Shown: positions 1-64,000 of the stretch, piece after piece
Layout of the letters: every line of letters starts with the position of its first letter
Position numbering within the stretch: the stretch's first letter is position 1
DNA from: an uncultured virus (IMG/VR IMGVR_UViG_3300042691_014085)
Lineage: Duplodnaviria; Heunggongvirae; Uroviricota; Caudoviricetes
DNA: 64,000 nucleotides
Virus record (IMG/VR): IMGVR_UViG_3300042691_014085
Coordinates: 1-64,000 of that record
Direction: 5' to 3' (one strand)
Notes under the pieces: model-generated
Seen by the model: the letters and a program-made list of their open reading frames with translations, nothing else
The model's database searches: none
Told to the model about the DNA's origin: nothing
Made by a program: the position numbers and the translations under genes

Positions 1-76
1 AACAGAGGCAGTTTGAGAGTGTTCTCGCCTAATGTCCTAAGTAATAACTCTCAACTAAGAAAGGAAAACTAAGAAA

Positions 77-229
77 ATGGAAATCAGAGTAATCGTGTTT
101 GATGGCGATATCACTAGAGCAATCGCTAGAGAATCTTTCAGAAGTGTGAAAGAACTAGAAGACTTCATGGCAGTAGTGAAGCAACTAGACCCCAAAGCAA
201 AGTATTCACTATTGGAGGTAAAGAAGTGA
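77..229 (+). CDS. small early hypothetical protein (50 aa, not in ORF track)
   Basis: ATG after AGAAAGGA SD (58-65); TGA overlaps the GTG of the next ORF. Confidence 0.7.
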   Translation: MEIRVIVFDGDITRAIARESFRSVKELEDFMAVVKQLDPKAKYSLLEVKK

Positions 230-414
230 ACGAGGAACTATTAGCACCACTCTATGACCAAATGCTAGATGAAACGAATGAGCAGATAGTGATTGGGAAT
301 CTTCTGTATTCCCCGTCCGATGTTCTCAAAGCTGTTGATCCAATAGCCTATGAGCAAGGATTTCTTGATTACCTTGATTTCCTAATCACAGAAGATGAAA
401 GAAAATATCCATAA
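226..414 (+). CDS. hypothetical phage protein
   Basis: ORF with GGAGG SD; acidic small protein. Confidence 0.7.
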   Translation: MNEELLAPLYDQMLDETNEQIVIGNLLYSPSDVLKAVDPIAYEQGFLDYLDFLITEDERKYP

Positions 415-430
415 AAAATAAATAAAAAAA

Positions 431-458
431 TCGGCGTGTTGATTTGACAATGCGCCGA
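431..458 (+). terminator. GC-rich hairpin after first gene block
   Basis: TCGGCGTGTT...AATGCGCCGA imperfect inverted repeat. Confidence 0.4.
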
Positions 459-502
459 AAGCGCCCGAGGGCGAAATGTCCGTTTTGTCGGTTTACGTAC
501 GA

Positions 503-518
503 TGTGAGTTTTCTCACA
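503..518. promoter_or_regulatory. CRP/GlxR-type box
   Basis: perfect TGTGA-gttttc-TCACA upstream of promoter TTGATA(560)-N17-GATACT(583). Confidence 0.6.
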
Positions 519-619
519 AAACTTTTTTTCAAAATGTCCGTTTTGATCGCATTTTGGATTTGATATTTTTCTGAGTGTGTGAGATACTTACAGAGTAACA
601 GAAAAGAAAGGGGCAAAAA

Positions 620-778
620 ATGCTCACTGAAAAAAGGCTAGACATACTTATCCACGAATATAATGACGGGGGTATCCGTTCAGTATTTGGACTAACTAAC
701 TTTGAGCGAAGGGTGCTTATTCGCCACTTTGCTAAGACTAATCCTAAGTGCCCTTGTGATAAACCTCACAGGGCTTAG
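620..778 (+). CDS. small early hypothetical protein (52 aa, not in ORF track)
   Basis: ATG after AGAAAGGGG SD and promoter. Confidence 0.65.
   Translation: MLTEKRLDILIHEYNDGGIRSVFGLTNFERRVLIRHFAKTNPKCPCDKPHRA
755..770. promoter_or_regulatory. CRP/GlxR-type box
   Basis: perfect TGTGA-taaacc-TCACA upstream of TTGCTA(781)-N17-TAGACT(804). Confidence 0.6.
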
Positions 779-838
779 GCTTGCTATAAATAACTAAATC
801 CGCTAGACTTGCTACATAACCTAAAGAAAGGGGCTAAA

Positions 839-1006
839 ATGCCTACTTATACACTAACCGCAGAGTTTCACATTGAGGCAGACTTTGACGAGTTTCTATC
901 ACATGAAGAAAACTATGAGAATCTAATGATTCACATTGGAAACTCTCTACAGAATCCCGCTTTGGGAATCAACCTAATCAAAGTTACAGAAATAGAGGCA
1001 GACTAA
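839..1006 (+). CDS. hypothetical protein
   Basis: start moved to ATG 839 behind AGAAAGGGG SD. Confidence 0.7.
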   Translation: MPTYTLTAEFHIEADFDEFLSHEENYENLMIHIGNSLQNPALGINLIKVTEIEAD

Positions 1007-1118
1007 TGAATCTTGATGAATTCCGCCAATATGTAACGGCACAACGAAAAGAATCTATGGCGCAAGCCCTGACAGCCCTAACCGCTACAATAAATAACCC
1101 AACAGAAAAGGACAGCAA

Positions 1119-1319
1119 ATGAAAATCAGACACTCACTAGAGTTTGAAACTGAGTTTATCGGAGAATATGCGGAGACTATAATCTCACGCTATTCAGAAG
1201 AGCAAATAAATCACATTCTAGTTTCTATGCTTCACGACTTGGTAGTTCCTAGACTCCAACCAACACTAGACGAAATCAACGAAAACGGCTCATGGGCTAT
1301 TCTTAGGGTGGTAAAGTAG
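1119..1319 (+). CDS. hypothetical protein
   Basis: ORF with AAAGGA SD. Confidence 0.7.
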   Translation: MKIRHSLEFETEFIGEYAETIISRYSEEQINHILVSMLHDLVVPRLQPTLDEINENGSWAILRVVK

Positions 1320-1510
1320 TGATGACTAGAAAAGACTACATAAAAACCGCAGACATTCTAAAATCATTCTCGCAGGAGATTCATCCGCAAGTGTTTGAGG
1401 ATATTGTAGACATGTTCGCAGAATACTTTCATGGCGATAATGAAAACTTTGATAAAGCAAAGTTTGAAAAGCGTTGTGGTGTAGATGAGTTAGGACTCAT
1501 TGACGCATAA
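1319..1510 (+). CDS. hypothetical phage protein (MTRKDY..A..L type)
   Basis: coupled ORF; N-terminus and NENFD..KF motif typical of small phage early proteins. Confidence 0.7.
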   Translation: MMTRKDYIKTADILKSFSQEIHPQVFEDIVDMFAEYFHGDNENFDKAKFEKRCGVDELGLIDA

Positions 1511-1665
1511 TGTGGATTAGCCAAATAGCGACGCTAGCAACTCTTTTCATTCTTGCTTATAGTTTGACAGAGTTGTTAGCGATCCATACCGCCGAAAAAA
1601 TTGAAAAGAAAAATGTAGGAAAACAAACTAACTGGGATTAGACACGCCCGACTGCGCCCGAGGCG

Positions 1666-1686
1666 TTTTCCACAGGTTTATCCACA
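1666..1686 (+). promoter_or_regulatory. two DnaA boxes
   Basis: TTTTCCACA 1666-1674 and consensus TTATCCACA 1678-1686, next to a near-perfect CRP box at 1689-1704. Confidence 0.55.
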
Positions 1687-1803
1687 GCTGTGATTTACGT
1701 TACACTTTACGGCTTTCCCGAAACTTTTCCCAAAATTCGGCGTGTCGTTTTGATATTGTCGTAGGGCTGTGATAGGTTTGTCTTATTGGACGAAAGGAAA
1801 ACT

Positions 1804-1992
1804 ATGACCAACTGTATTATCTGTTCAGATTCAGGAGAGGTGTTCTACCTGTTTGATGATGAGTATGCTATTGAGTATTGCTCATGCGAGGCAGGATTTG
1901 AGAAATATGAGGAGCATGAGTTATACTTGCTTGATTCATTGTTAGAGCCTGTTACCGCAGGACAACTATTCACAACACCAGAAGCACGATAG
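1804..1992 (+). CDS. small Cys-containing hypothetical protein
   Basis: ATG 1804 behind CGAAAGGA; CxxC...CxC. Confidence 0.65.
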   Translation: MTNCIICSDSGEVFYLFDDEYAIEYCSCEAGFEKYEEHELYLLDSLLEPVTAGQLFTTPEAR

Positions 1993-2004
1993 AGAGGAAA
2001 TAAA

Positions 2005-2304
2005 ATGGGAAGCAACTTAGCAAATGAAATGGCAGATGGGACACTTTCTGACTTGGGTATCATGCTAGATATGGAAACACAGATGAGGATTCACCTGACT
2101 TCTAATCTATACCCTCCCGTCCCCACTATCATGATTCAGCCATGTATTGAGGCTATTGATGCCGTCAATGACGCAGGGCTTTGGAACTTGGAGATTCCAC
2201 TACCAGAAGGCGTGTTCTACAAATACCAGAATACTGCCCCTGCTCATGCTATTATTGAGAACCACCGCCTAGAGGCTTGGATTATTGAGAGAGAGGAAAT
2301 CTAA
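2005..2304 (+). CDS. hypothetical phage protein
   Basis: ORF with GAGAGG SD. Confidence 0.75.
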   Translation: MGSNLANEMADGTLSDLGIMLDMETQMRIHLTSNLYPPVPTIMIQPCIEAIDAVNDAGLWNLEIPLPEGVFYKYQNTAPAHAIIENHRLEAWIIEREEI

Positions 2305-2514
2305 ATGGAATACGCATACGCACTAACAACTTGGTATGACGATGAACTTGTATCAACACTTAGACTTCATGACTTCATGGAGGCTCATGATGCTTGGGCT
2401 AAGTGTAAGGACTATGGAAATGCGAAGGTATATGCTAGATATAATCTAACAGACCCAACAGGTAAAATGTTCACTAAGACTTTCTATGCGAATGGCGAGG
2501 TAGTTATAAAATGA
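2305..2514 (+). CDS. hypothetical protein
   Basis: coupled ORF. Confidence 0.7.
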   Translation: MEYAYALTTWYDDELVSTLRLHDFMEAHDAWAKCKDYGNAKVYARYNLTDPTGKMFTKTFYANGEVVIK

Positions 2515-2738
2515 CTGCTACAATAAACGACATGGAAACACGCTTTGCAGATCTCCTCTATCCTAATCAATTGATGGAGGGCGATCTAATCAAGGTTGAA
2601 GGTGAATTCTTCACTATCAAGAGTATCAATGAAGGCGATGAAGGGTGTAATGTCGCTATGCTTGATGAATATGAAGAAGTTATTGAAACATTCTTCTTTG
2701 ATGATGAGCAAGTTGAACTCTATGTATATGTAGAGTAA
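2511..2738 (+). CDS. hypothetical protein, possible SH3/KOW-like beta fold
   Basis: L.EGD.I.V.G pattern. Confidence 0.65.
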   Translation: MTATINDMETRFADLLYPNQLMEGDLIKVEGEFFTIKSINEGDEGCNVAMLDEYEEVIETFFFDDEQVELYVYVE

Positions 2739-2864
2739 AAGCTCCCCAAAGGGGCCCCGAGCCGTTTTGTCCGTTTTGCCCCCTTTACGTAGAAACACCT
2801 ATTTACGGCAAGTTGATATTTTTTCCCGAATCTGCTAAGCTTGGTTTATTCAGAAAGGGACACC

Positions 2865-3578
2865 ATGCTAAAAAGATCTATGGACAGAAAAGTTACTAAT
2901 GCCGTTTCACCTAATGGCAAGACACCTACTATTGCTAACACTTTCGGTCTACCCGCAGGAAAAGAATATTCATGTCCTGGACAGACACCTACATGCGCCA
3001 AAGTATGTTATGCGGGTAAGCTAGAAAAAATCTACAAAGGCGTTAGGGATGTTCTAATGCATAACTGGAATCTATTGAAAGATGAAGATATTCAAGGCAT
3101 GTATTCTCTACTTTCAGATATGATTGCAGAATTCAAGAAAGATTGTGTAAAGCGTAATGCTAAAATGTTATTCCGCATTCATTGGGACGGTGACTTCTTT
3201 AGTGATGAATATGCACGTGCATGGCGTTTAGTTATTGAAGAACAGCCTGACATTCAATTTTGGGTATATACACGTGTAGCTTCTGCAGCTAATATCCTCA
3301 AGGGTATTGATAACTTATCCTTATACTTCTCAACAGATCAAGATAACAAAGACATTGCCGTTACCCTCGCTAGCAAAGAAATAAGATTGGCATACCTTGC
3401 TGACACTTTCGCAATAGGGCAGGCAGACATGAAAGAGATGATTGGCAGGGTAGGGGCTAAGTGTCCTGAGAATAAGAAAGCTATTCCTCTCATATCAGAA
3501 AAGGGATCTGCTTGCGTATCGTGTGGCTTGTGCGTTTACCAAAAATCTGATATAGTGTTTAGCGCAAAGAAGAAATAA
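2865..3578 (+). CDS. Gp88-family radical-SAM-like Fe-S protein
   Basis: CPGQTPTCAKVCYA cluster motif, FRIHWDGDF, FWVYTR, C-terminal CPE..ACVSCGLC; start behind CAGAAAGGGA. Confidence 0.75.
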   Translation: MLKRSMDRKVTNAVSPNGKTPTIANTFGLPAGKEYSCPGQTPTCAKVCYAGKLEKIYKGVRDVLMHNWNLLKDEDIQGMYSLLSDMIAEFKKDCVKRNAKMLFRIHWDGDFFSDEYARAWRLVIEEQPDIQFWVYTRVASAANILKGIDNLSLYFSTDQDNKDIAVTLASKEIRLAYLADTFAIGQADMKEMIGRVGAKCPENKKAIPLISEKGSACVSCGLCVYQKSDIVFSAKKK

Positions 3579-3755
3579 GGGGGGCTATGCTAGAAGTAGT
3601 AATCCTAGGTCTAATATTCCTCATGCTATTGGGCTTGGGGGACAACAAGTGAATAATCTCAAAATATGAGAAATATCAGAAATAACTTGACGGACACAAA
3701 TGAATAATGCGATAATAATACTATGGCAACAACAACAAACAAAGGAGAAAGAAAA

Positions 3756-3926
3756 ATGGCAGTATCAGTAGCAACCTACAAGGTAGGCGATACCTACACC
3801 TCTCAAAAGAGCAAGGTCACAGGTATCATCAAGGAAATCATCCCAACAGACAAGAACACAGTTCGTGTGAAGTTGGATGTTGAGGGTAAGGTTCGTTGGA
3901 CTACTTGGAAGAACAAGTCTAACTAG
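3756..3926 (+). CDS. small basic SH3/KOW-like protein
   Basis: YKVGD...VTG.I pattern; paralog of 4532-4699. Confidence 0.7.
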   Translation: MAVSVATYKVGDTYTSQKSKVTGIIKEIIPTDKNTVRVKLDVEGKVRWTTWKNKSN

Positions 3927-3943
3927 TTTAGCAAACGCTAACG

Positions 3944-3974
3944 CCACCTGAGCAAGTGGAGGATAAACTGCTCA
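3944..3974 (+). ncRNA. 3'-UTR H-type pseudoknot, copy 1
   Basis: CCAC/GTGG stem, TGAGCA/TGCTCA second stem, TAAAC linker. Confidence 0.7.
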
Positions 3975-4035
3975 ACTTGATTTTATCTTGGCAAAATGCT
4001 AAGATTTATACCACCAAACAGAAAGGGAAAAACAA

Positions 4036-4458
4036 ATGGCAAGAAGCAAACCGATTAGCGTGAAAATCGCTACTGCTAAGGTTATCAAAGCCTTAGAAAC
4101 TAAGTTGGCACAAATCAAGGCTGACTATGCTAAGCAAGATGAGAACGAGGCTAAGTATAAGAAGGCTACTGAAAAGTGGGAAAAGGAAGTTGCTAAGTTA
4201 GCCGTATCACAAATCGCTAAGGCTAAAAATCTTCGCACAAGTTATCGTGCTTGGAATAATAATCTCAATGTTGATTTTGACTTAGACCTCAATGGGCTTG
4301 ATTTTCCAGAGCAACCTGAGCGTGAGCATGAGCAAATCCACCGCCACTCATATAACGAGATGGTAGAGGAACTTGAGAACGCTATTCGTATTCTCAAAAT
4401 GACGGATGAGGAAACAGTTTCCACATCTACATATAACGCTATCGCTCGTTATCTCTAA
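4036..4458 (+). CDS. hypothetical coiled-coil phage protein
   Basis: own promoter, ACAGAAAGGGA SD. Confidence 0.8.
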   Translation: MARSKPISVKIATAKVIKALETKLAQIKADYAKQDENEAKYKKATEKWEKEVAKLAVSQIAKAKNLRTSYRAWNNNLNVDFDLDLNGLDFPEQPEREHEQIHRHSYNEMVEELENAIRILKMTDEETVSTSTYNAIARYL

Positions 4459-4467
4459 ACGAGATTT

Positions 4468-4500
4468 GGTGCTGGGTATCACCTAAGGTAAAACTGCCCA
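4468..4500 (+). ncRNA. 3'-UTR H-type pseudoknot, copy 2
   Basis: GGTG/CACC stem, TGGGTA/TGCCCA second stem. Confidence 0.7.
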
Positions 4501-4531
4501 CAACAAAACACCTAACAGAAAGGAAAAGCAA

Positions 4532-4699
4532 ATGACTCTAGGAGGATACACATATCAGGTAGGAGATCTCTTCACTACTAGCAAAGTGGGAGTAACTGGA
4601 AGAATCAACTCTTTCACACCTATCCGTAGAAATGTAACTCGTGTAGGTCTAACACTTAGCAACGGCGCAAAGCGTTTCGCTATGGTAAAAACTTACTAA
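4532..4699 (+). CDS. small SH3/KOW-like protein (55 aa, not in ORF track)
   Basis: MTLGGYTYQVGDLFTTSKVGVTGRI...; ACAGAAAGGA SD; paralog of 3756-3926. Confidence 0.75.
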   Translation: MTLGGYTYQVGDLFTTSKVGVTGRINSFTPIRRNVTRVGLTLSNGAKRFAMVKTY

Positions 4700-4706
4700 A
4701 ACTAAA

Positions 4707-4734
4707 AGTCCTGAGCATGACTATAAACTGCTCA
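4707..4734 (+). ncRNA. 3'-UTR H-type pseudoknot, copy 3
   Basis: AGTC/GACT stem, TGAGCA/TGCTCA second stem. Confidence 0.7.
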
Positions 4735-4762
4735 CTTCCCCGCCAAATGGGGCCCGAGCTCT

Positions 4763-4778
4763 TGTGATCCTTCTCACA
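4763..4778. promoter_or_regulatory. CRP/GlxR-type box
   Basis: perfect TGTGA-tccttc-TCACA upstream of TTGTAT(4799)-N17-TAAACT(4822). Confidence 0.6.
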
Positions 4779-4853
4779 CGGGGGCTTTACGGGATAAGTT
4801 GTATTTTTCCCAGATTAGTGCTAAACTTGGTATATACAGAAAGGAAACCACCA

Positions 4854-5117
4854 ATGAGCGCAACAGCGTTAGCAATAGCAGAAGCAAGCAAGGAAGCATT
4901 ACATTCACCAGATGTAGTAAGCGCAGTCAAATACATATTAGAGAATAAGAATATTCTTTCTGAAGAAGAAATGATGAGAGAAATGTTTGTTTACTCAACA
5001 CATCTAACAGCACTAACAGCACATCTTGTTACATCAGTATTATTGACTGAGGAACAGTTTGACGCTATGCTTGATGAGGTTAGAGAGTTTGATGAACTTG
5101 GAAAGGAAATGGAATAA
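4854..5117 (+). CDS. hypothetical protein
   Basis: start moved to ATG 4854 behind ACAGAAAGGA. Confidence 0.75.
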   Translation: MSATALAIAEASKEALHSPDVVSAVKYILENKNILSEEEMMREMFVYSTHLTALTAHLVTSVLLTEEQFDAMLDEVREFDELGKEME

Positions 5118-5575
5118 TGCAAGACACACAACTAACAACACTGTACGTCAACTATCTCGTGGAGGGCTTGGAGCAAAAACCTACTGGAGAGATTGTGCAC
5201 CATATGCTTACTAAGCATGACATCAATGAGATGTTTCGTAAGAAGCAGTTTACTGAGTCATTCCTAGCAGCCGCTGAAAAAAAGTTAGCACAGATTCAAG
5301 ACAATCTAACTGCAGATGGCTGGTATAACTCTGATACCTCAAAAGAAGACGTTCTTAGTCAACTTTGCGAGATTATTGGCTATGAAGCAAAAACAACTCT
5401 CAACTGGGTTGCAACAATCAAAGTTGAAGGCAGCACTGAGGTACCGCTGAATGAAGTTGATTCATTTGATTTGCGTTATTTCTTGAATGATGATTTGACG
5501 GTAGACATTTACCATGGCGATACCGTTATCAACTCTCACTATGTTGATGACATAGATATGGAGGAATGGGAGTAA
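5117..5575 (+). CDS. hypothetical acidic protein
   Basis: coupled ORF. Confidence 0.75.
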   Translation: MQDTQLTTLYVNYLVEGLEQKPTGEIVHHMLTKHDINEMFRKKQFTESFLAAAEKKLAQIQDNLTADGWYNSDTSKEDVLSQLCEIIGYEAKTTLNWVATIKVEGSTEVPLNEVDSFDLRYFLNDDLTVDIYHGDTVINSHYVDDIDMEEWE

Positions 5576-5731
5576 CAAATAATCTTGGGCCCTGGGATCT
5601 GTGGTGGTGTCCTGGGGCCCCCGCTAATTAACTCGGGGGCGATTTGTCCTATATGTCCGATTTACGATTTACGATTTGTATTCCCAGATTTTGTGTGCTA
5701 AGATTGCTATAACTAACAGAAAGGTAATAAA

Positions 5732-6748
5732 ATGGCTCATGAACTAGAAACTCAAAACGGTGTTGCATCTTTTGCATCTTTCCGTGAACCTGCATGGCAT
5801 GGTTTAGGAACAGTATTTACAGAAGAAAAGAACACCGCAGAAATGTTGGCTGCTGCTAACCTAAATAACTGGAATGTTCGTCTTGTAGATGTTGAGATTC
5901 CTAACACCCTTACATCAGATAAGTCTTATCAATATGTTGTAAGAACTAATCCTACTAACAATAACCAGACAGATGTTTTGGGTGTTGTAGGTGAGCGATA
6001 TGTTCCATTGCAGAATGAAGACCTATTCGCATTTGGCGATAACATTCTAGATGGTGGCGGTAGATGGGAGACCGCTGGCTCAATCAAGGGTGGTCGTGTA
6101 GTATTTGGCTCTCTTGCTCTTGAGCGTGAGACAGTGCTAGACCCTAGCGGTGTTTCGGATAAGGTCAAGACTTATCTTCTCATCAACACATCACATGATG
6201 GCTCTATTGCTATTCAAGCATCTATCACGCCAGTGCGTGTTGTATGCGCTAACACTCTCAATCTTGCATTGGGTAGTAAGCGTGGCAAGAATGCAATCAA
6301 GCAATCATTCAAGATTCGTCACACACAATCTGCTAATGGTCGTGTGCAGATTGCTCGTGAGACTCTTGGTCTTGCTAATAAATACATGGATGCTTTTGAT
6401 CTCATGGCTAAGACCATGATTGAGAAAGAAATCACAGCGCAACAGTTCAACGACATTGTGCTTGCGATTTATCCTAAGCCAGAAGATGAGAAGAAAATCG
6501 CTCTCACTAAGTGGCAAAATAAGATTGACCTCATCAATGATATTTACACAGGTGAATATAACGGGATGATTGCTAACACCGCATGGGGTGCAATGAATGC
6601 TCTAACCGAAAGATTAGATTGGCATCGTTCTGCTCGTGGTGGTAGTAATGAATCCGTCCTTGCTGCTGCTTCTGGTTTTGATGCTTCTATCACTGCAGAA
6701 AAGAATCGCATATTGCAAACAGTGCAGAATGTGCTAGCGATTGCATAA
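5732..6748 (+). CDS. DUF932 / TIGR03299 phage-plasmid protein
   Basis: PAWHGLG, Y.PLQN..LF, ETAGS..GG, NTSHDGS, TPVRVVCANTL, IRHT motifs. Confidence 0.9.
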   Translation: MAHELETQNGVASFASFREPAWHGLGTVFTEEKNTAEMLAAANLNNWNVRLVDVEIPNTLTSDKSYQYVVRTNPTNNNQTDVLGVVGERYVPLQNEDLFAFGDNILDGGGRWETAGSIKGGRVVFGSLALERETVLDPSGVSDKVKTYLLINTSHDGSIAIQASITPVRVVCANTLNLALGSKRGKNAIKQSFKIRHTQSANGRVQIARETLGLANKYMDAFDLMAKTMIEKEITAQQFNDIVLAIYPKPEDEKKIALTKWQNKIDLINDIYTGEYNGMIANTAWGAMNALTERLDWHRSARGGSNESVLAAASGFDASITAEKNRILQTVQNVLAIA

Positions 6749-6758
6749 GTAAATCGCA

Positions 6759-6786
6759 ACTCCTGAGCAAGAGTATAAACTGCTCA
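6759..6786 (+). ncRNA. 3'-UTR H-type pseudoknot, copy 4
   Basis: ACTC/GAGT stem, TGAGCA/TGCTCA second stem. Confidence 0.7.
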
Positions 6787-6817
6787 CTTTTTCATGCGAT
6801 CATGGGGCCCCGAGTCG

Positions 6818-6833
6818 TGTGATTTTTGTCACA
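6818..6833. promoter_or_regulatory. CRP/GlxR-type box
   Basis: perfect TGTGA-tttttg-TCACA upstream of TTGCTT(6884)-N17-GATAAT(6907). Confidence 0.6.
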
Positions 6834-6937
6834 GCTCATTACGTACTAGATTAGATTTTTCCCAAATCTTTATTACGTTGACCTTGCTTTTTTCCCCCAA
6901 ATATGGGATAATAAAATATCTCACAGAAAGGGAAATA

Positions 6938-7093
6938 ATGCTAGGATATATAGAAACAGATGTAAGAGATATGATTGATGCTCTTGATTCTGTGCTTACG
7001 ACTATCAACTCAGATGATGACCCATGGTTATATAATAATACTTTTAGAGCCAAGGACCTATTAGAAGGTTTGTTAGCAGAGGGGCATATCTAA
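6938..7093 (+). CDS. hypothetical protein
   Basis: start moved to ATG 6938 behind ACAGAAAGGGA. Confidence 0.7.
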   Translation: MLGYIETDVRDMIDALDSVLTTINSDDDPWLYNNTFRAKDLLEGLLAEGHI

Positions 7094-7215
7094 TGCTACA
7101 GCTTGATGAGTTTATTTGTTATAACTGTCTTGAAGAAGACCTTATAGATCTAATGTGTAATACTTACGAGGGTAAATGTAATACCTGCTGTAACTGTGGG
7201 TGTGGACATATCTAA
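7093..7215 (+). CDS. Cys-rich microprotein (40 aa, 8 Cys; not in ORF track)
   Basis: TAATG coupling; MLQLDEFICYNC...KCNTCCNCGCGHI. Confidence 0.55.
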   Translation: MLQLDEFICYNCLEEDLIDLMCNTYEGKCNTCCNCGCGHI

Positions 7216-7437
7216 TGTGGGGTAAGTCACACTCCTATACCTTGCCAAATACCACCAAATATGCGATACTTGGAATATCAAACAGAAAGGATATAACATG
7301 GATGTAATAGTCACTATTTGCTACTCTACTGATGACGAGGATGTAAATGCCTCTGTGTCTAGTCTCTTAGACAATACCCTGCCTTATATGGCAGACAATG
7401 TAGATGTTGTCTGGAACATTATTGGAGAAGATAACTA

Positions 7438-8169
7438 ATGCCAAACTGGGTATTCAATAATCTAATGATTCAGGATTCAAACCCTGAAACTGTTCATCTC
7501 ATCAAGGACCAACTCAATCGTCCATTTGAGAGGACATACCAGCATAACTGGAATGTACAAACACAACAGTTTGAACCTAAGACTGTAAAATATAATAATC
7601 CTATATTTTCATTCTGGAATATCAAGGCTCCTACTGATATAGAGGCTTATGAGAAGCAGACTGATTATTCTTCCCCCACCCCTTATTCAGGTAATGATTG
7701 GTATTCCTTCAATAACCGTGAATGGGGTACTAAGTGGGATGTTGCTGTGCCAGATGAAGGTGGCGATAGTGATACCTGTATGACTGACTTCAAAGCAGAC
7801 GGTGTGGATAACTGGGTGGGGTATAGATTTGATACCGCTTGGGCTCCGCCTGTACAGGCTATGTTACATCTATCTAATCAGTATCCAACTGCTGTACTAA
7901 CTCTAACTTGGGAAGAAGAGCAGGGGTTTGGTGGGGAGATAGAGTTTGTGGCAGGTGAAGTCACATCTGATATGTCTTATGAATCACGCTGTAGAGACTG
8001 TGATGAGTATGATTGTTTAGAGTATTGTGATGACTGTGGCGAGAATATTTGCAATAAATGCCACTATATGGGTGAGGTAGACCTAGAGGCAGTTGCGGAA
8101 TGCGACACTCATAAGGTATTCTTGACTCCTGAGTTTGTACCTGACTATAGATTGGAGAAACTAAAGTGA
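7438..8169 (+). CDS. DUF1281/YubB ferredoxin-like domain protein with C-terminal Cys-rich region
   Basis: MPNW.FN, WY.FN.REWGTKWD, FDTAWAPP motifs. Confidence 0.8.
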   Translation: MPNWVFNNLMIQDSNPETVHLIKDQLNRPFERTYQHNWNVQTQQFEPKTVKYNNPIFSFWNIKAPTDIEAYEKQTDYSSPTPYSGNDWYSFNNREWGTKWDVAVPDEGGDSDTCMTDFKADGVDNWVGYRFDTAWAPPVQAMLHLSNQYPTAVLTLTWEEEQGFGGEIEFVAGEVTSDMSYESRCRDCDEYDCLEYCDDCGENICNKCHYMGEVDLEAVAECDTHKVFLTPEFVPDYRLEKLK

Positions 8170-8610
8170 CCAAAGCAGAACTAAAGAAACTCATGGCTAA
8201 GTATGACTATGAGTATGATAATGACGGACAGATAATCTTCTACACAGGGTGGTATGAAACCAATGACGGAGAACTAACAACAGAGCCACAGGAGGATGAA
8301 GATGACCTTTGATGAAATGGTAGCGCAGGTGCTACCTATATTCCCTAATGCTATCTTTGGCGAGATTGACGGCGAGATTGTTGTATCAACAGGCTCACAA
8401 CTCATCAACGATGAAGTAATCCCATTAGAGGATTATAATGTCTGACCAATACATGGAATATGTCAAACTACATATGCTTAGTTTGGAACAAGACATGCAG
8501 AAGTTAGAGTCTGAGGATATTGTTCCTTATAGGCAACTGGAGGCTGCTTGGTCTACCGCTGCACATTTGCTAGCAGTATATAGTGATATCAAATACAATG
8601 GAAGGGAATC

Positions 8611-8907
8611 ATGATTATCGCAACAGAGTTAGATGACCATGTTCAAAAGGCTGTGGACGCAGGTTTGTCTGGTTTGCATATTCTCCATGGTGAGATGAAC
8701 CGCATGCTTGTGGAGGCGGAGGAAGAACTAATCCTAGCACAGGAAGAAGAGGAGCGTTCTGGAGAAGCAATGGACTCCATGGAGCGAAGGTATTGGGAAG
8801 GACAGTGTGACGCTATCCAGGCCCTCTATACGCTTGCATATGGGCTCTCTTTTGCTATAGGTGAAGAATCTCCCAAGGCTTTTAGAACTCCAGGGGAAAG
8901 GGCATAG
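8611..8907 (+). CDS. hypothetical protein
   Basis: ORF with AAGGGA SD. Confidence 0.7.
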   Translation: MIIATELDDHVQKAVDAGLSGLHILHGEMNRMLVEAEEELILAQEEEERSGEAMDSMERRYWEGQCDAIQALYTLAYGLSFAIGEESPKAFRTPGERA

Positions 8908-9047
8908 AATGGATGACTATTGTGATCATGTATATGATTCATACTGTCCCAAATGCGGGATTGAGGGGGAAGAATAATGTGGGAGCAGTTGACACTACCG
9001 CTGGATTTTGATAACATGAAACAAACTAACAGAGAGGAAGAATAACC

Positions 9048-9416
9048 ATGGGAGCACGTTGTACATTTGTATTCAAACAGTCAGAGGAGCAGGCTGTAGC
9101 GCTTTATAGTCATTGGGGCGAAGACTCCATGTATGTTGATTTGGCTGGGGCATTGCAACATGCTAAGCCACGTATTGATATGCCAGATGTAGCATATGGG
9201 ACACGTATGGCAATCAGTTACTTTCTTCAAGATGAACTAATGTCAGCGACGGGATATGGAATCTATGCATGCAATCCTAATGATTTAGGTTTCATGGACC
9301 ACCCAGTTATCATTGATTTAGTAAATAAGACTGTTGAAGATGATACTGGAACGCATTCAATAGATGAGTTTATTACATATCATCTAGCAAAGGAAAGGTT
9401 TCTAACGAAAGCCTAG
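9048..9416 (+). CDS. conserved hypothetical phage protein
   Basis: MGAR...LYSHWG pattern; own TTGACA promoter. Confidence 0.75.
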   Translation: MGARCTFVFKQSEEQAVALYSHWGEDSMYVDLAGALQHAKPRIDMPDVAYGTRMAISYFLQDELMSATGYGIYACNPNDLGFMDHPVIIDLVNKTVEDDTGTHSIDEFITYHLAKERFLTKA

Positions 9417-9476
9417 GAGTGGTGACCCTAGGCACGAGGGTAGAGCGCAGGTCATCCTTTCGCTTGCGCTCCCCTC
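9411..9476 (+). ncRNA. two-hairpin structured element with anti-SD loop
   Basis: GCCTAGG/CCTAGGC hairpin then GAGGG-GAGCGCAGG/CTTGCGCTC-CCCTC hairpin with loop TCATCCTTTCG. Confidence 0.5.
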
Positions 9477-9500
9477 ACTTATTTGATAGACTGGAGGGCT

Positions 9501-9734
9501 ATGAGACGACTACGACTACCAACAAGCCAAGAAGAGAGGGTAGCAAAAAGTATTGGCAAACTACTATCTGACTTTCATTTAGATTTAGAGCAGGTAGGAA
9601 AATATATTGCTCACGCATTACCGCATACTATTTATGTGAGAGCAGTAGAAGTTTTGGAGGCTAGCCAATACAACAAAGAAGTTGCTGAGTATAACGAACG
9701 CAATAAGTATTATCAGCAAGAGCGTTTGTTCTAG
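9501..9734 (+). CDS. hypothetical protein
   Basis: ATG 9501 behind GGAGGG. Confidence 0.7.
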   Translation: MRRLRLPTSQEERVAKSIGKLLSDFHLDLEQVGKYIAHALPHTIYVRAVEVLEASQYNKEVAEYNERNKYYQQERLF

Positions 9735-9741
9735 TTATAAA

Positions 9742-9769
9742 TCACGGTGCCCCCGCAGGGGTGCCGTGA
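9742..9769 (+). terminator. strong hairpin closing the early region
   Basis: TCACGGTGCCCC-cgca-GGGGTGCCGTGA. Confidence 0.55.
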
Positions 9770-9913
9770 AAGCCCCCGAGGTCAAACCATACAAATCGGA
9801 CATTTACGACATTAAGAAAAATTTCCCAAAATGTTATTACGAACGATCATAAAAAAATCCCAGAAGTTTATCAAACTTTTTAATATTTGTCAAACAGTGA
9901 TATACTTTTATGT

Positions 9914-10186
9914 ATGACCGATATTGACAAACAATTTGATATCCTAGCTAGCTTCTATCTTAATTATAAGGATGATTCTAATACTAGGGAATTTATAGAG
10001 TTTAATGATATTGGACTACCCCTCGCATTTTTGACGGCAGAGGGATTATGTCAACCAACAGAAATAGCTCTCATATATGTCCAAGAAACCTTTGCTATGC
10101 TATTGGCTACATTGGGTATAGAGGATACAGGGTTTAATAATCTTGATCATATGTTAGCTACCGCCGAAAAAGCGGGGGAAAAATAA
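9914..10186 (+). CDS. hypothetical phage protein
   Basis: FIEFNDIGLPLA motif; ATG just after TGATATACT -10. Confidence 0.7.
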   Translation: MTDIDKQFDILASFYLNYKDDSNTREFIEFNDIGLPLAFLTAEGLCQPTEIALIYVQETFAMLLATLGIEDTGFNNLDHMLATAEKAGEK

Positions 10187-10348
10187 TGTCACCTAGAAAC
10201 TATTTCTTCCAATCTCAAAACAATCCATACTTCCAATCACACGAGTATAAACAAAGCAAGGAATATAGGTTTGAACAAAAGGCAGAAAGATTATTTGGCC
10301 GAATTTGGCGGGGGATTAAGAAGATCCTCTGGCCCTTCTAGTATAAAA

Positions 10349-10660
10349 GACATTACGAACGACCTCTAAAAAATCCCTGAAAGTTTTCAAACATTTTCAA
10401 ACATTTCTATATTGTTTTATAACATTTTGTTATATTTCTCATATGTTTTCAAACATTTTTATATGGTTTTATATGGCATATTTGGGGATATAAAGGTTTG
10501 ACAATATAGGATGTTTGTGGTATAAGGTTTGGACATTACGAAGCCGCCTGTCTAAGATGCTTCATTCTCCACTTCTCTCCACTTTCCTCCACAAATAATA
10601 CATCATAAAAATATCAGTAACATTTATCTGTGGATAAACCTGTGCATAACTTGTGGAAAA
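10349..10660. other. candidate replication origin / DnaA-bound region
   Basis: non-coding AT-rich stretch with TTTTCAAACA repeats, ATTACGAA repeats and three co-oriented DnaA boxes 10629-10660. Confidence 0.5.
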
Positions 10661-10693
10661 CTCCATCATTTACAATGCTGTATAATGGTTTTG

Positions 10694-10906
10694 ATGAAGA
10701 GAAAACTCAAAGATGGCAGGGAAGTTGAAGAATTAGACGAGCCCATAGCCCTTATCATATGGACAAAAGTACCAGAGAAATGGGAAATAACAGACCTAGA
10801 AAATGGCAAGGTTTTCTTGGGCAATAAGGAAAAACATCCATCTTTTGCTAGTATGTTATTACAACGTGTGAATCTAGGACGTATAGGGCAATGGAAGAGA
10901 ATGTAG
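10694..10906 (+). CDS. hypothetical phage protein
   Basis: TKVPEKW..TDLE.G..F.G pattern. Confidence 0.7.
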   Translation: MKRKLKDGREVEELDEPIALIIWTKVPEKWEITDLENGKVFLGNKEKHPSFASMLLQRVNLGRIGQWKRM

Positions 10907-11038
10907 CTTATTACGAATACCTCGCAAAAATTCGTAAAGATAATAAACAGTTGTTTGAAAAATGTCAAGTATGTTCAAAACCATCAATAACCGTAGAATC
11001 AGATGGATATAAGATTTATCCTGTTTGCCAAGACCATA

Positions 11039-11227
11039 TTAGGGTAGATTAGTTTCTTCCTTATAGGATTCTTCACATAGGGGACAATAGGAGTTATAAG
11101 GTTTCTTATTCATACCCCCCAAAAATGCACGACCTTGCTCGTGTAGATCAAGATGAATATAATCTAACTTACCATACAAAATAGGTACGAGCTTTGTGCG
11201 ACACTTTGGGCAATTGCTAATAAACAT
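11039..11227 (-). CDS. small zinc-ribbon protein
   Basis: CPKC...LVPILYG...CPLC. Confidence 0.7.
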   Translation of the reverse strand: MFISNCPKCRTKLVPILYGKLDYIHLDLHEQGRAFLGGMNKKPYNSYCPLCEESYKEETNLP

Positions 11228-11282
11228 TACGATAGTCTATCATAGGTTTGCAGGATGTAGCAAATTGTTATATAATAGGGAT

Positions 11283-11474
11283 ATGTTTAATTCTAGAGGA
11301 ATCCCAACTGCTGCGTGTCCATGCTGTGGCTCATCGCTTATCCGCATTACCGCTCAGTTTGATCCCAACAGCTATGAATTAATATCATATCTATTAGACG
11401 ATGCTCAATGTGCTGATTGCCAGTGCCTTCTTACTGCGCCAACACCACTAGATCATCCAGAGGCGGTTTTATGA
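11283..11474 (+). CDS. small zinc-ribbon protein
   Basis: RGIPT.ACPCCG...CADC..LLTAPTP; leaderless-type start. Confidence 0.7.
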   Translation: MFNSRGIPTAACPCCGSSLIRITAQFDPNSYELISYLLDDAQCADCQCLLTAPTPLDHPEAVL

Positions 11475-12046
11475 GAATATTAGTTTTGGCGCAAAGCCGT
11501 TCAGGTTCAACAAGTCTTTCTGCTTGGCTCAAATCTGAAACAGGCGAAGAAGTTATGTTGGAACCCTTTAACCCACATGCTAACACAGAAGAGCAGTTGG
11601 CAGCACAGTTAGAATGGGTTAACTCAGATAGAGGTCTTATCCTTAAGTTTGTTGATAATATGTTTCTTCAGGTCAATGCAATTGAATCTGTAGATTGGCT
11701 TATGTCAAAGTTTGACAAAGTAATAGGATTAACAAGAGAAGATGATGACGCTTGCGCTTATAGCAGACTAGTTGCACATCTTGCAAATGATTACAGAGGA
11801 TCTGCAGATACAGCCGAAGTAGATAACATGGTCATTAATCAAAATGCCGATCTTCTCTCATCTTACAAGACACATGCAGCAACTCAAAAGGCATACATTC
11901 GTAACCTTGATATTTTTCAGATTACATTTGAAGAGCTTTATGAGCAGCAGGATGCAAGCAGGCTTATTGAATATCTTGGCATTACCCCCACAAATCTAGA
12001 TTATTTGTTTGAGAATAAGAATCAGACCAATAACTGGAATATCTAA
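11471..12046 (+). CDS. sulfotransferase-like P-loop protein
   Basis: SRSGSTSL PAPS-binding loop, EPFN, ITFEEL. Confidence 0.65.
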   Translation: MRILVLAQSRSGSTSLSAWLKSETGEEVMLEPFNPHANTEEQLAAQLEWVNSDRGLILKFVDNMFLQVNAIESVDWLMSKFDKVIGLTREDDDACAYSRLVAHLANDYRGSADTAEVDNMVINQNADLLSSYKTHAATQKAYIRNLDIFQITFEELYEQQDASRLIEYLGITPTNLDYLFENKNQTNNWNI

Positions 12047-12344
12047 TATGCTATCATATAGATATGGAAAAATGCTTTTACTGTGATCAAGACGCTCTTT
12101 ATCATGATGTTGTAATTGATAGAGAAAATTTTGTTATTGCTGATGTTTGCAAAAAACATTTCTCAGTTAGCTTTGTGAGCTAATGACTTGTTCTTTTTGT
12201 AATCAAATATCATATACTTCCAAGATAGATAACAGGGGAGTTAAGTGGTATTTGTGTATGCAGCATTATAAAAATATTAACCTATAGCGCAACGGAGTTG
12301 CGTAGGGTGGTTTATTATTTCCTATTAGCGCCGAGCTTTAAAGC

Positions 12345-12374
12345 TTGACAAAGCCCAAATAACTTTGCTATAAT
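12345..12374 (+). promoter_or_regulatory. consensus sigma-A promoter driving a non-coding RNA
   Basis: TTGACA-N18-TATAAT with extended -10 TG. Confidence 0.8.
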
Positions 12375-12380
12375 ATACAT

Positions 12381-12476
12381 AGAGGGTTGATGAAAATCCC
12401 CTCTTTACGCTCCTTACCCTTTCTGGGGAGCGCTTGGACCGCCGAGATCCCTTTCTGTCTTGGCGGTCCTTCTTAT
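12381..12476 (+). ncRNA. three-hairpin small RNA with CCCUUUC(UG) anti-SD loops
   Basis: hairpins 12381-12404 (GAAA loop), 12408-12432, 12436-12469 followed by T-rich tail; no convincing ORF. Confidence 0.75.
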
Positions 12477-12586
12477 TGTATAATGGTGTTATGTCAATAG
12501 TTGAGGATATCTATCCTGTGCGTAGAGATATTGATGATCATATAGATAACTTTGACGATCTGGGCATTGTTTGATATACTGTTTAC

Positions 12587-12787
12587 GTGGCTGATCCAAA
12601 TCAAACTCCTAAGCGTGGTAAGTGGGCTTGCCCATGTAGCGGCTGTCAAAAAGCTGTTGCACATGAAAGAGAACAATTAATTTATTTTCTTGAATATATG
12701 AAGCATAATGATTATGCTGAAGAATTTTATGATATGTTTATTGATATGATTAAAGCAAGAATGCCAAAACCAAAGAAGAAGTTATGA
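12587..12787 (+). CDS. hypothetical protein
   Basis: CPCSGC motif; promoter TTGACG-N17-TATACT directly upstream. Confidence 0.7.
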   Translation: MADPNQTPKRGKWACPCSGCQKAVAHEREQLIYFLEYMKHNDYAEEFYDMFIDMIKARMPKPKKKL

Positions 12788-13220
12788 AACCATTATTTAT
12801 TATTTTATTAATTATATTTGCAGCAGTTAACTATATGGCATGGAAGCAAGGCTGCTATTATTGTTGGCCTGGAAATCCTTATCCGAATGGAGAATAAAAT
12901 GAACGAAAAAGAGTTTGACGTAGAGTACCCCATTGGTGATGGGGATATGATGAAACAAATAATAACTAGTATACTTACTGATACCCGCACAACTTTTGTA
13001 GAATTTGAGGTGAATGATGAGTAAATTTAAAGCTATAGCAGCAGTGGTTGGAGCTCTTGGTATTGCTGGCGCAGTATACCAATACTTTAAGAACGATCTT
13101 GATCTTACTTTTGGATTAGAGGAAGATGAAGATGGAGATGTTTGAATTTGTTTTGTTTAGTATTTTTGCAGTAATACTTACATCATTTTTAGCTGGCATA
13201 CTTTATATACTATCAAAATA

Positions 13221-13814
13221 ATGCACTCAGACAAAGATATTCTTGCAGCATTTATTGATATTCAAAAGGTAATGCTGCCAAAAATTACTATTGAAGTGGG
13301 TGCATATGATGCAGATTTTTCTAAGTCAATGGTTGGCATAGCGAAAGAAATTTATGCATTTGAGGCTAGCCCATTTGTGTATGAAAAATTTAAAGATATT
13401 CCTGGTGTAGACTACAGAAACTTAGCTATATCTGATGTATCTGGTGAGATAGATTTTGAAATACAGATTGATCAACATAAACTAACATCTAATAATTCAA
13501 TAATGAAAAGAAATGATAAGGGAAATAAAGAATACATATCTGTAAAATCATCCACTCTTAACGAGTTGTTTGAAGATAAAAAAAATATAGCTTTATGGAT
13601 TGACTGCGAAGGTGCAAATGGTCAGGTGCTCACGGGGGCATCAAGTATACTTCCAAATATAGGCAGCATATGTATTGAGGTTGAGACAGCAAGATTTTGG
13701 AAAGATCAATGGTTAGAGCAAGATGTCAAAGAATATCTTGCTGGTTTTGGATTTAGATTATCAATGTCTGAGCCACAATATACCAATCAATTCAATCAAA
13801 TATATATAAGATGA
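13221..13814 (+). CDS. FkbM-family methyltransferase
   Basis: IEVGA, YAFEA, LWIDCEGA, IEVE motifs. Confidence 0.85.
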   Translation: MHSDKDILAAFIDIQKVMLPKITIEVGAYDADFSKSMVGIAKEIYAFEASPFVYEKFKDIPGVDYRNLAISDVSGEIDFEIQIDQHKLTSNNSIMKRNDKGNKEYISVKSSTLNELFEDKKNIALWIDCEGANGQVLTGASSILPNIGSICIEVETARFWKDQWLEQDVKEYLAGFGFRLSMSEPQYTNQFNQIYIR

Positions 13815-13826
13815 TATAATCTTACT

Positions 13827-14102
13827 ATGACATTACATGCTATCTATACACTGAGTGATTCTGAGGCTACCCGCCTGACTCCAAATACTACCCATAGTGG
13901 TATGGACATTACGATACAAAACATAAATTCTTCGGGGTATGTGTATGTTGGCAACGCTAGCGTCACAACAACAGATTATGGATTTAGGATATTGCCTAAT
14001 CATTCAATATCTTTTGAACTACCTGGTTTTGATGAACTATTTATCATGGGATCTGCTGATGGCTTACAGGCAGCAGTAATTAAAATAAATCTGGAGAAAT
14101 AA
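13827..14102 (+). CDS. hypothetical beta-rich protein
   Basis: IQN....VYVG...V....YGF.I pattern. Confidence 0.75.
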   Translation: MTLHAIYTLSDSEATRLTPNTTHSGMDITIQNINSSGYVYVGNASVTTTDYGFRILPNHSISFELPGFDELFIMGSADGLQAAVIKINLEK

Positions 14103-14548
14103 TGGCACGGTTTACACATCCCGCATTTGGAGATGTTGGTGGATTAACTACTGAGATTAAATCATACTCCCCAGTTTGGTCTGGTACTGGTCTTACGTTT
14201 AATAACAACCCTGCAACTGGATCTTATATTAAGATTGGCAACTTTGTCATTGTTCAAATAGATGTAGTATTTACAAGTGTTACTAATTTTGGTACTGGAG
14301 CATATTCTTTAACAATACCGTTTGCATCTAAATATCATACAGATGTTTATGGTGGATCGGTGCATGATATTACTAATCAGGGTACTGATCACTACAGTCT
14401 TAAAGGTCACTTAGTTCCATCTAGCACAACCTTTACAGTATGGGATATGGCTAGTGCATCAAAAGATGAACCAATGGATCATAACACTCCATTTAATTTA
14501 GCACAGGCCGATAGATTTCATATGTCATTTTCATATATCTGCGAATAA
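14102..14548 (+). CDS. tail-fibre-tip-like beta protein
   Basis: YSPVW, G.YIKIG..V.V, G.G.YSLT.PF patterns. Confidence 0.6.
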   Translation: MARFTHPAFGDVGGLTTEIKSYSPVWSGTGLTFNNNPATGSYIKIGNFVIVQIDVVFTSVTNFGTGAYSLTIPFASKYHTDVYGGSVHDITNQGTDHYSLKGHLVPSSTTFTVWDMASASKDEPMDHNTPFNLAQADRFHMSFSYICE

Positions 14549-14584
14549 CTTGACTTTAAAAGTTTAGCAGGGTACAATTAATAC

Positions 14585-14698
14585 ATGGCATCTAATCGGG
14601 TGGTAATTTGTGATATCTGTAATAAAGAAATTGAGGTGCGCTCTTCCTTTGCGTACTTTACACTAAACCGACATTTGAAAGAGCATAAAAATGGGTAA
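14585..14698 (+). CDS. C2H2-type zinc-finger microprotein (37 aa, not in ORF track)
   Basis: CDIC...HLKEH; promoter TTGACT-N17-TACAAT, leaderless-type start. Confidence 0.6.
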   Translation: MASNRVVICDICNKEIEVRSSFAYFTLNRHLKEHKNG

Positions 14699-14909
14699 TT
14701 GGACAGAAGAATTAACAGATGAACAAAAAAAGCAGGTGTGGGATTTCATTGTATTTACAGTAAAAGAGATTAGAGAACAGATTGCTCTTGATATTGAGTA
14801 TACATATGAAGTCTGGGCTACACATGGTAAAGCAAAGAGTAGGCAGACTAAGAAAGCATTTCAGGTGTCTGCTGATATTGCTAGAGGGCTAAACGAAGTT
14901 ATAAAATAA
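14691..14909 (+). CDS. hypothetical protein
   Basis: ORF overlapping the upstream stop. Confidence 0.7.
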   Translation: MGNWTEELTDEQKKQVWDFIVFTVKEIREQIALDIEYTYEVWATHGKAKSRQTKKAFQVSADIARGLNEVIK

Positions 14910-14916
14910 ATAAACT

Positions 14917-14990
14917 GGAACAGTAGCTTAGTTGGTTAAAGCCCCGAACTCATAATTCGGTCATCGTAGGTTCAAGTCCTACCTGTTCCA
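14917..14990 (+). tRNA. tRNA-Met or tRNA-Ile2 (CAU)
   Basis: full cloverleaf, CCGAA-CTCATAA-TTCGG; G1-C72 paired, so not initiator. Confidence 0.9.
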
Positions 14991-14995
14991 CGTTT

Positions 14996-15069
14996 GGAAT
15001 GCGGCTGGCTGGTGGTCAGAAGGTGTCTTATAAGCATCTTGGAGTTTGGTTCAATTCCAAAGCATTCTA
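14996..15069 (+). tRNA. tRNA-Ile (UAU)
   Basis: GGAATGC/GCATTCT acceptor, GGTGT-CTTATAA-GCATC anticodon arm, TTCAATT T-loop. Confidence 0.8.
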
Positions 15070-15071
15070 CT

Positions 15072-15144
15072 GTCCCTATAGCTCAGTTGGTAGAGCAGCA
15101 GACTTTTAATCTGCGGGTCCTTGGTTCAAACCCAAGTGGGGACA
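15072..15144 (+). tRNA. tRNA-Lys (UUU)
   Basis: canonical cloverleaf, GCAGA-CTTTTAA-TCTGC. Confidence 0.95.
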
Positions 15145-15148
15145 CTGA

Positions 15149-15221
15149 GCCCCTATAGCCCAGCGGTAGAGGCAGACGACTTAAAATCGTCCAAGCGTTG
15201 GTTCAAATCCAACTAGGGGTA
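15149..15221 (+). tRNA. tRNA-Leu (UAA), short variable arm
   Basis: GACGA-CTTAAAA-TCGTC; 5-nt variable region. Confidence 0.9.
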
Positions 15222-15241
15222 CTGTATGGTATAATTTAAAA

Positions 15242-15331
15242 ATGAAATTAAAAATTCAATATTATTTATATAAAATATTAAAAATTTTTAAAAGAAAGAA
15301 AAAAATAAAGCATGCACCATTTGTCTACTAA
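15242..15331 (+). CDS. basic micropeptide ending APFVY (29 aa, not in ORF track)
   Basis: MKLKIQYYLYKILKIFKRKKKIKHAPFVY; TGGTATAAT 6 nt upstream. Confidence 0.6.
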   Translation: MKLKIQYYLYKILKIFKRKKKIKHAPFVY

Positions 15332-16268
15332 TATATTTGATCATCTTGGTTTTGCATTTGGACTATACAATAAAAATTTTATACATAACTATATTAAATT
15401 TGATAAAGAAGACATATTGTTAAAAATTGATTATCATCAAAATAATTATAGATACAGAGATTTAAAAGATATAGTTGAAGGATCTCCATGTGATATTTTA
15501 GCAATAGGATGTTCTCAAACATTTGGTGTTGGAGTACCTGAAGAATATATTTGGTCATCAATTATTGAAAAAACAACTGGAATGAAGGTGGCAAACCTAG
15601 GTATTTGTGGTGGTTCTGCAGAACAGATAGCCGCATCAGCAATAAGTTATTTAAATATTGTCGGTAAGCCAAAATATATTTTTGCTTTTATGCCAGACTG
15701 TTTGAGATATTTCCATACGATAGATAGAATTTTTTATAAAAACAAAAAAGATCATTTTTTATCTAAAAAAGATGTAACTTATATTACAAGTTCACAATTA
15801 AAAACTATGGATTTTGAAACTGGAGAGCTATACCTAAAAGATTCAGTAGTAAAATTTCCTGCCGTCGTAGAAGATATAATTCCTCCACATGAAGCTATTA
15901 AACAATATGTAAATGCACTATATATTCTAACAACCATGTGTAAACTTTTAGATATAAAATTTGTCTGGAGCACTTGGAATAATCTTACGGATAAAATATT
16001 TGAAGAAGTTTTTTTTGCAAGTGATGAATTTTGTATAAACCGTGACAATTTTTTTACTTTTAAAAAATTTAAAAATTGTGGATCTTCATGTAGTCTTGAT
16101 GATTTAAACAAAGAAGATCATAAATGCAATTACATATGTTTAGATCAATTTAATATTAAAATAAAAGATGATTATAAGATTTTGTGGCATTTTGCTTCTG
16201 ATAAACAACATATGGGAATACACAATCATGCACATGTAGCACAAGGATTTTTAGAATCAATAAAATAA
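15312..16268 (+). CDS. SGNH/GDSL-like protein, paralog 1 (start may be TTG 15321)
   Basis: GCSQTFG block I, NLG..G block II, C-terminal D..HMG...H. Confidence 0.7.
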   Translation: MHHLSTNIFDHLGFAFGLYNKNFIHNYIKFDKEDILLKIDYHQNNYRYRDLKDIVEGSPCDILAIGCSQTFGVGVPEEYIWSSIIEKTTGMKVANLGICGGSAEQIAASAISYLNIVGKPKYIFAFMPDCLRYFHTIDRIFYKNKKDHFLSKKDVTYITSSQLKTMDFETGELYLKDSVVKFPAVVEDIIPPHEAIKQYVNALYILTTMCKLLDIKFVWSTWNNLTDKIFEEVFFASDEFCINRDNFFTFKKFKNCGSSCSLDDLNKEDHKCNYICLDQFNIKIKDDYKILWHFASDKQHMGIHNHAHVAQGFLESIK

Positions 16269-16271
16269 AAT

Positions 16272-16859
16272 TTATCGTCCAATTTTTGCTGATTGTTGAT
16301 TGTTCCAAATAAAACTAGTCAATACAAATCTATCTGGACCATCATTGACCATGTTTATTCCATGCATATAGTCTTCAGTTGAAGGGAACTTTATCAAAGA
16401 TTTAACTGGTGGATTAAACTCAATGTTAAATTTTTTAAAATAAAGTTCTCCCCCAGAATAATCGTCATTGAGATATAGCACCAACGCATGTGACAAAGAT
16501 TTACTTTGTACAGAATCATAGTGCTCGTTTAAAAATGATCCAGGGTAATGTCTTTGAGCCCTAGATAGTAATCCTGGATACTCTCCCTTTTTCGTTACAA
16601 AATCGTTAATTCTTTTATTTATTGATTTTATAACTGGATGATCTTTTGGAAATTGATATATTCTATCTTTCCATTCATTGTTAGGTTCTTTTCCATCCCT
16701 GTCTAGATTGTATTGAAATTGATTATGATATGTTGCTTCCCAATCTTGCTGAGTCAATGATCTGCAAGTATTAATAAGATATTCATGCTCTTCATCAGTC
16801 AAAAAGTTTTCCCACAGCTCAATGCCAGGGGCTATTTCTTTACTTTTCATTCGTCTCAA
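16272..16859 (-). CDS. 2OG-Fe(II) oxygenase, prolyl-4-hydroxylase-like
   Basis: HYD...YLNDDYSGGEL.F...HG......R. Confidence 0.85.
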   Translation of the reverse strand: MRRMKSKEIAPGIELWENFLTDEEHEYLINTCRSLTQQDWEATYHNQFQYNLDRDGKEPNNEWKDRIYQFPKDHPVIKSINKRINDFVTKKGEYPGLLSRAQRHYPGSFLNEHYDSVQSKSLSHALVLYLNDDYSGGELYFKKFNIEFNPPVKSLIKFPSTEDYMHGINMVNDGPDRFVLTSFIWNNQQSAKIGR

Positions 16860-17325
16860 TCCTTGTTATTTCATCATTTATAAATTTAGCGGTCTCTTCT
16901 GGACCTGCCCCACGATATTGAAATATGCTTTCTTTATCAGAATTATCAATGAAGTTATAGATTGATAGATATTCTGGATATGGAATAAACGTATTAGAAG
17001 AAGCTACTAAAGAATTTATATAAAACTTACCACTTGTATCTTTTGCAAAATTACATAATTCTGCCCCATAAATATTCATTAATTTTTTATTACAAGTTAT
17101 TACGCTTTTGCCATAATATAAAGATCCTTTTATTATATTTTTTGATATTTGTACCGCTTCGTTATTATGTGCAAGCATATCAATAACGATATCAATAATT
17201 GGTGATAATGGTATTTCATCAAAATTGGAATTTCTATCATAAGATATTAGTACATGTTTTTCTTCATCAATAATATTTATTAATGCTTGTGCAACATGCC
17301 CATTTCCAAGCAAAGCAATGTTCAT
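16840..17325 (-). CDS. short homoserine-dehydrogenase-like NAD-binding protein
   Basis: IALLGNGHVA, VITCNKKL, C-terminal GAGPEETA. Confidence 0.6.
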   Translation of the reverse strand: MNIALLGNGHVAQALINIIDEEKHVLISYDRNSNFDEIPLSPIIDIVIDMLAHNNEAVQISKNIIKGSLYYGKSVITCNKKLMNIYGAELCNFAKDTSGKFYINSLVASSNTFIPYPEYLSIYNFIDNSDKESIFQYRGAGPEETAKFINDEITRIETNEK

Positions 17326-17374
17326 AATTTCATTATATCATAGGCATAAATAAATTGTAGTAGAATTAAATACA

Positions 17375-17563
17375 ATGGACAATAAAGAGATAAAAGAAAT
17401 AATCTTTGATGCGCTGCAACATTCATATGCAGATGCTGTAATAGTTCATAAAATAGACAGTGAAAACTCTGCGATTGAAATGGACTACCACATGATCGCA
17501 TATGCAATTATAGATAAACTAAATGAAAACAAATATCAAATAGTAAAATTATCTGAAGCATGA
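17375..17563 (+). CDS. hypothetical protein
   Basis: ORF after TAGAAT -10. Confidence 0.6.
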   Translation: MDNKEIKEIIFDALQHSYADAVIVHKIDSENSAIEMDYHMIAYAIIDKLNENKYQIVKLSEA

Positions 17564-18291
17564 AAAAAGTTTGCAGAGTAGTTTGAATATTTACTTTTTA
17601 AAGTATTAAGATCATCATATAAAAAGTTTTCAATAATTTTATACACAGGTCCGTCATTTTTATTTAAATAATCTAAAACTAAATGTGGAGAATCATTAAA
17701 TATTGTAAAGGATGCGTTTATATTTTCATTATGGCAATAACTTATTGTGTCATATGAATGTGCTTTTTCTTGATCATCAGACCCAAATACAATAAAGTAT
17801 TCTTTGTCTTTTGAATATTGTGAAGTGTGAACATTAAAAGTTTTTAATCTTTCAAGAACAATTCTTAAGTATCCATCATACATATCCATATCCATCTTTT
17901 TTACAAAAAATTGTGGACAAAAAGCAAGGCACCTTTCAAACTCCACATAGTTAGAAAATTGAACTGCATTAAATGCCCCCATAGACATACCCAAAAGGTA
18001 TATTTTTTTATCTTTAATCAAGTGATTTACTTTTTCTAAAATAAAATCTGCAGTAAAATTATTAAACCAGCTAACCATAAGATCAACAACATGTATGATA
18101 TTTTTATCATTGCGGGTATAAAGGTAAAAGTTTTCTTTGGGTTCGGCTGGTGGCTTTAATCCATAAGCAAAAACTATAACTACTGAATCGCTGTTATTAT
18201 CTATGTGAGATATTTTTATAACATCATCTTTATATATTATTTCTGTTTTATTTTTTAATTCTTTTATATCTAAATTATTATATTCCATCAT
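17536..18291 (-). CDS. alpha/beta hydrolase-fold protein
   Basis: GMSMGAF nucleophile elbow, AFCPQ. Confidence 0.7.
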   Translation of the reverse strand: MMEYNNLDIKELKNKTEIIYKDDVIKISHIDNNSDSVVIVFAYGLKPPAEPKENFYLYTRNDKNIIHVVDLMVSWFNNFTADFILEKVNHLIKDKKIYLLGMSMGAFNAVQFSNYVEFERCLAFCPQFFVKKMDMDMYDGYLRIVLERLKTFNVHTSQYSKDKEYFIVFGSDDQEKAHSYDTISYCHNENINASFTIFNDSPHLVLDYLNKNDGPVYKIIENFLYDDLNTLKSKYSNYSANFFHASDNFTI

Positions 18292-18356
18292 AATTTAATT
18301 ATAGCAGGCATTGGTGGCTTGATAGTTACTCAATGTACTGCTATAATTGAATAAAT

Positions 18357-18429
18357 TGGTCTGTAGCTCAGTTGGTAGAGCGTCGCACTGTTAATGCGAA
18401 TGTCGCAGGATCGTGCCCTGCCAGACCAG
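18357..18429 (+). tRNA. tRNA-Asn (GUU)
   Basis: cloverleaf TCGCA-CTGTTAA-TGCGA; atypical T-loop ATCGTGC. Confidence 0.85.
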
Positions 18430-18433
18430 CTGA

Positions 18434-18507
18434 GGTCCATTAGCTCAGTTGGTTAGAGCGCTTCCCTGTCACGGAAGAGGTCGTCAGTTCAAGTCTGATA
18501 TGGATCG
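18434..18507 (+). tRNA. tRNA-Asp (GUC)
   Basis: CTTCC-CTGTCAC-GGAAG. Confidence 0.95.
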
Positions 18508-18511
18508 CCCA

Positions 18512-18584
18512 GTCCCCATCGTCTAGAGGCCTAGGACATCGCCCTTTCACGGCGGTAACACGGGTTCAAATCCCGTTGGGGATA
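18512..18584 (+). tRNA. tRNA-Glu (UUC)
   Basis: TCGCC-CTTTCAC-GGCGG. Confidence 0.95.
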
Positions 18585-18613
18585 CGGGGAAACCCACTTA
18601 TATAAGGAGAAAG

Positions 18614-19192
18614 ATGAAAACAGTAGGATACAAGTTAGAACCATTTCGTATCGTTGGTGTGAAGCCAGGGAGACTTGATGCATCTGATGATGTTTTTGAA
18701 GTGCTAAGCGAACAATGGTTTCCAGGAAAGTGGAAAGTAGTTGTATATTATCCAAAGGATTTTACCTTTGTTTGCCCGACAGAAATTGTCGCATATGATA
18801 AGCTAGTTAACGATTTTAATGATCGTGATGCAGTATTATTAACAGGATCAACAGATAATGAATTTTGTAAGATTGCATGGAGAAATGCACATGAAGATCT
18901 AAAGAAAACAAATTCGTGGTCTTTTGCAGATCAACTTCGTAATAATTCAAAATATTGGACTGAGGCGGAAAATATTCCAACAGGTTTGGCAGAGCAGCTT
19001 GGTGTTCTAAATGATGATGGTGTTGCTCTTCGTGCAACTTTCATTATTGATCCAGACAACGTTATTCAGCATGTTACGGTCAATAATCTTAATGTTGGAA
19101 GAAGCCCAGAGGAGACGTTGCGAATTCTAGATGCTTTGCAAACAGGAGAACTTTGTGCCTGCAATAGACAGCTTGGCGGAGAAACACTCTGA
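18614..19192 (+). CDS. ahpC: peroxiredoxin (alkyl hydroperoxide reductase C)
   Basis: YPKDFTFVCPTE, GRSPEETLRILDALQ, LCACN actinobacterial-type C-terminus. Confidence 0.95.
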   Translation: MKTVGYKLEPFRIVGVKPGRLDASDDVFEVLSEQWFPGKWKVVVYYPKDFTFVCPTEIVAYDKLVNDFNDRDAVLLTGSTDNEFCKIAWRNAHEDLKKTNSWSFADQLRNNSKYWTEAENIPTGLAEQLGVLNDDGVALRATFIIDPDNVIQHVTVNNLNVGRSPEETLRILDALQTGELCACNRQLGGETL

Positions 19193-19701
19193 TGTGGGTG
19201 GAGCAATTAAAAGAGTCTTTGCCTGAGTATGCAAAAGATATAAAACTAAACCTTGATTCTGTTATTAACCGAAGTACAGTTGATCCAGAATTAGCAACTC
19301 ATTTAGCTTTAGCTGCTTCTTTTGCTACTGGTAATGGAAAACTTATTGCTTTTATTGCTGCAAGTTCAGCTAATGAGGTTGAAAAAAACGCCGCAATGAC
19401 CGCTGGTGCGCTAATGGCTCAAAACAATGTATGGTATCCATACGTTGAAATGGCTGATGATCCAGCGCTAAAGGGTTTGCCAGCACAGCTTAGGATGAAT
19501 GCTATTGCATCCCATGGTGGGACAACAAAAGCTAATTTTGAGGCATATTCATTAGCATCATCTATTATTGGAAAGTGTCATTTTTGTGTTAAAGCACATT
19601 ATGAAACACTAAAACAAGAAGGATTTACTGTTGAACAGCTACGTGATATTGGTAGGATTGCAGCAACCGTAAATGCTTTGGCTAAGATACTAAACTCTTA
19701 G
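19192..19701 (+). CDS. ahpD: alkyl hydroperoxide reductase D
   Basis: LPEYAKDIKLNL, MAQNNVWY, CHFCVKAH. Confidence 0.95.
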   Translation: MWVEQLKESLPEYAKDIKLNLDSVINRSTVDPELATHLALAASFATGNGKLIAFIAASSANEVEKNAAMTAGALMAQNNVWYPYVEMADDPALKGLPAQLRMNAIASHGGTTKANFEAYSLASSIIGKCHFCVKAHYETLKQEGFTVEQLRDIGRIAATVNALAKILNS

Positions 19702-19708
19702 CCCTACA

Positions 19709-19780
19709 GCCTCCCTAGCTCAGTGGTAGAGCATCCGCCTTGTAAGCGGAAGGTCGTCAGTTCAATCCTGACGGGGGGCT
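19709..19780 (+). tRNA. tRNA-Thr (UGU)
   Basis: TCCGC-CTTGTAA-GCGGA, canonical cloverleaf. Confidence 0.95.
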
Positions 19781-19805
19781 CTAATCTTTATGGTAAAATG
19801 TATAT

Positions 19806-20789
19806 GTGCAAGAAAAAAATAAATTTTATTTAGATTTTATATATAAAAAATCTTTAGGAGAAGACACTTTAACTTACACATTTTTAAATAGTTTAAAAAA
19901 TAAAAATAATCTTGAACAATTAAAAAATGTTTGTAAATCAGATGTGTTAGTTGGTGGGTGCTCTTTTACTGCTGGAAATGGTTTATCTAATAAAGGAATG
20001 CCTTGGCCTAATTTTCTTGAAAAAAAATTAAACATTCGTGTTGGAGATGTTTCTAAGTCTGCTGCATCAATATCTGGGATAATTTCTAGAATATTTGATT
20101 ATATTGATTTATTTGGTAATCCCAAAATTATATTATGTTTATTTCCAGATTTATTTAGATCATACTTTCCTCAATTTAAAAACTTTTTAATCAATCCTTC
20201 TTCTTCAAAGTATACTAAAGAAAATAAAGAATTTTTTTTAGATGACATTGGTTTTTATAATGTAAATACTTTTGAAAGAGCGCAATATATGCCAAAGTAT
20301 TCTAAAATGCCACATGAAATACAAAATGTTTTGCCTATAGGATCTGCTATATATTTTTCTATACAACAAATAAAGCTATTGGAGTTATACTGTAAATCTG
20401 CTAATATTAAATTAATATATGGTACCTGGGACTATAACACTCACAATTTAATAAATGGTTTAAAAGAAATTTCTAATGATCAATATTTTAAAAATTATGT
20501 AAGCCTAGCAGATTTTGGCATATATAGTTGGAGAAATAATGTTGATATTGCAAATAACTCAACACAATATAGTATTTTTAAAGAATCTTTTTGGAAAGAA
20601 TCAAACAAAGAAATAAAACATAGAGAACAATTAATACAAAATTTTAAAGATGATGAAACATGCCACAAAGAATTAAAAGATTTAGACAAAGAAACATTTC
20701 ATATTGCCAATGACAATATACACTGGGGAAGTCATTCAAATATACATCTAGCAGATTTTTTTTATGAACAAATAAAGGACATTATTTAA
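19806..20789 (+). CDS. SGNH/GDSL-like protein, paralog 2
   Basis: GCSFTAG, FPD..R, D..HWG....H. Confidence 0.7.
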   Translation: MQEKNKFYLDFIYKKSLGEDTLTYTFLNSLKNKNNLEQLKNVCKSDVLVGGCSFTAGNGLSNKGMPWPNFLEKKLNIRVGDVSKSAASISGIISRIFDYIDLFGNPKIILCLFPDLFRSYFPQFKNFLINPSSSKYTKENKEFFLDDIGFYNVNTFERAQYMPKYSKMPHEIQNVLPIGSAIYFSIQQIKLLELYCKSANIKLIYGTWDYNTHNLINGLKEISNDQYFKNYVSLADFGIYSWRNNVDIANNSTQYSIFKESFWKESNKEIKHREQLIQNFKDDETCHKELKDLDKETFHIANDNIHWGSHSNIHLADFFYEQIKDII

Positions 20790-22208
20790 ATGATTATATT
20801 AGGAATTAATGAAACATCTCATGATGCATCTATATCTTTAGTAAAAGATGGAGATATACTTTTTGCTGCTCATGCTGAAAGATATAGTAAAAAGAAAAAT
20901 GATTGGTATAACAATAAAGATATCTATTTGGATATGCTCAATTATGGTACACCAACACATATAGCGTATTATGAACACCCTCAACTAAAAAGATCACGGA
21001 TATTTTTAAAAGGTGGAGCATCGGACTGGAAACCAAATATTCCAATTAATTTACCAGTTAAATATTTTAATCATCATTACTCTCATGCAGCAGCAGGATA
21101 CTATACAAGCAAATTTAATGATGCAGTAATTGTTGTATTAGACGCTATTGGAGAATGGAATACCGCAACAATATGGGTTGGAAATAATAATATAATAAAA
21201 CCTGTCAAAAAATTTAATTACCCATTCAGCTTTGGTTTATTTTATTCTGCATTTACGCAACTAGTAGGTCTTATGCCTAACCAAGAAGAATATATTATGA
21301 TGGGAATGGCAGCATATGGAGATCCAAATAAATATTTTAATAAGGTAAATTCATACTTTCCATCAATTAATAAACAAAAATATAATTTTCATAAAGGCAT
21401 ATCTGACTGGGGATTAATAACAGAACAAGATAAATTTGATATTGCTGCTGCAGTACAAAAAGTTTATGAGTTACGTTTATTAGATTTTATGAGAATGGCA
21501 AGATCACTAACTGGAAAAACTAATTTAGTTTTTATGGGTGGTTGTGCCCTTAACTGTTCTGCTAATACAAAGCTTTGGAGCATATTTGATGATATATGGA
21601 TTATGCCAAATCCTGGCGATGCTGGCTCTTCTTTGGGTGCTGCCGCAGCTCTGTATGGTGAACACTTAAATTGGAAGGGACCATATCTTGGCCATGATAT
21701 ATCAAATCAATATCCTGTAAATGAAATTATAACGTCTTTAATAAAAAATAAAATAGTTGCAGTAGCAAACGGTAGAGCAGAATATGGTCCAAGAGCTTTG
21801 GGCAATAGAAGTATATTAGCAGATCCAAGAGATCCAAATATTAAAGATGAAGTTAATAAAATTAAAAAAAGAGAACTTTTTAGACCATTTGCTCCAGTTG
21901 TTTTAGAAGAATATGCTAGCAAATGGTTTGATATGAAATTTACTTCACCATATATGCAATATGCTGTTAAGTGTTTAAAGCCAGAGCTTATACCGTCTGT
22001 GGTTCACAAAGACGGCACATCAAGAGTACAAACAGTAAACAAAGAACAGCACCCTGGATTACATGAAGTCTTGTCCAACTGGTATTCTTTAACTGGAATA
22101 CCAATACTATTAAATACAAGCTTAAATGTAAAATCTCAACCATTGCTAAATGATAAAAAAGATATATTAGAATGGGAAAGTATTTATGGAGTAAAAATAA
22201 TAGTATGA
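20790..22208 (+). CDS. O-carbamoyltransferase (NodU/CmcH family)
   Basis: HDAS, HHYSHA, GGCALN, EYGPRALGNRSIL, RPFAP, NTSLN. Confidence 0.95.
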   Translation: MIILGINETSHDASISLVKDGDILFAAHAERYSKKKNDWYNNKDIYLDMLNYGTPTHIAYYEHPQLKRSRIFLKGGASDWKPNIPINLPVKYFNHHYSHAAAGYYTSKFNDAVIVVLDAIGEWNTATIWVGNNNIIKPVKKFNYPFSFGLFYSAFTQLVGLMPNQEEYIMMGMAAYGDPNKYFNKVNSYFPSINKQKYNFHKGISDWGLITEQDKFDIAAAVQKVYELRLLDFMRMARSLTGKTNLVFMGGCALNCSANTKLWSIFDDIWIMPNPGDAGSSLGAAAALYGEHLNWKGPYLGHDISNQYPVNEIITSLIKNKIVAVANGRAEYGPRALGNRSILADPRDPNIKDEVNKIKKRELFRPFAPVVLEEYASKWFDMKFTSPYMQYAVKCLKPELIPSVVHKDGTSRVQTVNKEQHPGLHEVLSNWYSLTGIPILLNTSLNVKSQPLLNDKKDILEWESIYGVKIIV

Positions 22209-23080
22209 TTGAAAAAATAGATTTTGATTTTGATAATATTTTTAATAGAAAATTATCAGAAATGATAGAAAACAATAAATTATATAATGATAAATTAATC
22301 AATAAAGTATTTTATAATGAGCATGCTATTGAATATAAGTATAACTCTATTGGATACAGATCAGAAGAATTTGGTAGTCATAATATTATGACATTGGGAT
22401 GTTCGTATACATTTGGCACAGGATTAAATATAGAACAAACTTGGCCGTATATGCTATCAAATAAAATGAGTATGAGCTATGCAAATCTTTCGTACCCTGG
22501 AGATTCTATGCAAGGTCAAGTAATAAAAGCTTTTCAATATTTTAAAGAGTTTGGCCATCCTCAATACATATTCGGAGTTTTTCCAATAGCAAGATTTGAA
22601 ATGCCATATGTAAAAGATAAAATGTGTAAAGTAGATGGCCCTTTAGATATTAATATTAAAAAATCAAATTTAAAATTTATTCAAAAATGTAATTCTTATA
22701 TACATGATTTTGAAAAAATATCAAAAGCTCCACACAATCCAAACACAATACTACCATTTGAATTTGCAATTTTTTATAATTTAATGTTTATACAAATGTT
22801 AGAGCAGTATTGTTTATCAAATAATATAAAAATTGTTTGGACTATATGGGAGCAAGTTTTATCAGATCCATCTCAAACAACAATGCAAAATAAAATTAAT
22901 TCTAATAATTTTTTTATAGAAAAATCTTTATCAATAAAAGATTTATCCTGTCATAAAGAATACAATAAAGATCCATTATTTAAAAATGCAGCTGATTATA
23001 ATTTTAATAAATTACAAGGACATTGGGGTTTTCATAAACATATACACTTATCAGATACTATGTATAGCCTTGTAAATTAA
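22205..23080 (+). CDS. SGNH/GDSL-like protein, paralog 3
   Basis: NSIGYRSEEF, GCSYTFG, HWG...H; probable start at ATG overlapping the upstream stop. Confidence 0.7.
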   Translation: MIEKIDFDFDNIFNRKLSEMIENNKLYNDKLINKVFYNEHAIEYKYNSIGYRSEEFGSHNIMTLGCSYTFGTGLNIEQTWPYMLSNKMSMSYANLSYPGDSMQGQVIKAFQYFKEFGHPQYIFGVFPIARFEMPYVKDKMCKVDGPLDINIKKSNLKFIQKCNSYIHDFEKISKAPHNPNTILPFEFAIFYNLMFIQMLEQYCLSNNIKIVWTIWEQVLSDPSQTTMQNKINSNNFFIEKSLSIKDLSCHKEYNKDPLFKNAADYNFNKLQGHWGFHKHIHLSDTMYSLVN

Positions 23081-23081
23081 A

Positions 23082-23507
23082 TTATTTAGTACTAAACCCA
23101 GTACCGCTCCAGGCCTTTTCAGCCTTTTTCTTTTCACGTTCTACAATTGCACGAGACCAAGAGAATCCTGCATCCCCACCCCATGCGTCCCACATGATGC
23201 GACCATTTGATGGATTGGATGTATTATTAAAATCTTTACCCTTTTTATCTACTTCATGCCGTGAGAAAAACGAATACATGCGCTTAACTGTATCAAGAGA
23301 CAAACCACGACCAGCAACTATATCGCTTGCACGACCCCAACCAACAGGTGTTCCAGCTCCCCTTGCCTTCCCTTGCTCTTTCCATTTAAGTGCACGACGT
23401 GCAGCAGCCTTCATGCCAGATGTCGGCGTATATGTTTCTGCCTTATGAATATCTGATGGTTGAACTATTTTACTTCCCATTTGGCTTATACTCCCCGTAT
23501 TTTCCAA
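23082..23507 (-). CDS. conserved phage protein, possibly virion-associated
   Basis: GTPVGW.RA, TVKRMYSFFSRH, WGGDAG motifs. Confidence 0.75.
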   Translation of the reverse strand: MENTGSISQMGSKIVQPSDIHKAETYTPTSGMKAAARRALKWKEQGKARGAGTPVGWGRASDIVAGRGLSLDTVKRMYSFFSRHEVDKKGKDFNNTSNPSNGRIMWDAWGGDAGFSWSRAIVEREKKKAEKAWSGTGFSTK

Positions 23508-23609
23508 GAACTTCTCTTATTGTACCATTTTTATTTAATCTAACAACATATCCATCTTTAATCTGTATTGGATTAAATCTATGTTTTTTCTTTCTTTGTC
23601 CAGATGACA

Positions 23610-24299
23610 CTAAAGTTTCTTCCAGTAAAAAGCAGAATTTTCCCAAAATAATTTTTCTACAGGAACACAGTTTGGAACCATCTTTCCATTTTTTTCTTTC
23701 ATACCACGCTGAACATATCCTTCCCAGCATGGAGATTTTTTATTCATTTCATCACTACAAACTGGACAATCTTCACAGCTTACATTCATTGCCTTACAGG
23801 TAGGACACCCACAACCTTGATATTCTTTTTTAACATCATCTTCTTTGTCGTCTTCTTCATCCATGCTGTCAATTGACTTATCCATACCCTCGTTTGATTC
23901 AAGAGATGGCATTGCCATAACATCTGATGCTTTTGCACCAATAAAATATTCTGTTTCTTCTAATCCGCCCTCTTCCATTTCAAAGAGCTGAATTAATATT
24001 GCTGGCTCTTCTTTAGAGGCGGCAAGGGCATATTCAGATCCTGGCATACCAAGCATTCCATCAGTCATGACATGAACAACACGACCAACATAAACCTCGT
24101 CGTCATTGGGTGCCATGACCATATCGCCTTCTTTGACCATAGCCTTGCCTATTTTGCCTTCAGAGCGGTTTATTGCATAGATTTGACCTGCAGCAGCAGA
24201 ACGGGTCTTATGGCACCCCATAACCTCATTTGTGCCTTCTTTAAGGGCTGGGTATCCAGAACACCCATAAGATCCTTTAGCACCTACACGATATGGCAT
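23610..24299 (-). CDS. modular phage protein
   Basis: GCH.T...A..Q module and CWEGY...G...PNCVP module. Confidence 0.75.
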   Translation of the reverse strand: MPYRVGAKGSYGCSGYPALKEGTNEVMGCHKTRSAAAGQIYAINRSEGKIGKAMVKEGDMVMAPNDDEVYVGRVVHVMTDGMLGMPGSEYALAASKEEPAILIQLFEMEEGGLEETEYFIGAKASDVMAMPSLESNEGMDKSIDSMDEEDDKEDDVKKEYQGCGCPTCKAMNVSCEDCPVCSDEMNKKSPCWEGYVQRGMKEKNGKMVPNCVPVEKLFWENSAFYWKKL

Positions 24300-24325
24300 A
24301 TATACATTATACCCTATTTATTATT

Positions 24326-24973
24326 TTAAACTGTGGTTTTAAATATAATAAAACAATAGCTGGCGGTATTATCAAAAGTAACTAAGATAAAGTTATATTT
24401 ATTATCTTTAAGATATTTCTTTATAGGTTCATGGGTATAGTAGGTATCTTCAATTACATAAATACCGTTGTGTTTTAGCTTATCCCAGGAGTTTTCAAGA
24501 AAGGTTATGTTGGCATGAGCCTCATGTAAGCCATCGTCTAAAATAACATCAAAGTCAGATTCGCCTATTTGTTCCCACATAGTCTTAATTGATTCTGGAT
24601 CAGTTTGATCAACATAGTATGTTTTAATTCTATCTTCTTCAAACAATATTCTAGAGTCTATGTCTGCTCCATATATCTGAGCATTCCAAAAGTAGTCTCT
24701 CCATCCCCTCAAAGATGCCCCTGGCTTACCATTAGATGTCATGTTAGACTTAACATCTTCATTATTTGTTCCGATACCGCACTCAAAAATCTTCTGAGCG
24801 CTATCACGAATTGTTCCAAATAAGATATGATAAATATCGGTATATCTATTAGCTATCCATCCTGAAGGAGTAATATCTACTTCGTGTGGAGATCCTTTAT
24901 CGCTTCCATAATTTTTCATTAAATGAGATAAAAAGTTGGCACCCTTATCATACTCAATACTTATTTTATTCAT
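24326..24973 (-). CDS. class I SAM-dependent (sugar O-)methyltransferase
   Basis: YGSDKG, ECGIG, SLRGWRDYF, DQTD, DDGLH, YVIED. Confidence 0.85.
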   Translation of the reverse strand: MNKISIEYDKGANFLSHLMKNYGSDKGSPHEVDITPSGWIANRYTDIYHILFGTIRDSAQKIFECGIGTNNEDVKSNMTSNGKPGASLRGWRDYFWNAQIYGADIDSRILFEEDRIKTYYVDQTDPESIKTMWEQIGESDFDVILDDGLHEAHANITFLENSWDKLKHNGIYVIEDTYYTHEPIKKYLKDNKYNFILVTFDNTASYCFIIFKTTV

Positions 24974-24974
24974 G

Positions 24975-25694
24975 TTATCCCCATTTTCTCATTACGAACT
25001 TATCATAAAAATATTCCATTGCAGATTTTGGTGGAATATAATTTTTATCTATTCCGCCACGAGTTGTCATTGAATGATATACAGAAATACTTTTTGATGT
25101 TTTTTCTAATAGCTTAATTTCTTTTAGATTGTTAGGATTCCATAATTTTTCCCATTGTGACCAATGTATCCCGCAAAACATTTCCATCGGATAAACACTA
25201 TCCATTAAATTAAATTTTCTAAAAGCTTTGTCTACAAGTGCTGGACCAACATCAGTCCACTTAATTTTTGTCTTATCAAACTTTGTTGATTTCTTAATTA
25301 AATACTCAAGGGCTGGAGAATTTTGAGGTAATGATAAAACACCACCCACTACTGTTTCATTTTCAAGACATGCATATGTATCACCTAGGTTATCCCAGTC
25401 GTAGGATAAACATATGGTATCTGCATCAACCCAGGCTAATCCCGTTTTTTTAATCATCCTATATCTAAAAAGATCAGAAAAAGCTGCATAAGTATTTTGT
25501 ACAAGAAATAATTCTGACTCATCCATTATTGATCTAGCGTCTTCTTTTTTTATTCCATTCGGAACTTCCATGTTCAAGTCATAAACATATAGAGTTAAAT
25601 TATGCTTATGGTATACAAAAGATGACAAGGATATCTCCTGTATCTTTGTCATACTATTGCCAACCCATAAAGATCCAAAGTTTGCCATAATCAA
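24975..25694 (-). CDS. GT32-like DXD glycosyltransferase
   Basis: FSDLFRY, WVDAD, GPAL. Confidence 0.85.
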   Translation of the reverse strand: MIMANFGSLWVGNSMTKIQEISLSSFVYHKHNLTLYVYDLNMEVPNGIKKEDARSIMDESELFLVQNTYAAFSDLFRYRMIKKTGLAWVDADTICLSYDWDNLGDTYACLENETVVGGVLSLPQNSPALEYLIKKSTKFDKTKIKWTDVGPALVDKAFRKFNLMDSVYPMEMFCGIHWSQWEKLWNPNNLKEIKLLEKTSKSISVYHSMTTRGGIDKNYIPPKSAMEYFYDKFVMRKWG

Positions 25695-26296
25695 ATCACA
25701 ATCTTATTATTTGAGAATTTAAAATTAGTTGCTGCCCTATTGCTGTTTTGATAAAATATTGGATCTGACACTGCGTACACATTATAATATCTTTGTATTC
25801 TAGCAAATCCTTGATCAATATGTATGCCATTGTCCATAGAATATTTAGCAACTCTTGCACAAGCATCCATATATTCTTTATTTATATAAAGAATAGCATG
25901 AGTTGACAACATTGAGCTAATTTTATATACGCTTCTTACATTTTCATGTTTTTTAAAATCAAAATTTTTTGGTTTTGATATATCATCTCTATACCCCCAT
26001 TGGGATAGCCCAAGATAGACTGCATCGGCATCGTTTGGCACTTTAATTATTGGTTGATTATTTTTTATAATACAATCATCTTCTAAAATTATTGTTTCTT
26101 TTTTTAAATCTTTTAGTATGTTGTAATGAGAAGAAGCACATCCTGTTATAGGATTTTCAGGATTATAAACAGCATTAATTCTATTATAATTTTTAAAACC
26201 AAAATTATTGCCAAGATCAATCATTGAGTTATTTTTTTCTTTATGCTTGGCTATGTTGATGTAATAAGTATCTATATCTCTTAGATCAATTATCAT
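25691..26296 (-). CDS. GT25-like glycosyltransferase
   Basis: YYIN, GCASSH, ILEDD, STHAILY. Confidence 0.8.
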   Translation of the reverse strand: MIIDLRDIDTYYINIAKHKEKNNSMIDLGNNFGFKNYNRINAVYNPENPITGCASSHYNILKDLKKETIILEDDCIIKNNQPIIKVPNDADAVYLGLSQWGYRDDISKPKNFDFKKHENVRSVYKISSMLSTHAILYINKEYMDACARVAKYSMDNGIHIDQGFARIQRYYNVYAVSDPIFYQNSNRAATNFKFSNNKIVI

Positions 26297-27014
26297 TTTT
26301 AACCAACTTTTTATTTATAATATATTTATTTGTAAAATCTACCTTTTCTTTTTTTAAATTTTTTGCTGTTGCTAAACTATCTTTTATAAAAGTTATGTGA
26401 GTATTGAGTTTTTTCATTTTATAATTTGTAAAGTTAGCTATATAATATGAGAACCACAAATCATCCAATACCCAGTACTCTTCTGGGCAACTAAACAAAT
26501 TATCATCTAAGAATATGGATGCATTACATAGTAGCCCTCCTCCACCAACGTAGTTGCCTTCCTCATATGGATCAAGCATTTCTTTTTTCCAATAATCTCC
26601 TATTATCATATGAGCATAAAATGATTTTACTATATTTTCATCATATTGATTATAACAGTCTTGAATAAAATCTGGCGGTATATTTTGATCATCATCTATG
26701 AATATAATTTTTTCATATCCCTCATTTGCCAAATCTCTTGCTAAATAAAACCTACCAAATATACTGTATTGATTCCAATACTCTTTAACAAATAAATTAT
26801 AGGTTATGTGTGACTGGTATCTATTTATTATTTTTAAAAGTTTAGGATTTGCTCCTGAATTATCACATATATAAAAATCAAAATCTTTATTTGTTTGGTT
26901 TGATAAATCTTTATAGGTTTGTGGCAAATTCCTAAATCTTTTATAGGTGCACATTATCAGTGCTGTTTTAGATTTTGGTTTTATTTGTTTTTCATATAAT
27001 ATATTCATAATCAT
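26286..27014 (-). CDS. GT2-like glycosyltransferase
   Basis: CTYKR, FIDDD, DDLWFS. Confidence 0.8.
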   Translation of the reverse strand: MIMNILYEKQIKPKSKTALIMCTYKRFRNLPQTYKDLSNQTNKDFDFYICDNSGANPKLLKIINRYQSHITYNLFVKEYWNQYSIFGRFYLARDLANEGYEKIIFIDDDQNIPPDFIQDCYNQYDENIVKSFYAHMIIGDYWKKEMLDPYEEGNYVGGGGLLCNASIFLDDNLFSCPEEYWVLDDLWFSYYIANFTNYKMKKLNTHITFIKDSLATAKNLKKEKVDFTNKYIINKKLVKNDN

Positions 27015-27015
27015 G

Positions 27016-27041
27016 AAAAGGGGGGCAATTTGTTACCCCCC
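27016..27041 (-). terminator. intrinsic terminator after holin
   Basis: G6/C6 stem followed by T run on minus strand. Confidence 0.65.
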
Positions 27042-27049
27042 TAATCCTT

Positions 27050-27418
27050 TTACTTCTTTTTCTTTACTGCCTTTTTAGCAACCTTCTTGGCTGCAGTCTT
27101 CTTCTTACTTTTATCAAGTTGTTCATTTGTAATTCCGAACAACTTTTCTTCTGTTTTAGTTAAAGAAGTATCCTGCTTCTTAGCTGGTGCCTTTACCTTC
27201 TTCAGAGCATCTTCTATAACGCTTGCCTTTGGAAGACGACCAAATGCTGCGTCGTTTGGATTGATTGCACGAAGGGCCACAGGCGCTAGGGCAGCAACTA
27301 ATGCAGCCCACAACTCCTTTGGATCTGTAACTCCAGCAATATAAAGAGCAGCCACTGCACCAAGAACTGATCGTCCATACGATGCAAGCATTGCCTTATG
27401 CTTCTTGTTAAGTTTCAT
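27050..27418 (-). CDS. putative holin with Lys/Ala-rich tail
   Basis: ASYGRS, two hydrophobic helices, LRAINPND.AFG motif as in actinophage holin-like proteins. Confidence 0.65.
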   Translation of the reverse strand: MKLNKKHKAMLASYGRSVLGAVAALYIAGVTDPKELWAALVAALAPVALRAINPNDAAFGRLPKASVIEDALKKVKAPAKKQDTSLTKTEEKLFGITNEQLDKSKKKTAAKKVAKKAVKKKK

Positions 27419-27443
27419 TATTTCCTCCTAGGATAGAAACCAT

Positions 27444-28454
27444 TTACATTATAGCATGTGGCTTTGATTCTGATAATGATGCCTGAGACACCAAAGTATA
27501 TTCAGAATTTTCTGCCAACTCTGATAGTTTAGATACCCCAGAATAGGAACATCCACTACCAATACCACCTTTAATTTGATTAAATATATCTTGAACAAAA
27601 CCTTTATATTTTATTTTTGCAGAGACTCCCTCAACAACCGAGATCTCACCTTTCCAGCTCATCTGTGCCTCTCCACTAGCCATGCCACGAAGCTCTTTAA
27701 AGCCATCTATAAGCTTTCCTGGAGCCTCTTCTGTGCCCGCTAGCATAGATCCAAGCATCACCAAATCTGCGCCTGCTGCAAAGGCTTTTACGATGTCTCC
27801 AGAAGTTCGTAGTCCACCATCAGCAACAATTAATGTTTTAATATTATTATTAATCTTATACTCGTAGGCATCCATAACGGACTGCAAAGTTGGCATGCCG
27901 TGACCAGAAACAATCCTAGTTATGCAGGTCGCACCACCACCAATGCCAACTCTTACTGCATCAGCACCAACATCTGCTAATCTTGCATAACCTTCTGCTG
28001 TTGCAACATTTCCAACCATGATGTTGATTCCAGGATAGTAAGCTCTTAAATGCTGGGTAGCACGAATGGCAGCTTCACCATGACCATTAGCGGTATCAAT
28101 ACAAAACCAATTACATCCAAGATCAACAGCATCATCAATAAACTGAGTATCAAAACATTCTAATGAGGATAACGCAACACCAATGCCATCTTTATTGTGT
28201 GCCGAAATAGATACATTTTCAATCTGATATAGTCTTTCAGCAGTATCCATATAGCGATGAATAATTCCAATACCGCCTTCATTTACAATCTCAATAGCCA
28301 TCTGCCATTCACAAACGGTATCCATAGGAGATGCAACTATTGGAAAAGAATATCCATACATTGTAAGGTCTACATTTTTTCTACTTTCTACATTTGAATA
28401 ACCAGGAAGTAGAAGAATATCATCAAAACATAAAGATTCTGAATTCTTTTTCAT
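27444..28454 (-). CDS. IMP dehydrogenase / GMP reductase family protein (no CBS domains)
   Basis: SPMDTV, GIGIIHR, VGIGGGATCITR, ADGG, RGMAS. Confidence 0.9.
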   Translation of the reverse strand: MKKNSESLCFDDILLLPGYSNVESRKNVDLTMYGYSFPIVASPMDTVCEWQMAIEIVNEGGIGIIHRYMDTAERLYQIENVSISAHNKDGIGVALSSLECFDTQFIDDAVDLGCNWFCIDTANGHGEAAIRATQHLRAYYPGINIMVGNVATAEGYARLADVGADAVRVGIGGGATCITRIVSGHGMPTLQSVMDAYEYKINNNIKTLIVADGGLRTSGDIVKAFAAGADLVMLGSMLAGTEEAPGKLIDGFKELRGMASGEAQMSWKGEISVVEGVSAKIKYKGFVQDIFNQIKGGIGSGCSYSGVSKLSELAENSEYTLVSQASLSESKPHAIM

Positions 28455-28462
28455 TTTTATAT

Positions 28463-29275
28463 TTAGCCCCTATTATTTTCTGTATACTCTTTTACAAATT
28501 TAATAATAATGTTTCTTTCTGATTCAGGCCATCCGCCAAGCATTAATTCTTTTACACCATCTGATTCAAGTTTTTTAACAAAAGCATCAAACTGCTCATA
28601 TGTAAAATAATCAGTATCATATGTTAAATATGGTTTATCAAGAACGTCAATCTCTTCTTGAGTTTTTCTAATAATTGGACTAAGCGATATCATTGATCTT
28701 GTTCCATCTAATGAAAATGGATCTCCCTTTTCTAAAATTTGGTCAAACTCGCTTCTTATGACCCAGCATCCGTGTCTATAATTTCTATAGGCAATAATCA
28801 TTTTGCTATTTAGGGCACTAGACGCATCAAATACAAATCTGTTTGTTGTAGATACATAATAATCTGGTATTTGATTCCTGGGATTTTTTCTTAACTCTTC
28901 TAGCATTTCAACATATTTAATTAAATAATTAGATCTATCAATATTAGAAGATGAGTCATTTATATCGCCAAGTATTCCTCCGACTGATTGCTCATGAGGC
29001 TTGACATGACCAGAGATTAAATTAATCTGTAGTCTGTCTGGCATAATTTCATTGATTGATTGATTGACCATACACAAATATTGAGGTGATATGGCATAGG
29101 GTCTAATAGCAATCATATATTTAATTTTTTGATCATGCTTAATATCTCTAGCTAACCTCGTAAAAAAATCTCCTTGCATTGCATCATAAGTAAACAATAC
29201 CCCAGTAAAATTTGCATCATCAAGATCTTTCATTAAACTGCTTCCGATATGACCGCCAAAATAATAAAAGTCCAT
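28463..29275 (-). CDS. luciferase-like monooxygenase (LLM) family protein
   Basis: IAIRPYAISPQYL, RLQINLISG (SsuD-like). Confidence 0.7.
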   Translation of the reverse strand: MDFYYFGGHIGSSLMKDLDDANFTGVLFTYDAMQGDFFTRLARDIKHDQKIKYMIAIRPYAISPQYLCMVNQSINEIMPDRLQINLISGHVKPHEQSVGGILGDINDSSSNIDRSNYLIKYVEMLEELRKNPRNQIPDYYVSTTNRFVFDASSALNSKMIIAYRNYRHGCWVIRSEFDQILEKGDPFSLDGTRSMISLSPIIRKTQEEIDVLDKPYLTYDTDYFTYEQFDAFVKKLESDGVKELMLGGWPESERNIIIKFVKEYTENNRG

Positions 29276-29277
29276 TA

Positions 29278-30120
29278 TTATAAACCACCTTTGCTGTTAT
29301 ATTGTTTTACAAAATTCATTACATGAAACCTTTCTATGGTGGGGGGATTATAAATATCTTCAATTTTACAGCTTGATATAAGAACTTCGTTTATGCCATT
29401 TGCCTTAAAGGTGTCCATCAAGTCGGAAAATTCAGAATAGGTAAAATAATCATAATCTTTTCTATCATATTGACCATGATATTTATTCCAGATCCCCGTA
29501 GGCTTTGGTAGTTGATCAAGTTCTTCTTCTGTTTCTCTTAAAATAGGCTTTATGGCTACCATTGTATTCATATCTGATATATCAAACTTGTTATATTTAT
29601 ACATAGCGTAGGGAATAATTATTTTATTTTGATTTCTTTTAGCAACATTAAAAACATATTCATTTGTAACAGATACATAAAAATCTGGCAAATTTGTGTT
29701 AAGAGTATTTAACATATCAACATATTCTATAAGATAGTTTGACCTATCAATGTTTGATGAAAGATCTGTTACTGGCCCAAGTATGCCACCAAAATCTTTA
29801 TTTTCATTCATTAAGTATTCTGTGCTAGCTCTTTTTACTTCTCTTTGTATATCCCCACTACCAGTAACAATGTTGATTTGAAGTCTTCCAGGATGCATAC
29901 CATTAACTGAATTGTAAAGCATGCAAAGATATTGTGGAGAAACAACATAAGGCCTGATTGCAACAAGATATCTCATTTCAATATCTGAATCAATAATTCT
30001 GGCTATCTTAGTAAATCTATCACCAAGTGGCACATCATATATAAATAAACCGCCATAAAATTTATGAGCCTTTAACTCTTCAATATCTTCTATGTGTGAA
30101 TTAAAAAAATAGAAGTTCAC
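29278..30120 (-). CDS. luciferase-like monooxygenase (LLM) family protein, tandem paralog
   Basis: VAIRPYVVSPQYL, GRLQINIVTG. Confidence 0.7.
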   Translation of the reverse strand: MNFYFFNSHIEDIEELKAHKFYGGLFIYDVPLGDRFTKIARIIDSDIEMRYLVAIRPYVVSPQYLCMLYNSVNGMHPGRLQINIVTGSGDIQREVKRASTEYLMNENKDFGGILGPVTDLSSNIDRSNYLIEYVDMLNTLNTNLPDFYVSVTNEYVFNVAKRNQNKIIIPYAMYKYNKFDISDMNTMVAIKPILRETEEELDQLPKPTGIWNKYHGQYDRKDYDYFTYSEFSDLMDTFKANGINEVLISSCKIEDIYNPPTIERFHVMNFVKQYNSKGGL

Positions 30121-30524
30121 TACTTTGATTCCTCTGGTAATAAAGTCTTAAGCTTTTTGTATTCTTCAGAAATAACTTTTAGATTTTCATAATATAGATG
30201 ACCTTCTGTTAACGCTCCATAGCTATCAAAAAAGGCTAATTCTTTATCAGCTATATCTATGAATCTTTTAATTTCTTCTTGTGCCTGATCAATATATTCA
30301 AAGGCCATCTCACGAGAATCAGATAAAAATTTAATAAAGTTTTGTGTGTGTAAATCAATACCATCTGTATTTGATTCAGTCATAACAACTTGTTCTAAAT
30401 TATTATATAGCTCTGTTACTTCTAATAAATCTTTTGACATTTTCATAATCTTAATAGCAGAAAAAATATATGCTGTAGTAGACACAAGAGCAATTGTTGC
30501 AAGAGATATAGATAGCATGTTCAT
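30120..30524 (-). CDS. membrane-anchored hypothetical protein
   Basis: N-terminal TM helix; FIKFLSDSR. Confidence 0.75.
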   Translation of the reverse strand: MNMLSISLATIALVSTTAYIFSAIKIMKMSKDLLEVTELYNNLEQVVMTESNTDGIDLHTQNFIKFLSDSREMAFEYIDQAQEEIKRFIDIADKELAFFDSYGALTEGHLYYENLKVISEEYKKLKTLLPEESK

Positions 30525-30527
30525 CTA

Positions 30528-31025
30528 TTATACCAACTCGCTCTGATGTGTGGGCCAGTAATACTGGCATGGCTGTTTACGATCTGGACAGCATGGGGCA
30601 TTGTATGGACTATCTACCGCATATTGATACTTCACATAATATATAGGATCTTTTCTAAAAAGATTGGCACGATGAGTAGTAATAATACGCATTACTTTAT
30701 TTTCATCCCGCCAAAATGCAGGATGCTCGTTGCCCCAATCTTCGTGGCATTCTTCATATAAAGCATTAAGATTCTTAACGTTATTCTCTGTTTTGATGCC
30801 CCGAAGTGATGCTACATTCACCATAGACATAACATAGTTCCATAGCCCCATCTCATAACCTTTCCACATTAATACTGCTGGATGATTCTTCCACCCATTA
30901 CCCTTGGATCTGCCAGACAGGACATTTAATATTTGATAGCATTCAAGAATTTGCTTATTAAGTCTTTTATTATCTAATGCATGAGCAGCATCTAAAGTAT
31001 TTGTATATGGTAAAAATGTTTGCAT
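30528..31025 (-). CDS. pyrimidine-dimer DNA glycosylase (DenV / MSMEG_6728-like)
   Basis: MQTFLP, LD.KRL.KQ..E..Q, HPAV.MW.G, HRANL..KDP..Y. Confidence 0.85.
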   Translation of the reverse strand: MQTFLPYTNTLDAAHALDNKRLNKQILECYQILNVLSGRSKGNGWKNHPAVLMWKGYEMGLWNYVMSMVNVASLRGIKTENNVKNLNALYEECHEDWGNEHPAFWRDENKVMRIITTHRANLFRKDPIYYVKYQYAVDSPYNAPCCPDRKQPCQYYWPTHQSELV

Positions 31026-31255
31026 TATTGAAGTGGCTCCCTTGTAACTAAAACTATTGCGCCTTCCATCTCTAATGCTTTTTTTACCATAGATACGTAC
31101 TTCACTGCTTCTACTTTCTGATCATGGTTTAACGGAATGAATGACCTTTCATCCAATTTTATCGTAAGGAAGTGATCATTGTCAACTAAAGATATAGAAA
31201 AATATGACGGGGCCTCTATAGAATGAAATGCCCTACGCATAGTATCTGTATACAT
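31025..31255 (-). CDS. hypothetical phage protein
   Basis: coupled ORF. Confidence 0.7.
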   Translation of the reverse strand: MYTDTMRRAFHSIEAPSYFSISLVDNDHFLTIKLDERSFIPLNHDQKVEAVKYVSMVKKALEMEGAIVLVTREPLQ

Positions 31256-31259
31256 ATAA

Positions 31260-31547
31260 CTATTGACTTTCTGTTGTCAAATTTTTCCAAAGGTCTCCCC
31301 ATTGAAGCTTAGATCTATGTTTAGAAAACTCTCTTGATATTTCTCCATTTTCTAAATAAACTCCGCCCCATACACCCCATTCTTTACCAGATATACCGTT
31401 TGCAAAACATGTCTTTGCAACTGGACACTTGCCACAAAGACTATCAACCATTGGCCTTACTGATTCATCATCTTCATACAAATCAAAATAAAGATTTGTA
31501 TCTAAGTTAACGCAAAGACCTTTATCTTTCCATAAGTGTTGTTTCAT
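31260..31547 (-). CDS. whiB: WhiB-family Fe-S transcription regulator
   Basis: C...CGKCPV...C and WGVWGG turn. Confidence 0.9.
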   Translation of the reverse strand: MKQHLWKDKGLCVNLDTNLYFDLYEDDESVRPMVDSLCGKCPVAKTCFANGISGKEWGVWGGVYLENGEISREFSKHRSKLQWGDLWKNLTTESQ

Positions 31548-31549
31548 GA

Positions 31550-31759
31550 TTACGACCTATATTTATTTGGAATATCCCAGCCTTTATGACCAAGCAAATA
31601 CCTTCTATGCAAATACCATTCATTATTGATTCGTATACCATTAGGAGAAGTTCTGGCTGCCTCAGATCTTTTTAAATCAAGAATATCCCAGCCATCCCAT
31701 CGCAAATTTTTATTCTTCTTTACAATAGATTCCATTGTTTCTAATTTATTTATTAACAT
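31550..31759 (-). CDS. hypothetical phage protein
   Basis: L.WDGW motif; probable start MLINK. Confidence 0.65.
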   Translation of the reverse strand: MLINKLETMESIVKKNKNLRWDGWDILDLKRSEAARTSPNGIRINNEWYLHRRYLLGHKGWDIPNKYRS

Positions 31760-31766
31760 ATTATCC

Positions 31767-32117
31767 TCAGTATCTATATATTCCGACTTCAATATTTTTG
31801 AGTTCGGCTTCCGCTACTAACTTTGAGACGGGTTCTTTAGGTTTACTTAAGAATGCAAGATAGTTAATACTATCTATGTTTTCTTCTAAAAACGAAGAAG
31901 GCACCTTGAAGAATTTAATTTTTTTACCTCTAGACTTCATGCCTCTTTCAGATACATTTGTAAACTCAGAGACCATGGAGTTAACTTTTGCTGGACCAGC
32001 TGAATAAATTAAGAACTCATTATCTTCTTTCGGCATTGTAGATAAGGCAACAGCCATAGCACGAAGAAAGATTTTGTAGTCGTCAAAGTCTCTGGTCCCC
32101 TGAACCGCCACTATCAT
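31767..32117 (-). CDS. YspA/SLOG-like small protein
   Basis: MIVAVQGTRDFDDY pattern. Confidence 0.6.
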   Translation of the reverse strand: MIVAVQGTRDFDDYKIFLRAMAVALSTMPKEDNEFLIYSAGPAKVNSMVSEFTNVSERGMKSRGKKIKFFKVPSSFLEENIDSINYLAFLSKPKEPVSKLVAEAELKNIEVGIYRY

Positions 32118-32493
32118 TGTTGCTCCCATCACCCAATTTGTCTAGTATAAATAATAGCCTATTTATACCCACTTTGTCAAGACTATACACATCTACTGGT
32201 ACCGCTGATTCTGTATCAACATTACCGTTATTAACATCTGCACAATAAAAAGTATTATTGTTTACCCAATATGCTTTGCCATCTACAAATATAACCTTTA
32301 AACTATGCTTTTCAGCATGTTTTTCTGATTGAGAAGGTCTAGATGGATGATCATCATTTCTTGGCTGCAATATGTTTTTTACTACTTGATGTATATCGCT
32401 TTGTCTGTATTTACTTTTTTTTGTTCTTGATTGTTTATAAATTATATAGCAAACTGCTATCAATGTCAAGCTTAATAAATATGGATCAAGCAT
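32083..32493 (-). CDS. membrane-anchored hypothetical protein
   Basis: N-terminal TM helix. Confidence 0.75.
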   Translation of the reverse strand: MLDPYLLSLTLIAVCYIIYKQSRTKKSKYRQSDIHQVVKNILQPRNDDHPSRPSQSEKHAEKHSLKVIFVDGKAYWVNNNTFYCADVNNGNVDTESAVPVDVYSLDKVGINRLLFILDKLGDGSNNDSGGSGDQRL

Positions 32494-32510
32494 AATGTGA
32501 TTATACCAGA

Positions 32511-32840
32511 CTAAGCAATAACAATTCTTTTTATTTCTTTTAAAGATCTTTTTTTATCAACATCAAGTTTTTCAATTTCTGTATCATTAAAAGCCTTGTC
32601 TGTTAATGCAATAACTGGGTTATCTGAAAAAAGATCCATATTTACAAAGCCCTTTTCCCAAAAATACATAATATCTTTATTGATAGTTGACAAATGTATT
32701 TCATAAAGCTCTGGCATTACATCTTTAATCTTATTAGAAAAAGTATATAACATTTCTCCAGTTTCAGAATCAATGCCTGCAAACTCAATTGCACCCTTTA
32801 AAATTAGATCTTGCATTAATTTTTCTTCTGCCTCATCCAT
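32511..32840 (-). CDS. hypothetical protein
   Basis: GID.ETGE.LY pattern. Confidence 0.75.
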   Translation of the reverse strand: MDEAEEKLMQDLILKGAIEFAGIDSETGEMLYTFSNKIKDVMPELYEIHLSTINKDIMYFWEKGFVNMDLFSDNPVIALTDKAFNDTEIEKLDVDKKRSLKEIKRIVIA

Positions 32841-33087
32841 TTAAAAAGTCCTCAAGTTCTTGTTTTGTTTTTGCACCAGACATTCTTTTAATTTCTTTTG
32901 CATCTTCAATAAATATAAAAGTTGGTACAGATGTAACAGAATATACTTGACATAAACTCATATTTTCATCTACATCTATAATTGTAAACTTGGTGGCACT
33001 ATCCCTATTTATTTCTTCAACAATAGGTCGTATTTTTTTACAAGGGCCACACCAATCTGCAGTAAAATAAAATGCATGCCTAATCAA
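32833..33087 (-). CDS. trxA: thioredoxin
   Basis: WCGPC active site, SVPTF. Confidence 0.95.
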   Translation of the reverse strand: MIRHAFYFTADWCGPCKKIRPIVEEINRDSATKFTIIDVDENMSLCQVYSVTSVPTFIFIEDAKEIKRMSGAKTKQELEDFLNG

Positions 33088-33329
33088 TTTGCACTCCCAA
33101 TGAGTCTATTTTCATTTAACTTTTCTCTTTCATCAATAATTTCATAGGCAAATTTTGTCATTGCATCATAGCCAACAGCATTATCCATAATTGCATTATA
33201 GTCATGAGAACAAAAAAGAAGTTCTCCTGTAACCCCTACAACTTTGACAAAAGCCTGAGCATTACACTTGTCGCATCTATCATTTACACCAAGAACCCAA
33301 TCCCGCTTTTCCTCTTTTATGTTTTCCAT
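33084..33329 (-). CDS. small actinobacterial-type zinc-binding protein
   Basis: DRCDKCNAQA...LLFCSH. Confidence 0.75.
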   Translation of the reverse strand: MENIKEEKRDWVLGVNDRCDKCNAQAFVKVVGVTGELLFCSHDYNAIMDNAVGYDAMTKFAYEIIDEREKLNENRLIGSAN

Positions 33330-33343
33330 ATTTGACCTTTCTG

Positions 33344-34132
33344 TTAGTTATTTCCTGGAAAATCTAAGTATCCCCACATGCCAGTGAACTCTCTATCTTT
33401 TGGATCAAATCCTCCAGTTACAGCATGACACATTTTATAAATATCAACCATAAGGAGGTCTCCTTGTTTCCATTTATGTACAATCCTTATATCTAAATCA
33501 TTTAAAACTTTATCTCTAATTAATTTTATAAGATTTTTATATTTATTTATTTGATCTAAGGTTGGTTCATTTCCATCAAAAGTTTTTAATTCTGTATTAG
33601 CTTTAGCATCCATTAGCCATGCTGTTCTAATTACTGGATTATGATTAAGCCAGTGATATCCTATTACCCCATGAATATTTTTAACATTATCAGATGCATC
33701 TAATTTATTTTCTTCTATACATTTTTTTAAAAAGTCTTGATCTTCTTCAGACAGGCTATTAAATAAAAGCTCCATATCAACAAAATATGTTTTTCCATTT
33801 TCTGAATCAGTTGTAAACTTATGCATATTCCACGTTGAGAATACTATTGGAACTTTATAATATGGGTGTTCTACATGCCAGTCAAGCATTACATCGTCTG
33901 GGCCGCAAGTTTCTCTCCTAGTACTAGCAGCATGATTTTCTACATATTCTGTATTAATATCCATACAACCAAATTTTTCTTTTAGCATCGTATGCAATTT
34001 GTCATGGTTGTTTTTTGATAAGTTTGCACCGTTAAATGCTATAACCTTATGCTGCAAAAAAAGATTTTTATAAAAATCAAAATTATACTCTATATCCTCT
34101 ATACTAGTAAACTCTATGCGATAGGTTTCCAT
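33344..34132 (-). CDS. TauD/TfdA-family 2OG dioxygenase
   Basis: WHVE, GKTYFVD, HKWKQGDL..D...H...R; probable start METYR. Confidence 0.8.
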   Translation of the reverse strand: METYRIEFTSIEDIEYNFDFYKNLFLQHKVIAFNGANLSKNNHDKLHTMLKEKFGCMDINTEYVENHAASTRRETCGPDDVMLDWHVEHPYYKVPIVFSTWNMHKFTTDSENGKTYFVDMELLFNSLSEEDQDFLKKCIEENKLDASDNVKNIHGVIGYHWLNHNPVIRTAWLMDAKANTELKTFDGNEPTLDQINKYKNLIKLIRDKVLNDLDIRIVHKWKQGDLLMVDIYKMCHAVTGGFDPKDREFTGMWGYLDFPGNN

Positions 34133-34136
34133 GATG

Positions 34137-34322
34137 CTACTTTCCTTTGTTGTCTGTTGAGTAAAACCCATTACCCTTGAATTGTACACCAAAATTAGAA
34201 TATACTCTAACTAAAGGCTTGCTACAAGACTCACACACATACCCTGGATCATTTTCTGACATAGATCTAGTTTTTATGTATCTCATAGCGCAAGCCATGC
34301 AATCATATTCATACTGAGGCAT
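34137..34322 (-). CDS. FmdB-family zinc-ribbon protein
   Basis: MPQYEYDC..C...C..C...FKGNGFYSTD. Confidence 0.9.
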   Translation of the reverse strand: MPQYEYDCMACAMRYIKTRSMSENDPGYVCESCSKPLVRVYSNFGVQFKGNGFYSTDNKGK

Positions 34323-34540
34323 TAAGATATTTTCTTTCCAAACTTAGCCCATACTCTTTCATGAAGAAAATATCCTAAGGCTTCCCACCCGATATAGACT
34401 AATGCTCCTAGTGCAGCATATTCATATTCCCATTCTCCAGTAGCAAGATATACTCCAATTGTTAATACACCTGCAACTCCAACAAGATGAAAAGTCTCCC
34501 AGCTAAGGGTTTTCAATAAACTTCTTTTAGTTGATTCCAT
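34322..34540 (-). CDS. DUF2061-like membrane protein
   Basis: MESTKRSLLKTLSW...YFLHERVW. Confidence 0.85.
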   Translation of the reverse strand: MESTKRSLLKTLSWETFHLVGVAGVLTIGVYLATGEWEYEYAALGALVYIGWEALGYFLHERVWAKFGKKIS

Positions 34541-34666
34541 TTAATTACTCTTTTCTTTACATTGACATCTCTTATGAGTGCCACCATTCATTGATGATTG
34601 GGTATAGTTATAGCCAGAGTTGTCTCTGAACCAATTCCAAAATCTTTTTAACATATTGCCTCCATA

Positions 34667-36310
34667 TTATATTATACCAGAGCTGACAAGTTTTGCAACT
34701 TCTGGAAACCAGATATAGTCTAATGTACTATTATTTAATGTATCAATTGCATCTTGTGGTGTTTCTACAAGAGGTTTTCCAGCTAAATTAAAACTTGTAT
34801 TTAATAAAATGCCAATACCAGCTATATCTTTAAACTCTCTAATTAATTGTTGCATTATGGGGTTGTTATCACTAATAGTTTGTATTCTACAGGTATCATC
34901 AACATGAACAACACCAGGAATAAGATGTTTAAATTCTTTAACTACAGGGAAAGATATTGTCATAAATTCGCTTTTGCCTACCCTGCCAGTTTCAAAAAAT
35001 GTACTAGCGTCTTCTTCAAGAACCATTGCCGCAAAAGGTCTATACCATTCTCTTTTTTTAATCTGATTAACCTTATCCCTGGCATTTGGATCTCTAGGAT
35101 CAAAAAGAATTGACCTATTGCCAAGAGCCCTTGGGCCAGCCTCTGCTAATCCATTATATACAGCAACGCTCTTTCCAGACGCTATAAGACTTGCAACATC
35201 TGTAATAGATGCATCAATTCCTTTTATATTATTCAAGTCATAATTAAATCCATTAAAAAATGTATGCTCTAGTTTTTTTATTGTTGTATCAAGAGTTGTA
35301 TCTCTGTATAGCTTCATTGCAGCACCTATACTATTACCAGAATCGTCAGCAAGCGGCTCAAAGAAAAAATTAATGTCTGGAAATTGAGTTATATAATAGT
35401 GATTTGCCACAACATTTAGACCATATCCTCCAGTTATGCAAACATTTTTTATTCCAGTCTGTCTAACATACTTATCAATAAGTTCAGCAACTGCTTCTTG
35501 AGTTTGTTTTTGAACTTGCCAAGCATAGTCTGCATACACCTGGTATCCTTCTTTTGGTACCTCATTAACTGCTAAATGATGAAGATCTCTATTGGTAGAT
35601 GCTTTCATATCTTTAATTTGATCATGCCCAAAATAATAATCATTGGGTGTTATTTTATCTATAAATAAACTTGGATAATTAATATTTTTATTTCCATATG
35701 CTGATAACCCCATTACTTTTCCATTTTCAAGAGGATGCTGCTTTATTAATGATGTAGCAGATTCATAAACCTTAATAATGCTAAACATTGATCTTCCATT
35801 TATATCGCAATCTGGATTTTCTTTTTTAAAATTTGCAATATGCTGATGTGCATCATTTTTTTCTATCCAAAAGTTTTTGTATATTGGTATAAAATTATTT
35901 GGATATGACGCTATAAATACTGTTTCTGACTCTCTGCAAGAATCAAAATATACAGATCCATTTCTGTCAATTACAAAAACTAAAGCTTCTTTAAAGCCAC
36001 TATCGTAAAATGCTAAATTTGCATGTACTAAGTGATGTTGATCAGAATACTCTATAATATCTATTGCTTTATGTTTCTTTTTTACAAGATTTAAATATGA
36101 ATCGGCAACCGTTGGTCTAAAAGTTGGGGAAGAAAAAGCTACGCTTATGTTTTGAGAATCAGTATTATACAAAAACATTGACAACGCTGGATGGGTATCT
36201 CTTTTTAAACCAGTTACCCTTTCTTCTTTGCAAAAATATTTAATTTCGTTATCTTTTAAAGCACAGAACGACGAGTCATGATTAAAAGAAATACCAAAGA
36301 TTTCATCCAT
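34667..36310 (-). CDS. O-carbamoyltransferase (NodU/CmcH family), second copy
   Basis: HDSS, HHLVHA, GKVMGLSAYG, GPRALGNRSIL, NTSFN. Confidence 0.95.
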   Translation of the reverse strand: MDEIFGISFNHDSSFCALKDNEIKYFCKEERVTGLKRDTHPALSMFLYNTDSQNISVAFSSPTFRPTVADSYLNLVKKKHKAIDIIEYSDQHHLVHANLAFYDSGFKEALVFVIDRNGSVYFDSCRESETVFIASYPNNFIPIYKNFWIEKNDAHQHIANFKKENPDCDINGRSMFSIIKVYESATSLIKQHPLENGKVMGLSAYGNKNINYPSLFIDKITPNDYYFGHDQIKDMKASTNRDLHHLAVNEVPKEGYQVYADYAWQVQKQTQEAVAELIDKYVRQTGIKNVCITGGYGLNVVANHYYITQFPDINFFFEPLADDSGNSIGAAMKLYRDTTLDTTIKKLEHTFFNGFNYDLNNIKGIDASITDVASLIASGKSVAVYNGLAEAGPRALGNRSILFDPRDPNARDKVNQIKKREWYRPFAAMVLEEDASTFFETGRVGKSEFMTISFPVVKEFKHLIPGVVHVDDTCRIQTISDNNPIMQQLIREFKDIAGIGILLNTSFNLAGKPLVETPQDAIDTLNNSTLDYIWFPEVAKLVSSGII

Positions 36311-37337
36311 TTTTAACCTTTTTAAAATTATTTAAAGTATCTTGTACCGTATTATTTGTTACAGAATAAAAAATTTCATCAAAGTTTTTATTGTTTCTAT
36401 ATTCATAAAACATCTTTAATATAGATTCAAACCCATATTCTGATACAATAAATTCAACAAATATTCTTCCACTAATGTACGGATCAGAATCTATATCAAT
36501 AAATATTTTTCTATCTTGTGCAAAGAGACTATCGTATGGTTTTGATTCAATGTTTGATAATATTGAATAACCAACAAACTCAGCTGATCCTTCTTCTAAC
36601 CATCTAGGAATTGATCTTTTAATAAATGGCGTTAGATCTGCAAGCGACATTTGAGCAAAATGAAAATATTCATGAGCGCCTAAAACTGATGCAGCATTGC
36701 TTGGTTTAAAATTGTCATGAGGTAATCTAAAAAATGTTGAATCAATTAAATTTACACATGCTGCCAAGCTATCTGGATGGATTCCACAAATATTAGATGT
36801 GTTACCTGGTGGTATAAATTTTTTGTGGGTATAAAACCAATCCTTATCTTCTCCACCATAAAAACTATAGGTATCTTGTTTTACAAACCCTGCAAAAATA
36901 TCTTTTGCTTCCATCTCTGTTTTATTAATAGATAAAAAAATATCTTCTGGAATGTCATAATTTTTATAAACAAAATGATTAGATTTTACAGACCTATTTT
37001 TTCCAGCCCAAAGCAAAAAATTTTCTGATGCTTGTTGTGAAAAACTTTTTACCTTTATCCCTGCAGAATATGTTTCTGTTTTAATTGATACCGTAGTAGT
37101 TTCAACAATAGTTGGTATCACAACGTTGTCAAAAATTAGTTTAGATTTTTTCCATACTAACTTATTTTTATTTTTTGTGCATACATATAACTGTTGCTTA
37201 GATGTATATTTAGAATTAATAACAGAACACGGGGAATTTTGTTTGATTGCTGCTTGTCCTGGATGAATAAACATTGAAGAAAAAATAACAGATATAACGC
37301 CAAGCATTGTTGACGTAATAATTTTTTTCATAATCAA
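36303..37337 (-). CDS. secreted zinc metallopeptidase-like protein
   Basis: signal peptide, HEYFH, PRWLEEGSAE. Confidence 0.75.
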   Translation of the reverse strand: MIMKKIITSTMLGVISVIFSSMFIHPGQAAIKQNSPCSVINSKYTSKQQLYVCTKNKNKLVWKKSKLIFDNVVIPTIVETTTVSIKTETYSAGIKVKSFSQQASENFLLWAGKNRSVKSNHFVYKNYDIPEDIFLSINKTEMEAKDIFAGFVKQDTYSFYGGEDKDWFYTHKKFIPPGNTSNICGIHPDSLAACVNLIDSTFFRLPHDNFKPSNAASVLGAHEYFHFAQMSLADLTPFIKRSIPRWLEEGSAEFVGYSILSNIESKPYDSLFAQDRKIFIDIDSDPYISGRIFVEFIVSEYGFESILKMFYEYRNNKNFDEIFYSVTNNTVQDTLNNFKKVKNG

Positions 37338-37543
37338 ATATCCAATACTTTAACAGTAAAAAAGCATGGATCTCCACCATCTTCCCACTCTTGCATTTCT
37401 TCATCAGTCATATAGGGGTCACCCTCATGAGTATAACAAAATGGCTTTGATACCCACCCACGGTCTATGCCGTTTTGCAACCATATTCCAAACTCTTTAT
37501 CATCAATGTCTTTACTAAATTCTTCTTCAAAGTTGATATCCAT
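37334..37543 (-). CDS. hypothetical phage protein
   Basis: W...GI.RGW...C.TH.G...GGDPC. Confidence 0.75.
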   Translation of the reverse strand: MDINFEEEFSKDIDDKEFGIWLQNGIDRGWVSKPFCYTHEGDPYMTDEEMQEWEDGGDPCFFTVKVLDI

Positions 37544-37558
37544 ATATATATTCTACAA

Positions 37559-38080
37559 CTACTTGCTAAGAAAGTCAACTGGGTAAAGGCATTGTGGGCT
37601 ATACATTATTGCAGCATCAAGAGCTTGAGTCAGCCTACGCTTTGGGTCTTTATAGTTTTGGGTAGCATGAAGAGAGCCCAAAGCATAAGCCGAACCTGAT
37701 CCTATGGCATGAAAATGCGAATCATAGGAAATCATTGCAAGTGTTGCCGTTTCATGTTCAAACATTCTGCCTTTTACACATATAAGTAAAGATAATTCTG
37801 ATTCTTTTTCAACTCTCATTCCCCACTTATCATAAAATGCCTTAATAGATTCAAGAAATTTTGTACGCATAAACTTGTCCACATTGCCCTCAACGGCAGG
37901 AGGTTTAAAGTTATTTTGTATTATTTGTGCTTCAAGACCACCGCAATATCCCATAAGATAATCACCAGTCTTCCATATTTTTGGTGTATCTATCTTAGAT
38001 ATATGCGAATCATCAGTAACGGCTCTTTCACCAGCCATATATGCTTTGCCGTCTTTGATTATTGCAGCGATACAAGTCAT
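37559..38080 (-). CDS. HslV/proteasome-beta-like Ntn-hydrolase
   Basis: N-terminal MTCI, AIGSGS.YALG. Confidence 0.8.
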   Translation of the reverse strand: MTCIAAIIKDGKAYMAGERAVTDDSHISKIDTPKIWKTGDYLMGYCGGLEAQIIQNNFKPPAVEGNVDKFMRTKFLESIKAFYDKWGMRVEKESELSLLICVKGRMFEHETATLAMISYDSHFHAIGSGSAYALGSLHATQNYKDPKRRLTQALDAAIMYSPQCLYPVDFLSK

Positions 38081-38136
38081 GCTTACCCCTAGCTTCTTAA
38101 CTAGTATATCAAAAGATTTTTATATCGTCAAGTATG

Positions 38137-38760
38137 CTATTTTACTGCTTGTCCACATGTTGGACACTTTTTAGTATCTGACTGCTTAAGATCTTCATCT
38201 TTTATACCAAATGTTTTTTCTTCTGTAGCTGTCAATGATGCGTCTTGCTTGGCTGCCCCACCCTTAAACTTAGGGCGACCAAATCCAACTATAGAAATCT
38301 GAACACCTTTTTTATTTTTCTTATATGCACGAAGCTGCTTACAAACTTCTCCACCATTTCGCTGGCTTCCGCCTTTACGATTAGTGGTGTTTCCTTCAAT
38401 GCACCAAACAGTTCCATCTTCGTTGTCTTTGATAACAATCCCAACATGTGAGATACGATCTACGCCATCAGCAGGGAAATCAAAATAGGCTATATCGCCT
38501 GCCTCTGGATCTGCAATATCTCCGTCAATCCATTTGCCAGCTTTCTTAAATGCTGCTGCTCCTGATGGTGTGTATACAGTATTAGGAACCTTTACGCCAG
38601 CTTGATCAGCGCACCACATAACAAATGATCCACACCATGGTTGAAAGTTTGCCTTAGTAAATTTGCCATACTTAGTCTCATTATCACGAGGGCCTTCAAT
38701 AACTCCAAGCTCACCCTTTGCAATTTCAATAAGTTTGGCTGCTGTTCCCATTTCTGCCAT
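38137..38760 (-). CDS. CHAP-domain endolysin
   Basis: PWCGSFV.W, HVGIV, IEGNT, GFGRP. Confidence 0.9.
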   Translation of the reverse strand: MAEMGTAAKLIEIAKGELGVIEGPRDNETKYGKFTKANFQPWCGSFVMWCADQAGVKVPNTVYTPSGAAAFKKAGKWIDGDIADPEAGDIAYFDFPADGVDRISHVGIVIKDNEDGTVWCIEGNTTNRKGGSQRNGGEVCKQLRAYKKNKKGVQISIVGFGRPKFKGGAAKQDASLTATEEKTFGIKDEDLKQSDTKKCPTCGQAVK

Positions 38761-38762
38761 GA

Positions 38763-38984
38763 TTAATCCTCTTTCACTTTACCAGCAAAATATCCGCCGA
38801 TAATTCCAATAAGACCCACTAAAGCATTTTGTACTAAAGCGATTGCGTCTTCATTGGTACTATATTTTTCACCTGAAGTAAATTGTTGTGCAAGCATTGA
38901 AGCATATTCACCTATAACAACAAGCCCTATAAAGCCTAAGATTCCTAGAGTAATGTAAACCATTAATTTATCTTTAATTTTCAT
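38763..38984 (-). CDS. two-TM membrane protein
   Basis: hydrophobic helices, GIIGGYF. Confidence 0.75.
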   Translation of the reverse strand: MKIKDKLMVYITLGILGFIGLVVIGEYASMLAQQFTSGEKYSTNEDAIALVQNALVGLIGIIGGYFAGKVKED

Positions 38985-39385
38985 TAGTCTTTGTCCCAGT
39001 CTTCATCAACTTCTGTTTCTTCTGGCATTTCGCCTTCTGGTTTTCCAGTGGGGATCTCTTCCGTTATTTCCTGAATAGCTGGTGCCTCTTCTTCAGTTGA
39101 AGCAGAAATATTTGCTTGATCTGCCATTGCGTCTTTCATTTCTTGTGCACCGCTTTTACCAATGAGCAAACCTGCGAGGGTACCAGTAATAAATGTAGCA
39201 ACACTACCAAGAACATTAAAGAACATCTTGTCATTTTCAGACTGTGCATTTACTGGCTGAGTTACAAATATAAGGGCATAAAGAATGCCAAGTGTTGTTG
39301 ATAATAAAATAACCCCAAGCATTATGCCCAGAGCAAACTTTAGCCGTGCATCTAATTCAGCTGATGTATATCTTGATTTACTCAT
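38984..39385 (-). CDS. two-TM membrane protein with acidic tail
   Basis: LYALIFVTQP, FITGTLAG. Confidence 0.8.
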   Translation of the reverse strand: MSKSRYTSAELDARLKFALGIMLGVILLSTTLGILYALIFVTQPVNAQSENDKMFFNVLGSVATFITGTLAGLLIGKSGAQEMKDAMADQANISASTEEEAPAIQEITEEIPTGKPEGEMPEETEVDEDWDKD

Positions 39386-39611
39386 TTGTTGTTTCTTCCT
39401 CTACTACCGTCTCATCTATTGTACCATCAACTACATCGGTACCCACTAAATCTTCTGGACATGCCCCATTAGCAGTACATATTGGGGGCTTGCAATCTTC
39501 TGTATTCCAATTAGCAGGATCCTGGCATGGATATCTATAGTGCCCATCGTACCCGCAGCTTGATAATGCTACTACCAAAAATATGGAGGCTAATATTTTT
39601 GAGATCTTCAT
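39378..39611 (-). CDS. small lipoprotein
   Basis: lipobox LSSC; YRYPCQDP..W...C.PP.C...G.C; start behind GGAGG. Confidence 0.75.
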   Translation of the reverse strand: MKISKILASIFLVVALSSCGYDGHYRYPCQDPANWNTEDCKPPICTANGACPEDLVGTDVVDGTIDETVVEEETTNE

Positions 39612-39627
39612 AGCCTCCATTATAACA

Positions 39628-39810
39628 CTATTCTTCTTCTGCCCTTGCTCGGACACCAATGGTAAGGAACCAGAGGGCTATTGATAATAATGTCACATAT
39701 CCTACGACTGTCTTTGCACTGCCCTCTAATACTACCCACGCAACAAAAAAGCCTAGGAAGGTGAAGTTTTCATTAAGGATAGCCAGCACCCTGTCTTTAA
39801 TCCATTTCAT
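39628..39810 (-). CDS. small membrane protein
   Basis: two hydrophobic segments. Confidence 0.7.
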   Translation of the reverse strand: MKWIKDRVLAILNENFTFLGFFVAWVVLEGSAKTVVGYVTLLSIALWFLTIGVRARAEEE

Positions 39811-39813
39811 TTC

Positions 39814-42240
39814 TTACCTCCTAAGTATTGATCCTGCTACTACAATTTGCCCCACTATGACTGTGACAACTACTATATCCTCAGCCTTCTCTCTAACCTC
39901 TGGAGACATATCCGCACCCACATTAGCAAAAGCCATCAAGACTTTGCCTGGATCAGAAAATACCTCAGAGAATAACTCTCCTACATCTTCAAATACTTCA
40001 AGGGCATCTGCAACTTCAGCAGTTAGCACTACACCATTTTCTAATTCAACTGGAGTATCTGGTGGTAGATCTTCATAATCTATACCAGATTCTGCTATTG
40101 CTTCTGCTGTTATCGGATTCCCGCCAGCATTTTCAAATAATGCATTTACTATAAGTTCTTTTTGTTCTTCCGTAATTACCCCGCCAGATTCTGCAGCTTC
40201 TCTAGCTTCTTCTTTAGCCTCTTCTATTTTTGCAAGCCTCTGCTCTTCTTTAGTTTTAGCAATAAGATCTTGTGTTGATGAAGATAAGTCTGATATTTCA
40301 TCTTCTACCGATTCTTTTTCTGCCTCTGTGTCTTCTATTTTTTTCTCTGAATTTTCAGATTCAGTTGTCTTATTTGCAAAATCTGTTTCTGCTTTTTCTA
40401 CTCTAGATTTAGATGATTCTAATTTAGATTCTGCCGTTGTTTTTTCAGTTTCTTTTGTTTGATATTCTAAATATAAGGAATATTTTTCTTCCGTCAAGTT
40501 TTGTGAATTTGATTCTTCGGCAGACAACTCTGTTTCTTTATTAGATATTTCTGATTCTATGCTAGATTGTTCTGATTCTAAAGTAGTTTTATTGGATTCT
40601 AATTCTGCAAGCTCTGCCTCTTGTTTGGCTAATTCATTTTGTTTTTCCGTCAGATTATTTTTTAAAGCATTGCTATCAGCTAATAATTTATCTAACGTTA
40701 CCTGTTCTTTTTCAAGATTAGATGAGGCTGTAGATAGGCTAGACTGTGCACTATTTTTTTGAGATATCAAAGAAGCTAACGTTGAATTAGCAGAACTTAG
40801 AGTGGCAGTCTTGGTGTCATGATTTGATTGTGCTACCGATTTTGCCTGAATATATGATTGCAATGTAGCATTTTCAACATTATATAATGCGGTTGCTGTA
40901 TCCCTAGCATCTAATTGTTCTTGTGTTGGTGCTGCTCCGTGTGAGAATGTATTTAAATTACAGCTAAATGCTACACCCCAGCCTCCAGTATAGTCACATC
41001 CTGCCGTAGTAAATCCTCCAGGAATTGCCCATCCCAGCAAATAACTTCCTGGCCCACCTCCGTTGTACCACCAAATTTCTACATTTAAAGTTTTATTTAC
41101 ACTTACATCATATATAGGAGAATAAGCGCTCCATGTTGTTCCTTGCTCTACCCAATTATTTACTGCAAGGTTTCCGTTCACATACATTCTAAACCCGTCA
41201 TCTGTATATCCTGCAAACTTAGTAGAAGTCCAGTGTGATGGTACAGTAATTTTTCCAGTAAATTTAACAATAACATCATAGTATCTATCACCACATACTG
41301 GAAGATTCATAGAGCCCGAATTCAAAACGCCAGTACATATTACAGAACCAGGCACTGCTATATGCTGTCCATTAACATAGCCATCCCTCAATAGATCATA
41401 TACAGTATATTGAAGTCCTGTTGATCCAGCATTATTAACTGCATTTTCTGCATTAGTTTTATTTGTAAGAGCGGTAGCAACAACAGTTTCCTGACTGCTA
41501 ACTGCGTTTGTTGCAGAAGTTAATGCTGACTGTGTAACATTATATTCTGATTGTGCGGTAGAAACAACAGACTGTTGGTTTGTTATTGCGGTAGTCAAAG
41601 ATGATATAGTTGTATTTAAAGAATCAACTTCTGACTTAATATTATTTACCACTGTAGACTGGCTATTGATTGAACCATTTAAAGCAGATATAGAGGACTC
41701 AAGACTTGCTATAGCAGATTTTGTTCCAGATACAAGATCTTGCTTATTTTTGATCTGTTCTATAACCACTACTATTTCAGCCTTTTTAGCATCTAACTTT
41801 TCCTTTTCAGATACTAGAGTAGACTTTATTGACTCTATTAAATCAAGCTTTTCTTTTAATTCCGCTTCTTTTTCATTGTATTTTGCTAGGGCTTCTTCAA
41901 GAGTTGATTTAGCCTCTTCAAGTTCTGATGTAGATAGATCTAACTCTTCTTTTGATTGTTCAAGCTCTTCTTCTGACTTTGCTAAAAGTTCTTTGTTTTT
42001 CTTATCAGTCTCAATAGCAGAATCTAATTGATTTTTTAATTGATTTGATTTATTTATTGCGCCTTGAATATTTGATATGGCCGCTTTAATATCATCTGTT
42101 ACTGGATCTAAACCAGCGAGTTGGGATTGAATTTGATCTATCTGTGTATTGGCTTCTGCTGCATACATGCCAAAAAGAGAAGTCGTTATTACTAGCCCCG
42201 AAACAATTAGTATTCTGAATAACTTACGAATATAGTTCAT
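39814..42240 (-). CDS. exported coiled-coil protein with central PA14 domain and C-terminal membrane anchor
   Basis: signal peptide; F.GYTDDGFRMYVNG...NNW..QG...WYNGGG; long heptad arms. Confidence 0.8.
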   Translation of the reverse strand: MNYIRKLFRILIVSGLVITTSLFGMYAAEANTQIDQIQSQLAGLDPVTDDIKAAISNIQGAINKSNQLKNQLDSAIETDKKNKELLAKSEEELEQSKEELDLSTSELEEAKSTLEEALAKYNEKEAELKEKLDLIESIKSTLVSEKEKLDAKKAEIVVVIEQIKNKQDLVSGTKSAIASLESSISALNGSINSQSTVVNNIKSEVDSLNTTISSLTTAITNQQSVVSTAQSEYNVTQSALTSATNAVSSQETVVATALTNKTNAENAVNNAGSTGLQYTVYDLLRDGYVNGQHIAVPGSVICTGVLNSGSMNLPVCGDRYYDVIVKFTGKITVPSHWTSTKFAGYTDDGFRMYVNGNLAVNNWVEQGTTWSAYSPIYDVSVNKTLNVEIWWYNGGGPGSYLLGWAIPGGFTTAGCDYTGGWGVAFSCNLNTFSHGAAPTQEQLDARDTATALYNVENATLQSYIQAKSVAQSNHDTKTATLSSANSTLASLISQKNSAQSSLSTASSNLEKEQVTLDKLLADSNALKNNLTEKQNELAKQEAELAELESNKTTLESEQSSIESEISNKETELSAEESNSQNLTEEKYSLYLEYQTKETEKTTAESKLESSKSRVEKAETDFANKTTESENSEKKIEDTEAEKESVEDEISDLSSSTQDLIAKTKEEQRLAKIEEAKEEAREAAESGGVITEEQKELIVNALFENAGGNPITAEAIAESGIDYEDLPPDTPVELENGVVLTAEVADALEVFEDVGELFSEVFSDPGKVLMAFANVGADMSPEVREKAEDIVVVTVIVGQIVVAGSILRR

Positions 42241-42286
42241 AAGGGCTACCTAGGTGTAATTATATCATTATTTAATTTTTTGCAAT

Positions 42287-42314
42287 AAAAAAGGGGGCAA
42301 GTTTCCCTGCCCCC
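42287..42314 (-). terminator. intrinsic terminator
   Basis: GGGGGCAGG-gaaa-CTTGCCCCC followed by T6 on minus strand. Confidence 0.8.
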
Positions 42315-42328
42315 ATTTTATAAGCTAA

Positions 42329-44065
42329 TTACTTTAGCTTTTTAGCAATTGCGTTAATTGTCTTTTGCATTGCAGTAATTTGCTTAACAATCTTTGCTAC
42401 CTCAAGTGCAAGAGTGTTAACTGCTGTTAGTGCATCCTGTGCAGCTTTAGCAGCCTCTGCAGAAGCAAGAGCAGCCTTGTCAGCGGCTTCCTGAGCAGAA
42501 GTTGCAGCCTTAGTTGCATCTACTGCAGCATCTGTTGCAGCCTGTGCTGCAGCAAGTGCCTCATCAGAAGCTTGTCGTGCAGGATTAAATACTGTCGCAG
42601 TATCACGAATCACTACACGTCCTGCCTCAACCAGAGAAGTTCCACCAGTGGCAGAAATAACAACATCTCCTTCAGCAGAAGGCATAAATACCTTAAATGT
42701 CTTGGTTGCTGTTGTTGTATCTGTAGTTACAGAAACACCAGTAATAACATCACTTGCTGATCCGAATGCATAGGATGTAGAAATTCCACCTGTTGCAAAC
42801 AGATTTGCAAATGTTTGACCAGTAAGTGCAAGACCTGCAGCATCTGTTACAGAAACAGTAATAACTGCTGCCTCACCTGGGGTATATTGCTTCTTATCAA
42901 AGGCAATTACTACCTTAGCAGCAGCACCTTCAACACGAACAGAAGCAGTATCTGCAATAGATCCAGAGTAAACCCCTACCTTTGCATTACCAGTTCTTAC
43001 ACCAGTAAGATTAAACTTTGCTACACCATCAACAATAGTTGCGGATGTTGCAGAGTTGCTGACTACACCAAGCGTATCTGATGTTGCAAGCAATGTTCCA
43101 CTACCAACGACAACCCCATTAGCATCGTATGCAACTGCTGTAATAGCATCAGCATTTGATCCAACAGTAAGTACTGGCTTTGCAGCAGTAGCAACAATCT
43201 TAGCAATGTCGCCAAAGAATGTTACCTTCTCCGTAGCAAGAACAACATTTGAAGCAGATGTGATAGTTACTGTTCCAACTCCAGCAGTACCGTCAGAAAA
43301 TACACCAATGTAATTTCCTGCTGGTACAACCATTGCACGAACAGATCCCGTCATGGTTGCATGGTTTGATCCATGTCCAAGAAGTCCAGGACCAGAGACT
43401 GTTACTGTAAGAGACTCTGAGGCATTTCCACCTGCAACGTTCTTTTGAGTTACAACAATAACTGCTGCTGCATCAGAAGATACTGTCTTTGAAGCAAAGA
43501 CTGTAGCATCTGCAGTTGCAGAAATTGTCTCACCCTTATTAATAATAGATGTAGATGTTGTTGCAGAAGCCTTTAGGTCTAATGCATTTACTGTCACAGT
43601 CCAGACCAACGGTGATGCCGTAATGCGACCACCAGAGCTCTTTAATACTGGATACAAATTTACAACATATGTTCCTGCAGCAGATGGTGCAACAAGTGCA
43701 ACATTGAGCTTAGCAGTAATTTGTGCTGCTGCATTAACTGTTGAGCTAATATCAGCAGATGTGTTCCCCCCACCAAGAGTAACAACTGAACTGGATGTTT
43801 CTGCTACAGAAAGAACAGCAGACTTACCAGCACCTGTTGGTTGACTTGATACAAGGGAGAGAACAGAAACGGTATCGCCAGAATTTTCTGCAATAAAGGT
43901 GAGAGTTACAACTGCTGTTGCGGTCTCGCCTGCCGAAATCGTATCTGCAACTGCATCAATAGCAAAGCTATCAGCAAGAACTGCAGAGTTAGATGGAATC
44001 GCAGAAAATGTGCCAAATGTCAAGGCTGCAGCCAAGATCATAGCAATCTTCTTCAATGAATTCAT
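42329..44065 (-). CDS. secreted Ala/Thr/Val-rich Ig-like (S-layer-like) protein
   Basis: signal peptide MNSLKKIA, beta-rich domains, C-terminal Ala-rich coiled coil ending IAKKLK. Confidence 0.75.
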   Translation of the reverse strand: MNSLKKIAMILAAALTFGTFSAIPSNSAVLADSFAIDAVADTISAGETATAVVTLTFIAENSGDTVSVLSLVSSQPTGAGKSAVLSVAETSSSVVTLGGGNTSADISSTVNAAAQITAKLNVALVAPSAAGTYVVNLYPVLKSSGGRITASPLVWTVTVNALDLKASATTSTSIINKGETISATADATVFASKTVSSDAAAVIVVTQKNVAGGNASESLTVTVSGPGLLGHGSNHATMTGSVRAMVVPAGNYIGVFSDGTAGVGTVTITSASNVVLATEKVTFFGDIAKIVATAAKPVLTVGSNADAITAVAYDANGVVVGSGTLLATSDTLGVVSNSATSATIVDGVAKFNLTGVRTGNAKVGVYSGSIADTASVRVEGAAAKVVIAFDKKQYTPGEAAVITVSVTDAAGLALTGQTFANLFATGGISTSYAFGSASDVITGVSVTTDTTTATKTFKVFMPSAEGDVVISATGGTSLVEAGRVVIRDTATVFNPARQASDEALAAAQAATDAAVDATKAATSAQEAADKAALASAEAAKAAQDALTAVNTLALEVAKIVKQITAMQKTINAIAKKLK

Positions 44066-44077
44066 TTTTCTCCTTGT

Positions 44078-45859
44078 TTATATTAGTTTATATTCGTCTA
44101 GAAAGTCCATAACGTCGTCAGGAATTTCCTTGTCCAATTCTACCATACCCTTATTTTGTTCTGCAAGTCGGGAGGCAGAAGACCATGTATGGACTTCTAT
44201 TTCTATGTTAGAGTCTCTACTTGTATGCGATATAGCTCCAAATACCGCTCCGCATACAGCATCTGCTAAGTCCTTAGATTTCTTTCTAGGGTGATCTACT
44301 CTTTTGCCATTATCTGTTATCTTTAGTTCAGACATTTCTTCTAATAGAATTGGCAGCATTGGCATTGCAACACGCTCTTCGTATATCATCATAGCAAGAT
44401 CTTCGTAGTGTTTTTTAGCTACCGAAACAGTATCAGTTCTCATGCCTACTGCTTTTAATTCTTGTTGTATATCAAATGATTGCCATCGGTCAAATGTAAC
44501 CATTCCAACATTAAAACCTTCTCTACGAAGATTCATAATCCATTTTTTAACTTCTGATAAATCAACTGGGCCTTCTATCTTAGGTTCCCACCAAGCTACA
44601 GCATCAACAACAACTACAGGAGCTACCTGTTCGTAATCTTTTATTACTTGAATGTTTACCCATCGTTCAACATGTGCAATAGCAACAGCGCACTTGTCAT
44701 GTTTTTGAGCAAGGTCAGCATGAATATAATATGTTTTATCTGGATCTGGCTTAAAGTTTGAATCAAAACGTCTGTGATTATCCAATGGATTTCTAAGCGT
44801 CATACACTTTTCCAACTTATCTCTTTGCTTAAAGAATGCATCAGAAGAGTATGTTGGAGTACAAAGGAATCTCATCATTGCATCTCCAGGATCTGTCAAA
44901 AATGCAATCTTAAAATCATCAATCTTTCTAGTAGGATTTACTTCCCATGTTGGACGTTTTAGTGCAAACATTCTAGGATATTTGTATGATTTTATATGAT
45001 CTTCTTCCCAAACAATTTCAAATTCATTGTCTGGTCCTTCTGGCAACTCTTCATTAATAACAAACTTATATCTACGTTCAAGAGTGTCTTTGTCCATAAT
45101 AACATCTTCATACCGCTTTGAAATAAAGTCACCTTGATATCGGGGAAATGAAAGAAGAACTACTTTGCCTAAATCAGGAAAACGAGAATCTACAGTACCA
45201 CGAAATGCTTTATAAATATTGTCAGCAGTTTTTCCTTGATCATTGCCAGTTCCAACCTCAGTAGCAAATCCAGATATTTCATCAAGTACTGCCATAAATA
45301 AATTTAGACCTTCATGTGACTCACGTTCTGAATGACCTGAATAAACAGTTATTGATTTATTAAAAGTAATTGAGTTTACTTTAGGATCATATTTTCCAGC
45401 AAACCACGGTGACTTTTCAATTTTATTTCTAAAACCTTTGAAGAAAACATTCTTTGCTTGTTCAGCGTTAATAGCGACATTGATAATGTCTATGGCATCT
45501 CCTGGTGGCTTTCCGAAATATCTGGCAGGATCTTTAAGACATAATAGTTTATACACAACATAAGCACAAGCAACGGTAGAAGTATGGTCTTTACCACTAC
45601 CCTTGCCAAGTTGAAGGATGATTTCATTTTTAGTATATTTGTCATAATGTCTTGCTCCTGCTTCTGTTCCCATCAGAATTTGTAGCTCAGGCTTACGATA
45701 TATTTGGCTCATGGCCTCAACTATTTCATACTGTATTTTAGATAGGGGTGGTTGTCCCAAATATTCTGAAGACTCAACAAATGTTACTACATCTACTGGC
45801 TTTTCTTCAAAATGATTATCTTCTAGCGCTTCAAGAAAATCATTGAACATCGTGGACAA
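44078..45859 (-). CDS. terL: terminase large subunit
   Basis: GKGSGKD Walker A, VLDE Walker B, HADLA and KDLADAV nuclease motifs. Confidence 0.95.
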   Translation of the reverse strand: MSTMFNDFLEALEDNHFEEKPVDVVTFVESSEYLGQPPLSKIQYEIVEAMSQIYRKPELQILMGTEAGARHYDKYTKNEIILQLGKGSGKDHTSTVACAYVVYKLLCLKDPARYFGKPPGDAIDIINVAINAEQAKNVFFKGFRNKIEKSPWFAGKYDPKVNSITFNKSITVYSGHSERESHEGLNLFMAVLDEISGFATEVGTGNDQGKTADNIYKAFRGTVDSRFPDLGKVVLLSFPRYQGDFISKRYEDVIMDKDTLERRYKFVINEELPEGPDNEFEIVWEEDHIKSYKYPRMFALKRPTWEVNPTRKIDDFKIAFLTDPGDAMMRFLCTPTYSSDAFFKQRDKLEKCMTLRNPLDNHRRFDSNFKPDPDKTYYIHADLAQKHDKCAVAIAHVERWVNIQVIKDYEQVAPVVVVDAVAWWEPKIEGPVDLSEVKKWIMNLRREGFNVGMVTFDRWQSFDIQQELKAVGMRTDTVSVAKKHYEDLAMMIYEERVAMPMLPILLEEMSELKITDNGKRVDHPRKKSKDLADAVCGAVFGAISHTSRDSNIEIEVHTWSSASRLAEQNKGMVELDKEIPDDVMDFLDEYKLI

Positions 45860-46379
45860 CTGTAATCACTTCACCTTCTCTGGCAATACTTGACAGCCTT
45901 TGCATAATAAGATCTCTAACCTCTGGATGTGATGATGCAATGTCTTTTAGGATATTAACCAATACCTCTTGTCTTTTTTCTATCTCAACCATCTCTTCTG
46001 CTAGTTCTTTATTTTCTAATAAGCCTGCCTTTTGTAACATATCAATACGCTTAGATTCAATATCCATTACAAGTTTAATACCAGCAGTTTTTGCATTTAG
46101 ATTTGCTGTAGTTGTAGCATCCTCAATAACTTCATATGCTTTGGTAATAAGCTTATTGTAATGTGCATCTGCTCCAGCTAATGCCTCTTTAGCTCTAGCA
46201 CGAATTGCACTATTATCTGAAGCCATACGCTTCCACTCATCAAGATGGGCAACAACACGAGTCCTCGGCATACCCAAATCTTTAGAGATTCTGGTAGCAT
46301 CATTACCTTTTAAATATTCTTCTACAACACGGTTTACTTCATCAAGATGATTAATAAGTTCTACCTCAGTGTTTGTCAT
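45840..46379 (-). CDS. putative terminase small subunit
   Basis: N-terminal HTH, helical, directly upstream of terL. Confidence 0.6.
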   Translation of the reverse strand: MTNTEVELINHLDEVNRVVEEYLKGNDATRISKDLGMPRTRVVAHLDEWKRMASDNSAIRARAKEALAGADAHYNKLITKAYEVIEDATTTANLNAKTAGIKLVMDIESKRIDMLQKAGLLENKELAEEMVEIEKRQEVLVNILKDIASSHPEVRDLIMQRLSSIAREGEVITVVHDVQ

Positions 46380-46611
46380 AAATTCCCTCTAATCTTTTAA
46401 TTTCATCTTGTATATAAAAGATTGCCTTTTTAAGATCTTCTATTTGCGTATCTTCATTTTTTAGACCTGCTCTCCAAAGATACTTAAATGCATTGCCAAC
46501 ATTAAAATTACGATGACGAGTAATTTGAATACACTCAACACCAGACGGATCTGAAGTATAGTGAGTAGGATGATTTACCTGATCAACGGTAATATTAAAC
46601 TTTTCTGTCAT
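46366..46611 (-). CDS. DUF3310 (T7 gp1.7-like) protein
   Basis: VNHP.HY, GNAFKYLWRAG.K, EDLKKA.FY. Confidence 0.9.
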   Translation of the reverse strand: MTEKFNITVDQVNHPTHYTSDPSGVECIQITRHRNFNVGNAFKYLWRAGLKNEDTQIEDLKKAIFYIQDEIKRLEGIYDKH

Positions 46612-46763
46612 CTTTTTGATTTCCTTAATCCAAATTTAGCAAGGTAAACGTATATTGTTTCTAGGCTTGCCCCACACTCTTTCGCTATCTCTTGTGGAGT
46701 CTTTTTATCCATAACATATCGTTTACGAAGCCAGGATTCATTTGTATATAGTTTAGCAGCCAT
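46608..46763 (-). CDS. small HTH protein (51 aa, not in ORF track)
   Basis: LY.NE.WLRKRY..DKKT..EIAKECG.S..TIY..L.KFGL. Confidence 0.75.
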   Translation of the reverse strand: MAAKLYTNESWLRKRYVMDKKTPQEIAKECGASLETIYVYLAKFGLRKSKR

Positions 46764-46765
46764 AT

Positions 46766-47344
46766 CTAATCCTTGTCAAACTTAATAGCTTTTTCCCAAT
46801 TATGTATTGCCCAATGACCTATGCCACAGGCATCTGCAACATCGTTATCATCTATTTTTTTATCATAGATAATATCAATAAGTTTTGAAGTTCTTTCTTT
46901 TCTAATATTTCTTTCATAAGATTTATACCAAGAATCAGATTTTCCTGGGTTTGCAGACCTTATTGATATCTGCTCTTCTTTTGTAAGTCTTTTATTTCCC
47001 AGATAGTTTTGCCATGTAATTGGGGATACTCTGCCTATTTGATTTATTCCAGTCAATCCAATACCGCCAATAATTGCACCTTGTACCATTGCAAGATCTG
47101 CTGCAGTTTTGGGGGAATTCATAAACACCGTATGCTCAATAACTACTGCATCTATATTATATAATCTAAAAAATGCCCTAGTTTTTGCAGTAGCATCAAT
47201 AATTTTTTCATATATGTTATGTCCAAAAAATGCTACCTTGCCAGTTGTTGATAGCTTGTCATCAGCAAAAATAGCAAAAGCAATTGTATTTGTACTAGCA
47301 TCAATAGCACAAATATTTTTAGGTTTAATCTTGTTCATAATCAA
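46766..47344 (-). CDS. RuvC-like Holliday junction resolvase
   Basis: AIDAS, VIE, DVADA.GI. Confidence 0.85.
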   Translation of the reverse strand: MIMNKIKPKNICAIDASTNTIAFAIFADDKLSTTGKVAFFGHNIYEKIIDATAKTRAFFRLYNIDAVVIEHTVFMNSPKTAADLAMVQGAIIGGIGLTGINQIGRVSPITWQNYLGNKRLTKEEQISIRSANPGKSDSWYKSYERNIRKERTSKLIDIIYDKKIDDNDVADACGIGHWAIHNWEKAIKFDKD

Positions 47345-47621
47345 AATATCCTTTAATTTGCTTTAGCATTTTATTAACTTCTTTTTGTACAACATTACAG
47401 TTTGAGCAGAATCCTTCATCATTATATATTGATAAATTAACTCCGCACCCTCCAAGACATTTTCTTACTTTGCCTTTTCTTTTTAATCTTTTTGTTACTT
47501 GGTATCTCTCTGCAATTTTTTCTTTGGTTGCAATATCTCTACATTCATCTGAACAGTAAACCTGATAGCTTACCTTAGGACGAAAATATGTTTCACAATC
47601 AAATCTATTACAGAGTTTCAC
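47325..47621 (-). CDS. Cys-rich hypothetical protein
   Basis: YCSDEC, C.GGC, CSNC. Confidence 0.75.
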   Translation of the reverse strand: MKLCNRFDCETYFRPKVSYQVYCSDECRDIATKEKIAERYQVTKRLKRKGKVRKCLGGCGVNLSIYNDEGFCSNCNVVQKEVNKMLKQIKGYFDYEQD

Positions 47622-48441
47622 TCAATTCCTCCAAGGAAGCAATCTTAATTACTCCAGTGCCTGCTTCAACACATGCTTCTCTTACTGGGCAACCTTTACA
47701 AATCTTAGAGTTATTGCGATAATTTTTTATTGGAAGTTGCTGATCTTTCCAAGCTTGTCTAACTTCTCGCATCCAACTAAAAGCATTTTCAATCCATTGT
47801 TTATATCCATCATTTACTTCAACTGGAATAACCATAAGGTCATGTGTGTTTTTATTTTCATATATCAAAACACCCTTTGCCTTTTTTAATACCTTCATAT
47901 ATATTAATAGCTGTATTAAGTGTCCTGTCTTTGGTTTATTTGTTTTCTTACGATACTCATAGGCTTCACTCATCATTGTTTTAATTTCACCAACGATTTC
48001 TTCGCCTTCCCAATTAATCATGGCATCGCCATAACCAAAGATTGGCGGATCATCAGATATTACCTTAAACTCTGTTGTCTTTTCATTTTTATCATTGATA
48101 TATTCTTTTGCAACTCCAGCATCCAGCATTGCTTGTTGAATTCTGTCATGAGACATAGTTCCAGATTGCATATTTGCTGCACCATAAGCGTCTGTATCAT
48201 CTTGAAACACTGCCCCATTAAAAGCAATATACCAGTATCTTGGGCATTCTCCGTGTGAGTATGCAATTTGAGAAGGGGCAAACGCTTTCTTTTTCATATG
48301 CTTTGGGCCACGAGAAATAGTATATCCAGATTTAATCTTCTCAATTAATTGATCTGAATCTATAATTTTATCTTGTTTCTTTTTTATATTTTTGCTGTCT
48401 GATTCCTTAAGCATTACCTGCTTTAATAAATTTTTTGTCAT
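47608..48441 (-). CDS. Cas4-like PD-(D/E)XK exonuclease
   Basis: CPR, G..D...EIKT, QL..Y, C..CP....C. Confidence 0.85.
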   Translation of the reverse strand: MTKNLLKQVMLKESDSKNIKKKQDKIIDSDQLIEKIKSGYTISRGPKHMKKKAFAPSQIAYSHGECPRYWYIAFNGAVFQDDTDAYGAANMQSGTMSHDRIQQAMLDAGVAKEYINDKNEKTTEFKVISDDPPIFGYGDAMINWEGEEIVGEIKTMMSEAYEYRKKTNKPKTGHLIQLLIYMKVLKKAKGVLIYENKNTHDLMVIPVEVNDGYKQWIENAFSWMREVRQAWKDQQLPIKNYRNNSKICKGCPVREACVEAGTGVIKIASLEELSETL

Positions 48442-48474
48442 TATATTCCTTTTGTTATATATAAGTATATCAGA

Positions 48475-48789
48475 CTAGCGCATTATATACTTGAGAGCTG
48501 ACACCAAATTGTTGATTGACTCTGCTGCAGTATAGTATATATTTTTCTTTGCCCTGTCATTTTTATCTACATTTGCCATCCAAGTAGCTCTGAATGCCAT
48601 TTTTGATGCGATGGCTTGTAGTCTAACGATCTCTAATGTTGCCACATTCATAGGAATATCTGGCTTTATAATAAGCTTTGCTATCATGGTAAGAGCAGTA
48701 GTCAATTCTTCATCATTCATAAACTCTGCAATTTCAGATAAACCATTAACCATTTCTAACGTTGTTTTAGACTGTTCGTTATTATCCAT
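48475..48789 (-). CDS. hypothetical protein
   Basis: in recombination operon. Confidence 0.75.
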   Translation of the reverse strand: MDNNEQSKTTLEMVNGLSEIAEFMNDEELTTALTMIAKLIIKPDIPMNVATLEIVRLQAIASKMAFRATWMANVDKNDRAKKNIYYTAAESINNLVSALKYIMR

Positions 48790-49072
48790 TATATTCCCCT
48801 AACATATTTTCTAAAATTCCTACTTCTATAATTGCAAGACGAGTTTTTATTCCGCTATCGCCTAATACTACAACTATGGCTGGATCATTTCCATTCTTAA
48901 TAGCATCAGTAGTTGCTTTTGCCCAAACATCTTTATTAAGAGTAAATGACTTTGAATTTTCTTTAAAATCTACCGTAAAGTTTTCCCAAGTAGCATCACC
49001 TTTCTTGGTATTTCTACCAGAATTTTTATGCTGCTTAGCCCCCAACCTTTTACTCTCGTTCTTTTCGCTCAT
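48782..49072 (-). CDS. PD-(D/E)XK resolvase-like nuclease
   Basis: NSGR..KGD...VDFKE; probable start MSEKNE. Confidence 0.7.
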   Translation of the reverse strand: MSEKNESKRLGAKQHKNSGRNTKKGDATWENFTVDFKENSKSFTLNKDVWAKATTDAIKNGNDPAIVVVLGDSGIKTRLAIIEVGILENMLGEYNG

Positions 49073-49241
49073 AATCCTTTTTCTTTTTATATCCAACAGT
49101 ATAAAGTTGGCTTTTAGATAAATGTTTTTTACTACATATCCAAGTAGATTCTCCAGTTGCTGGATAAACCCTACATGTTTTAACTTCTTCCCCGCAAGTT
49201 CTACATGGAAACTTACCAGGATAGGTTGTATAGTTAGACAT
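49050..49241 (-). CDS. small zinc-ribbon protein
   Basis: CRTC...CSKKH. Confidence 0.65.
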   Translation of the reverse strand: MSNYTTYPGKFPCRTCGEEVKTCRVYPATGESTWICSKKHLSKSQLYTVGYKKKKDYERKERE

Positions 49242-50250
49242 TCATAACCTTGGACCTAATAGAATCTTGAAGGTTCAAATCTTCTTTAACTCTATTTACA
49301 AAAGCTTCTCTGCCTTGAACCTTTGTTCCATCTTCTAGATTATACCATGCCCCAGTTCTAGAAACAATGCCCATTAGCTCTGCCGTGTCAACAAGATCGC
49401 CGATAGAATCAACACCCACGCCATCGCCTCTAAAATAAAAATCATACTCGCCACCTTGAAAAGCAGGGGAAGTTTTAGAAAATTGTAGCTCCCATCTAAC
49501 TTTTCTTCCAATCTTTTCTTCAATTAATTTATCTCCAATCGCAATCTTTCCTTTAATCGCTTGGTTTTCGGATTCAGAAGAAAATAGCTTAACAACAGTT
49601 GAGGAATAAAACTTAGTAGCCTGACCACCAGTAGGCTGCTGGCTAGTATACATAGCATTAATATTATTACGAGACTGAGAAATAAGGATAAGCAAAGTTG
49701 GCTTAACTTTATTGTTTGCATAGTTAAGCATTTTCCATGCATTGCTAAAGTCTCTAGATTCTGCACCGATTTGTTTTGTGTTCTCCAACTGTTTGAGTTC
49801 ATCTGAATCCTTTTCAAAATAAATTGCAGGAAGAAGAGACGTAATAGAATCTACTACGATAAGATCAACACCAGCCTCCATAAGGTTTACGCCTACATCA
49901 ACCATTTCATTGATTGTTCTAGCCTGAGAAACAATAAGCTTTGATGTATCTACTCCAAGCTTTTCTGCCCAGTCTTTGTCATAAGACATTTCTCCATCTA
50001 TCCAAGCACAAACCTTTCCTTCTTTTTGTGCCAAAGCGATTGTTTGCAAGCATAGTGAAGATTTTGCACTTGATTTACTACCCCAGATAAGGACTTGACG
50101 ACCATACGGCAAACCACCATTCAGTGCTCTATTTAATCCAAAGCTTGGGGTTGCTGCGTATTCTGTTTTAGGAACAGCATCTCCAACTAATATGCTTTTC
50201 CTCAACTTAGGATTTAATTGTGCTAAAACATCTTCTACATTTACTACCAC
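49234..50250 (-). CDS. recA: RecA-like recombinase
   Basis: GGLPYGR, IVVDS, ISQ.R, PTGG.A.KFYSS, GAWY. Confidence 0.95.
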   Translation of the reverse strand: MVVNVEDVLAQLNPKLRKSILVGDAVPKTEYAATPSFGLNRALNGGLPYGRQVLIWGSKSSAKSSLCLQTIALAQKEGKVCAWIDGEMSYDKDWAEKLGVDTSKLIVSQARTINEMVDVGVNLMEAGVDLIVVDSITSLLPAIYFEKDSDELKQLENTKQIGAESRDFSNAWKMLNYANNKVKPTLLILISQSRNNINAMYTSQQPTGGQATKFYSSTVVKLFSSESENQAIKGKIAIGDKLIEEKIGRKVRWELQFSKTSPAFQGGEYDFYFRGDGVGVDSIGDLVDTAELMGIVSRTGAWYNLEDGTKVQGREAFVNRVKEDLNLQDSIRSKVMNV

Positions 50251-50567
50251 TAGAATCTTACTCCGTGCTTCTTTGGTCTATTGGAGTTTATCTCCATCTT
50301 TTCTTTAATTGCATAATCAAGAGACTTTTTCATATACCCTGCATCTACCATACCAGCATAAAGATCAAGGGTACGAATAATAATATCTGCAAACTCATCA
50401 GACAGCTTATCTGGATCCATGTCTTTACGAACAACTTCCATTGCCTCTACAACCTCTGAAACAATCATCATCATTTGTTTTGCTACAAATATTTCATCTG
50501 CTGGTCTATCCCAAAAACCTTTTGCCTTTGCATTGTCGTGTATTTGTTCTGCTAGTTCATCAAACAC
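50250..50567 (-). CDS. MazG-like NTP pyrophosphohydrolase
   Basis: SEVVEAMEVVRK, EFADIIIRTLD. Confidence 0.85.
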   Translation of the reverse strand: MFDELAEQIHDNAKAKGFWDRPADEIFVAKQMMMIVSEVVEAMEVVRKDMDPDKLSDEFADIIIRTLDLYAGMVDAGYMKKSLDYAIKEKMEINSNRPKKHGVRF

Positions 50568-53500
50568 TTACTACATCCTCCATTATCACTGTGCCATCTT
50601 TTGTTTTACCCAAACTAAACTTATAAATATTTCCAGCTTGTACATGCATATATGCTTTTGGAAATGCTGTAGGAAATACAGTTATTGCATGCAATTCTCT
50701 ACCAGAATCTGCCACTGTAAGAGATGCCATCTTCTTACCAGCCTTAGTGACTCTAGGCTTAAACGAAACAACAAACATCTCATCATCTTTATATGGCAAC
50801 ATCTTATAGTTTAAAAACTTTATCAAAGCATCGGAAGAATTATGTACTTCATCAACAGGTACTGCAGAAACAACCCTATTATCATTTGCAAGAATGATAT
50901 AAGTGCGACCAGCCTCAATAGCGGTGTTTTCATCGTCAAATATACCGACAGAGCCAGTTTTGTCCAGAACTTCAACTCTTGACCATCCTTTAGATCTCTT
51001 AATTGATTTTACCATACCCATTAAAATGAATGCACCCTTTTCCTCATATTCTTCAATGTCGTTAAGGTATGCGTGATAATGCTGTGGTATTGGCATATTA
51101 AACTCAGGAAGATTTAAGTAGTCATATAGGTTTTCTCTAACCTTCTCTGGATTAGATGGATTGTCATTAAATGTAAGCGCACCTACGGCATTCATGGCCT
51201 GTAGTGCACGAGAATTTACACCATTGCCTTTTGTAAAAGTAAATTCCTCTACTTCTTTGTATGAGCTAAATGGACGAGCAGCAATATACCTGTCAGCAAT
51301 AGTATCAGAGATGTACTTAATGGCAGAAAGACCGAATCTAATACCCTTACCTTCAATTTTAAAATCTTTATCCGAATCATTAATATGAGGCAACTTAATT
51401 GGAATGCCCATTCTTTTCGCTTCAATCAAATATTCCGTTCTCGTGTCTTTATCCTTCTCATTCTTGAGAAGTGAATACATAAACTCTATTGGGTAGTGGT
51501 ATTTGAGCCACGCTGTCCAGTAAGAGAGCGTAGAGTAAGCAACCGCATGAGACTTGTTGAACGAGTACCCCGCATGTGCCTCAAAATCATGCCACAAATC
51601 CAGAGCGGCATTAGGAGCAATATAAGCAGAAGCGCCCTTAACAAACTTGTCCTGGAATGCATTGAACTCTCTGGCATCTTTTTTCTTACCAATAATCTTT
51701 CTTACCTTATCAGCCTCTGCCATTGTCATACCGCCAAGATGTACACAGGCTTGCATGACTTGCTCCTGATATAGGATACACCCATATGTATCTTCTGTGA
51801 ATTCCTTTAAAATTTGATGCATGTAGTCAATATTTTGTCTTCCATGCTTACGAGCAATATAATCTTTACCAATTGTATTCATAGCCCCTGGGCGAACCAA
51901 GGCATTGGATGCAGCAAGTTCAGAAAGATTATTTACTCTCATCTTGACAAGAAGATTTGTATATGGTGTTGCTTCGCATTGGAATACACCCTTGGTATAT
52001 CCATCTGAAAGCATTTGATAAACATTTTTATCATCCATATCAATATTCAGTAAATCAATCTTTTTGCCATGTCTTTCATCAATAATATCAATAGTATCTT
52101 TAAGAACACTAAGAGTCTTTAAACCTAAAGCATCAATTTTAATAAGACCTATGCGCTCTGCCTCTTCCATATCTACCGCCACTACAGGCATACGCTCATC
52201 AGATCCAGTCACACTTCTTGTTTCAAGTGGTGCGTGTTTAAAGATAGGTTCTTTGCTTGTAACAACTCCTGCAGCATGTACACCAGTTCCTCTAATGCGA
52301 CCACGAAGCTGATCTCCATAGTTTACGACCTCTGGATATTTTTCACGAAACCAGGCAGAATTCTTGGATGTACAAAAATCATCCCACGTATCAACTGTTT
52401 TTAAAACTTTGTTAACATCTGATAAAGGAATATTTAAAGCTCTAGAAACATCTCGTACAACACCTTTATCCTTAAACTCTAAAAATGTAGCAATAGATGC
52501 AACATGACGATATTGTTTAACAAGATAATCTTTTACCTCATCACGCCTTGAGTCTTGAATATCTGTATCAATATCTGGAAAGTCATTACGCTCTGGATTA
52601 ATAAATCGGAAGAATAGGAGATCATGTTCAATGGGATCAATATCTGTAATACCGATAAGGTAACACAAGAGTGATCCTGCAGATGATCCACGACCTGGAC
52701 CTACCATGATGCCTTCTTTTTTTGCCCAGTTAATCATATTACGGACTACAAGAAAGTACGGACCAAAATTCTTTTGATCAATAATGTCTAGTTCTTCATT
52801 AAGTCTAGTTTCATATATATCACTTCCAAGCCAATTAGATGTAAGCTTTTTTTCTTCCATTGCTTCCCAAGCAAGGTTTTTGAGTTCTTCCATAGGTTTA
52901 CGATATTGAACTGGTAGCAAATTAAGACCAGACTTAATATCATAATCTTCTACTTTGTTTGCAATCTCTAATGTACTAGCAAACATCTCGTCATTATCTA
53001 TACCCTGCTTTGCCATACATGCTTTCATTTCATCATATGACAAAAGGTGAATATCAAAAGATCTAAATGACATTTGACGATCTGCCCCATAAAGATAGTC
53101 AAGCCTGTCCATCATGTCTTTATGCTTTTGTGATTTATCATATGTAACATCTTTTTGTAATTTAGCATGCGTATTTAGGATAAGCATTAACTCTTGTATT
53201 TCTTTTTGGCTTGTATCTGAGTGATGACAGTCTGGTGTTACAACTATCTTTACACCCATGGACTTAGCTAAATCAATTAATCCTTTATTAACTCTTTCAG
53301 GATTATGAGGCATAACCTCAATATAGTAATCATCGCCAAATGTATTTTTAAACCACGCTATGTGCTTTTTAGCAATAGCAAGCTCATCTAGTTCTACCGC
53401 TTTTGCAATCCAGCCACTTAGGCAAGCAGATGTAACAATAATACCTTCTTTATATTTCTCTAATGTTTCAAAATCAAATCTTGGCTTACTAAAAAATCCT

Positions 53501-53847
53501 TCAGTCCAAGCAATCTCATTAATTTTATTTAGATTTTCTAAACCTTGTTGGTTCTTGGCAAGAAGAACTATATGATGATAGTTTTGATCTAATGGATCTG
53601 TTCTATCTGCCTTCGCCCTATTATCAAAGCGATTGCTTGTCATATAGCCTTCTATGCCAAGAATAGGTTTAATACCTGCTTCTTTCGCAAGACGATACAT
53701 TTCACGATGCCCAGAAAGCGTTCCATGATCTGTAATTGCAATTGCTGGCATTCCCAGCTCAAGTGCTCTTTTTACATATTCTTGCGGAGTAGCCACACCA
53801 TCCATCAATGAGTAATGAGTGTGGACATGAAGCCCAACATAGTTCAT
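50560..53847 (-). CDS. dnaE: DNA polymerase III alpha subunit
   Basis: HVHTHYSLMDG PHP domain, GRGSSAGS, PDIDTD, YSFNKSHA. Confidence 0.97.
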   Translation of the reverse strand: MNYVGLHVHTHYSLMDGVATPQEYVKRALELGMPAIAITDHGTLSGHREMYRLAKEAGIKPILGIEGYMTSNRFDNRAKADRTDPLDQNYHHIVLLAKNQQGLENLNKINEIAWTEGFFSKPRFDFETLEKYKEGIIVTSACLSGWIAKAVELDELAIAKKHIAWFKNTFGDDYYIEVMPHNPERVNKGLIDLAKSMGVKIVVTPDCHHSDTSQKEIQELMLILNTHAKLQKDVTYDKSQKHKDMMDRLDYLYGADRQMSFRSFDIHLLSYDEMKACMAKQGIDNDEMFASTLEIANKVEDYDIKSGLNLLPVQYRKPMEELKNLAWEAMEEKKLTSNWLGSDIYETRLNEELDIIDQKNFGPYFLVVRNMINWAKKEGIMVGPGRGSSAGSLLCYLIGITDIDPIEHDLLFFRFINPERNDFPDIDTDIQDSRRDEVKDYLVKQYRHVASIATFLEFKDKGVVRDVSRALNIPLSDVNKVLKTVDTWDDFCTSKNSAWFREKYPEVVNYGDQLRGRIRGTGVHAAGVVTSKEPIFKHAPLETRSVTGSDERMPVVAVDMEEAERIGLIKIDALGLKTLSVLKDTIDIIDERHGKKIDLLNIDMDDKNVYQMLSDGYTKGVFQCEATPYTNLLVKMRVNNLSELAASNALVRPGAMNTIGKDYIARKHGRQNIDYMHQILKEFTEDTYGCILYQEQVMQACVHLGGMTMAEADKVRKIIGKKKDAREFNAFQDKFVKGASAYIAPNAALDLWHDFEAHAGYSFNKSHAVAYSTLSYWTAWLKYHYPIEFMYSLLKNEKDKDTRTEYLIEAKRMGIPIKLPHINDSDKDFKIEGKGIRFGLSAIKYISDTIADRYIAARPFSSYKEVEEFTFTKGNGVNSRALQAMNAVGALTFNDNPSNPEKVRENLYDYLNLPEFNMPIPQHYHAYLNDIEEYEEKGAFILMGMVKSIKRSKGWSRVEVLDKTGSVGIFDDENTAIEAGRTYIILANDNRVVSAVPVDEVHNSSDALIKFLNYKMLPYKDDEMFVVSFKPRVTKAGKKMASLTVADSGRELHAITVFPTAFPKAYMHVQAGNIYKFSLGKTKDGTVIMEDVVSV

Positions 53848-53850
53848 ATA

Positions 53851-54504
53851 TTACCAGTCAACGTTTGTTGAAGTAACAGAAGGTGTATCAAATCCAAAGT
53901 AAAATGCTTCTTGCTCTGGATAGGGGACCTCACGAACAACCTTCTCAAGGTTAAATGGCTCAACGCCATCCCACTTGAAAGGCTCTGCATCTGGAGCTGC
54001 TGGGATCAAGGTGTAATTTGTTTCAGTTCCCTGACCATTTCTTTTTAGCTTCCACTGCACATTTGATACGCTGCCAGTCTCTAGTGCGTACTCACGGATT
54101 GTATTAAAAGCAGATTGCTTACTAATACCCTGCGACCATACAGCCACATAGGGGTCTTCTAGACCATCATCAACAAGAACATTGGTATAGAAGCGTAGAC
54201 GGGCTCTCCAGCCGCTCTTAGGCTCTTTACGGGCCATCTCACAGCCGAAGCAACGCCCCTCAGAGTCCTGGGTGCAGGCTGCCTTACGCTTATAATCCTT
54301 TGGATTGGTATGCTCTGATACCACAACGGCTAGACCACGATCCTCTGTAAAGTGTGCAGAGTCAGAATCTAGTTCATTAACAAATCTAATCTTTGCAGAC
54401 TGACCATCTGCCAATTTAACCCAACGAACCTTAAGTCCAGAACCTTCTGACTTAGGCTTATCTACTAATGCGTTTATGTTTTTTAATCCTTTTACGATTG
54501 CCAT
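53851..54504 (-). CDS. single-stranded DNA-binding protein
   Basis: L.DG.S.KIRF, Zn-ligand Cys, R.G.GT.T.Y; position between primase and dnaE. Confidence 0.7.
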   Translation of the reverse strand: MAIVKGLKNINALVDKPKSEGSGLKVRWVKLADGQSAKIRFVNELDSDSAHFTEDRGLAVVVSEHTNPKDYKRKAACTQDSEGRCFGCEMARKEPKSGWRARLRFYTNVLVDDGLEDPYVAVWSQGISKQSAFNTIREYALETGSVSNVQWKLKRNGQGTETNYTLIPAAPDAEPFKWDGVEPFNLEKVVREVPYPEQEAFYFGFDTPSVTSTNVDW

Positions 54505-54531
54505 TTTGTTTTGTTTCTCCTTGTGTTTTTT

Positions 54532-55461
54532 CTATTGTAGCATAGCGATAATTGAATTGTCAAACTTGTACTCAAGTTTTCTAATTGATTCATCATCCAT
54601 GTCGCCAATATCTTTATATTTTTTATCTATATTTATTATTGTTATTTGTGATCCAAGTTTATCAACAAGCTTTTCTGACATTGTTTTTCCTGCATCATCG
54701 TTATCTGCAATCAAAACTATGTTGTTAAAATATTTTTTAAGCAACTCAGTTTGAGATACAGAAACATTAGCCCCGAGCGTTGCGACTGCTGGGAAACCTA
54801 CCTGATCTAATCTAATGGCATCAAAAGAAGACTCCACTAGATATACTGTTTCAGAATTTTTAATTCTGTGTAAATTAAATAATACCTTACTCTTTGGAAG
54901 TCCTGGGGTATTCTTAAAATCTTTTCCTTCTACAGATCTGCCAACAAAACCTATACACATACCATCAGGTGAGTGAACTGGAACTGTAACATAGTCTTGT
55001 TTTTCAGAATAGCCTAAACTAAATCTAGAAATAGATTCTTTCGTTATCTTTCTACCCTCAAAATATCTTACGGCCCTTGGTGATTCAAGCGCTTGCATAT
55101 TAAGTCTTTTAATAAGCAATTCATCAAATTGAACAAAATCTGGCTTTGTATATAATGCTTTATTTATTGTTAAAGATATATCTGATTCTTTCTCTTTACT
55201 TTTAATATATCTTAATGCCTCAAAATATGTTCTACCACTAACCTGCATAACAGTCTCTAGTAAATCTGCAACTTTTTGACATGAAAAACAAAACAGCATG
55301 CCATTGTATTTATTTATTTCTGCTGCAGCAGTTCTAGAGTTATTATGAAATGGACAAAATACAATGTATTCTAGTCCTACTTCAGATTCAACATCAATTC
55401 CAATGCCAGCCAAAACACGCTTGACCTGATCTTCTGTGTATGAATCTTTAATCTTACTCAT
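54532..55461 (-). CDS. DNA primase
   Basis: CPFH..CFSC zinc finger, TOPRIM VESSFD and DNDDAG. Confidence 0.9.
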   Translation of the reverse strand: MSKIKDSYTEDQVKRVLAGIGIDVESEVGLEYIVFCPFHNNSRTAAAEINKYNGMLFCFSCQKVADLLETVMQVSGRTYFEALRYIKSKEKESDISLTINKALYTKPDFVQFDELLIKRLNMQALESPRAVRYFEGRKITKESISRFSLGYSEKQDYVTVPVHSPDGMCIGFVGRSVEGKDFKNTPGLPKSKVLFNLHRIKNSETVYLVESSFDAIRLDQVGFPAVATLGANVSVSQTELLKKYFNNIVLIADNDDAGKTMSEKLVDKLGSQITIINIDKKYKDIGDMDDESIRKLEYKFDNSIIAMLQ

Positions 55462-55462
55462 T

Positions 55463-56017
55463 TTAATAGTACGGCCCCAATAAACTATATCCTATAGTAT
55501 ACCTTAATCCAGATTTTGTTTCAAGTACACCGTGCATGTTGTTCATTTTATAATATGCCATATCGCCAGCTTTTGGTTTATAGGCGTATCCGTGCTCTGG
55601 AAAAAATAGTTCGCCACCTTCATAATCATCATTAATATATAGTTGAGCAATAAAACTGTCTATTCGTGAATCTGTAATATCTTGATGAGCGTTCATTGGA
55701 ATAGATGGTAAAAGTTTTGATGCTGTTATTGTGTTTCGTAATGGCTCCATCTTATTCATATTGTTTTTTTTCATAAAATCAATAAGAGACTGATTTAGTA
55801 TGTTATAAAACATTGCACGAACCTCAAGCGATGTATAGCTATCACGCCTATCGTACAAGGCTGGTATCTCCATAGTTTGATGTGGTCTACGCTCTACATG
55901 TTCAAATGGATAGGAGTCTTTGCTTACCTTTTCTAAAATATCAATCCAGTAGTTTGGGTCTATATCATTAGAATAAACAGTAACAATACCATTATCAATT
56001 CTTGGAGTTATAGTCAT
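55463..56017 (-). CDS. 2OG-Fe(II) oxygenase
   Basis: HQD, YINDDYEGGEL.F, HGV....G.RY; probable start MTITP. Confidence 0.85.
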   Translation of the reverse strand: MTITPRIDNGIVTVYSNDIDPNYWIDILEKVSKDSYPFEHVERRPHQTMEIPALYDRRDSYTSLEVRAMFYNILNQSLIDFMKKNNMNKMEPLRNTITASKLLPSIPMNAHQDITDSRIDSFIAQLYINDDYEGGELFFPEHGYAYKPKAGDMAYYKMNNMHGVLETKSGLRYTIGYSLLGPYY

Positions 56018-56018
56018 A

Positions 56019-57239
56019 TTATTTTTCTTCAAAGTCTTTATACTTGTAATATCCTCTGTCAAAATCTACTTGAACCAAAAAGTCTCCCATAAAACCATTT
56101 CTATTTTTTCTAAATACACACTCAATAATATCACTATTTGTAGCACGACCAAGTGCCATAACCCAGTCAGCATCATATGCAATCTGTCTTGACCAAGCAG
56201 TTTGACCAAGTGTGGGAGCACTACTAAGATCTTTTACATCATCTGGCGTAGCAGATGAAATAGCAATAATAGGAACCTCTTCACTAATAGCCATTAGCTT
56301 AAGTTCTCGTGAAAGGTTTTTCATTCGTACCGTTTCATTTTCAGACCTTTGGTTAGGAGACATTAGCTGTAGATAGTCAACAATAACAAAGTCTGGTTTG
56401 TACTGATCAATCTTTCCACGAATAACAGATGGAGTAACTTCTCCACCAGAATCATTGGATATGATATGGAAAGCAGGCTTGCCATCAAGTTTACTTGCAT
56501 GCCATTTTTTCAACATATCAATTTCTACTTCACCATTGCTAAGTTTACGATGTGACCAAAGACCTTCGCCCATAATCGCATATACACGATTACGTACTTC
56601 TGTCTCACTCATTTCAAGAGATATGATAAGGGGAGATCTTCCTTGCTTCCAAGCCTGTACTGCAAAGTAAAGAGCAAGCCAGGATTTTCCAATTCCTGGG
56701 TATGCCAAGAACACCCCAAGCTGACCTGGCATAATTCCAGATGGGAGATAATTGTCAAACCCTGGCAAGCCAGTCTTGATTCCTACTTGCCCAGACTCTT
56801 TCATCTTTTGGACGTTTTCGTAATAAGAAACAGCGGAATCAATATCAGTTACATCAACATCTCTAATTGCTGATGTGTTCTTTTTTAGTTCTGAAGTCTT
56901 AGTAATAAGTTGTTCAAGTGCTTGTGTACCGTTGCCACCCTGAACATCTGTAGCAGCAGTTCTCAATATATCCTTAAGGCTATCATTTAAATATTCTGTT
57001 TGTAATTCATCAAGATGATGTTTAGTCGCACCAATATCTGGTATTACCTGAAAGTCACGGAACTTTTCAACTACAAGTGAAGATGGTGGAACAGATCCAT
57101 TAATATCAAAATAATGTCTAACAAAATTCCATACATCGTTATGAGTTCTAAGTAAATTATCTAGGTTAGCTTGAAGCAAGACATGCATTTGTTTGTCATT
57201 TAATACTGCAGATATTACTTTTGCTTCTGAATTATTCAC
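56019..57239 (-). CDS. dnaB: DnaB-like replicative helicase
   Basis: AYPGIGKS, SLEM, VDYLQL, KNRNG. Confidence 0.95.
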   Translation of the reverse strand: MNNSEAKVISAVLNDKQMHVLLQANLDNLLRTHNDVWNFVRHYFDINGSVPPSSLVVEKFRDFQVIPDIGATKHHLDELQTEYLNDSLKDILRTAATDVQGGNGTQALEQLITKTSELKKNTSAIRDVDVTDIDSAVSYYENVQKMKESGQVGIKTGLPGFDNYLPSGIMPGQLGVFLAYPGIGKSWLALYFAVQAWKQGRSPLIISLEMSETEVRNRVYAIMGEGLWSHRKLSNGEVEIDMLKKWHASKLDGKPAFHIISNDSGGEVTPSVIRGKIDQYKPDFVIVDYLQLMSPNQRSENETVRMKNLSRELKLMAISEEVPIIAISSATPDDVKDLSSAPTLGQTAWSRQIAYDADWVMALGRATNSDIIECVFRKNRNGFMGDFLVQVDFDRGYYKYKDFEEK

Positions 57240-57540
57240 TTAACCACTTCCTAGCAAGCTCTCTACGATACTGTCTATCTTTTTTGTCCTGTTCAACTTC
57301 AAGTTTACCAGATAGAATTTTTTCTGCATTATATGCAAAATAATTCCATGAAGGATCTTGAGCTATTTTAAAATAATAATCTAATAAATCATAACAACCT
57401 TTTAGGCCATATGACTCAACAAGGGCATCTGCAGCCCACTGCTCTACATTAAGATTGAGATTAGACTTTTGCTCATATCTCTGCAAATAATATTTATTGT
57501 AGCGACTGAGCAAAGCCATTCGGTCTTTGCGTTCAGCCAT
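57232..57540 (-). CDS. hypothetical protein, possible helicase loader
   Basis: coupled upstream of dnaB. Confidence 0.6.
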   Translation of the reverse strand: MAERKDRMALLSRYNKYYLQRYEQKSNLNLNVEQWAADALVESYGLKGCYDLLDYYFKIAQDPSWNYFAYNAEKILSGKLEVEQDKKDRQYRRELARKWLSE

Positions 57541-57746
57541 TAGGATTCTAGCTCAACCTTGGCTTCATTGATTTTAGAGGTAAGCTTGTCTTCAACAAAC
57601 TTATAGACTCTCTCAAATGCCTGATCTATATTCTCACCATCACGTCTAGAATCAACAATACCAAGATCTAACCTGAGTGATTGAAAGTTTCCTAAATTAA
57701 GTGTGTAACCCAAAGTTACGTTAATCTTTGTTTCTTCGTTTTGCAT
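57540..57746 (-). CDS. conserved hypothetical phage protein
   Basis: GYTLNLGNFQSLRLD; start MQNEE behind GGAGGG. Confidence 0.8.
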   Translation of the reverse strand: MQNEETKINVTLGYTLNLGNFQSLRLDLGIVDSRRDGENIDQAFERVYKFVEDKLTSKINEAKVELES

Positions 57747-57762
57747 TTGCCCTCCCCAGGCT

Positions 57763-58305
57763 CTATATGCTCTCTGTCCAAACTGGTATGAATCTACCGT
57801 CTGGAGTTTTTGTATATGTAAGTATACCATCGCCCATTCTGCGTGTCAATTCTTGAGATGTAGGCGTTTGATTATTAGTTATTAAATTGTCTCTTCTTGG
57901 TCTTCCAATGTGTCTAGATGCCAGTATATCACGTATCTCTTTTACTTGTGATTCAGAGTAATACGATCTTATTTGCCATCCTCTTTCTCCATTAAGCTTA
58001 GAGCCAATTGGTGGTGGAATAACACCCCATTTAATTAATCTAGGAAAGTATTTACGATGCCTATTGACAAGCACTGCAGTTTCTGCTACAGTATAAGCTT
58101 TTTGTCTATTCTTTCTAAAATCAGATCTTAGACAACTTTCTAATCTATCTTTTGTTATGTTATAAACAGTAACCATTCCTGTGGATCTTGAACTGTGGTG
58201 TAGTCTTACAAGGTCTCCATTAAGAAACCAGACCTTTTTATTCCCAGAAATTACAGGGTCGTTATTGTACTCTTGGCTAACAATCTTTCTTTTTCCAGTA
58301 GCCAC
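57763..58305 (-). CDS. MerR-like HTH DNA-binding protein
   Basis: YTVAETA..VNR......G.IP...R.YSE. Confidence 0.7.
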   Translation of the reverse strand: MATGKRKIVSQEYNNDPVISGNKKVWFLNGDLVRLHHSSRSTGMVTVYNITKDRLESCLRSDFRKNRQKAYTVAETAVLVNRHRKYFPRLIKWGVIPPPIGSKLNGERGWQIRSYYSESQVKEIRDILASRHIGRPRRDNLITNNQTPTSQELTRRMGDGILTYTKTPDGRFIPVWTESI

Positions 58306-58442
58306 AAACCCTCCGCACTATCTTGTGGTGGATGAAAAAATTTTCTTTGACCACACATGATACAAAATGTTTCTAAATGAATAGCGCTACTATATTGTCT
58401 ATCTACAAAAACTCTGCCACTGCATCTTTTACAAGACATCAT
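58251..58442 (-). CDS. small zinc-ribbon protein
   Basis: CKRC.GRVF.D...C..CG. Confidence 0.7.
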   Translation of the reverse strand: MMSCKRCSGRVFVDRQYSSAIHLETFCIMCGQRKFFHPPQDSAEGLWLLEKERLLAKSTITTL

Positions 58443-58626
58443 TTTTATTGTCTGCTATCTTTGATAATAAATCTTCAGAATATTTATCTGCAGCTTTTTG
58501 TTTATTATTATTAATCATTTCTGTTATTTCTGCCCGCAATACTGCAATTTGAGTTTCGTAGTTAGCAACCAGTTCACCAATTCGCTGCTGCAATACAATT
58601 GCAATTAATTCATTTTTTTCAGTCAT
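58429..58626 (-). CDS. small coiled-coil protein
   Basis: LQQRIGE....YE..IA.LRAEIT. Confidence 0.7.
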   Translation of the reverse strand: MTEKNELIAIVLQQRIGELVANYETQIAVLRAEITEMINNNKQKAADKYSEDLLSKIADNKNDVL

Positions 58627-58834
58627 TTGGCAAATTCTCTAACTCTTGTAACAAAACATCTCGCTTTGCTTCTTCGTTAGTTTTTTGCTCTGAAAGATTA
58701 TTTACAATGTCAGAGTTAGGATTTTCTTTTGCTTGTTCAGCAAGTAAAGAGATCTGCAAATTATAAATATTTGTCAAAGCATTTTTAATATGACTTTCTA
58801 AGATGGCTCTTTTTTCATCACTTGTTAATTCCAT
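58619..58834 (-). CDS. small coiled-coil protein
   Basis: coupled ORF. Confidence 0.7.
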   Translation of the reverse strand: MELTSDEKRAILESHIKNALTNIYNLQISLLAEQAKENPNSDIVNNLSEQKTNEEAKRDVLLQELENLPND

Positions 58835-58837
58835 AAA

Positions 58838-59143
58838 TCACCTTTGTATAATGTTTCCCTCGTCATCTACAATATCTGGTACATCTTGTACTGCTCCCCA
58901 TTTACCCAGCGGGCAGGAAGCATGTGGAAGTTTTGCCTTTTCAGTCATAAAGCAACCACACTTTTTGCAGGTCTTAGTCAATTGTATCAGAGATGGACAT
59001 TTCATGCAGCCTTCTTCAAATCTAAGCCTATAGGTCTCATCATCTACCCTACCAATATTAGGATTAATCAAATCCCAAGGTCTTACTGAATCTCCAGGCT
59101 GCTTTTCTTTCCATATCTGCCAAGGGCTTTTAGACATTTTCAC
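58838..59143 (-). CDS. Cys-rich small protein
   Basis: C..CP......C..CGCFM..K..L..A.CP.GKW. Confidence 0.75.
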   Translation of the reverse strand: MKMSKSPWQIWKEKQPGDSVRPWDLINPNIGRVDDETYRLRFEEGCMKCPSLIQLTKTCKKCGCFMTEKAKLPHASCPLGKWGAVQDVPDIVDDEGNIIQR

Positions 59144-59354
59144 CTTCTGTTATTTCTGGCATTACATACTCGTCAGTTTCAGGATTATAGATCATACCAG
59201 GCAAAACAGCATTTGGATTAAAATTAATCTTATCTGTAACATCTAAGACAACTGGATTGCTCAAAAAAATCGCAGACAATCTTTCATCAGTATGTAAAAT
59301 ATCAGCAACCTCATTATCTATAATGAATGCTAATTTAATTGGGGGGGTTTCCAT
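59130..59354 (-). CDS. small tail-associated hypothetical protein
   Basis: downstream of tail gene; YNPETDE.V motif. Confidence 0.65.
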   Translation of the reverse strand: METPPIKLAFIIDNEVADILHTDERLSAIFLSNPVVLDVTDKINFNPNAVLPGMIYNPETDEYVMPEITEGENV

Positions 59355-59372
59355 GTTTTCTCCTTTTTTCTA

Positions 59373-61853
59373 TTATACATTAGTATACACGAAATCGTCA
59401 AGTCTATTGCCAGTTATTCTATTAGCTACCGTTGGAGTATTAATTATACCAACAGCAGAATCACCAGCAATGGATTTTGTTGGACTAGATGGGGTAGCGG
59501 TTAAAGTTGATCCTAGTTGATTTGTAACCGCTGTATTTGAATATGCCTTTGCTGTAATAGTATTATTAGATGTTTCAACTGATAGTCCATATATTGGAAT
59601 AAAGGCAGAATTGCTAGTGGCTACTGTTTGACTGTATTGACTTGTTACAGTACTACCAACTGAAGATAATATTTTAATTGTACTTGTATATGTTACAGTG
59701 GTTGAAGAAGAAACTGAACATCCTCCACAGCCAGAACCGCTGGAATCTGTTGATATTGGGCCTCCACTGCAAGATGTTGAAGAAGAAACTCCACATCCAC
59801 CACAACCAGATCCGCTTGAATTAGTTCCTATTGGACCACCAGTACACGTAGTAACTGTTGAACTTGACACTGTGCATCCTCCACAACCAGTTCCAGATGC
59901 ATCGGTTGAAATTGGACCACCAGTACATCCACTTGTTGTGCTTGAGTTAACTGTTGAATAAGAATAACTTGTTGTAGAACTAACACTACAATATCTTACT
60001 ATCCACTGAATTCCAAACTCTCCAACAAACAGCTTATAGCATGGTTGCCCATTATGTGATGGCGAATTACAAGCAACAACTGTTCCAGGATCGTTTGAAA
60101 CATATTGATCTGTTCCGCAAGAATACGAATATGATGTTGTGCTTGAGCATCCACTACATCTTCTACCTACTGTAAATGCATTATATTCTGTAGTAAAATC
60201 ATCTGGACAAAATGAAGTGGAGGCGCTGCCGCCGCAACCATAAGTAGTTATAGTTTGTGGAGTATTACATGTGTAGCTAGTTACTGATACTGGAGTATAA
60301 CAAGAATACGAAGTTACTGGGGTATTGCATGAATACGATGTAGAGCTACTGCTAGAATAATCTGGTGCTACTGCCCACCAAGAGCCAGCACTTGTAACCC
60401 AAAAAGCTAGGCCAGGCCCACCGCCACCATCAGAAACAGATACCTTTAAGGCAACATTAGAATCTCCAACATTTATAGTTTTAAGTGGATAATTAGTTGC
60501 GCTATTTCCAACAGAAGGATTGGTGTAAGTAACAACGGCCTGCCTTCCAGATATTTCTTCTGTATCTAATTGCCAAGAAAAGTTGTTAGTATTTATTGAC
60601 GGTGTTTGTGGTCCATACAATCCGCCATTGGTTGACCAGTACCAACTGCCAGTGCTGGTTTGTCCAAGACCTTGAGATCCAGTTCCAGCAAGTCTATTAA
60701 AGTTGTCTGAAAATGATGGGATGAAGGCACGAGCATTTAAATCACTATAATAATAGTATGTAGATGCACCATCTGCTGCTATAACTATATCAACTGCATA
60801 GAACGTATAATTAACCATAAGTTGTGTAGTAAGCAATGACTGTGTACCGCCAGATGTTGTGTCTGGTGTAGGCGGAGCTGTTGTAGTTCCATTTGTTAGT
60901 GTGGGGCCAGGAAATACCCACCCGTAAACTCGTGTTTGTATTGCAAGATCTGGATTACCATCAAATATAGTATTATTTTGATAAGTTCCTCTGTTTGCAG
61001 TAAGAGTAGTTCCAATTACAACGTTTCCAGTACTTGATAATGTTGGGCTAGAAGTTTGTATTGGAGTTGGTGGAAAATTAGACGTAAACTGAGTTGTTAA
61101 TGAACTTTCATTACCAGGGTACCCAGTAACATTTCCAGAAACAATATTGCCAGTATATGGTGTAACAGAAAATCTATATTGTTTGCCGTATTCATCAAGT
61201 GTTATTGTTGTTGGGCTAGCCGTTGTTTTATAAAATTCAGTGGTACTTTGTAAAGTTCCCCCACTATATTTATATCTTTTAATTATTACACTACCAGTGT
61301 ATGATCCAACCGTAAATGAAACACTAGCTTGAAGATCTGTTCCGACTTGTGAAGCGGTTACATTTATAACATCCCTTGGAGTACTAATGGTTGTTGTGTT
61401 ACTTATAGAGCTGCTAGTTAATACAATATTTGTAGCTACAACCCTGAATCTATATAAATTATCTGAATTTGTGCTAGTGTCATATGACTGAACTACATAG
61501 GTTTTAGTATTAGAAGATCCTGATGCTGGATTTGTTATTGATCCAACATCTATCGTTTGCCAACTACCTGAGTTATACCATTGAAAATAATAAGTAAGTG
61601 AAGTTGAATTTGTCCAATGATAATTTGTTCCAGTTAATGTAACTAGTCCAGTAGTTGAATTTGTTGATTGAGATATTTCAACTTGTTGAGCTATGCTCGG
61701 CCCTTCTTCTGAAGAAAATAATTTTTTCCAAATACCAGATGAGTTTAGCCTATACCATGCAGAAAATCTTTTCCAAACACCAGAGTTGTTTAGACGGTAA
61801 AGGCTTGAGAACTTCTTCCACTGTCCAGAAGAATTAAGTCTGTAAATTGGCAT
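59373..61853 (-). CDS. Ser/Thr-rich virion (tail/receptor-binding) protein with Cys-rich repeat insert
   Basis: N-terminal YRLN.SG.WK repeats, FN3/Ig-like segments, SDNFNR domain interrupted by Cys repeats. Confidence 0.75.
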   Translation of the reverse strand: MPIYRLNSSGQWKKFSSLYRLNNSGVWKRFSAWYRLNSSGIWKKLFSSEEGPSIAQQVEISQSTNSTTGLVTLTGTNYHWTNSTSLTYYFQWYNSGSWQTIDVGSITNPASGSSNTKTYVVQSYDTSTNSDNLYRFRVVATNIVLTSSSISNTTTISTPRDVINVTASQVGTDLQASVSFTVGSYTGSVIIKRYKYSGGTLQSTTEFYKTTASPTTITLDEYGKQYRFSVTPYTGNIVSGNVTGYPGNESSLTTQFTSNFPPTPIQTSSPTLSSTGNVVIGTTLTANRGTYQNNTIFDGNPDLAIQTRVYGWVFPGPTLTNGTTTAPPTPDTTSGGTQSLLTTQLMVNYTFYAVDIVIAADGASTYYYYSDLNARAFIPSFSDNFNRLAGTGSQGLGQTSTGSWYWSTNGGLYGPQTPSINTNNFSWQLDTEEISGRQAVVTYTNPSVGNSATNYPLKTINVGDSNVALKVSVSDGGGGPGLAFWVTSAGSWWAVAPDYSSSSSTSYSCNTPVTSYSCYTPVSVTSYTCNTPQTITTYGCGGSASTSFCPDDFTTEYNAFTVGRRCSGCSSTTSYSYSCGTDQYVSNDPGTVVACNSPSHNGQPCYKLFVGEFGIQWIVRYCSVSSTTSYSYSTVNSSTTSGCTGGPISTDASGTGCGGCTVSSSTVTTCTGGPIGTNSSGSGCGGCGVSSSTSCSGGPISTDSSGSGCGGCSVSSSTTVTYTSTIKILSSVGSTVTSQYSQTVATSNSAFIPIYGLSVETSNNTITAKAYSNTAVTNQLGSTLTATPSSPTKSIAGDSAVGIINTPTVANRITGNRLDDFVYTNV

Positions 61854-61856
61854 TGT

Positions 61857-64000
61857 TTATTCCTGAATCATTAGTATATCACCAGCCTTGACGCTGCGTG
61901 ATGTACCATTGCTATCTGTAATTGTTCCTGTTTTTGTTGTATTGTTCCATCCCGTAGGATTTGTTGGTGTTGTGCTTCCAGTAATCGTGGAAAGATAAAT
62001 AAACCTTCTGCCCTGAACAAGTTTATCATCTGATGTTCTTTTTGTAATAGTTGGATCTCCTGCCCAACTGTCATCATCCGATGTTGGCATTTGTACCATA
62101 TAGAAACTAGCGTTACCATTGAACAAGTCTATTATTACGGAATCATGAGTGCCGTTTAAAATACCTCCACCAATGCTAAACTCTGCATTTGAATACCAAT
62201 AATTTGCAGAGTTTATATATAATCCATCTTCGCCATTAGCACCAACACTGGTTCCAAACTTCATCTCTGCCCCACCCTGAGATGCCCCAGTAGTTAATCT
62301 ACCTTGCAATATGGCTCCATTTGCATTTAATATACCGTTTGCGGTAACATAAAATGCTGCTGCGGTACTTCTTGCTCCACCTGCCCAAAATACAATATCA
62401 GATGTAGAATTTGTATTGGGTGTTGCTATACCTGCTGTATAGTTAACGCTTGTTAATCTTATTTGTGCATTTGTAGAATCAAGAGTAACCACACCACTAC
62501 CGCTTGTATTTGTTATTGTATTAGCAGTTACATCCCATCCACCAATATTGGCAGATTTTGTAGTCAAAAGACCTGTTGACCCATTAATAGTTGTTATGCC
62601 ATTTACAGAAGAAGAATTAAAAGTTAAACCACTAGTATTTAAAATAAATCCAGCACCAGATAAACTTCCAGCAATAACATTTCCAGAGTATAATGATCCA
62701 CCAGACTTTATTTCAACATTGCCATCAAATTGACCCTTTTGTGCTCTAAGGTCACCTTGAATAATAAATGTTGTTCCATCCCATTGTATATAGTTATTTG
62801 TATCTCCGCCTAGTTTAAATAATGCTGATTGTGCTGAATCTATGTACCAGTAGTTATTTGAATTAAATACTAGTCCTCGTTTTGTTCCACCGCTGTCCTG
62901 TACTCCGTATCCAAACTTAAATGTTCCAGTATCTCCAGTAGCTGAGGCTCCAAAATAGCCGACAGTTGTTACATTTTTTCCTATGAAAGGAGTTCCATTT
63001 GCTATTGCTGTTCCTATAGAGGTGTAGGCAGAAGATGTATTATTAAATTCATCATATGAAGCAATTCCTATTTGATATGTTGTTCCTATAGATAAGCCGT
63101 TTAATCTAAAAGATGTTCCAGTTCCTGGTGAATCTACATACGAATATGGATTACTAGTTCCGTCTTCTCTAAATCTAATCCTATATCCTTTTAAGGTGGC
63201 ATCGGATACCGCTGACCAGGATATGTCAACGTAGGCATTAAATCCAATAGTAGCGCCAGTGGAATTATCAATACCAGCGGTTACTGATCCTGAAGCTGGA
63301 GCATCTGGTGGAATGTTGTCTGCACTAACTGGATTAGTAGGTGTTACTTTGTATGCTGTTGAATATGGTCCATATGTACCAGCTTTATCTGTAAATCTTG
63401 CTCTAACCCATCTTGCCTCTAGTGTTGGAGTTGTGATTACTGCTGGTTTTATACTATTTAAATATGCCTGCTCATATCCAGCTGCTGGATCAGTTGATGC
63501 ATTAGATATAACCTCTTCTACTGATATATAATTATATAACTCTACAATTGGATTCCAATCTACAGAATATCCTTGCGCTATTGATGTAACAGTAATGCTT
63601 GGTGCTGGCAAATCATTTTCATATGATGGAATAACGGTTAGCGTTGCTTCTGGCCCAACATTACCACTTTTATCACGAGATCTTACTTTAAATTCAGTAA
63701 ATGTTGTTTGAAAAATACCAAAAAACTTTATATTGTCTGAATAATAAAATATAAGTTCTTGTGCGTCAGAAGTTTTATTTAATTTTGTAAAAGATATTGG
63801 AGGAGTTATTCCAGATCCAGTATTTAGAGTATATATAAAAGCATCAACATCATCATTGTCTGGACTTGTTAAATCTATATCAAATGAAAAAACTAATGCT
63901 GGCTCTCCAGATATTGTTTGCCATTCAGCAGATAAATTACTTATATCTGTTGGAGTTTTTCCTTCTGATGCTTTTGGGTTAGATGCAGAGGATGGATATC
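61857..64000 (-). CDS. minor tail / tail fibre protein with FN3 domains, 5' end outside the window
   Basis: frame stays open from 63998 down to 61857; FN3 W...GYRIR...GL..GTTY, IGGW motif. Confidence 0.8.
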   Translation of the reverse strand, partial: YPSSASNPKASEGKTPTDISNLSAEWQTISGEPALVFSFDIDLTSPDNDDVDAFIYTLNTGSGITPPISFTKLNKTSDAQELIFYYSDNIKFFGIFQTTFTEFKVRSRDKSGNVGPEATLTVIPSYENDLPAPSITVTSIAQGYSVDWNPIVELYNYISVEEVISNASTDPAAGYEQAYLNSIKPAVITTPTLEARWVRARFTDKAGTYGPYSTAYKVTPTNPVSADNIPPDAPASGSVTAGIDNSTGATIGFNAYVDISWSAVSDATLKGYRIRFREDGTSNPYSYVDSPGTGTSFRLNGLSIGTTYQIGIASYDEFNNTSSAYTSIGTAIANGTPFIGKNVTTVGYFGASATGDTGTFKFGYGVQDSGGTKRGLVFNSNNYWYIDSAQSALFKLGGDTNNYIQWDGTTFIIQGDLRAQKGQFDGNVEIKSGGSLYSGNVIAGSLSGAGFILNTSGLTFNSSSVNGITTINGSTGLLTTKSANIGGWDVTANTITNTSGSGVVTLDSTNAQIRLTSVNYTAGIATPNTNSTSDIVFWAGGARSTAAAFYVTANGILNANGAILQGRLTTGASQGGAEMKFGTSVGANGEDGLYINSANYWYSNAEFSIGGGILNGTHDSVIIDLFNGNASFYMVQMPTSDDDSWAGDPTITKRTSDDKLVQGRRFIYLSTITGSTTPTNPTGWNNTTKTGTITDSNGTSRSVKAGDILMIQE

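What the first reader, a model, noticed from the sequence alone, without database searches (positions are those of the whole stretch)
3928..6786. Four covarying H-type RNA pseudoknots immediately 3' of stop codons
Seen: consensus S1(4 bp)-C-TGRGYA-W-S1'-N1-5-TAAA(A)C-TGCYCA at 3944, 4468, 4707 and 6759. Stem 1 differs in every copy yet always pairs (CCAC/GTGG, GGTG/CACC, AGTC/GACT, ACTC/GAGT). Stem 2 covaries too (TGAGCA/TGCTCA versus TGGGTA/TGCCCA, with a G-U pair, which points to RNA). All lie 7-17 nt after a stop codon. Three are preceded by a small hairpin at or next to the stop (3928-3941, 4451-4465, 6738-6757). Inference: a compact functional RNA such as a 3'-exonuclease block, a processing or termination signal, or a protein-binding decoy. 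I cannot name a family for it.
Basis: partly seen in the sequence, partly recalled or inferred. Interest (0 to 1): 0.8.

Follow-up and report, generated by a model that had tools for sequence, protein, structure and literature searches.

The report
Tiny RNA pseudoknot capping phage genes
Four phage genes here are each followed, a few bases after the stop codon, by the same tiny knotted RNA fold, which is found in many unrelated phages and mobile elements, matches no catalogued RNA family, and probably protects the end of the upstream message, though its function has not been tested.

Summary
The window holds exactly four copies, all on the coding strand: 3944-3974, 4468-4500, 4707-4734 and 6759-6786. 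Each is a 28-33 nt H-type pseudoknot: S1 (3-5 bp, variable, C-G next to the loop), C, UGAGCA, W, S1', N(0-7)AAAC, UGCUCA.

Both stems covary. In a stratified 149-sequence alignment, 96.7% of pair cells are standard pairs, against 77% in shuffles and 26-38% with slid partners. One-sided scans of viral contigs show compensated changes at all four inner S2 pairs. The frequent U.G wobbles point to RNA of this strand. The one-base loop C is nearly invariant.

The motif occurs in well over a hundred viral contigs, in cultured phages (SIO1, Amigo, KC5a, StB12) and in mobile DNA of many bacterial phyla. Rfam and my paper searches gave nothing. This scan has already reported the same motif on other DNA.

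Two features stand out:
- The knot core never lies closer than about 9 nt to a long ORF's stop codon, and it piles up at that limit.
- tRNAs, hammerhead cleavage sites or the DUF2800 RNA often start 1-13 nt after it, and never just before it.

The function is untested.

The parts
3944..3974 (+). Pseudoknot copy 1. S1 3944-3947/3956-3959 (CCAC/GTGG); L1 C 3948; S2 3949-3954/3969-3974 (TGAGCA/TGCTCA); L3 3960-3968.
   Evidence: Sequence; pattern search of the whole record; covariance model E 5.1e-06.
4468..4500 (+). Pseudoknot copy 2, the variant copy. S1 4468-4471/4480-4483 (GGTG/CACC, with the rare G-C pair at the junction); L1 C 4472; S2 4473-4478/4495-4500 (TGGGTA/TGCCCA, one G-C swap and one U.G wobble); L3 is 11 nt.
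   Evidence: E 1.6e-4. At the orthologous site, relatives carry other S1 and S2 sequences that still pair.
4707..4734 (+). Pseudoknot copy 3. S1 4707-4710/4719-4722 (AGTC/GACT); L1 C 4711; S2 4712-4717/4729-4734.
   Evidence: E 1.7e-10.
6759..6786 (+). Pseudoknot copy 4. S1 6759-6762/6771-6774 (ACTC/GAGT); L1 C 6763; S2 6764-6769/6781-6786.
   Evidence: E 1.2e-10. Near-identical copies occur in viral contigs L121 and L395; the L395 copy has a C-to-U change that gives U.G.
3723..3926 (+). Upstream gene of copy 1 (67 aa, no family). Its TAG stop is at 3924-3926, with 21 nt between the stop and the L1 C.
4036..4458 (+). Upstream gene of copy 2 (140 aa, no family, ends ...NAIARYL*). Its TAA stop is at 4456-4458, with 13 nt to the L1 C.
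4532..4699 (+). Upstream gene of copy 3 (55 aa, no family). Its TAA stop is at 4697-4699, with 11 nt to the L1 C.
5732..6748 (+). Upstream gene of copy 4 (338 aa, DUF932 / phrog_1221). Its TAA stop is at 6746-6748, with 14 nt to the L1 C.
   Evidence: 9.7e-100; PF06067, 8.4e-48.
3928..3941 (+). Small hairpin before copy 1 (5 bp). A local feature, not part of the family motif.
4445..4463 (+). Small hairpin with the TAA stop in its loop, before copy 2 (6 bp). A local feature.
6737..6757 (+). Small hairpin with the TAA stop in its loop, before copy 4 (6 bp). A local feature.

Best explanation
Each element is transcribed as part of the mRNA of the gene before it. It folds into a compact H-type pseudoknot:
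- A 3-5 bp stem S1.
- An 8-nt loop (C-UGAGCA-W), six bases of which pair with UGCUCA downstream to form S2.
- A single, nearly invariant C that crosses the deep groove of S2.
- An A-rich strand ending in AAAC that runs along the groove of S1.

Proposed function (inferred): the knot is the 3'-terminal cap of the upstream cistron. The long early transcript is cut a few bases downstream by RNase P at a tRNA, by a hammerhead, or by a host endonuclease. Alternatively, 3'-to-5' exonucleases chew in from further downstream. In either case the exonucleases stop at the knot, so the coding region and its stop codon stay intact and translatable.

The knot sits at the shortest distance at which a ribosome halted on the stop codon need not unwind it: at least 9 nt from the stop to the loop C, with S1 starting 4-6 nt after the stop. 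This leaves almost no naked RNA between ribosome cover and the knot.

Shown: the fold (by covariation), the strand, the spacing rule, and what lies downstream. Inferred: the exonuclease block, the cutting step in this phage, and the tertiary contacts.
For: Structure:
- Pair counts: 96.7% of 1,490 pair cells are standard pairs, against 77.2% in shuffles (0 of 500 shuffles as high) and 26-38% with slid partners. The alignment has 149 sequences and is a stratified sample.
- S2 position 3 not A: 122 of 122 are G. The partner is C in 114 and U in 8.
- S2 position 5 not C: 127 of 127 are U. The partner is G in 91 and A in 33.
- S2 position 2 not G: 104 of 121 are compensated.
- S2 position 4 not G: 123 of 125 are compensated.
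- At the orthologous site after the same gene, relatives carry other S1 and S2 sequences that still pair.
- The loop C differs in only 2 stretches of the whole viral collection.

Anchoring to the upstream gene:
- Among 165 instances with an ORF of at least 50 codons ending nearby, the distance from stop to loop C starts sharply at 9 nt (8 nt: 3; 9: 39; 10: 21; 11: 10). In all, 108 lie at 9-15 nt.
- The distance to the next gene is broad.

Cutting sites just downstream:
- A tRNA starts 3-13 nt after the knot in 14 of 221 instances. None ends within 40 nt before it.
- In phage Amigo the order is the SSB gene, the knot, then a tRNA 2-3 nt later.
- In L140 two successive units read stop, knot, type III hammerhead. 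The ribozyme's predicted cut lies 5-6 nt after the knot.
- Four of 215 instances have such a hammerhead.
- The DUF2800 RNA starts at +1 in L033, L154, L163 and L192.

Other points:
- The first 6 nt after the knot hold only 6.5% G, against about 22% further on.
- The motif occurs in phages and mobile DNA of many phyla, so the partner must be universal. Ribosomes and 3' exonucleases both are.
Against: - No transcript ends were seen. The single RNA run held only contigs of relatives.
- In this window no tRNA, ribozyme or terminator follows any of the four copies, so the cutting step is assumed here.
- Only about 12% of instances have a recognisable cutting site or structured RNA right after the knot (and the DUF2800 cases).
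- In 73 of 218 instances the next gene starts within 60 nt, so many knots sit inside polycistronic RNA.
- Some tiny ORFs have their stop codon inside the knot, followed by an ordinary terminator. There a 3' cap seems redundant.
- A plain stability element would not obviously need a nearly invariant loop C and the AAAC.
Confidence: 0.5

Rival explanations
1. A ribosome-directed gene-end device. The knot docks at the mRNA entrance of the terminating ribosome. It acts as a stop for read-through, frameshifted or sliding post-termination ribosomes. Alternatively, it shields downstream RNA folds (tRNA, ribozymes, the next ribosome-binding site) from translation of the upstream gene.
For: - The spacing equals that of frameshift-stimulating knots. 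S1 starts 4-6 nt after the stop, with a hard limit of 9 nt to the core and a pile-up at that limit.
- Structured RNAs or the next ribosome-binding site often follow closely.
- In some tiny ORFs the stop codon lies inside the knot.
- Ribosomes are universal, which fits the spread over many phyla.
Against: - No known bacterial precedent is at hand.
- The spacing is explained just as well by 'as close as possible without being unwound'.
- No extended ORF or slippery site is seen in the window. In-frame stops follow within 2-11 codons.
- The strict order of knot before tRNA is more simply explained by 3'-end protection.
Confidence: 0.2
2. A recognition or catalytic RNA. The knot would be a very small self-cleaving ribozyme, or the specific binding site of a conserved nuclease, another protein or a small ligand. 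It would then mark the processing site rather than passively block decay.
For: - It occurs in many phyla, is a pseudoknot, and has near-invariant unpaired bases: the loop C, and AAAC, whose last C varies in only 39 stretches. These are the criteria that Weinberg et al. 2017 give for 'sophisticated' RNAs (PMC5737381; I read passages only).
- It occupies gene boundaries like the hammerheads of prophages (PMC3088659, passages).
- The 6 nt after it are depleted of G.
Against: - At 28 nt it is smaller than any known self-cleaver (from my own knowledge).
- Where a hammerhead or tRNA follows, a cutting activity is already present.
- No Rfam ribozyme or riboswitch matches it, even at E up to 10.
- Its position relative to the downstream gene is not fixed, which argues against a riboswitch.
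Confidence: 0.15
3. A 5'-to-3' barrier in the manner of the xrRNAs of eukaryotic viruses. It would stop RNase J, or RNase E scanning from upstream, and so protect the downstream cistron.
For: Compact knots are what stall Xrn1 in plant and flaviviruses (from my own knowledge, and the abstract of PMC10321173 in the listing). Some knots lie just before highly expressed scaffold and capsid genes.
Against: - The position is fixed relative to the upstream stop, not the downstream start.
- A barrier placed directly before a tRNA or a hammerhead protects nothing downstream.
- No Rfam xrRNA family matches.
Confidence: 0.07
4. A DNA-level element: a recombination or cassette junction, a protein operator, or a single-stranded DNA fold.
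For: - It lies at the boundaries of accessory genes typical of mobile DNA: ArdA, DUF932, DUF3768, DUF2958, SSB.
- The same short sequence in unrelated phages could serve as microhomology for gene shuffling.
Against: - It is strand-specific relative to the genes: 4 forward and 0 reverse in this record.
- U.G wobbles are common (91 of 127 and 8 of 122). They would be A.C mismatches on the other strand.
- The spacing between the two S2 halves is variable, which does not suit a dimeric DNA-binding protein.
Confidence: 0.03
5. A transcription terminator or pause signal.
For: It lies at the ends of genes. U is slightly enriched just after it (35% at +1 to +6).
Against: - There is no U-tract rule.
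- Terminator-like sites lie within 80 nt in only 20 of 219 instances, and none follows the four copies here.
- Downstream genes, tRNAs and ribozymes must be transcribed through it.
Confidence: 0.03

Closest known systems
Intercistronic and 3'-terminal mRNA stabiliser structures of bacteria and phages (REP hairpins; the 3' hairpins left by RNase III cuts between phage T7 genes). Named from my own knowledge.
   Same: They sit after a cistron inside a long transcript. They are thought to stop 3'-to-5' exonucleases, so the upstream message outlives the rest.
   Different: Those are simple, long hairpins without a conserved tertiary core and without a fixed distance to the stop codon. This element is a 28-nt pseudoknot with near-invariant loop bases and a ribosome-sized spacing rule, and it spreads over many phyla.
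Compact luteovirus-type H-type pseudoknots (frameshift stimulators) and the T2/T4 gene 32 leader pseudoknot. Named from my own knowledge.
   Same: Very small two-stem knots with a 1-2 nt first loop crossing the deep groove. The second loop is A-rich and lies in the groove of stem 1. The distance of the knot from the ribosome's A-site codon is like that of frameshift signals.
   Different: Here there is no slippery site and no overlapping or extended ORF. The element lies after a stop codon, not in a coding overlap or a 5' leader. Its sequence is unrelated, and S2 is the long stem (6 bp).
Hammerhead 'punctuation' of prophage and phage operons (Perreault et al. 2011, PMC3088659; I read passages only).
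   Same: The same kind of loci: single accessory genes such as ardA in mobile DNA are flanked by small RNA elements at gene boundaries. In L140 the knot and a type III hammerhead form one unit.
   Different: The hammerhead cuts, whereas the knot has no known catalytic core. The knot always comes first, 5-12 nt before the predicted cut. This suggests complementary roles (cap plus cutter), not the same role.
Exoribonuclease-resistant RNAs (xrRNAs, coremin motif) of eukaryotic RNA viruses.
   Same: Small pseudoknotted folds whose task is to halt a processive exonuclease.
   Different: Those block the 5'-to-3' enzyme Xrn1 and protect what lies downstream. This element is tied to the upstream gene and would face 3'-to-5' enzymes. 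No Rfam xrRNA model matches.

Membership tests
Any Rfam 15 family | A match to a curated covariance model | tested here: not met
   At gathering thresholds only 7 tRNAs are found in the window. With E up to 10 over 3850-6900, the three weak hits all lie elsewhere. In 60 related loci the motif itself is never hit.
Programmed -1 frameshift signal (luteovirus type) | A slippery heptamer 5-9 nt upstream and an overlapping ORF in the -1 frame | tested here: not met
   The knots follow real stop codons. No ORF continues through them in any frame.
Programmed -1 frameshift signal (luteovirus type) | A compact H-type knot with a short first loop and an A-rich second loop | tested here: met
   L1 is 1 nt, S2 is 6 bp and L3 ends in AAAC. 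The pairs are supported by covariation.
Stop-codon read-through signal (retrovirus type) | A knot about 8 nt after the stop, plus a long in-frame ORF beyond it | tested here: not met
   The spacing is similar, but in-frame stops follow within 2-11 codons of all four stops.
Intrinsic (Rho-independent) terminator | A G+C-rich hairpin followed directly by a run of U | tested here: not met
   The scan reports no terminator-like site at or after the four copies. In the wide set, 20 of 219 have one within 80 nt.
preQ1-I type riboswitch (small H-type knot with an A-rich tail) | It lies in a 5' leader and controls the ribosome-binding site or a terminator of the downstream gene, and it matches the family model | tested here: not met
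   No Rfam match. The distance to the next gene is broad, while the distance to the upstream stop is fixed.
Pistol or hammerhead self-cleaving ribozymes | The conserved catalytic core and extra helices of the family | tested here: not met
   No Rfam hit on the motif. Where present, hammerheads are separate elements downstream. Self-cleavage itself cannot be tested with these tools.
xrRNA (exoribonuclease-resistant RNA) | It halts a processive exonuclease in vitro and has a ring-like fold around the entering strand | not testable with these tools
   Only the position argues for a 3'-side barrier. No xrRNA model matches.
Type III toxin-antitoxin RNA (ToxI-like) | Tandem direct repeats of about 36 nt next to an endoribonuclease toxin gene | tested here: not met
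   The copies are dispersed (3.9-6.8 kb) behind four different genes, not in tandem. None of the flanking genes I scanned in 2005-9413 matched a nuclease family in PHROGs, or (10 of the 13) in Pfam.

The most novel reading that the evidence does not exclude
The knot is not a passive plug. It would be an active, universal gene-end module gauged by the ribosome. In one version it works with the terminating ribosome, as a two-way barrier that ends both translation and decay. That would let mobile DNA express single genes from chopped-up transcripts in any host. In the other version it is itself the smallest natural self-cleaving or ligand-sensing RNA. The near-invariant loop C, the AAAC, the G-free tail, the exact 9-nt limit and the tiny ORFs that stop inside the knot would all then be functional contacts.
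Probability: 0.15. Interest if true: 0.9.

Novelty: new variant of a known kind. Interest (0 to 1): 0.7.

Why it matters
If this reading is right, many phages and mobile elements across bacterial phyla share a portable 28-nt signal that sets the end of a message and protects it. The signal is independent of transcription terminators. That would add a missing piece to how long phage transcripts become stable single-gene messages, alongside RNase P sites and hammerheads.

It would also have practical uses:
- A very small, host-independent stabiliser for synthetic operons.
- A simple sequence mark for gene ends and coding strand in uncultured phage genomes.

The exact spacing rule is also a natural read-out of how far a terminating ribosome reaches along the mRNA. 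Because the element is short, common and present in cultured phages, the decisive experiments are easy.

Tried and rejected
- RNA-seq: the one run offered (X1, a freshwater metatranscriptome, share 0.07) held only assembled contigs of relatives that were 85-99% alike. These cannot show transcript ends, so no conclusion was drawn.
- Megablast of 3000-8000 against the phage collection: no match.
- Rfam: no match to the motif.
- Promoter and terminator scan of 1-12000: counts at chance level, with nothing at the knots.
- The fifth 'half site' at 28588 is not a knot.
- Upstream hairpin as part of the motif: rejected, 39 of 217 against 41 of 217 at a control position.
- In-frame use of the knot's UGA as a back-up stop: no excess. 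Distances that put it in frame (11, 14, 17, 20 nt) account for 23 of 165 instances.
- tRNA-like acceptor mimic with a 3' CCA: CCA is the commonest triplet after the knot (14 of 111). Most of these cases are related phages with a tRNA just downstream, so I did not pursue it.
- Selenocysteine or read-through reading of the tiny ORFs: what follows the UGA is not consistent between loci.
- Integron attC-like site: no complementary core and far too short.
- Literature: searches by sequence words and by topic and passages of five papers gave no description of this motif. The supplementary list of about 10,000 candidate RNAs of PMC10690425 was not read and could contain it.
- Reciprocal test (how many hammerheads are preceded by the knot) was too sparse: 1 of 151 genomes of one order had any hammerhead. 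In that genome 2 of 3 hammerheads follow a knot.
- E. coli complete genomes: no match for one common S1 version. This is a narrow test and does not show absence.


Full report
**What is in the window**

The window belongs to a 75,969-base virus record that CheckV estimates to be 70% complete.
- It encodes a tailed-phage gene set: DnaB-like helicase, primase, SSB, a large DNA polymerase, a UvsX-like recombinase, a Cas4-like exonuclease, large terminase and endolysin.
- It carries seven tRNAs.
- I saw no phage RNA polymerase.
- Bases 1 to about 23,000 carry many small + strand genes.

The genes are at 3723-3926, 4036-4458, 4532-4699 and 5732-6748. The last is a DUF932 protein; the other three match no family.

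**Checking the observation**

The four copies read exactly as reported. S1 starts 17, 9, 7 and 10 nt after the stop codons.

Tests against chance:
- The pattern CTGRGYA-N5-18-AAACTGCYCA occurs four times forward and never in reverse in the whole record. The pattern read backwards does not occur.
- A covariance model scanned over the window without filters finds only these four (E 1.2e-10, 1.7e-10, 5.1e-06, 1.6e-04). The next hit has E 0.13 and is not a knot. The four copies were in the model's training alignment.

Two cautions:
- The 3' half alone is not significant: 5 found against 3.3 expected.
- H-type geometry as such is common by chance: 576 loose hits on one strand.
- The case therefore rests on shared sequence plus covariation.

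**The motif elsewhere**

Viral contigs.
- Of the 136 matches, 84 have a gap of exactly 7 nt and 21 a gap of 9 nt.
- Gap lengths of 14-17 nt have 3 matches or fewer each, and these look like chance hits in coding sequence.
- In 66 of the 84 gap-7 matches, the four bases before the C pair with the four bases after TGAGCA-W. Most of the rest have 3 pairs.

Bacterial and archaeal genomes.
- Contiguous S1 pairs number 3 in 48 loci, 4 in 44, 5 in 15, 6 or 7 in 7, and fewer than 3 in 4.
- Two to three of these loci are CRISPR arrays with the motif inside a spacer.

Cultured phages with the motif:
- Roseophage SIO1, 11 nt after the ribonucleotide reductase gene.
- Arthrobacter phage Amigo and its cluster, after the SSB gene, with a tRNA 2-3 nt later.
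- Lactobacillus phage KC5a and Staphylococcus phage StB12, between the minor head protein and scaffold genes.
- Others, including Lentibacter, Bacillus megaterium, crAss-like and cyanophage records.

Other checks:
- Rfam has no match.
- My literature searches found no description (passages read).
- This scan has reported the same motif before on other DNA. I treated those notes as leads only.

**Is the pseudoknot real?**

S1 varies freely and keeps pairing.
- In 111 non-identical canonical instances, the pair next to the loop is C-G in 110.
- The second pair is mostly U-A or A-U.
- The third pair takes all four Watson-Crick types.

S2 could not be judged from scans that fixed its sequence. I therefore scanned the viral collection with one side of one pair forced to be non-canonical and the partner left free.

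| S2 position forced | Matches | What it became | Partner |
|---|---|---|---|
| 3, not A | 122 | G in all 122 | C in 114, U in 8 |
| 5, not C | 127 | U in all 127 | G in 91, A in 33, U in 2, C in 1 |
| 2, not G | 121 | A, U or C | 104 Watson-Crick (A-U 94, U-A 6, C-G 4), 17 unpaired |
| 4, not G | 125 | A, C or U | 123 paired (A-U 106, C-G 10, U-A 7), 2 A.C |

I then built a 149-sequence alignment from the four window copies plus 29 drawn at random from each of the five scan sets. It is a stratified sample, not a natural one. On it, the named two-helix structure has:
- 96.7% of 1,490 cells paired, against 77.2% in shuffles (0 of 500 as high);
- 26-38% paired with slid partners;
- a covariation score of 0.546 against 0.18.

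The many U.G pairs would be A.C on the opposite strand. The fold therefore belongs to RNA (or at least to this strand), which is the coding strand in all four cases.

A direct example lies in the window itself. The gene ending ...NAIARYL* is followed by GGUG/CACC with UGGGUA/UGCCCA here. In relatives the same site carries UCUC/GAGA or UUUC/GAAA with UGAGCA/UGCUCA.

Unpaired bases are also constrained:
- The loop C differs in only 2 stretches of the whole viral collection, and only one of them has a good S1.
- The C of AAAC differs in 39 stretches: A in 23, G in 16, never U.
- The base between S2 and S1' is U in 64, A in 39 and C in 8.
- The six bases after the knot hold 6.5% G, against about 22% further on.

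**Position rules**

Distance to the upstream stop codon. I took the 165 instances where an ORF of at least 50 codons ends nearby and counted the bases between the stop codon and the loop C.

| Bases from stop to loop C | Instances |
|---|---|
| 8 | 3 |
| 9 | 39 |
| 10 | 21 |
| 11 | 10 |
| 12 | 13 |
| 13 | 11 |
| 14 | 8 |
| 15 | 6 |

- Four instances lie at 0-8 nt.
- Eight have the stop inside the knot, and in six of these the stop is the UGA of UGAGCA.
- Forty-five lie further away.
- The onset is sharper when measured to the loop C than to the start of S1 (4 nt: 8; 5: 23; 6: 32).

From established knowledge of the bacterial ribosome (not tested here), about 5 nt after an A-site codon lie inside the mRNA channel. 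On that basis, S1 begins right at the channel entrance of a ribosome halted on the stop codon. This is the same geometry as in frameshift signals.

Distance to the next gene. This is broad: of 218 instances, 3 lie at 0-15 nt, 41 at 16-30, 29 at 31-60, 31 at 61-120, 38 at 121-250, and 76 have none found.

Terminators. Terminator-like sites follow within 80 nt in 20 of 219 instances, against 2 of 216 at a control position.

**What follows the knot**

- tRNAs: one starts 3-13 nt after the knot in 14 of 221 instances. None ends within 40 nt before it.
- Hammerheads: in L140 two successive units read stop, knot, type III hammerhead, ribosome-binding site, ORF. By my reading of the ribozyme's stems, it cuts 5-6 nt after the knot. 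Similar hammerheads follow in L008, L188 and L235. That makes 4 convincing cases among 5 pattern hits in 215 instances, against 1 at the control.
- DUF2800 RNA: the Rfam family begins at the base after the knot in L033, L154, L163 and L192.
- In this window nothing of the kind follows the four copies. Copies 3 and 4 are followed by a separate G+C-rich repeated element.

**Which genes carry it**

- In bacterial loci, 12 of 61 upstream ORF fragments matched Pfam: ArdA, DUF3768 (3), DUF7249 (2), DUF2958 (2), an antirepressor and a minor capsid protein.
- In the window, the one named family is DUF932.
- In cultured phages, the genes are SSB, ribonucleotide reductase and a minor head protein.
- Many of these are early or accessory genes of mobile DNA.

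**Interpretation**

The element is tied to the gene before it. It stays outside the reach of the terminating ribosome, but only just. Where anything recognisable follows, it is a site where the RNA is cut.

The simplest mechanism is a 3' cap. After the cut, or after decay from further downstream, 3'-to-5' exonucleases stop at a small, mechanically tough knot, and the upstream cistron keeps its stop codon. The conserved loop bases would then serve the tertiary fold. A loop C in the deep groove and adenines in the groove of S1 are known from the small luteovirus knots (my own knowledge, not tested here).

I give this reading about 0.5. Against it:
- No transcript ends were seen.
- No cutter is evident in this phage.
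- Many knots lie inside polycistronic RNA.
- Some tiny ORFs end inside the knot and have their own terminator.

Rivals, with my odds:
- A ribosome-directed stop or insulator (0.2).
- A recognition or catalytic RNA (0.15).
- A 5'-side barrier (0.07).
- A DNA-level element (0.03).
- A terminator or pause signal (0.03).

**Novelty**

The fold class and the idea of a protective 3' structure are known. This family, its near-universal spread in mobile DNA and its ribosome-gauged spacing are not described in Rfam or in the papers I could search. I therefore class it as a new variant of a known kind. The finding is of high interest mainly because it is common, sharply defined and easy to test.

Noticed in passing
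window 4748-4853, 5590-5731, 6803-6880: A second repeated intergenic element in three copies. It consists of TGGGGCCC(C), a hairpin, TTTACG, and TTTTTCCCAGATT followed by an extended -10-like TGnTATA box before the next ribosome-binding site. It is probably a phage promoter or regulatory region. Its folding energies are not unusual (z -0.3 to -1.6).
   Followed up: partly
L161, L175, L187, L204, L208, L234, L239, L250, L172, L177, L240, L151, L202, L211, L153 (bacterial MAG contigs), about 60 nt before and into the motif: A family of free-standing 20-22 aa genes with their own promoter, a strong ribosome-binding site and a terminator. The peptide pattern is M(K/R)..P(R/H)xAHCxxGC...S. The stop codon is the UGA inside the knot's UGAGCA, or a TAG 3 nt before it. 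Third-codon-position changes are synonymous, which suggests real coding. Neither Pfam nor NCBIfam matches at threshold.
   Followed up: partly
L135, L148, L156, L169, L201, L237, L249 (Candidatus Saccharibacteria): A conserved leader: a promoter-like TGTGCTACAAT, then a possible 14-codon upstream ORF whose stop lies in the knot's A-rich loop. After the knot, 8 nt later, come a ribosome-binding site and a 138-aa gene that looks like a pentapeptide-repeat protein (by eye, not scanned).
   Followed up: partly
L033 285-445, L154 626-786, L192 626-785, L163 443-600 (-): The Rfam DUF2800 RNA (RF02960, function unknown) starts at the very next base after the knot in four loci from different sources. 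Its first bases resemble the 5' strand and cut site of a hammerhead.
   Followed up: no
L140 560-1000 (-), a Polynucleobacter MAG contig: Two tandem units of stop codon, knot, type III hammerhead, ribosome-binding site and a 60-aa ORF. The first knot is a U-A variant of S2. A third hammerhead in the same genome (L744) has no knot before it.
   Followed up: yes
L167 536-1197, L231 26-517, L166 561-677: CRISPR arrays (9, 7 and at least 2 repeats) in bacterial MAGs. One spacer in each contains the knot sequence, so hosts target phage regions that carry it.
   Followed up: yes
window 14917-15221 and 18357-19780: Seven tRNA genes in two clusters on the + strand. None is preceded by the knot in this phage, unlike in several other phages.
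   Followed up: no
window 20790-22205 (+) and 34670-36310 (-): Two Nol-like carbamoyltransferase genes (phrog_1601). Methyltransferase, dehydrogenase and glycosyltransferase-like genes lie nearby. Together they suggest a sugar or DNA modification module.
   Followed up: no

What the first reader, a model, noticed from the sequence alone, without database searches (positions are those of the whole stretch)
12345..12476. Phage small RNA presenting two anti-Shine-Dalgarno loops that match the early-gene RBS
Seen: a consensus TTGACA-N18-TATAAT promoter (extended -10) points into ~96 nt of non-coding sequence that folds into three hairpins and ends in a T-rich tail. Hairpins 2 and 3 have different stems but share a loop core: CCCTTTC (12417-12423) and TCCCTTTCTG (12448-12457). 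12448-12458 is the exact 11-nt complement of ACAGAAAGGGA, the RBS at 4018 and 6923. CAGAAAGGGA at 2851 and ACAGAAAGG at 4515, 4836, 5716 and 7282 also match. Known: the actinobacterial 16S 3' tail ends CCUCCUUUCU, and multi-hairpin sRNAs with C/U-rich loops (6C, cuckoo, RsaE) act on RBSs. Inference: a 16S-tail-mimic sRNA that occludes AGAAAGG-led mRNAs, shutting off phage early genes and possibly host translation.
Basis: partly seen in the sequence, partly recalled or inferred. Interest (0 to 1): 0.9.

Follow-up and report, generated by a model that had tools for sequence, protein, structure and literature searches.

The report
Phage small RNA with anti-ribosome-site loops
An uncultured freshwater phage, probably of actinobacteria, carries a real, conserved small non-coding RNA whose hairpin loops can pair with the unusual ribosome-binding site used only by its block of probable early genes, so it probably regulates their translation, though the RNA and its effect have not been seen.

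Summary
A perfect TTGACA-N18-TGnTATAAT promoter at 12345-12374 leads into about 96 nt that fold into three hairpins (z = -7.1). The last hairpin is a 13-bp terminator.

It is an RNA gene, not a chance fold. Related viral contigs carry a family of these genes. In 17 distinct relatives the two loop-bearing stems are 100% paired, and 9 of 12 pairs show compensatory changes. Several members have no ORF. Rfam has no match.

Every variant presents CCUUUCU in a loop. That motif is complementary to AGAAAGG, a Shine-Dalgarno form used almost only by the same-strand gene block upstream: 10 of 29 genes against 1 of 85 elsewhere in this genome.

Relatives without this RNA carry a differently built CCUUUCU-loop element at another site. 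The two forms never occur together in the 80 loci examined.

Against a tailored RNA-target pair:
- The loop's extra bases are not mirrored by the consensus ribosome-binding site.
- A loop variant shows no matching change in the binding sites.
- No transcript was seen.

Verdict: a real phage sRNA of an uncatalogued family, most likely an anti-Shine-Dalgarno regulator. The function is inferred. This scan noted the same RNA before on another genome (e1-6018739).

The parts
12345..12350 (+). -35 hexamer TTGACA of the sRNA promoter
   Evidence: 12 of 12 consensus match
12366..12374 (+). extended -10, TG-c-TATAAT
   Evidence: relatives carry an equivalent promoter directly upstream
12381..12479 (+). 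predicted sRNA transcript of about 96-100 nt; the start is inferred 7 nt after the -10, the end lies in the U-rich tail
   Evidence: ends are not mapped experimentally
12381..12404 (+). hairpin P1 (AGAGGG...CCCUCU), the variable module
   Evidence: replaced by an unrelated hairpin in L296 and absent in L162 and L086
12408..12432 (+). hairpin P2; its loop presents CCCUUUCUG (12417-12425)
   Evidence: the homologous helix is 100% paired with 4 of 6 pairs compensatory in 17 relatives; the stem differs completely in L162
12436..12469 (+). hairpin P3, the intrinsic terminator stem; its loop presents UCCCUUUCUG(U) (12448-12458)
   Evidence: against L162 two pairs changed on both sides and one changed C-G to U-G
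12470..12479 (+). U-rich tail UUCUUAUUGU
2851..2860 (+). candidate target RBS CAGAAAGGGA (GP88-family gene)
   Evidence: loop duplex -16.9 kcal/mol
4018..4028 (+). candidate target RBS ACAGAAAGGGA (140-aa gene)
   Evidence: -17.3 kcal/mol
4515..4523 (+). candidate target RBS ACAGAAAGG
   Evidence: -12.8
4836..4844 (+). candidate target RBS ACAGAAAGG
   Evidence: -12.8
5716..5724 (+). candidate target RBS ACAGAAAGG (DUF932 gene)
   Evidence: (-12.3)
6923..6933 (+). candidate target RBS ACAGAAAGGGA
   Evidence: -17.3
7282..7290 (+). candidate target RBS ACAGAAAGG
   Evidence: -12.8
605..613 (+). candidate target RBS AGAAAGGGG
   Evidence: -13.0
825..833 (+). candidate target RBS AGAAAGGGG
   Evidence: -13.0
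33336..33344 (-). the only strong loop-complementary RBS outside the block (ACAGAAAGG)
   Evidence: -12.3

Best explanation
The locus encodes a roughly 96-nt trans-acting small RNA. It is transcribed from its own consensus sigma-70-type promoter and ended by hairpin P3.

Its working parts are the C/U-rich loops of P2 and P3, with core CCUUUCU. This core has the same sequence as the far 3' tail of actinobacterial 16S rRNA (recalled knowledge). The loops are therefore complementary to the AGAAAGG form of Shine-Dalgarno sequence that this phage lineage uses for the block of small, probably early, genes upstream on the same strand.

I infer that the loops pair with those binding sites over 7-11 nt, compete with the 30S subunit, and lower translation of that gene class. 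The rest of the genome uses GGAG/GAGG-type or leaderless starts and would escape.

Shown: the RNA gene, its structure, conservation of the loop core, and class-specific complementarity. Inferred: transcription, pairing in vivo, the direction of the effect (repression), and the timing.
For: Gene signals and fold:
- Perfect promoter and terminator in the right order.
- Fold z = -7.1.

Family and covariation:
- Of 118 held loci, about 24 carry the hairpin architecture.
- In 17 distinct sequences, P2 and P3 are 100% paired and 9 of 12 pairs have changes on both sides. The covariation score is 0.380 against 0.139 in shuffles (0 of 500 as high) and at most 0.089 for slid partners.

Members found by synteny, so independent of the loop sequence, keep the core:
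- L162: stems changed; its first and last loops keep the core, while an extra middle hairpin loop carries only UUUCU.
- L166: loops UACCUUUCUG.
- L165 and L174: one loop plus a tail motif.
- L296: P1 swapped, P2 and P3 kept.

Not coding: L102 and L072 have no start codon, L162 has at most 3 codons and L086 at most 6. A gap column between P2 and P3 breaks any reading frame.

Class specificity, counting binding-site windows with loop duplex of -12 kcal/mol or stronger, block against rest:
- G000: 11 of 29 against 1 of 85 (p = 5e-7).
- G001: 8 of 28 against 3 of 131.
- G002: 3 of 16 against 1 of 93.
- G004: 7 of 32 against 1 of 78.
- G005: 8 of 33 against 3 of 46.
- The reversed-loop control gave 0-1 in the block.
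- AGAAAGG sites: 10 of 29 against 1 of 85 in G000. The rest of the genome uses GGAG/GAGG.

Co-occurrence across 80 syntenic loci: 18 of 23 loci with 6 or more AGAAAGG sites have a CCTTTCT-loop hairpin, against 10 of 57 with fewer (Fisher p = 5e-7). Of the 5 exceptions, 2 have the type B element by eye (L163, L178), 1 is cut at the locus end (L171), and 2 end before the place to look (L164, L168).

Replacement: relatives lacking this RNA carry a differently built CCUUUCU-loop element. The two forms are never together and are interleaved on the DUF932 tree.

Precedent: in Mycobacterium the C-rich loops of 6C RNA bind G-rich binding sites without a chaperone (PMC6486639, abstract and passages).
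Against: - No transcript has been seen.
- The block's consensus is AGAAAGG followed by A, not the loop's full complement. G follows in only 5 of 10 sites in the window and in fewer sites in relatives.
- No loop-target covariation. L166, with UACC loops, has GGTA in 2 of 14 sites, against 4 of 12 in L172 with UCCC loops.
- Orthologous binding sites differ in no consistent way between genomes with and without the RNA.
- The loop invariance in alignment A1 is partly circular, because 16 of its 17 rows were found with a loop pattern.
- The co-occurrence counts include near-identical contigs and few independent lineages. The tree is only the quick version.
- In the window's minimum-energy fold only 7-8 loop bases are unpaired.
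- A consensus promoter would fire at the same time as the supposed targets.
Confidence: 0.5

Rival explanations
1. Decoy or sponge. The loops imitate the 16S rRNA 3' tail, or another CU-rich ligand. They would soak up a protein or enzyme that recognises that sequence, such as a host nuclease or defence factor acting on the 16S tail, ribosomal protein S1, or a phage RNA-binding regulator. They would not pair with mRNA.
For: - Two or three identical motifs sit on stable stems, as in protein-titrating RNAs.
- The invariant part (CCUUUCU) is exactly the part shared with the recalled 16S tail. The target-specific flanks do not track the binding sites.
- In 12 of 17 relatives a third (C/A)CUUUCU copy lies in the 3' tail, right after the last structure.
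Against: - No candidate partner gene is consistently linked. The downstream neighbours differ between members.
- The strong link between the loop element and AGAAAGG usage is not predicted by a decoy for a host factor.
Confidence: 0.2
2. The RNA pairs with the same binding sites, but the outcome is positive or protective. For example, it could shield the mRNAs from a nuclease or stabilise them rather than silence them.
For: The complementarity evidence is the same as for the best explanation. The consensus promoter suggests expression together with the block.
Against: Pairing over a Shine-Dalgarno sequence normally blocks initiation (general knowledge; PMC6486639, passages). Nothing here points to activation.
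Confidence: 0.1
3. A cis-acting element only. The hairpins would be terminators or insulators closing the upstream block, or a leader for the downstream genes. The loops would be conserved for a reason that acts in cis, or at the DNA or single-stranded-DNA level.
For: - It lies at the border between the AGAAAGG block and a region of leaderless-type genes.
- The type B element in relatives lies inside the block with no clear promoter of its own and may be a 3' UTR.
- P3 is a terminator.
Against: - A dedicated 12-of-12 promoter sits directly upstream and is conserved in relatives.
- The next gene has its own -10 box and no Shine-Dalgarno sequence to sequester.
- Terminators do not need invariant loops on covarying stems.
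Confidence: 0.12
4. It encodes a small protein (ATG at 12390, 36 codons).
For: An ORF exists in the window (12387-12500). A GAGGG lies 4 nt before the ATG.
Against: - The ORF is not conserved. L102 and L072 have no start codon, and L162 and L086 have at most 3 and 6 codons.
- P1, which holds the ATG, is replaced in L296.
- Gaps break the frame.
- The substitutions are compensatory for pairing.
Confidence: 0.02

Closest known systems
6C / B11 sRNA of Actinobacteria (Rfam 6C family)
   Same: It is a short RNA of an actinobacterial system with stable hairpins. Its C-rich loops pair with purine-rich ribosome-binding sites and repress translation without Hfq (PMC6486639, abstract and passages).
   Different: - No Rfam match, even at E <= 1.
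- The loops are CCCUUUCU, not C runs.
- It is phage-encoded. None of the 46 pattern hits in bacterial genomes has the hairpin form.
- The candidate targets are the phage's own gene block.
c4 antisense RNA of phages P1 and P7
   Same: It is a phage-encoded structured RNA whose loop sequences pair around the ribosome-binding site of a phage mRNA and block translation (review PMC12197685, passages).
   Different: - c4 targets one operon (ant) through specific complementary sequences.
- Here the loops match a generic Shine-Dalgarno form shared by 10 or more genes.
- There is no Rfam match.
C/U-rich-loop anti-Shine-Dalgarno sRNAs of bacteria (RsaE/RoxS, cuckoo/CcsR); properties recalled, not read here
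   Same: Several hairpins present repeated pyrimidine-rich seeds aimed at Shine-Dalgarno regions.
   Different: The seed sequences and hosts differ. None of these Rfam families matches.
Start-associated sequences of cluster K mycobacteriophages
   Same: A conserved motif that includes the Shine-Dalgarno sequence lies a few nt before the start codons of many non-structural genes, in one orientation. The authors left open whether a phage- or host-encoded RNA or protein binds it (PMC3203893, passages).
   Different: The motif differs (13-bp GGGATAGGAGCCC there, AGAAAGG here). No complementary RNA was reported there.
Abundant early non-coding RNAs of cluster A mycobacteriophages (L5, D29, StarStuff)
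   Same: These are actinophage non-coding transcripts made from a strong early promoter, of unknown function and toxic to the host (PMC5712189, abstract and passages).
   Different: That region is about 500 nt and lies at the genome end. No relation in sequence or structure was tested here.

Membership tests
Trans-acting base-pairing sRNA (generic class) | Own promoter and terminator delimiting a short transcript with no conserved ORF | tested here: met
   12-of-12 promoter and 13-bp terminator; no conserved ORF
Trans-acting base-pairing sRNA (generic class) | Conserved secondary structure with compensatory changes | tested here: met
   P2 and P3 are 100% paired, 9 of 12 pairs compensatory, 0 of 500 shuffles as high; window against L162
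Trans-acting base-pairing sRNA (generic class) | Conserved single-stranded seed | tested here: met
   The CCUUUCU core is kept in members found by synteny (L162, L165, L166, L174, L296). The invariance in A1 itself is partly by construction.
Trans-acting base-pairing sRNA (generic class) | Seed complementarity to target mRNAs beyond chance | tested here: met
   CAGAAAGGG occurs 5 times against 0.37 expected. 11 of 29 block genes against 1 of 85 others; the reversed-loop control gave 0.
Trans-acting base-pairing sRNA (generic class) | Covariation between seed and targets | tested here: not met
   The L166 loop variant is not mirrored in its binding sites (2 of 14). Orthologous sites show no consistent difference.
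Trans-acting base-pairing sRNA (generic class) | Detected transcript and a regulatory effect | not testable with these tools
   Only assembled contigs of 3 RNA runs could be laid. These cannot show a 100-nt RNA.
6C RNA (Rfam) | Match to the family covariance model | tested here: not met
   No Rfam hit at gathering score in the window, nor at E <= 1 in 8 loci
6C RNA (Rfam) | Chromosomal gene of Actinobacteria with C-run loops | tested here: not met
   The loops are CCCUUUCU. 0 of 46 pattern hits in genome contigs have the hairpin form.
c4 RNA / cuckoo / RsaE (Rfam families) | Match to the family covariance model | tested here: not met
Start-associated sequences (cluster K phages) | A repeated motif directly upstream of the start codons of non-structural genes, in one orientation | tested here: met
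   AGAAAGG lies 5-12 nt before an ATG at 10 sites on the + strand within 1-7.3 kb. 10 of 29 against 1 of 85.
Start-associated sequences (cluster K phages) | The 13-bp consensus of cluster K | tested here: not met
   The motif here is AGAAAGG; the cluster K consensus is as given in PMC3203893

The most novel reading that the evidence does not exclude
The phage lineage uses two translation 'dialects'. One is a 16S-tail-type Shine-Dalgarno sequence (AGAAAGG) for its probable early block. The other is GGAG-type or leaderless starts for everything else.

In this reading, a phage-made surrogate of the 16S 3' tail, the CU-loop RNA, is the switch. As it accumulates it captures the AGAAAGG sites, shuts off the early block as a class, and frees ribosomes for the leaderless and GGAG-led genes that begin right after it.

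The switch would be modular. The promoter-driven form (type A) and the form inside the block (type B) have replaced each other repeatedly. Earlier notes of this scan describe analogous loop RNAs in unrelated phage groups, so RNA-based class shut-off of early translation may be a general phage strategy. It would be the RNA counterpart of the T4 RegA and RegB proteins (recalled).
Probability: 0.25. Interest if true: 0.8.

Novelty: new variant of a known kind. Interest (0 to 1): 0.66.

Why it matters
[quoted passage not shown] It is not known as a class-wide RNA mechanism.

Here a conserved phage RNA, a private Shine-Dalgarno form confined to one gene block, and their linked presence in relatives give a concrete, testable pair. 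It would also supply a candidate answer to a question that the cluster K phage work left open: whether an RNA recognises start-associated sequences (PMC3203893, passages).

Neither the RNA family nor the linked pseudoknot motif is in Rfam 15. My literature searches found no description of either.

Tried and rejected
- Rfam: only 7 tRNAs at gathering score, and nothing at E <= 1 in 8 loci.
- blastn of 11400-13900 against isolate phages found no match.
- Expression: contigs of three metatranscriptome runs lie only on 11297-12021, not on the sRNA. Contigs of such libraries cannot show a 100-nt RNA, so this says nothing either way.
- Bacterial genomes: 46 pattern hits, all tandem repeats or coding sequence, none with the hairpin form.
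Five stretches were window-type family members, all with the same P2 and P3 stems as the window, so it added no covariation.
- Loop-target covariation was looked for and not found.
- Small-protein reading: rejected.
- Streptomyces phage NootNoot has the syntenic DUF932 block but no AGAAAGG site, no pseudoknot motif and no CU-loop RNA. It is therefore not a ready model.
- Model R1 scores the window's own sRNA at only 24.9 bits, because the window lacks P4. R1 cannot exclude window-type copies, so the CCTTTCT-pair pattern was used instead (0 of 4 records).
- The careful tree did not finish, so the quick tree was used.
- A first palindrome pattern was mistyped by one base and gave nothing above chance. 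It was corrected.
- Literature searches for a described phage anti-Shine-Dalgarno sRNA of this kind returned nothing relevant.

Full report
**What the window is.** The window is the first 64 kb of a 75,969-bp IMG/VR viral record, about 70% complete, with about 36% G+C. Seventeen freshwater DNA runs from several studies hold the whole 4-kb query stretch.

- Its DnaE-like polymerase is 53% identical to those of Streptomyces phages.
- Its DUF932 protein (5732-6748) finds 621 phage records. These are mostly phages of Mycobacterium, Streptomyces, Microbacterium, Arthrobacter and Gordonia, with the best hits at 51% to Streptomyces phages.
- A GP88 domain is present.
- TATAAT-N5-7-ATG arrangements, the layout expected for leaderless mRNAs, number 43 against 19.2 (maximum 28) in mononucleotide shuffles.

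From these I infer a low-G+C freshwater actinobacterial host. No tool named the host.

- The promoter TTGACA-N18-TG-c-TATAAT (12345-12374) is the only 12-of-12 match among 27 promoter-like sites in 10-15 kb.
- The + strand 12381-12480 folds into P1 (12381-12404), P2 (12408-12432) and P3 (12436-12469). The energy is -46.5 kcal/mol, z = -7.11, and 0 of 200 shuffles fold as well.
- P3 has 13 pairs and is followed by UUCUUAUUGU, so it is terminator-like.
- The loops carry CCCUUUCUG at 12417-12425 and 12449-12457. The complement CAGAAAGGG occurs 5 times in the window against 0.37 expected.
- AGAAAGG lies 5-12 nt before an ATG at 10 + strand sites between 58 and 7284, and at one - strand site (33342).

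**It is a conserved RNA gene.** About 24 of the 118 held loci have the motifs in hairpin loops behind a promoter. Most of these have a fuller architecture:

- a promoter;
- a variable P1;
- two 6-bp hairpins, each with the 10-nt loop UCCCUUUCUG;
- a 3' pseudoknot-like domain (P4);
- in 12 of 17 distinct sequences, a tail (C/A)CUUUCU that abuts the -10 box of the next gene.

On the alignment of 17 distinct sequences, P2 and P3 are paired in 100% of cells and 9 of 12 pairs change on both sides. The covariation score is 0.380, against 0.139 in shuffles (0 of 500 as high) and at most 0.089 when partners are slid.

Sixteen of the 17 rows were found through the loop sequence, so loop invariance in that set is partly by construction. 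I therefore collected relatives by synteny instead: 80 loci around homologues of the DUF932 gene and 6 loci around the 191-aa gene upstream of the sRNA. These gave members that the pattern would have missed:

- L162: other stems, with loops CCCCUUUCU, UUUCUAAUUA and UCCCCUUUCUG.
- L166: both loops UACCUUUCUG.
- L165 and L174: a single loop hairpin plus the tail motif.
- L296: P1 replaced by an unrelated hairpin, P2 and P3 kept, P3 loop with one extra A.

Against L162, the window's P3 has two fully compensatory changes and one C-G to U-G change, and P2 has an entirely different stem. The core CCUUUCU is what survives.

**It is not coding.** L102 and L072 have no start codon. L162 has at most 3 codons and L086 at most 6. 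A gap column between P2 and P3 breaks any common frame.

**It is not catalogued.** Rfam 15 has no match. None of 46 pattern hits in one-per-species bacterial genomes has the hairpin form.

**What the loops match.** With my own crude gene calls, binding-site windows that form a duplex of -12 kcal/mol or stronger with the loop are concentrated in the same-strand block within 14 kb upstream of the sRNA:

| Genome | Block | Rest |
|---|---|---|
| G000 | 11 of 29 (p = 5e-7) | 1 of 85 |
| G001 | 8 of 28 | 3 of 131 |
| G002 | 3 of 16 | 1 of 93 |
| G004 | 7 of 32 | 1 of 78 |
| G005 | 8 of 33 | 3 of 46 |

A reversed-loop control gave 0-1 in the block. The reason is that the block uses its own Shine-Dalgarno form. 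AGAAAGG precedes 10 of 29 block genes against 1 of 85 others in G000, with similar figures in the four relatives. The rest of the genome uses GGAG/GAGG (29 of 85) or nothing recognisable.

The three best sites (genes starting at 2865, 4036 and 6938) give -16.9 to -17.3 kcal/mol with the loop.

**Linked presence in relatives.** Among the 80 syntenic loci:

- 18 of 23 loci with 6 or more AGAAAGG sites have a CCTTTCT-loop hairpin on the sense strand.
- 10 of 57 loci with fewer sites have one (Fisher p = 5e-7).
- These rows include near-identical contigs, so the p value overstates independence.

Four close relatives with enough downstream DNA (L163, L167, L169, L178) lack the sRNA at the syntenic place. 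The L178 record is 92% complete. None of the four records holds any pair of CCTTTCT motifs.

They carry instead a differently built element between the genes upstream of DUF932. It consists of:

- a hairpin with a GAAAGG-containing loop;
- a second hairpin with the 17-nt loop CUUUCAUCCUUUCUUA, whose stems covary between L169 and L178;
- the pseudoknot motif.

Variants occur in L177, L218, L219/L220, L228 and L232. In the 80 loci the two forms never occur together.

On a quick maximum-likelihood tree of the DUF932 protein they are interleaved inside one well-supported clade, with 3 changes needed for each label. The careful search did not finish. L164 and L168 remain unresolved because their loci end before the place to look. 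I read this as repeated replacement of one CU-loop module by another, which argues that the loop, not the scaffold, is under selection.

**What speaks against a tailored RNA-target pair.**

- The block's consensus is AGAAAGG followed by A, as expected for pairing with the recalled 16S tail. G follows in 5 of 10 sites in the window and in fewer sites in relatives.
- L166, whose loops read UACC, has GGTA in only 2 of 14 sites, while L172 with UCCC loops has it in 4 of 12.
- Orthologous binding sites show no consistent difference between genomes with and without the promoter-driven form.

So the loops have adapted to a Shine-Dalgarno form that exists for its own reasons. The 11-nt matches at 4018 and 6923 are the upper tail of a 7-11-nt range.

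No expression evidence was obtained. Streptomyces phage NootNoot has the syntenic block but none of these features.

**Mechanism.** The best-supported reading (0.5) is a trans-acting anti-Shine-Dalgarno RNA that pairs through its loops with AGAAAGG-led mRNAs of the upstream block and lowers their translation. This works like the 6C RNA of Actinobacteria (PMC6486639) and the c4 RNA of P1/P7 (review PMC12197685), but it is a member of neither family.

Rivals:
- a decoy for a factor that recognises the 16S-tail-like sequence (0.2);
- pairing with a protective or positive outcome (0.1);
- a purely cis-acting border element (0.12);
- a small protein (0.02).

The RNA gene itself I hold to be real at about 0.9.

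**Novelty.** The kind, C/U-rich-loop sRNAs aimed at ribosome-binding sites, is known. The following appear undescribed in Rfam 15 and in my searches:

- this family;
- its phage origin;
- its link to a block-specific Shine-Dalgarno form;
- the interchangeable modules.

This scan had already noted the same RNA on another genome with the same reading (e1-6018739), and analogous loop RNAs in other phage groups. I checked the former's claims here. I did not check the others.

Noticed in passing
window 3944-3973, 4468-4499, 4707-4733, 6759-6785 (+); P4 of the sRNA in L024, L101 and others: A repeated small H-type pseudoknot motif: a 4-nt stem strand, CU, GRGYA, one base, the complementary 4-nt strand, an A-rich stretch of 3-12 nt, then UGCYC pairing back to GRGYA. 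There are 115 distinct instances in 85 sources, 268 on the sense strand against 2 on the antisense strand. The 4-bp stem is fully paired in 99 of 115 instances, with 30 different sequences; random re-pairing gives 181 of 2000. It sits after stop codons in the block's intergenic regions, often before a T run. Rfam has no match. It ends most family sRNAs, while the window's sRNA has an ordinary terminator there, so it may form or protect 3' ends.
   Followed up: partly
L163, L167, L169, L178 about 200 nt upstream of the DUF932 gene; variants in L177, L218, L219/L220, L228, L232: A second, differently built CCUUUCU-loop element. It has a hairpin with a GAAAGG-containing loop, a hairpin with the 17-nt loop CUUUCAUCCUUUCUUA, and the pseudoknot motif. 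It occurs only in relatives that lack the promoter-driven sRNA. The two loops could pair with each other over about 8 nt.
   Followed up: partly
window 12479-12574 (+); L296 2696-2791: Directly after the sRNA, a TATAAT box lies 6 nt before the ATG of a conserved 27-codon ORF with no Shine-Dalgarno sequence. The window and L296 peptides agree at 20 of 27 residues, counted by eye. The next gene (12587, GTG start) has the same layout behind TTGACG-N17-TATACT. Leaderless-type starts number 43 against 19.2 in shuffles.
   Followed up: partly
window 503-518, 755-770, 1689-1704, 4763-4778, 6421-6436, 6818-6833, 7216-7231: TGTGA-N6-TCACA palindromes, resembling CRP/GlxR-type operators (the name is recalled). 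There are 7 with up to 1 mismatch (4 exact) against 2.9 expected. All lie in the AGAAAGG block, several just after a pseudoknot motif and before the next gene.
   Followed up: partly
L167 12349-12400, L169 15160-15190, L191, L219, L228 (intergenic): Clusters of TGTGGATAA / TTATCCACA repeats, which look like DnaA boxes. In relatives that lack the promoter-driven sRNA they sit roughly where the sRNA lies in the others.
   Followed up: no
window 14917-15222, 18357-18585, 19709-19781: Eight tRNA genes in three groups (Met, Ile, Lys, Leu; Asn, Asp, Glu; Thr), 2.5-7 kb downstream of the sRNA.
   Followed up: no
window 20790-22208 (+) and 34667-36310 (-); 24329-27014 (-); 27447-28454 (-): Two Nol-like carbamoyltransferase genes, three glycosyltransferase-like genes and an IMPDH/GMP-reductase-family gene. 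These are possible auxiliary or DNA/surface-modification functions.
   Followed up: no
window 11297-12021: Contigs of three freshwater metatranscriptome runs lie on the 191/209-aa gene just upstream of the sRNA. Whether this reflects RNA or carried-over DNA was not tested.
   Followed up: no
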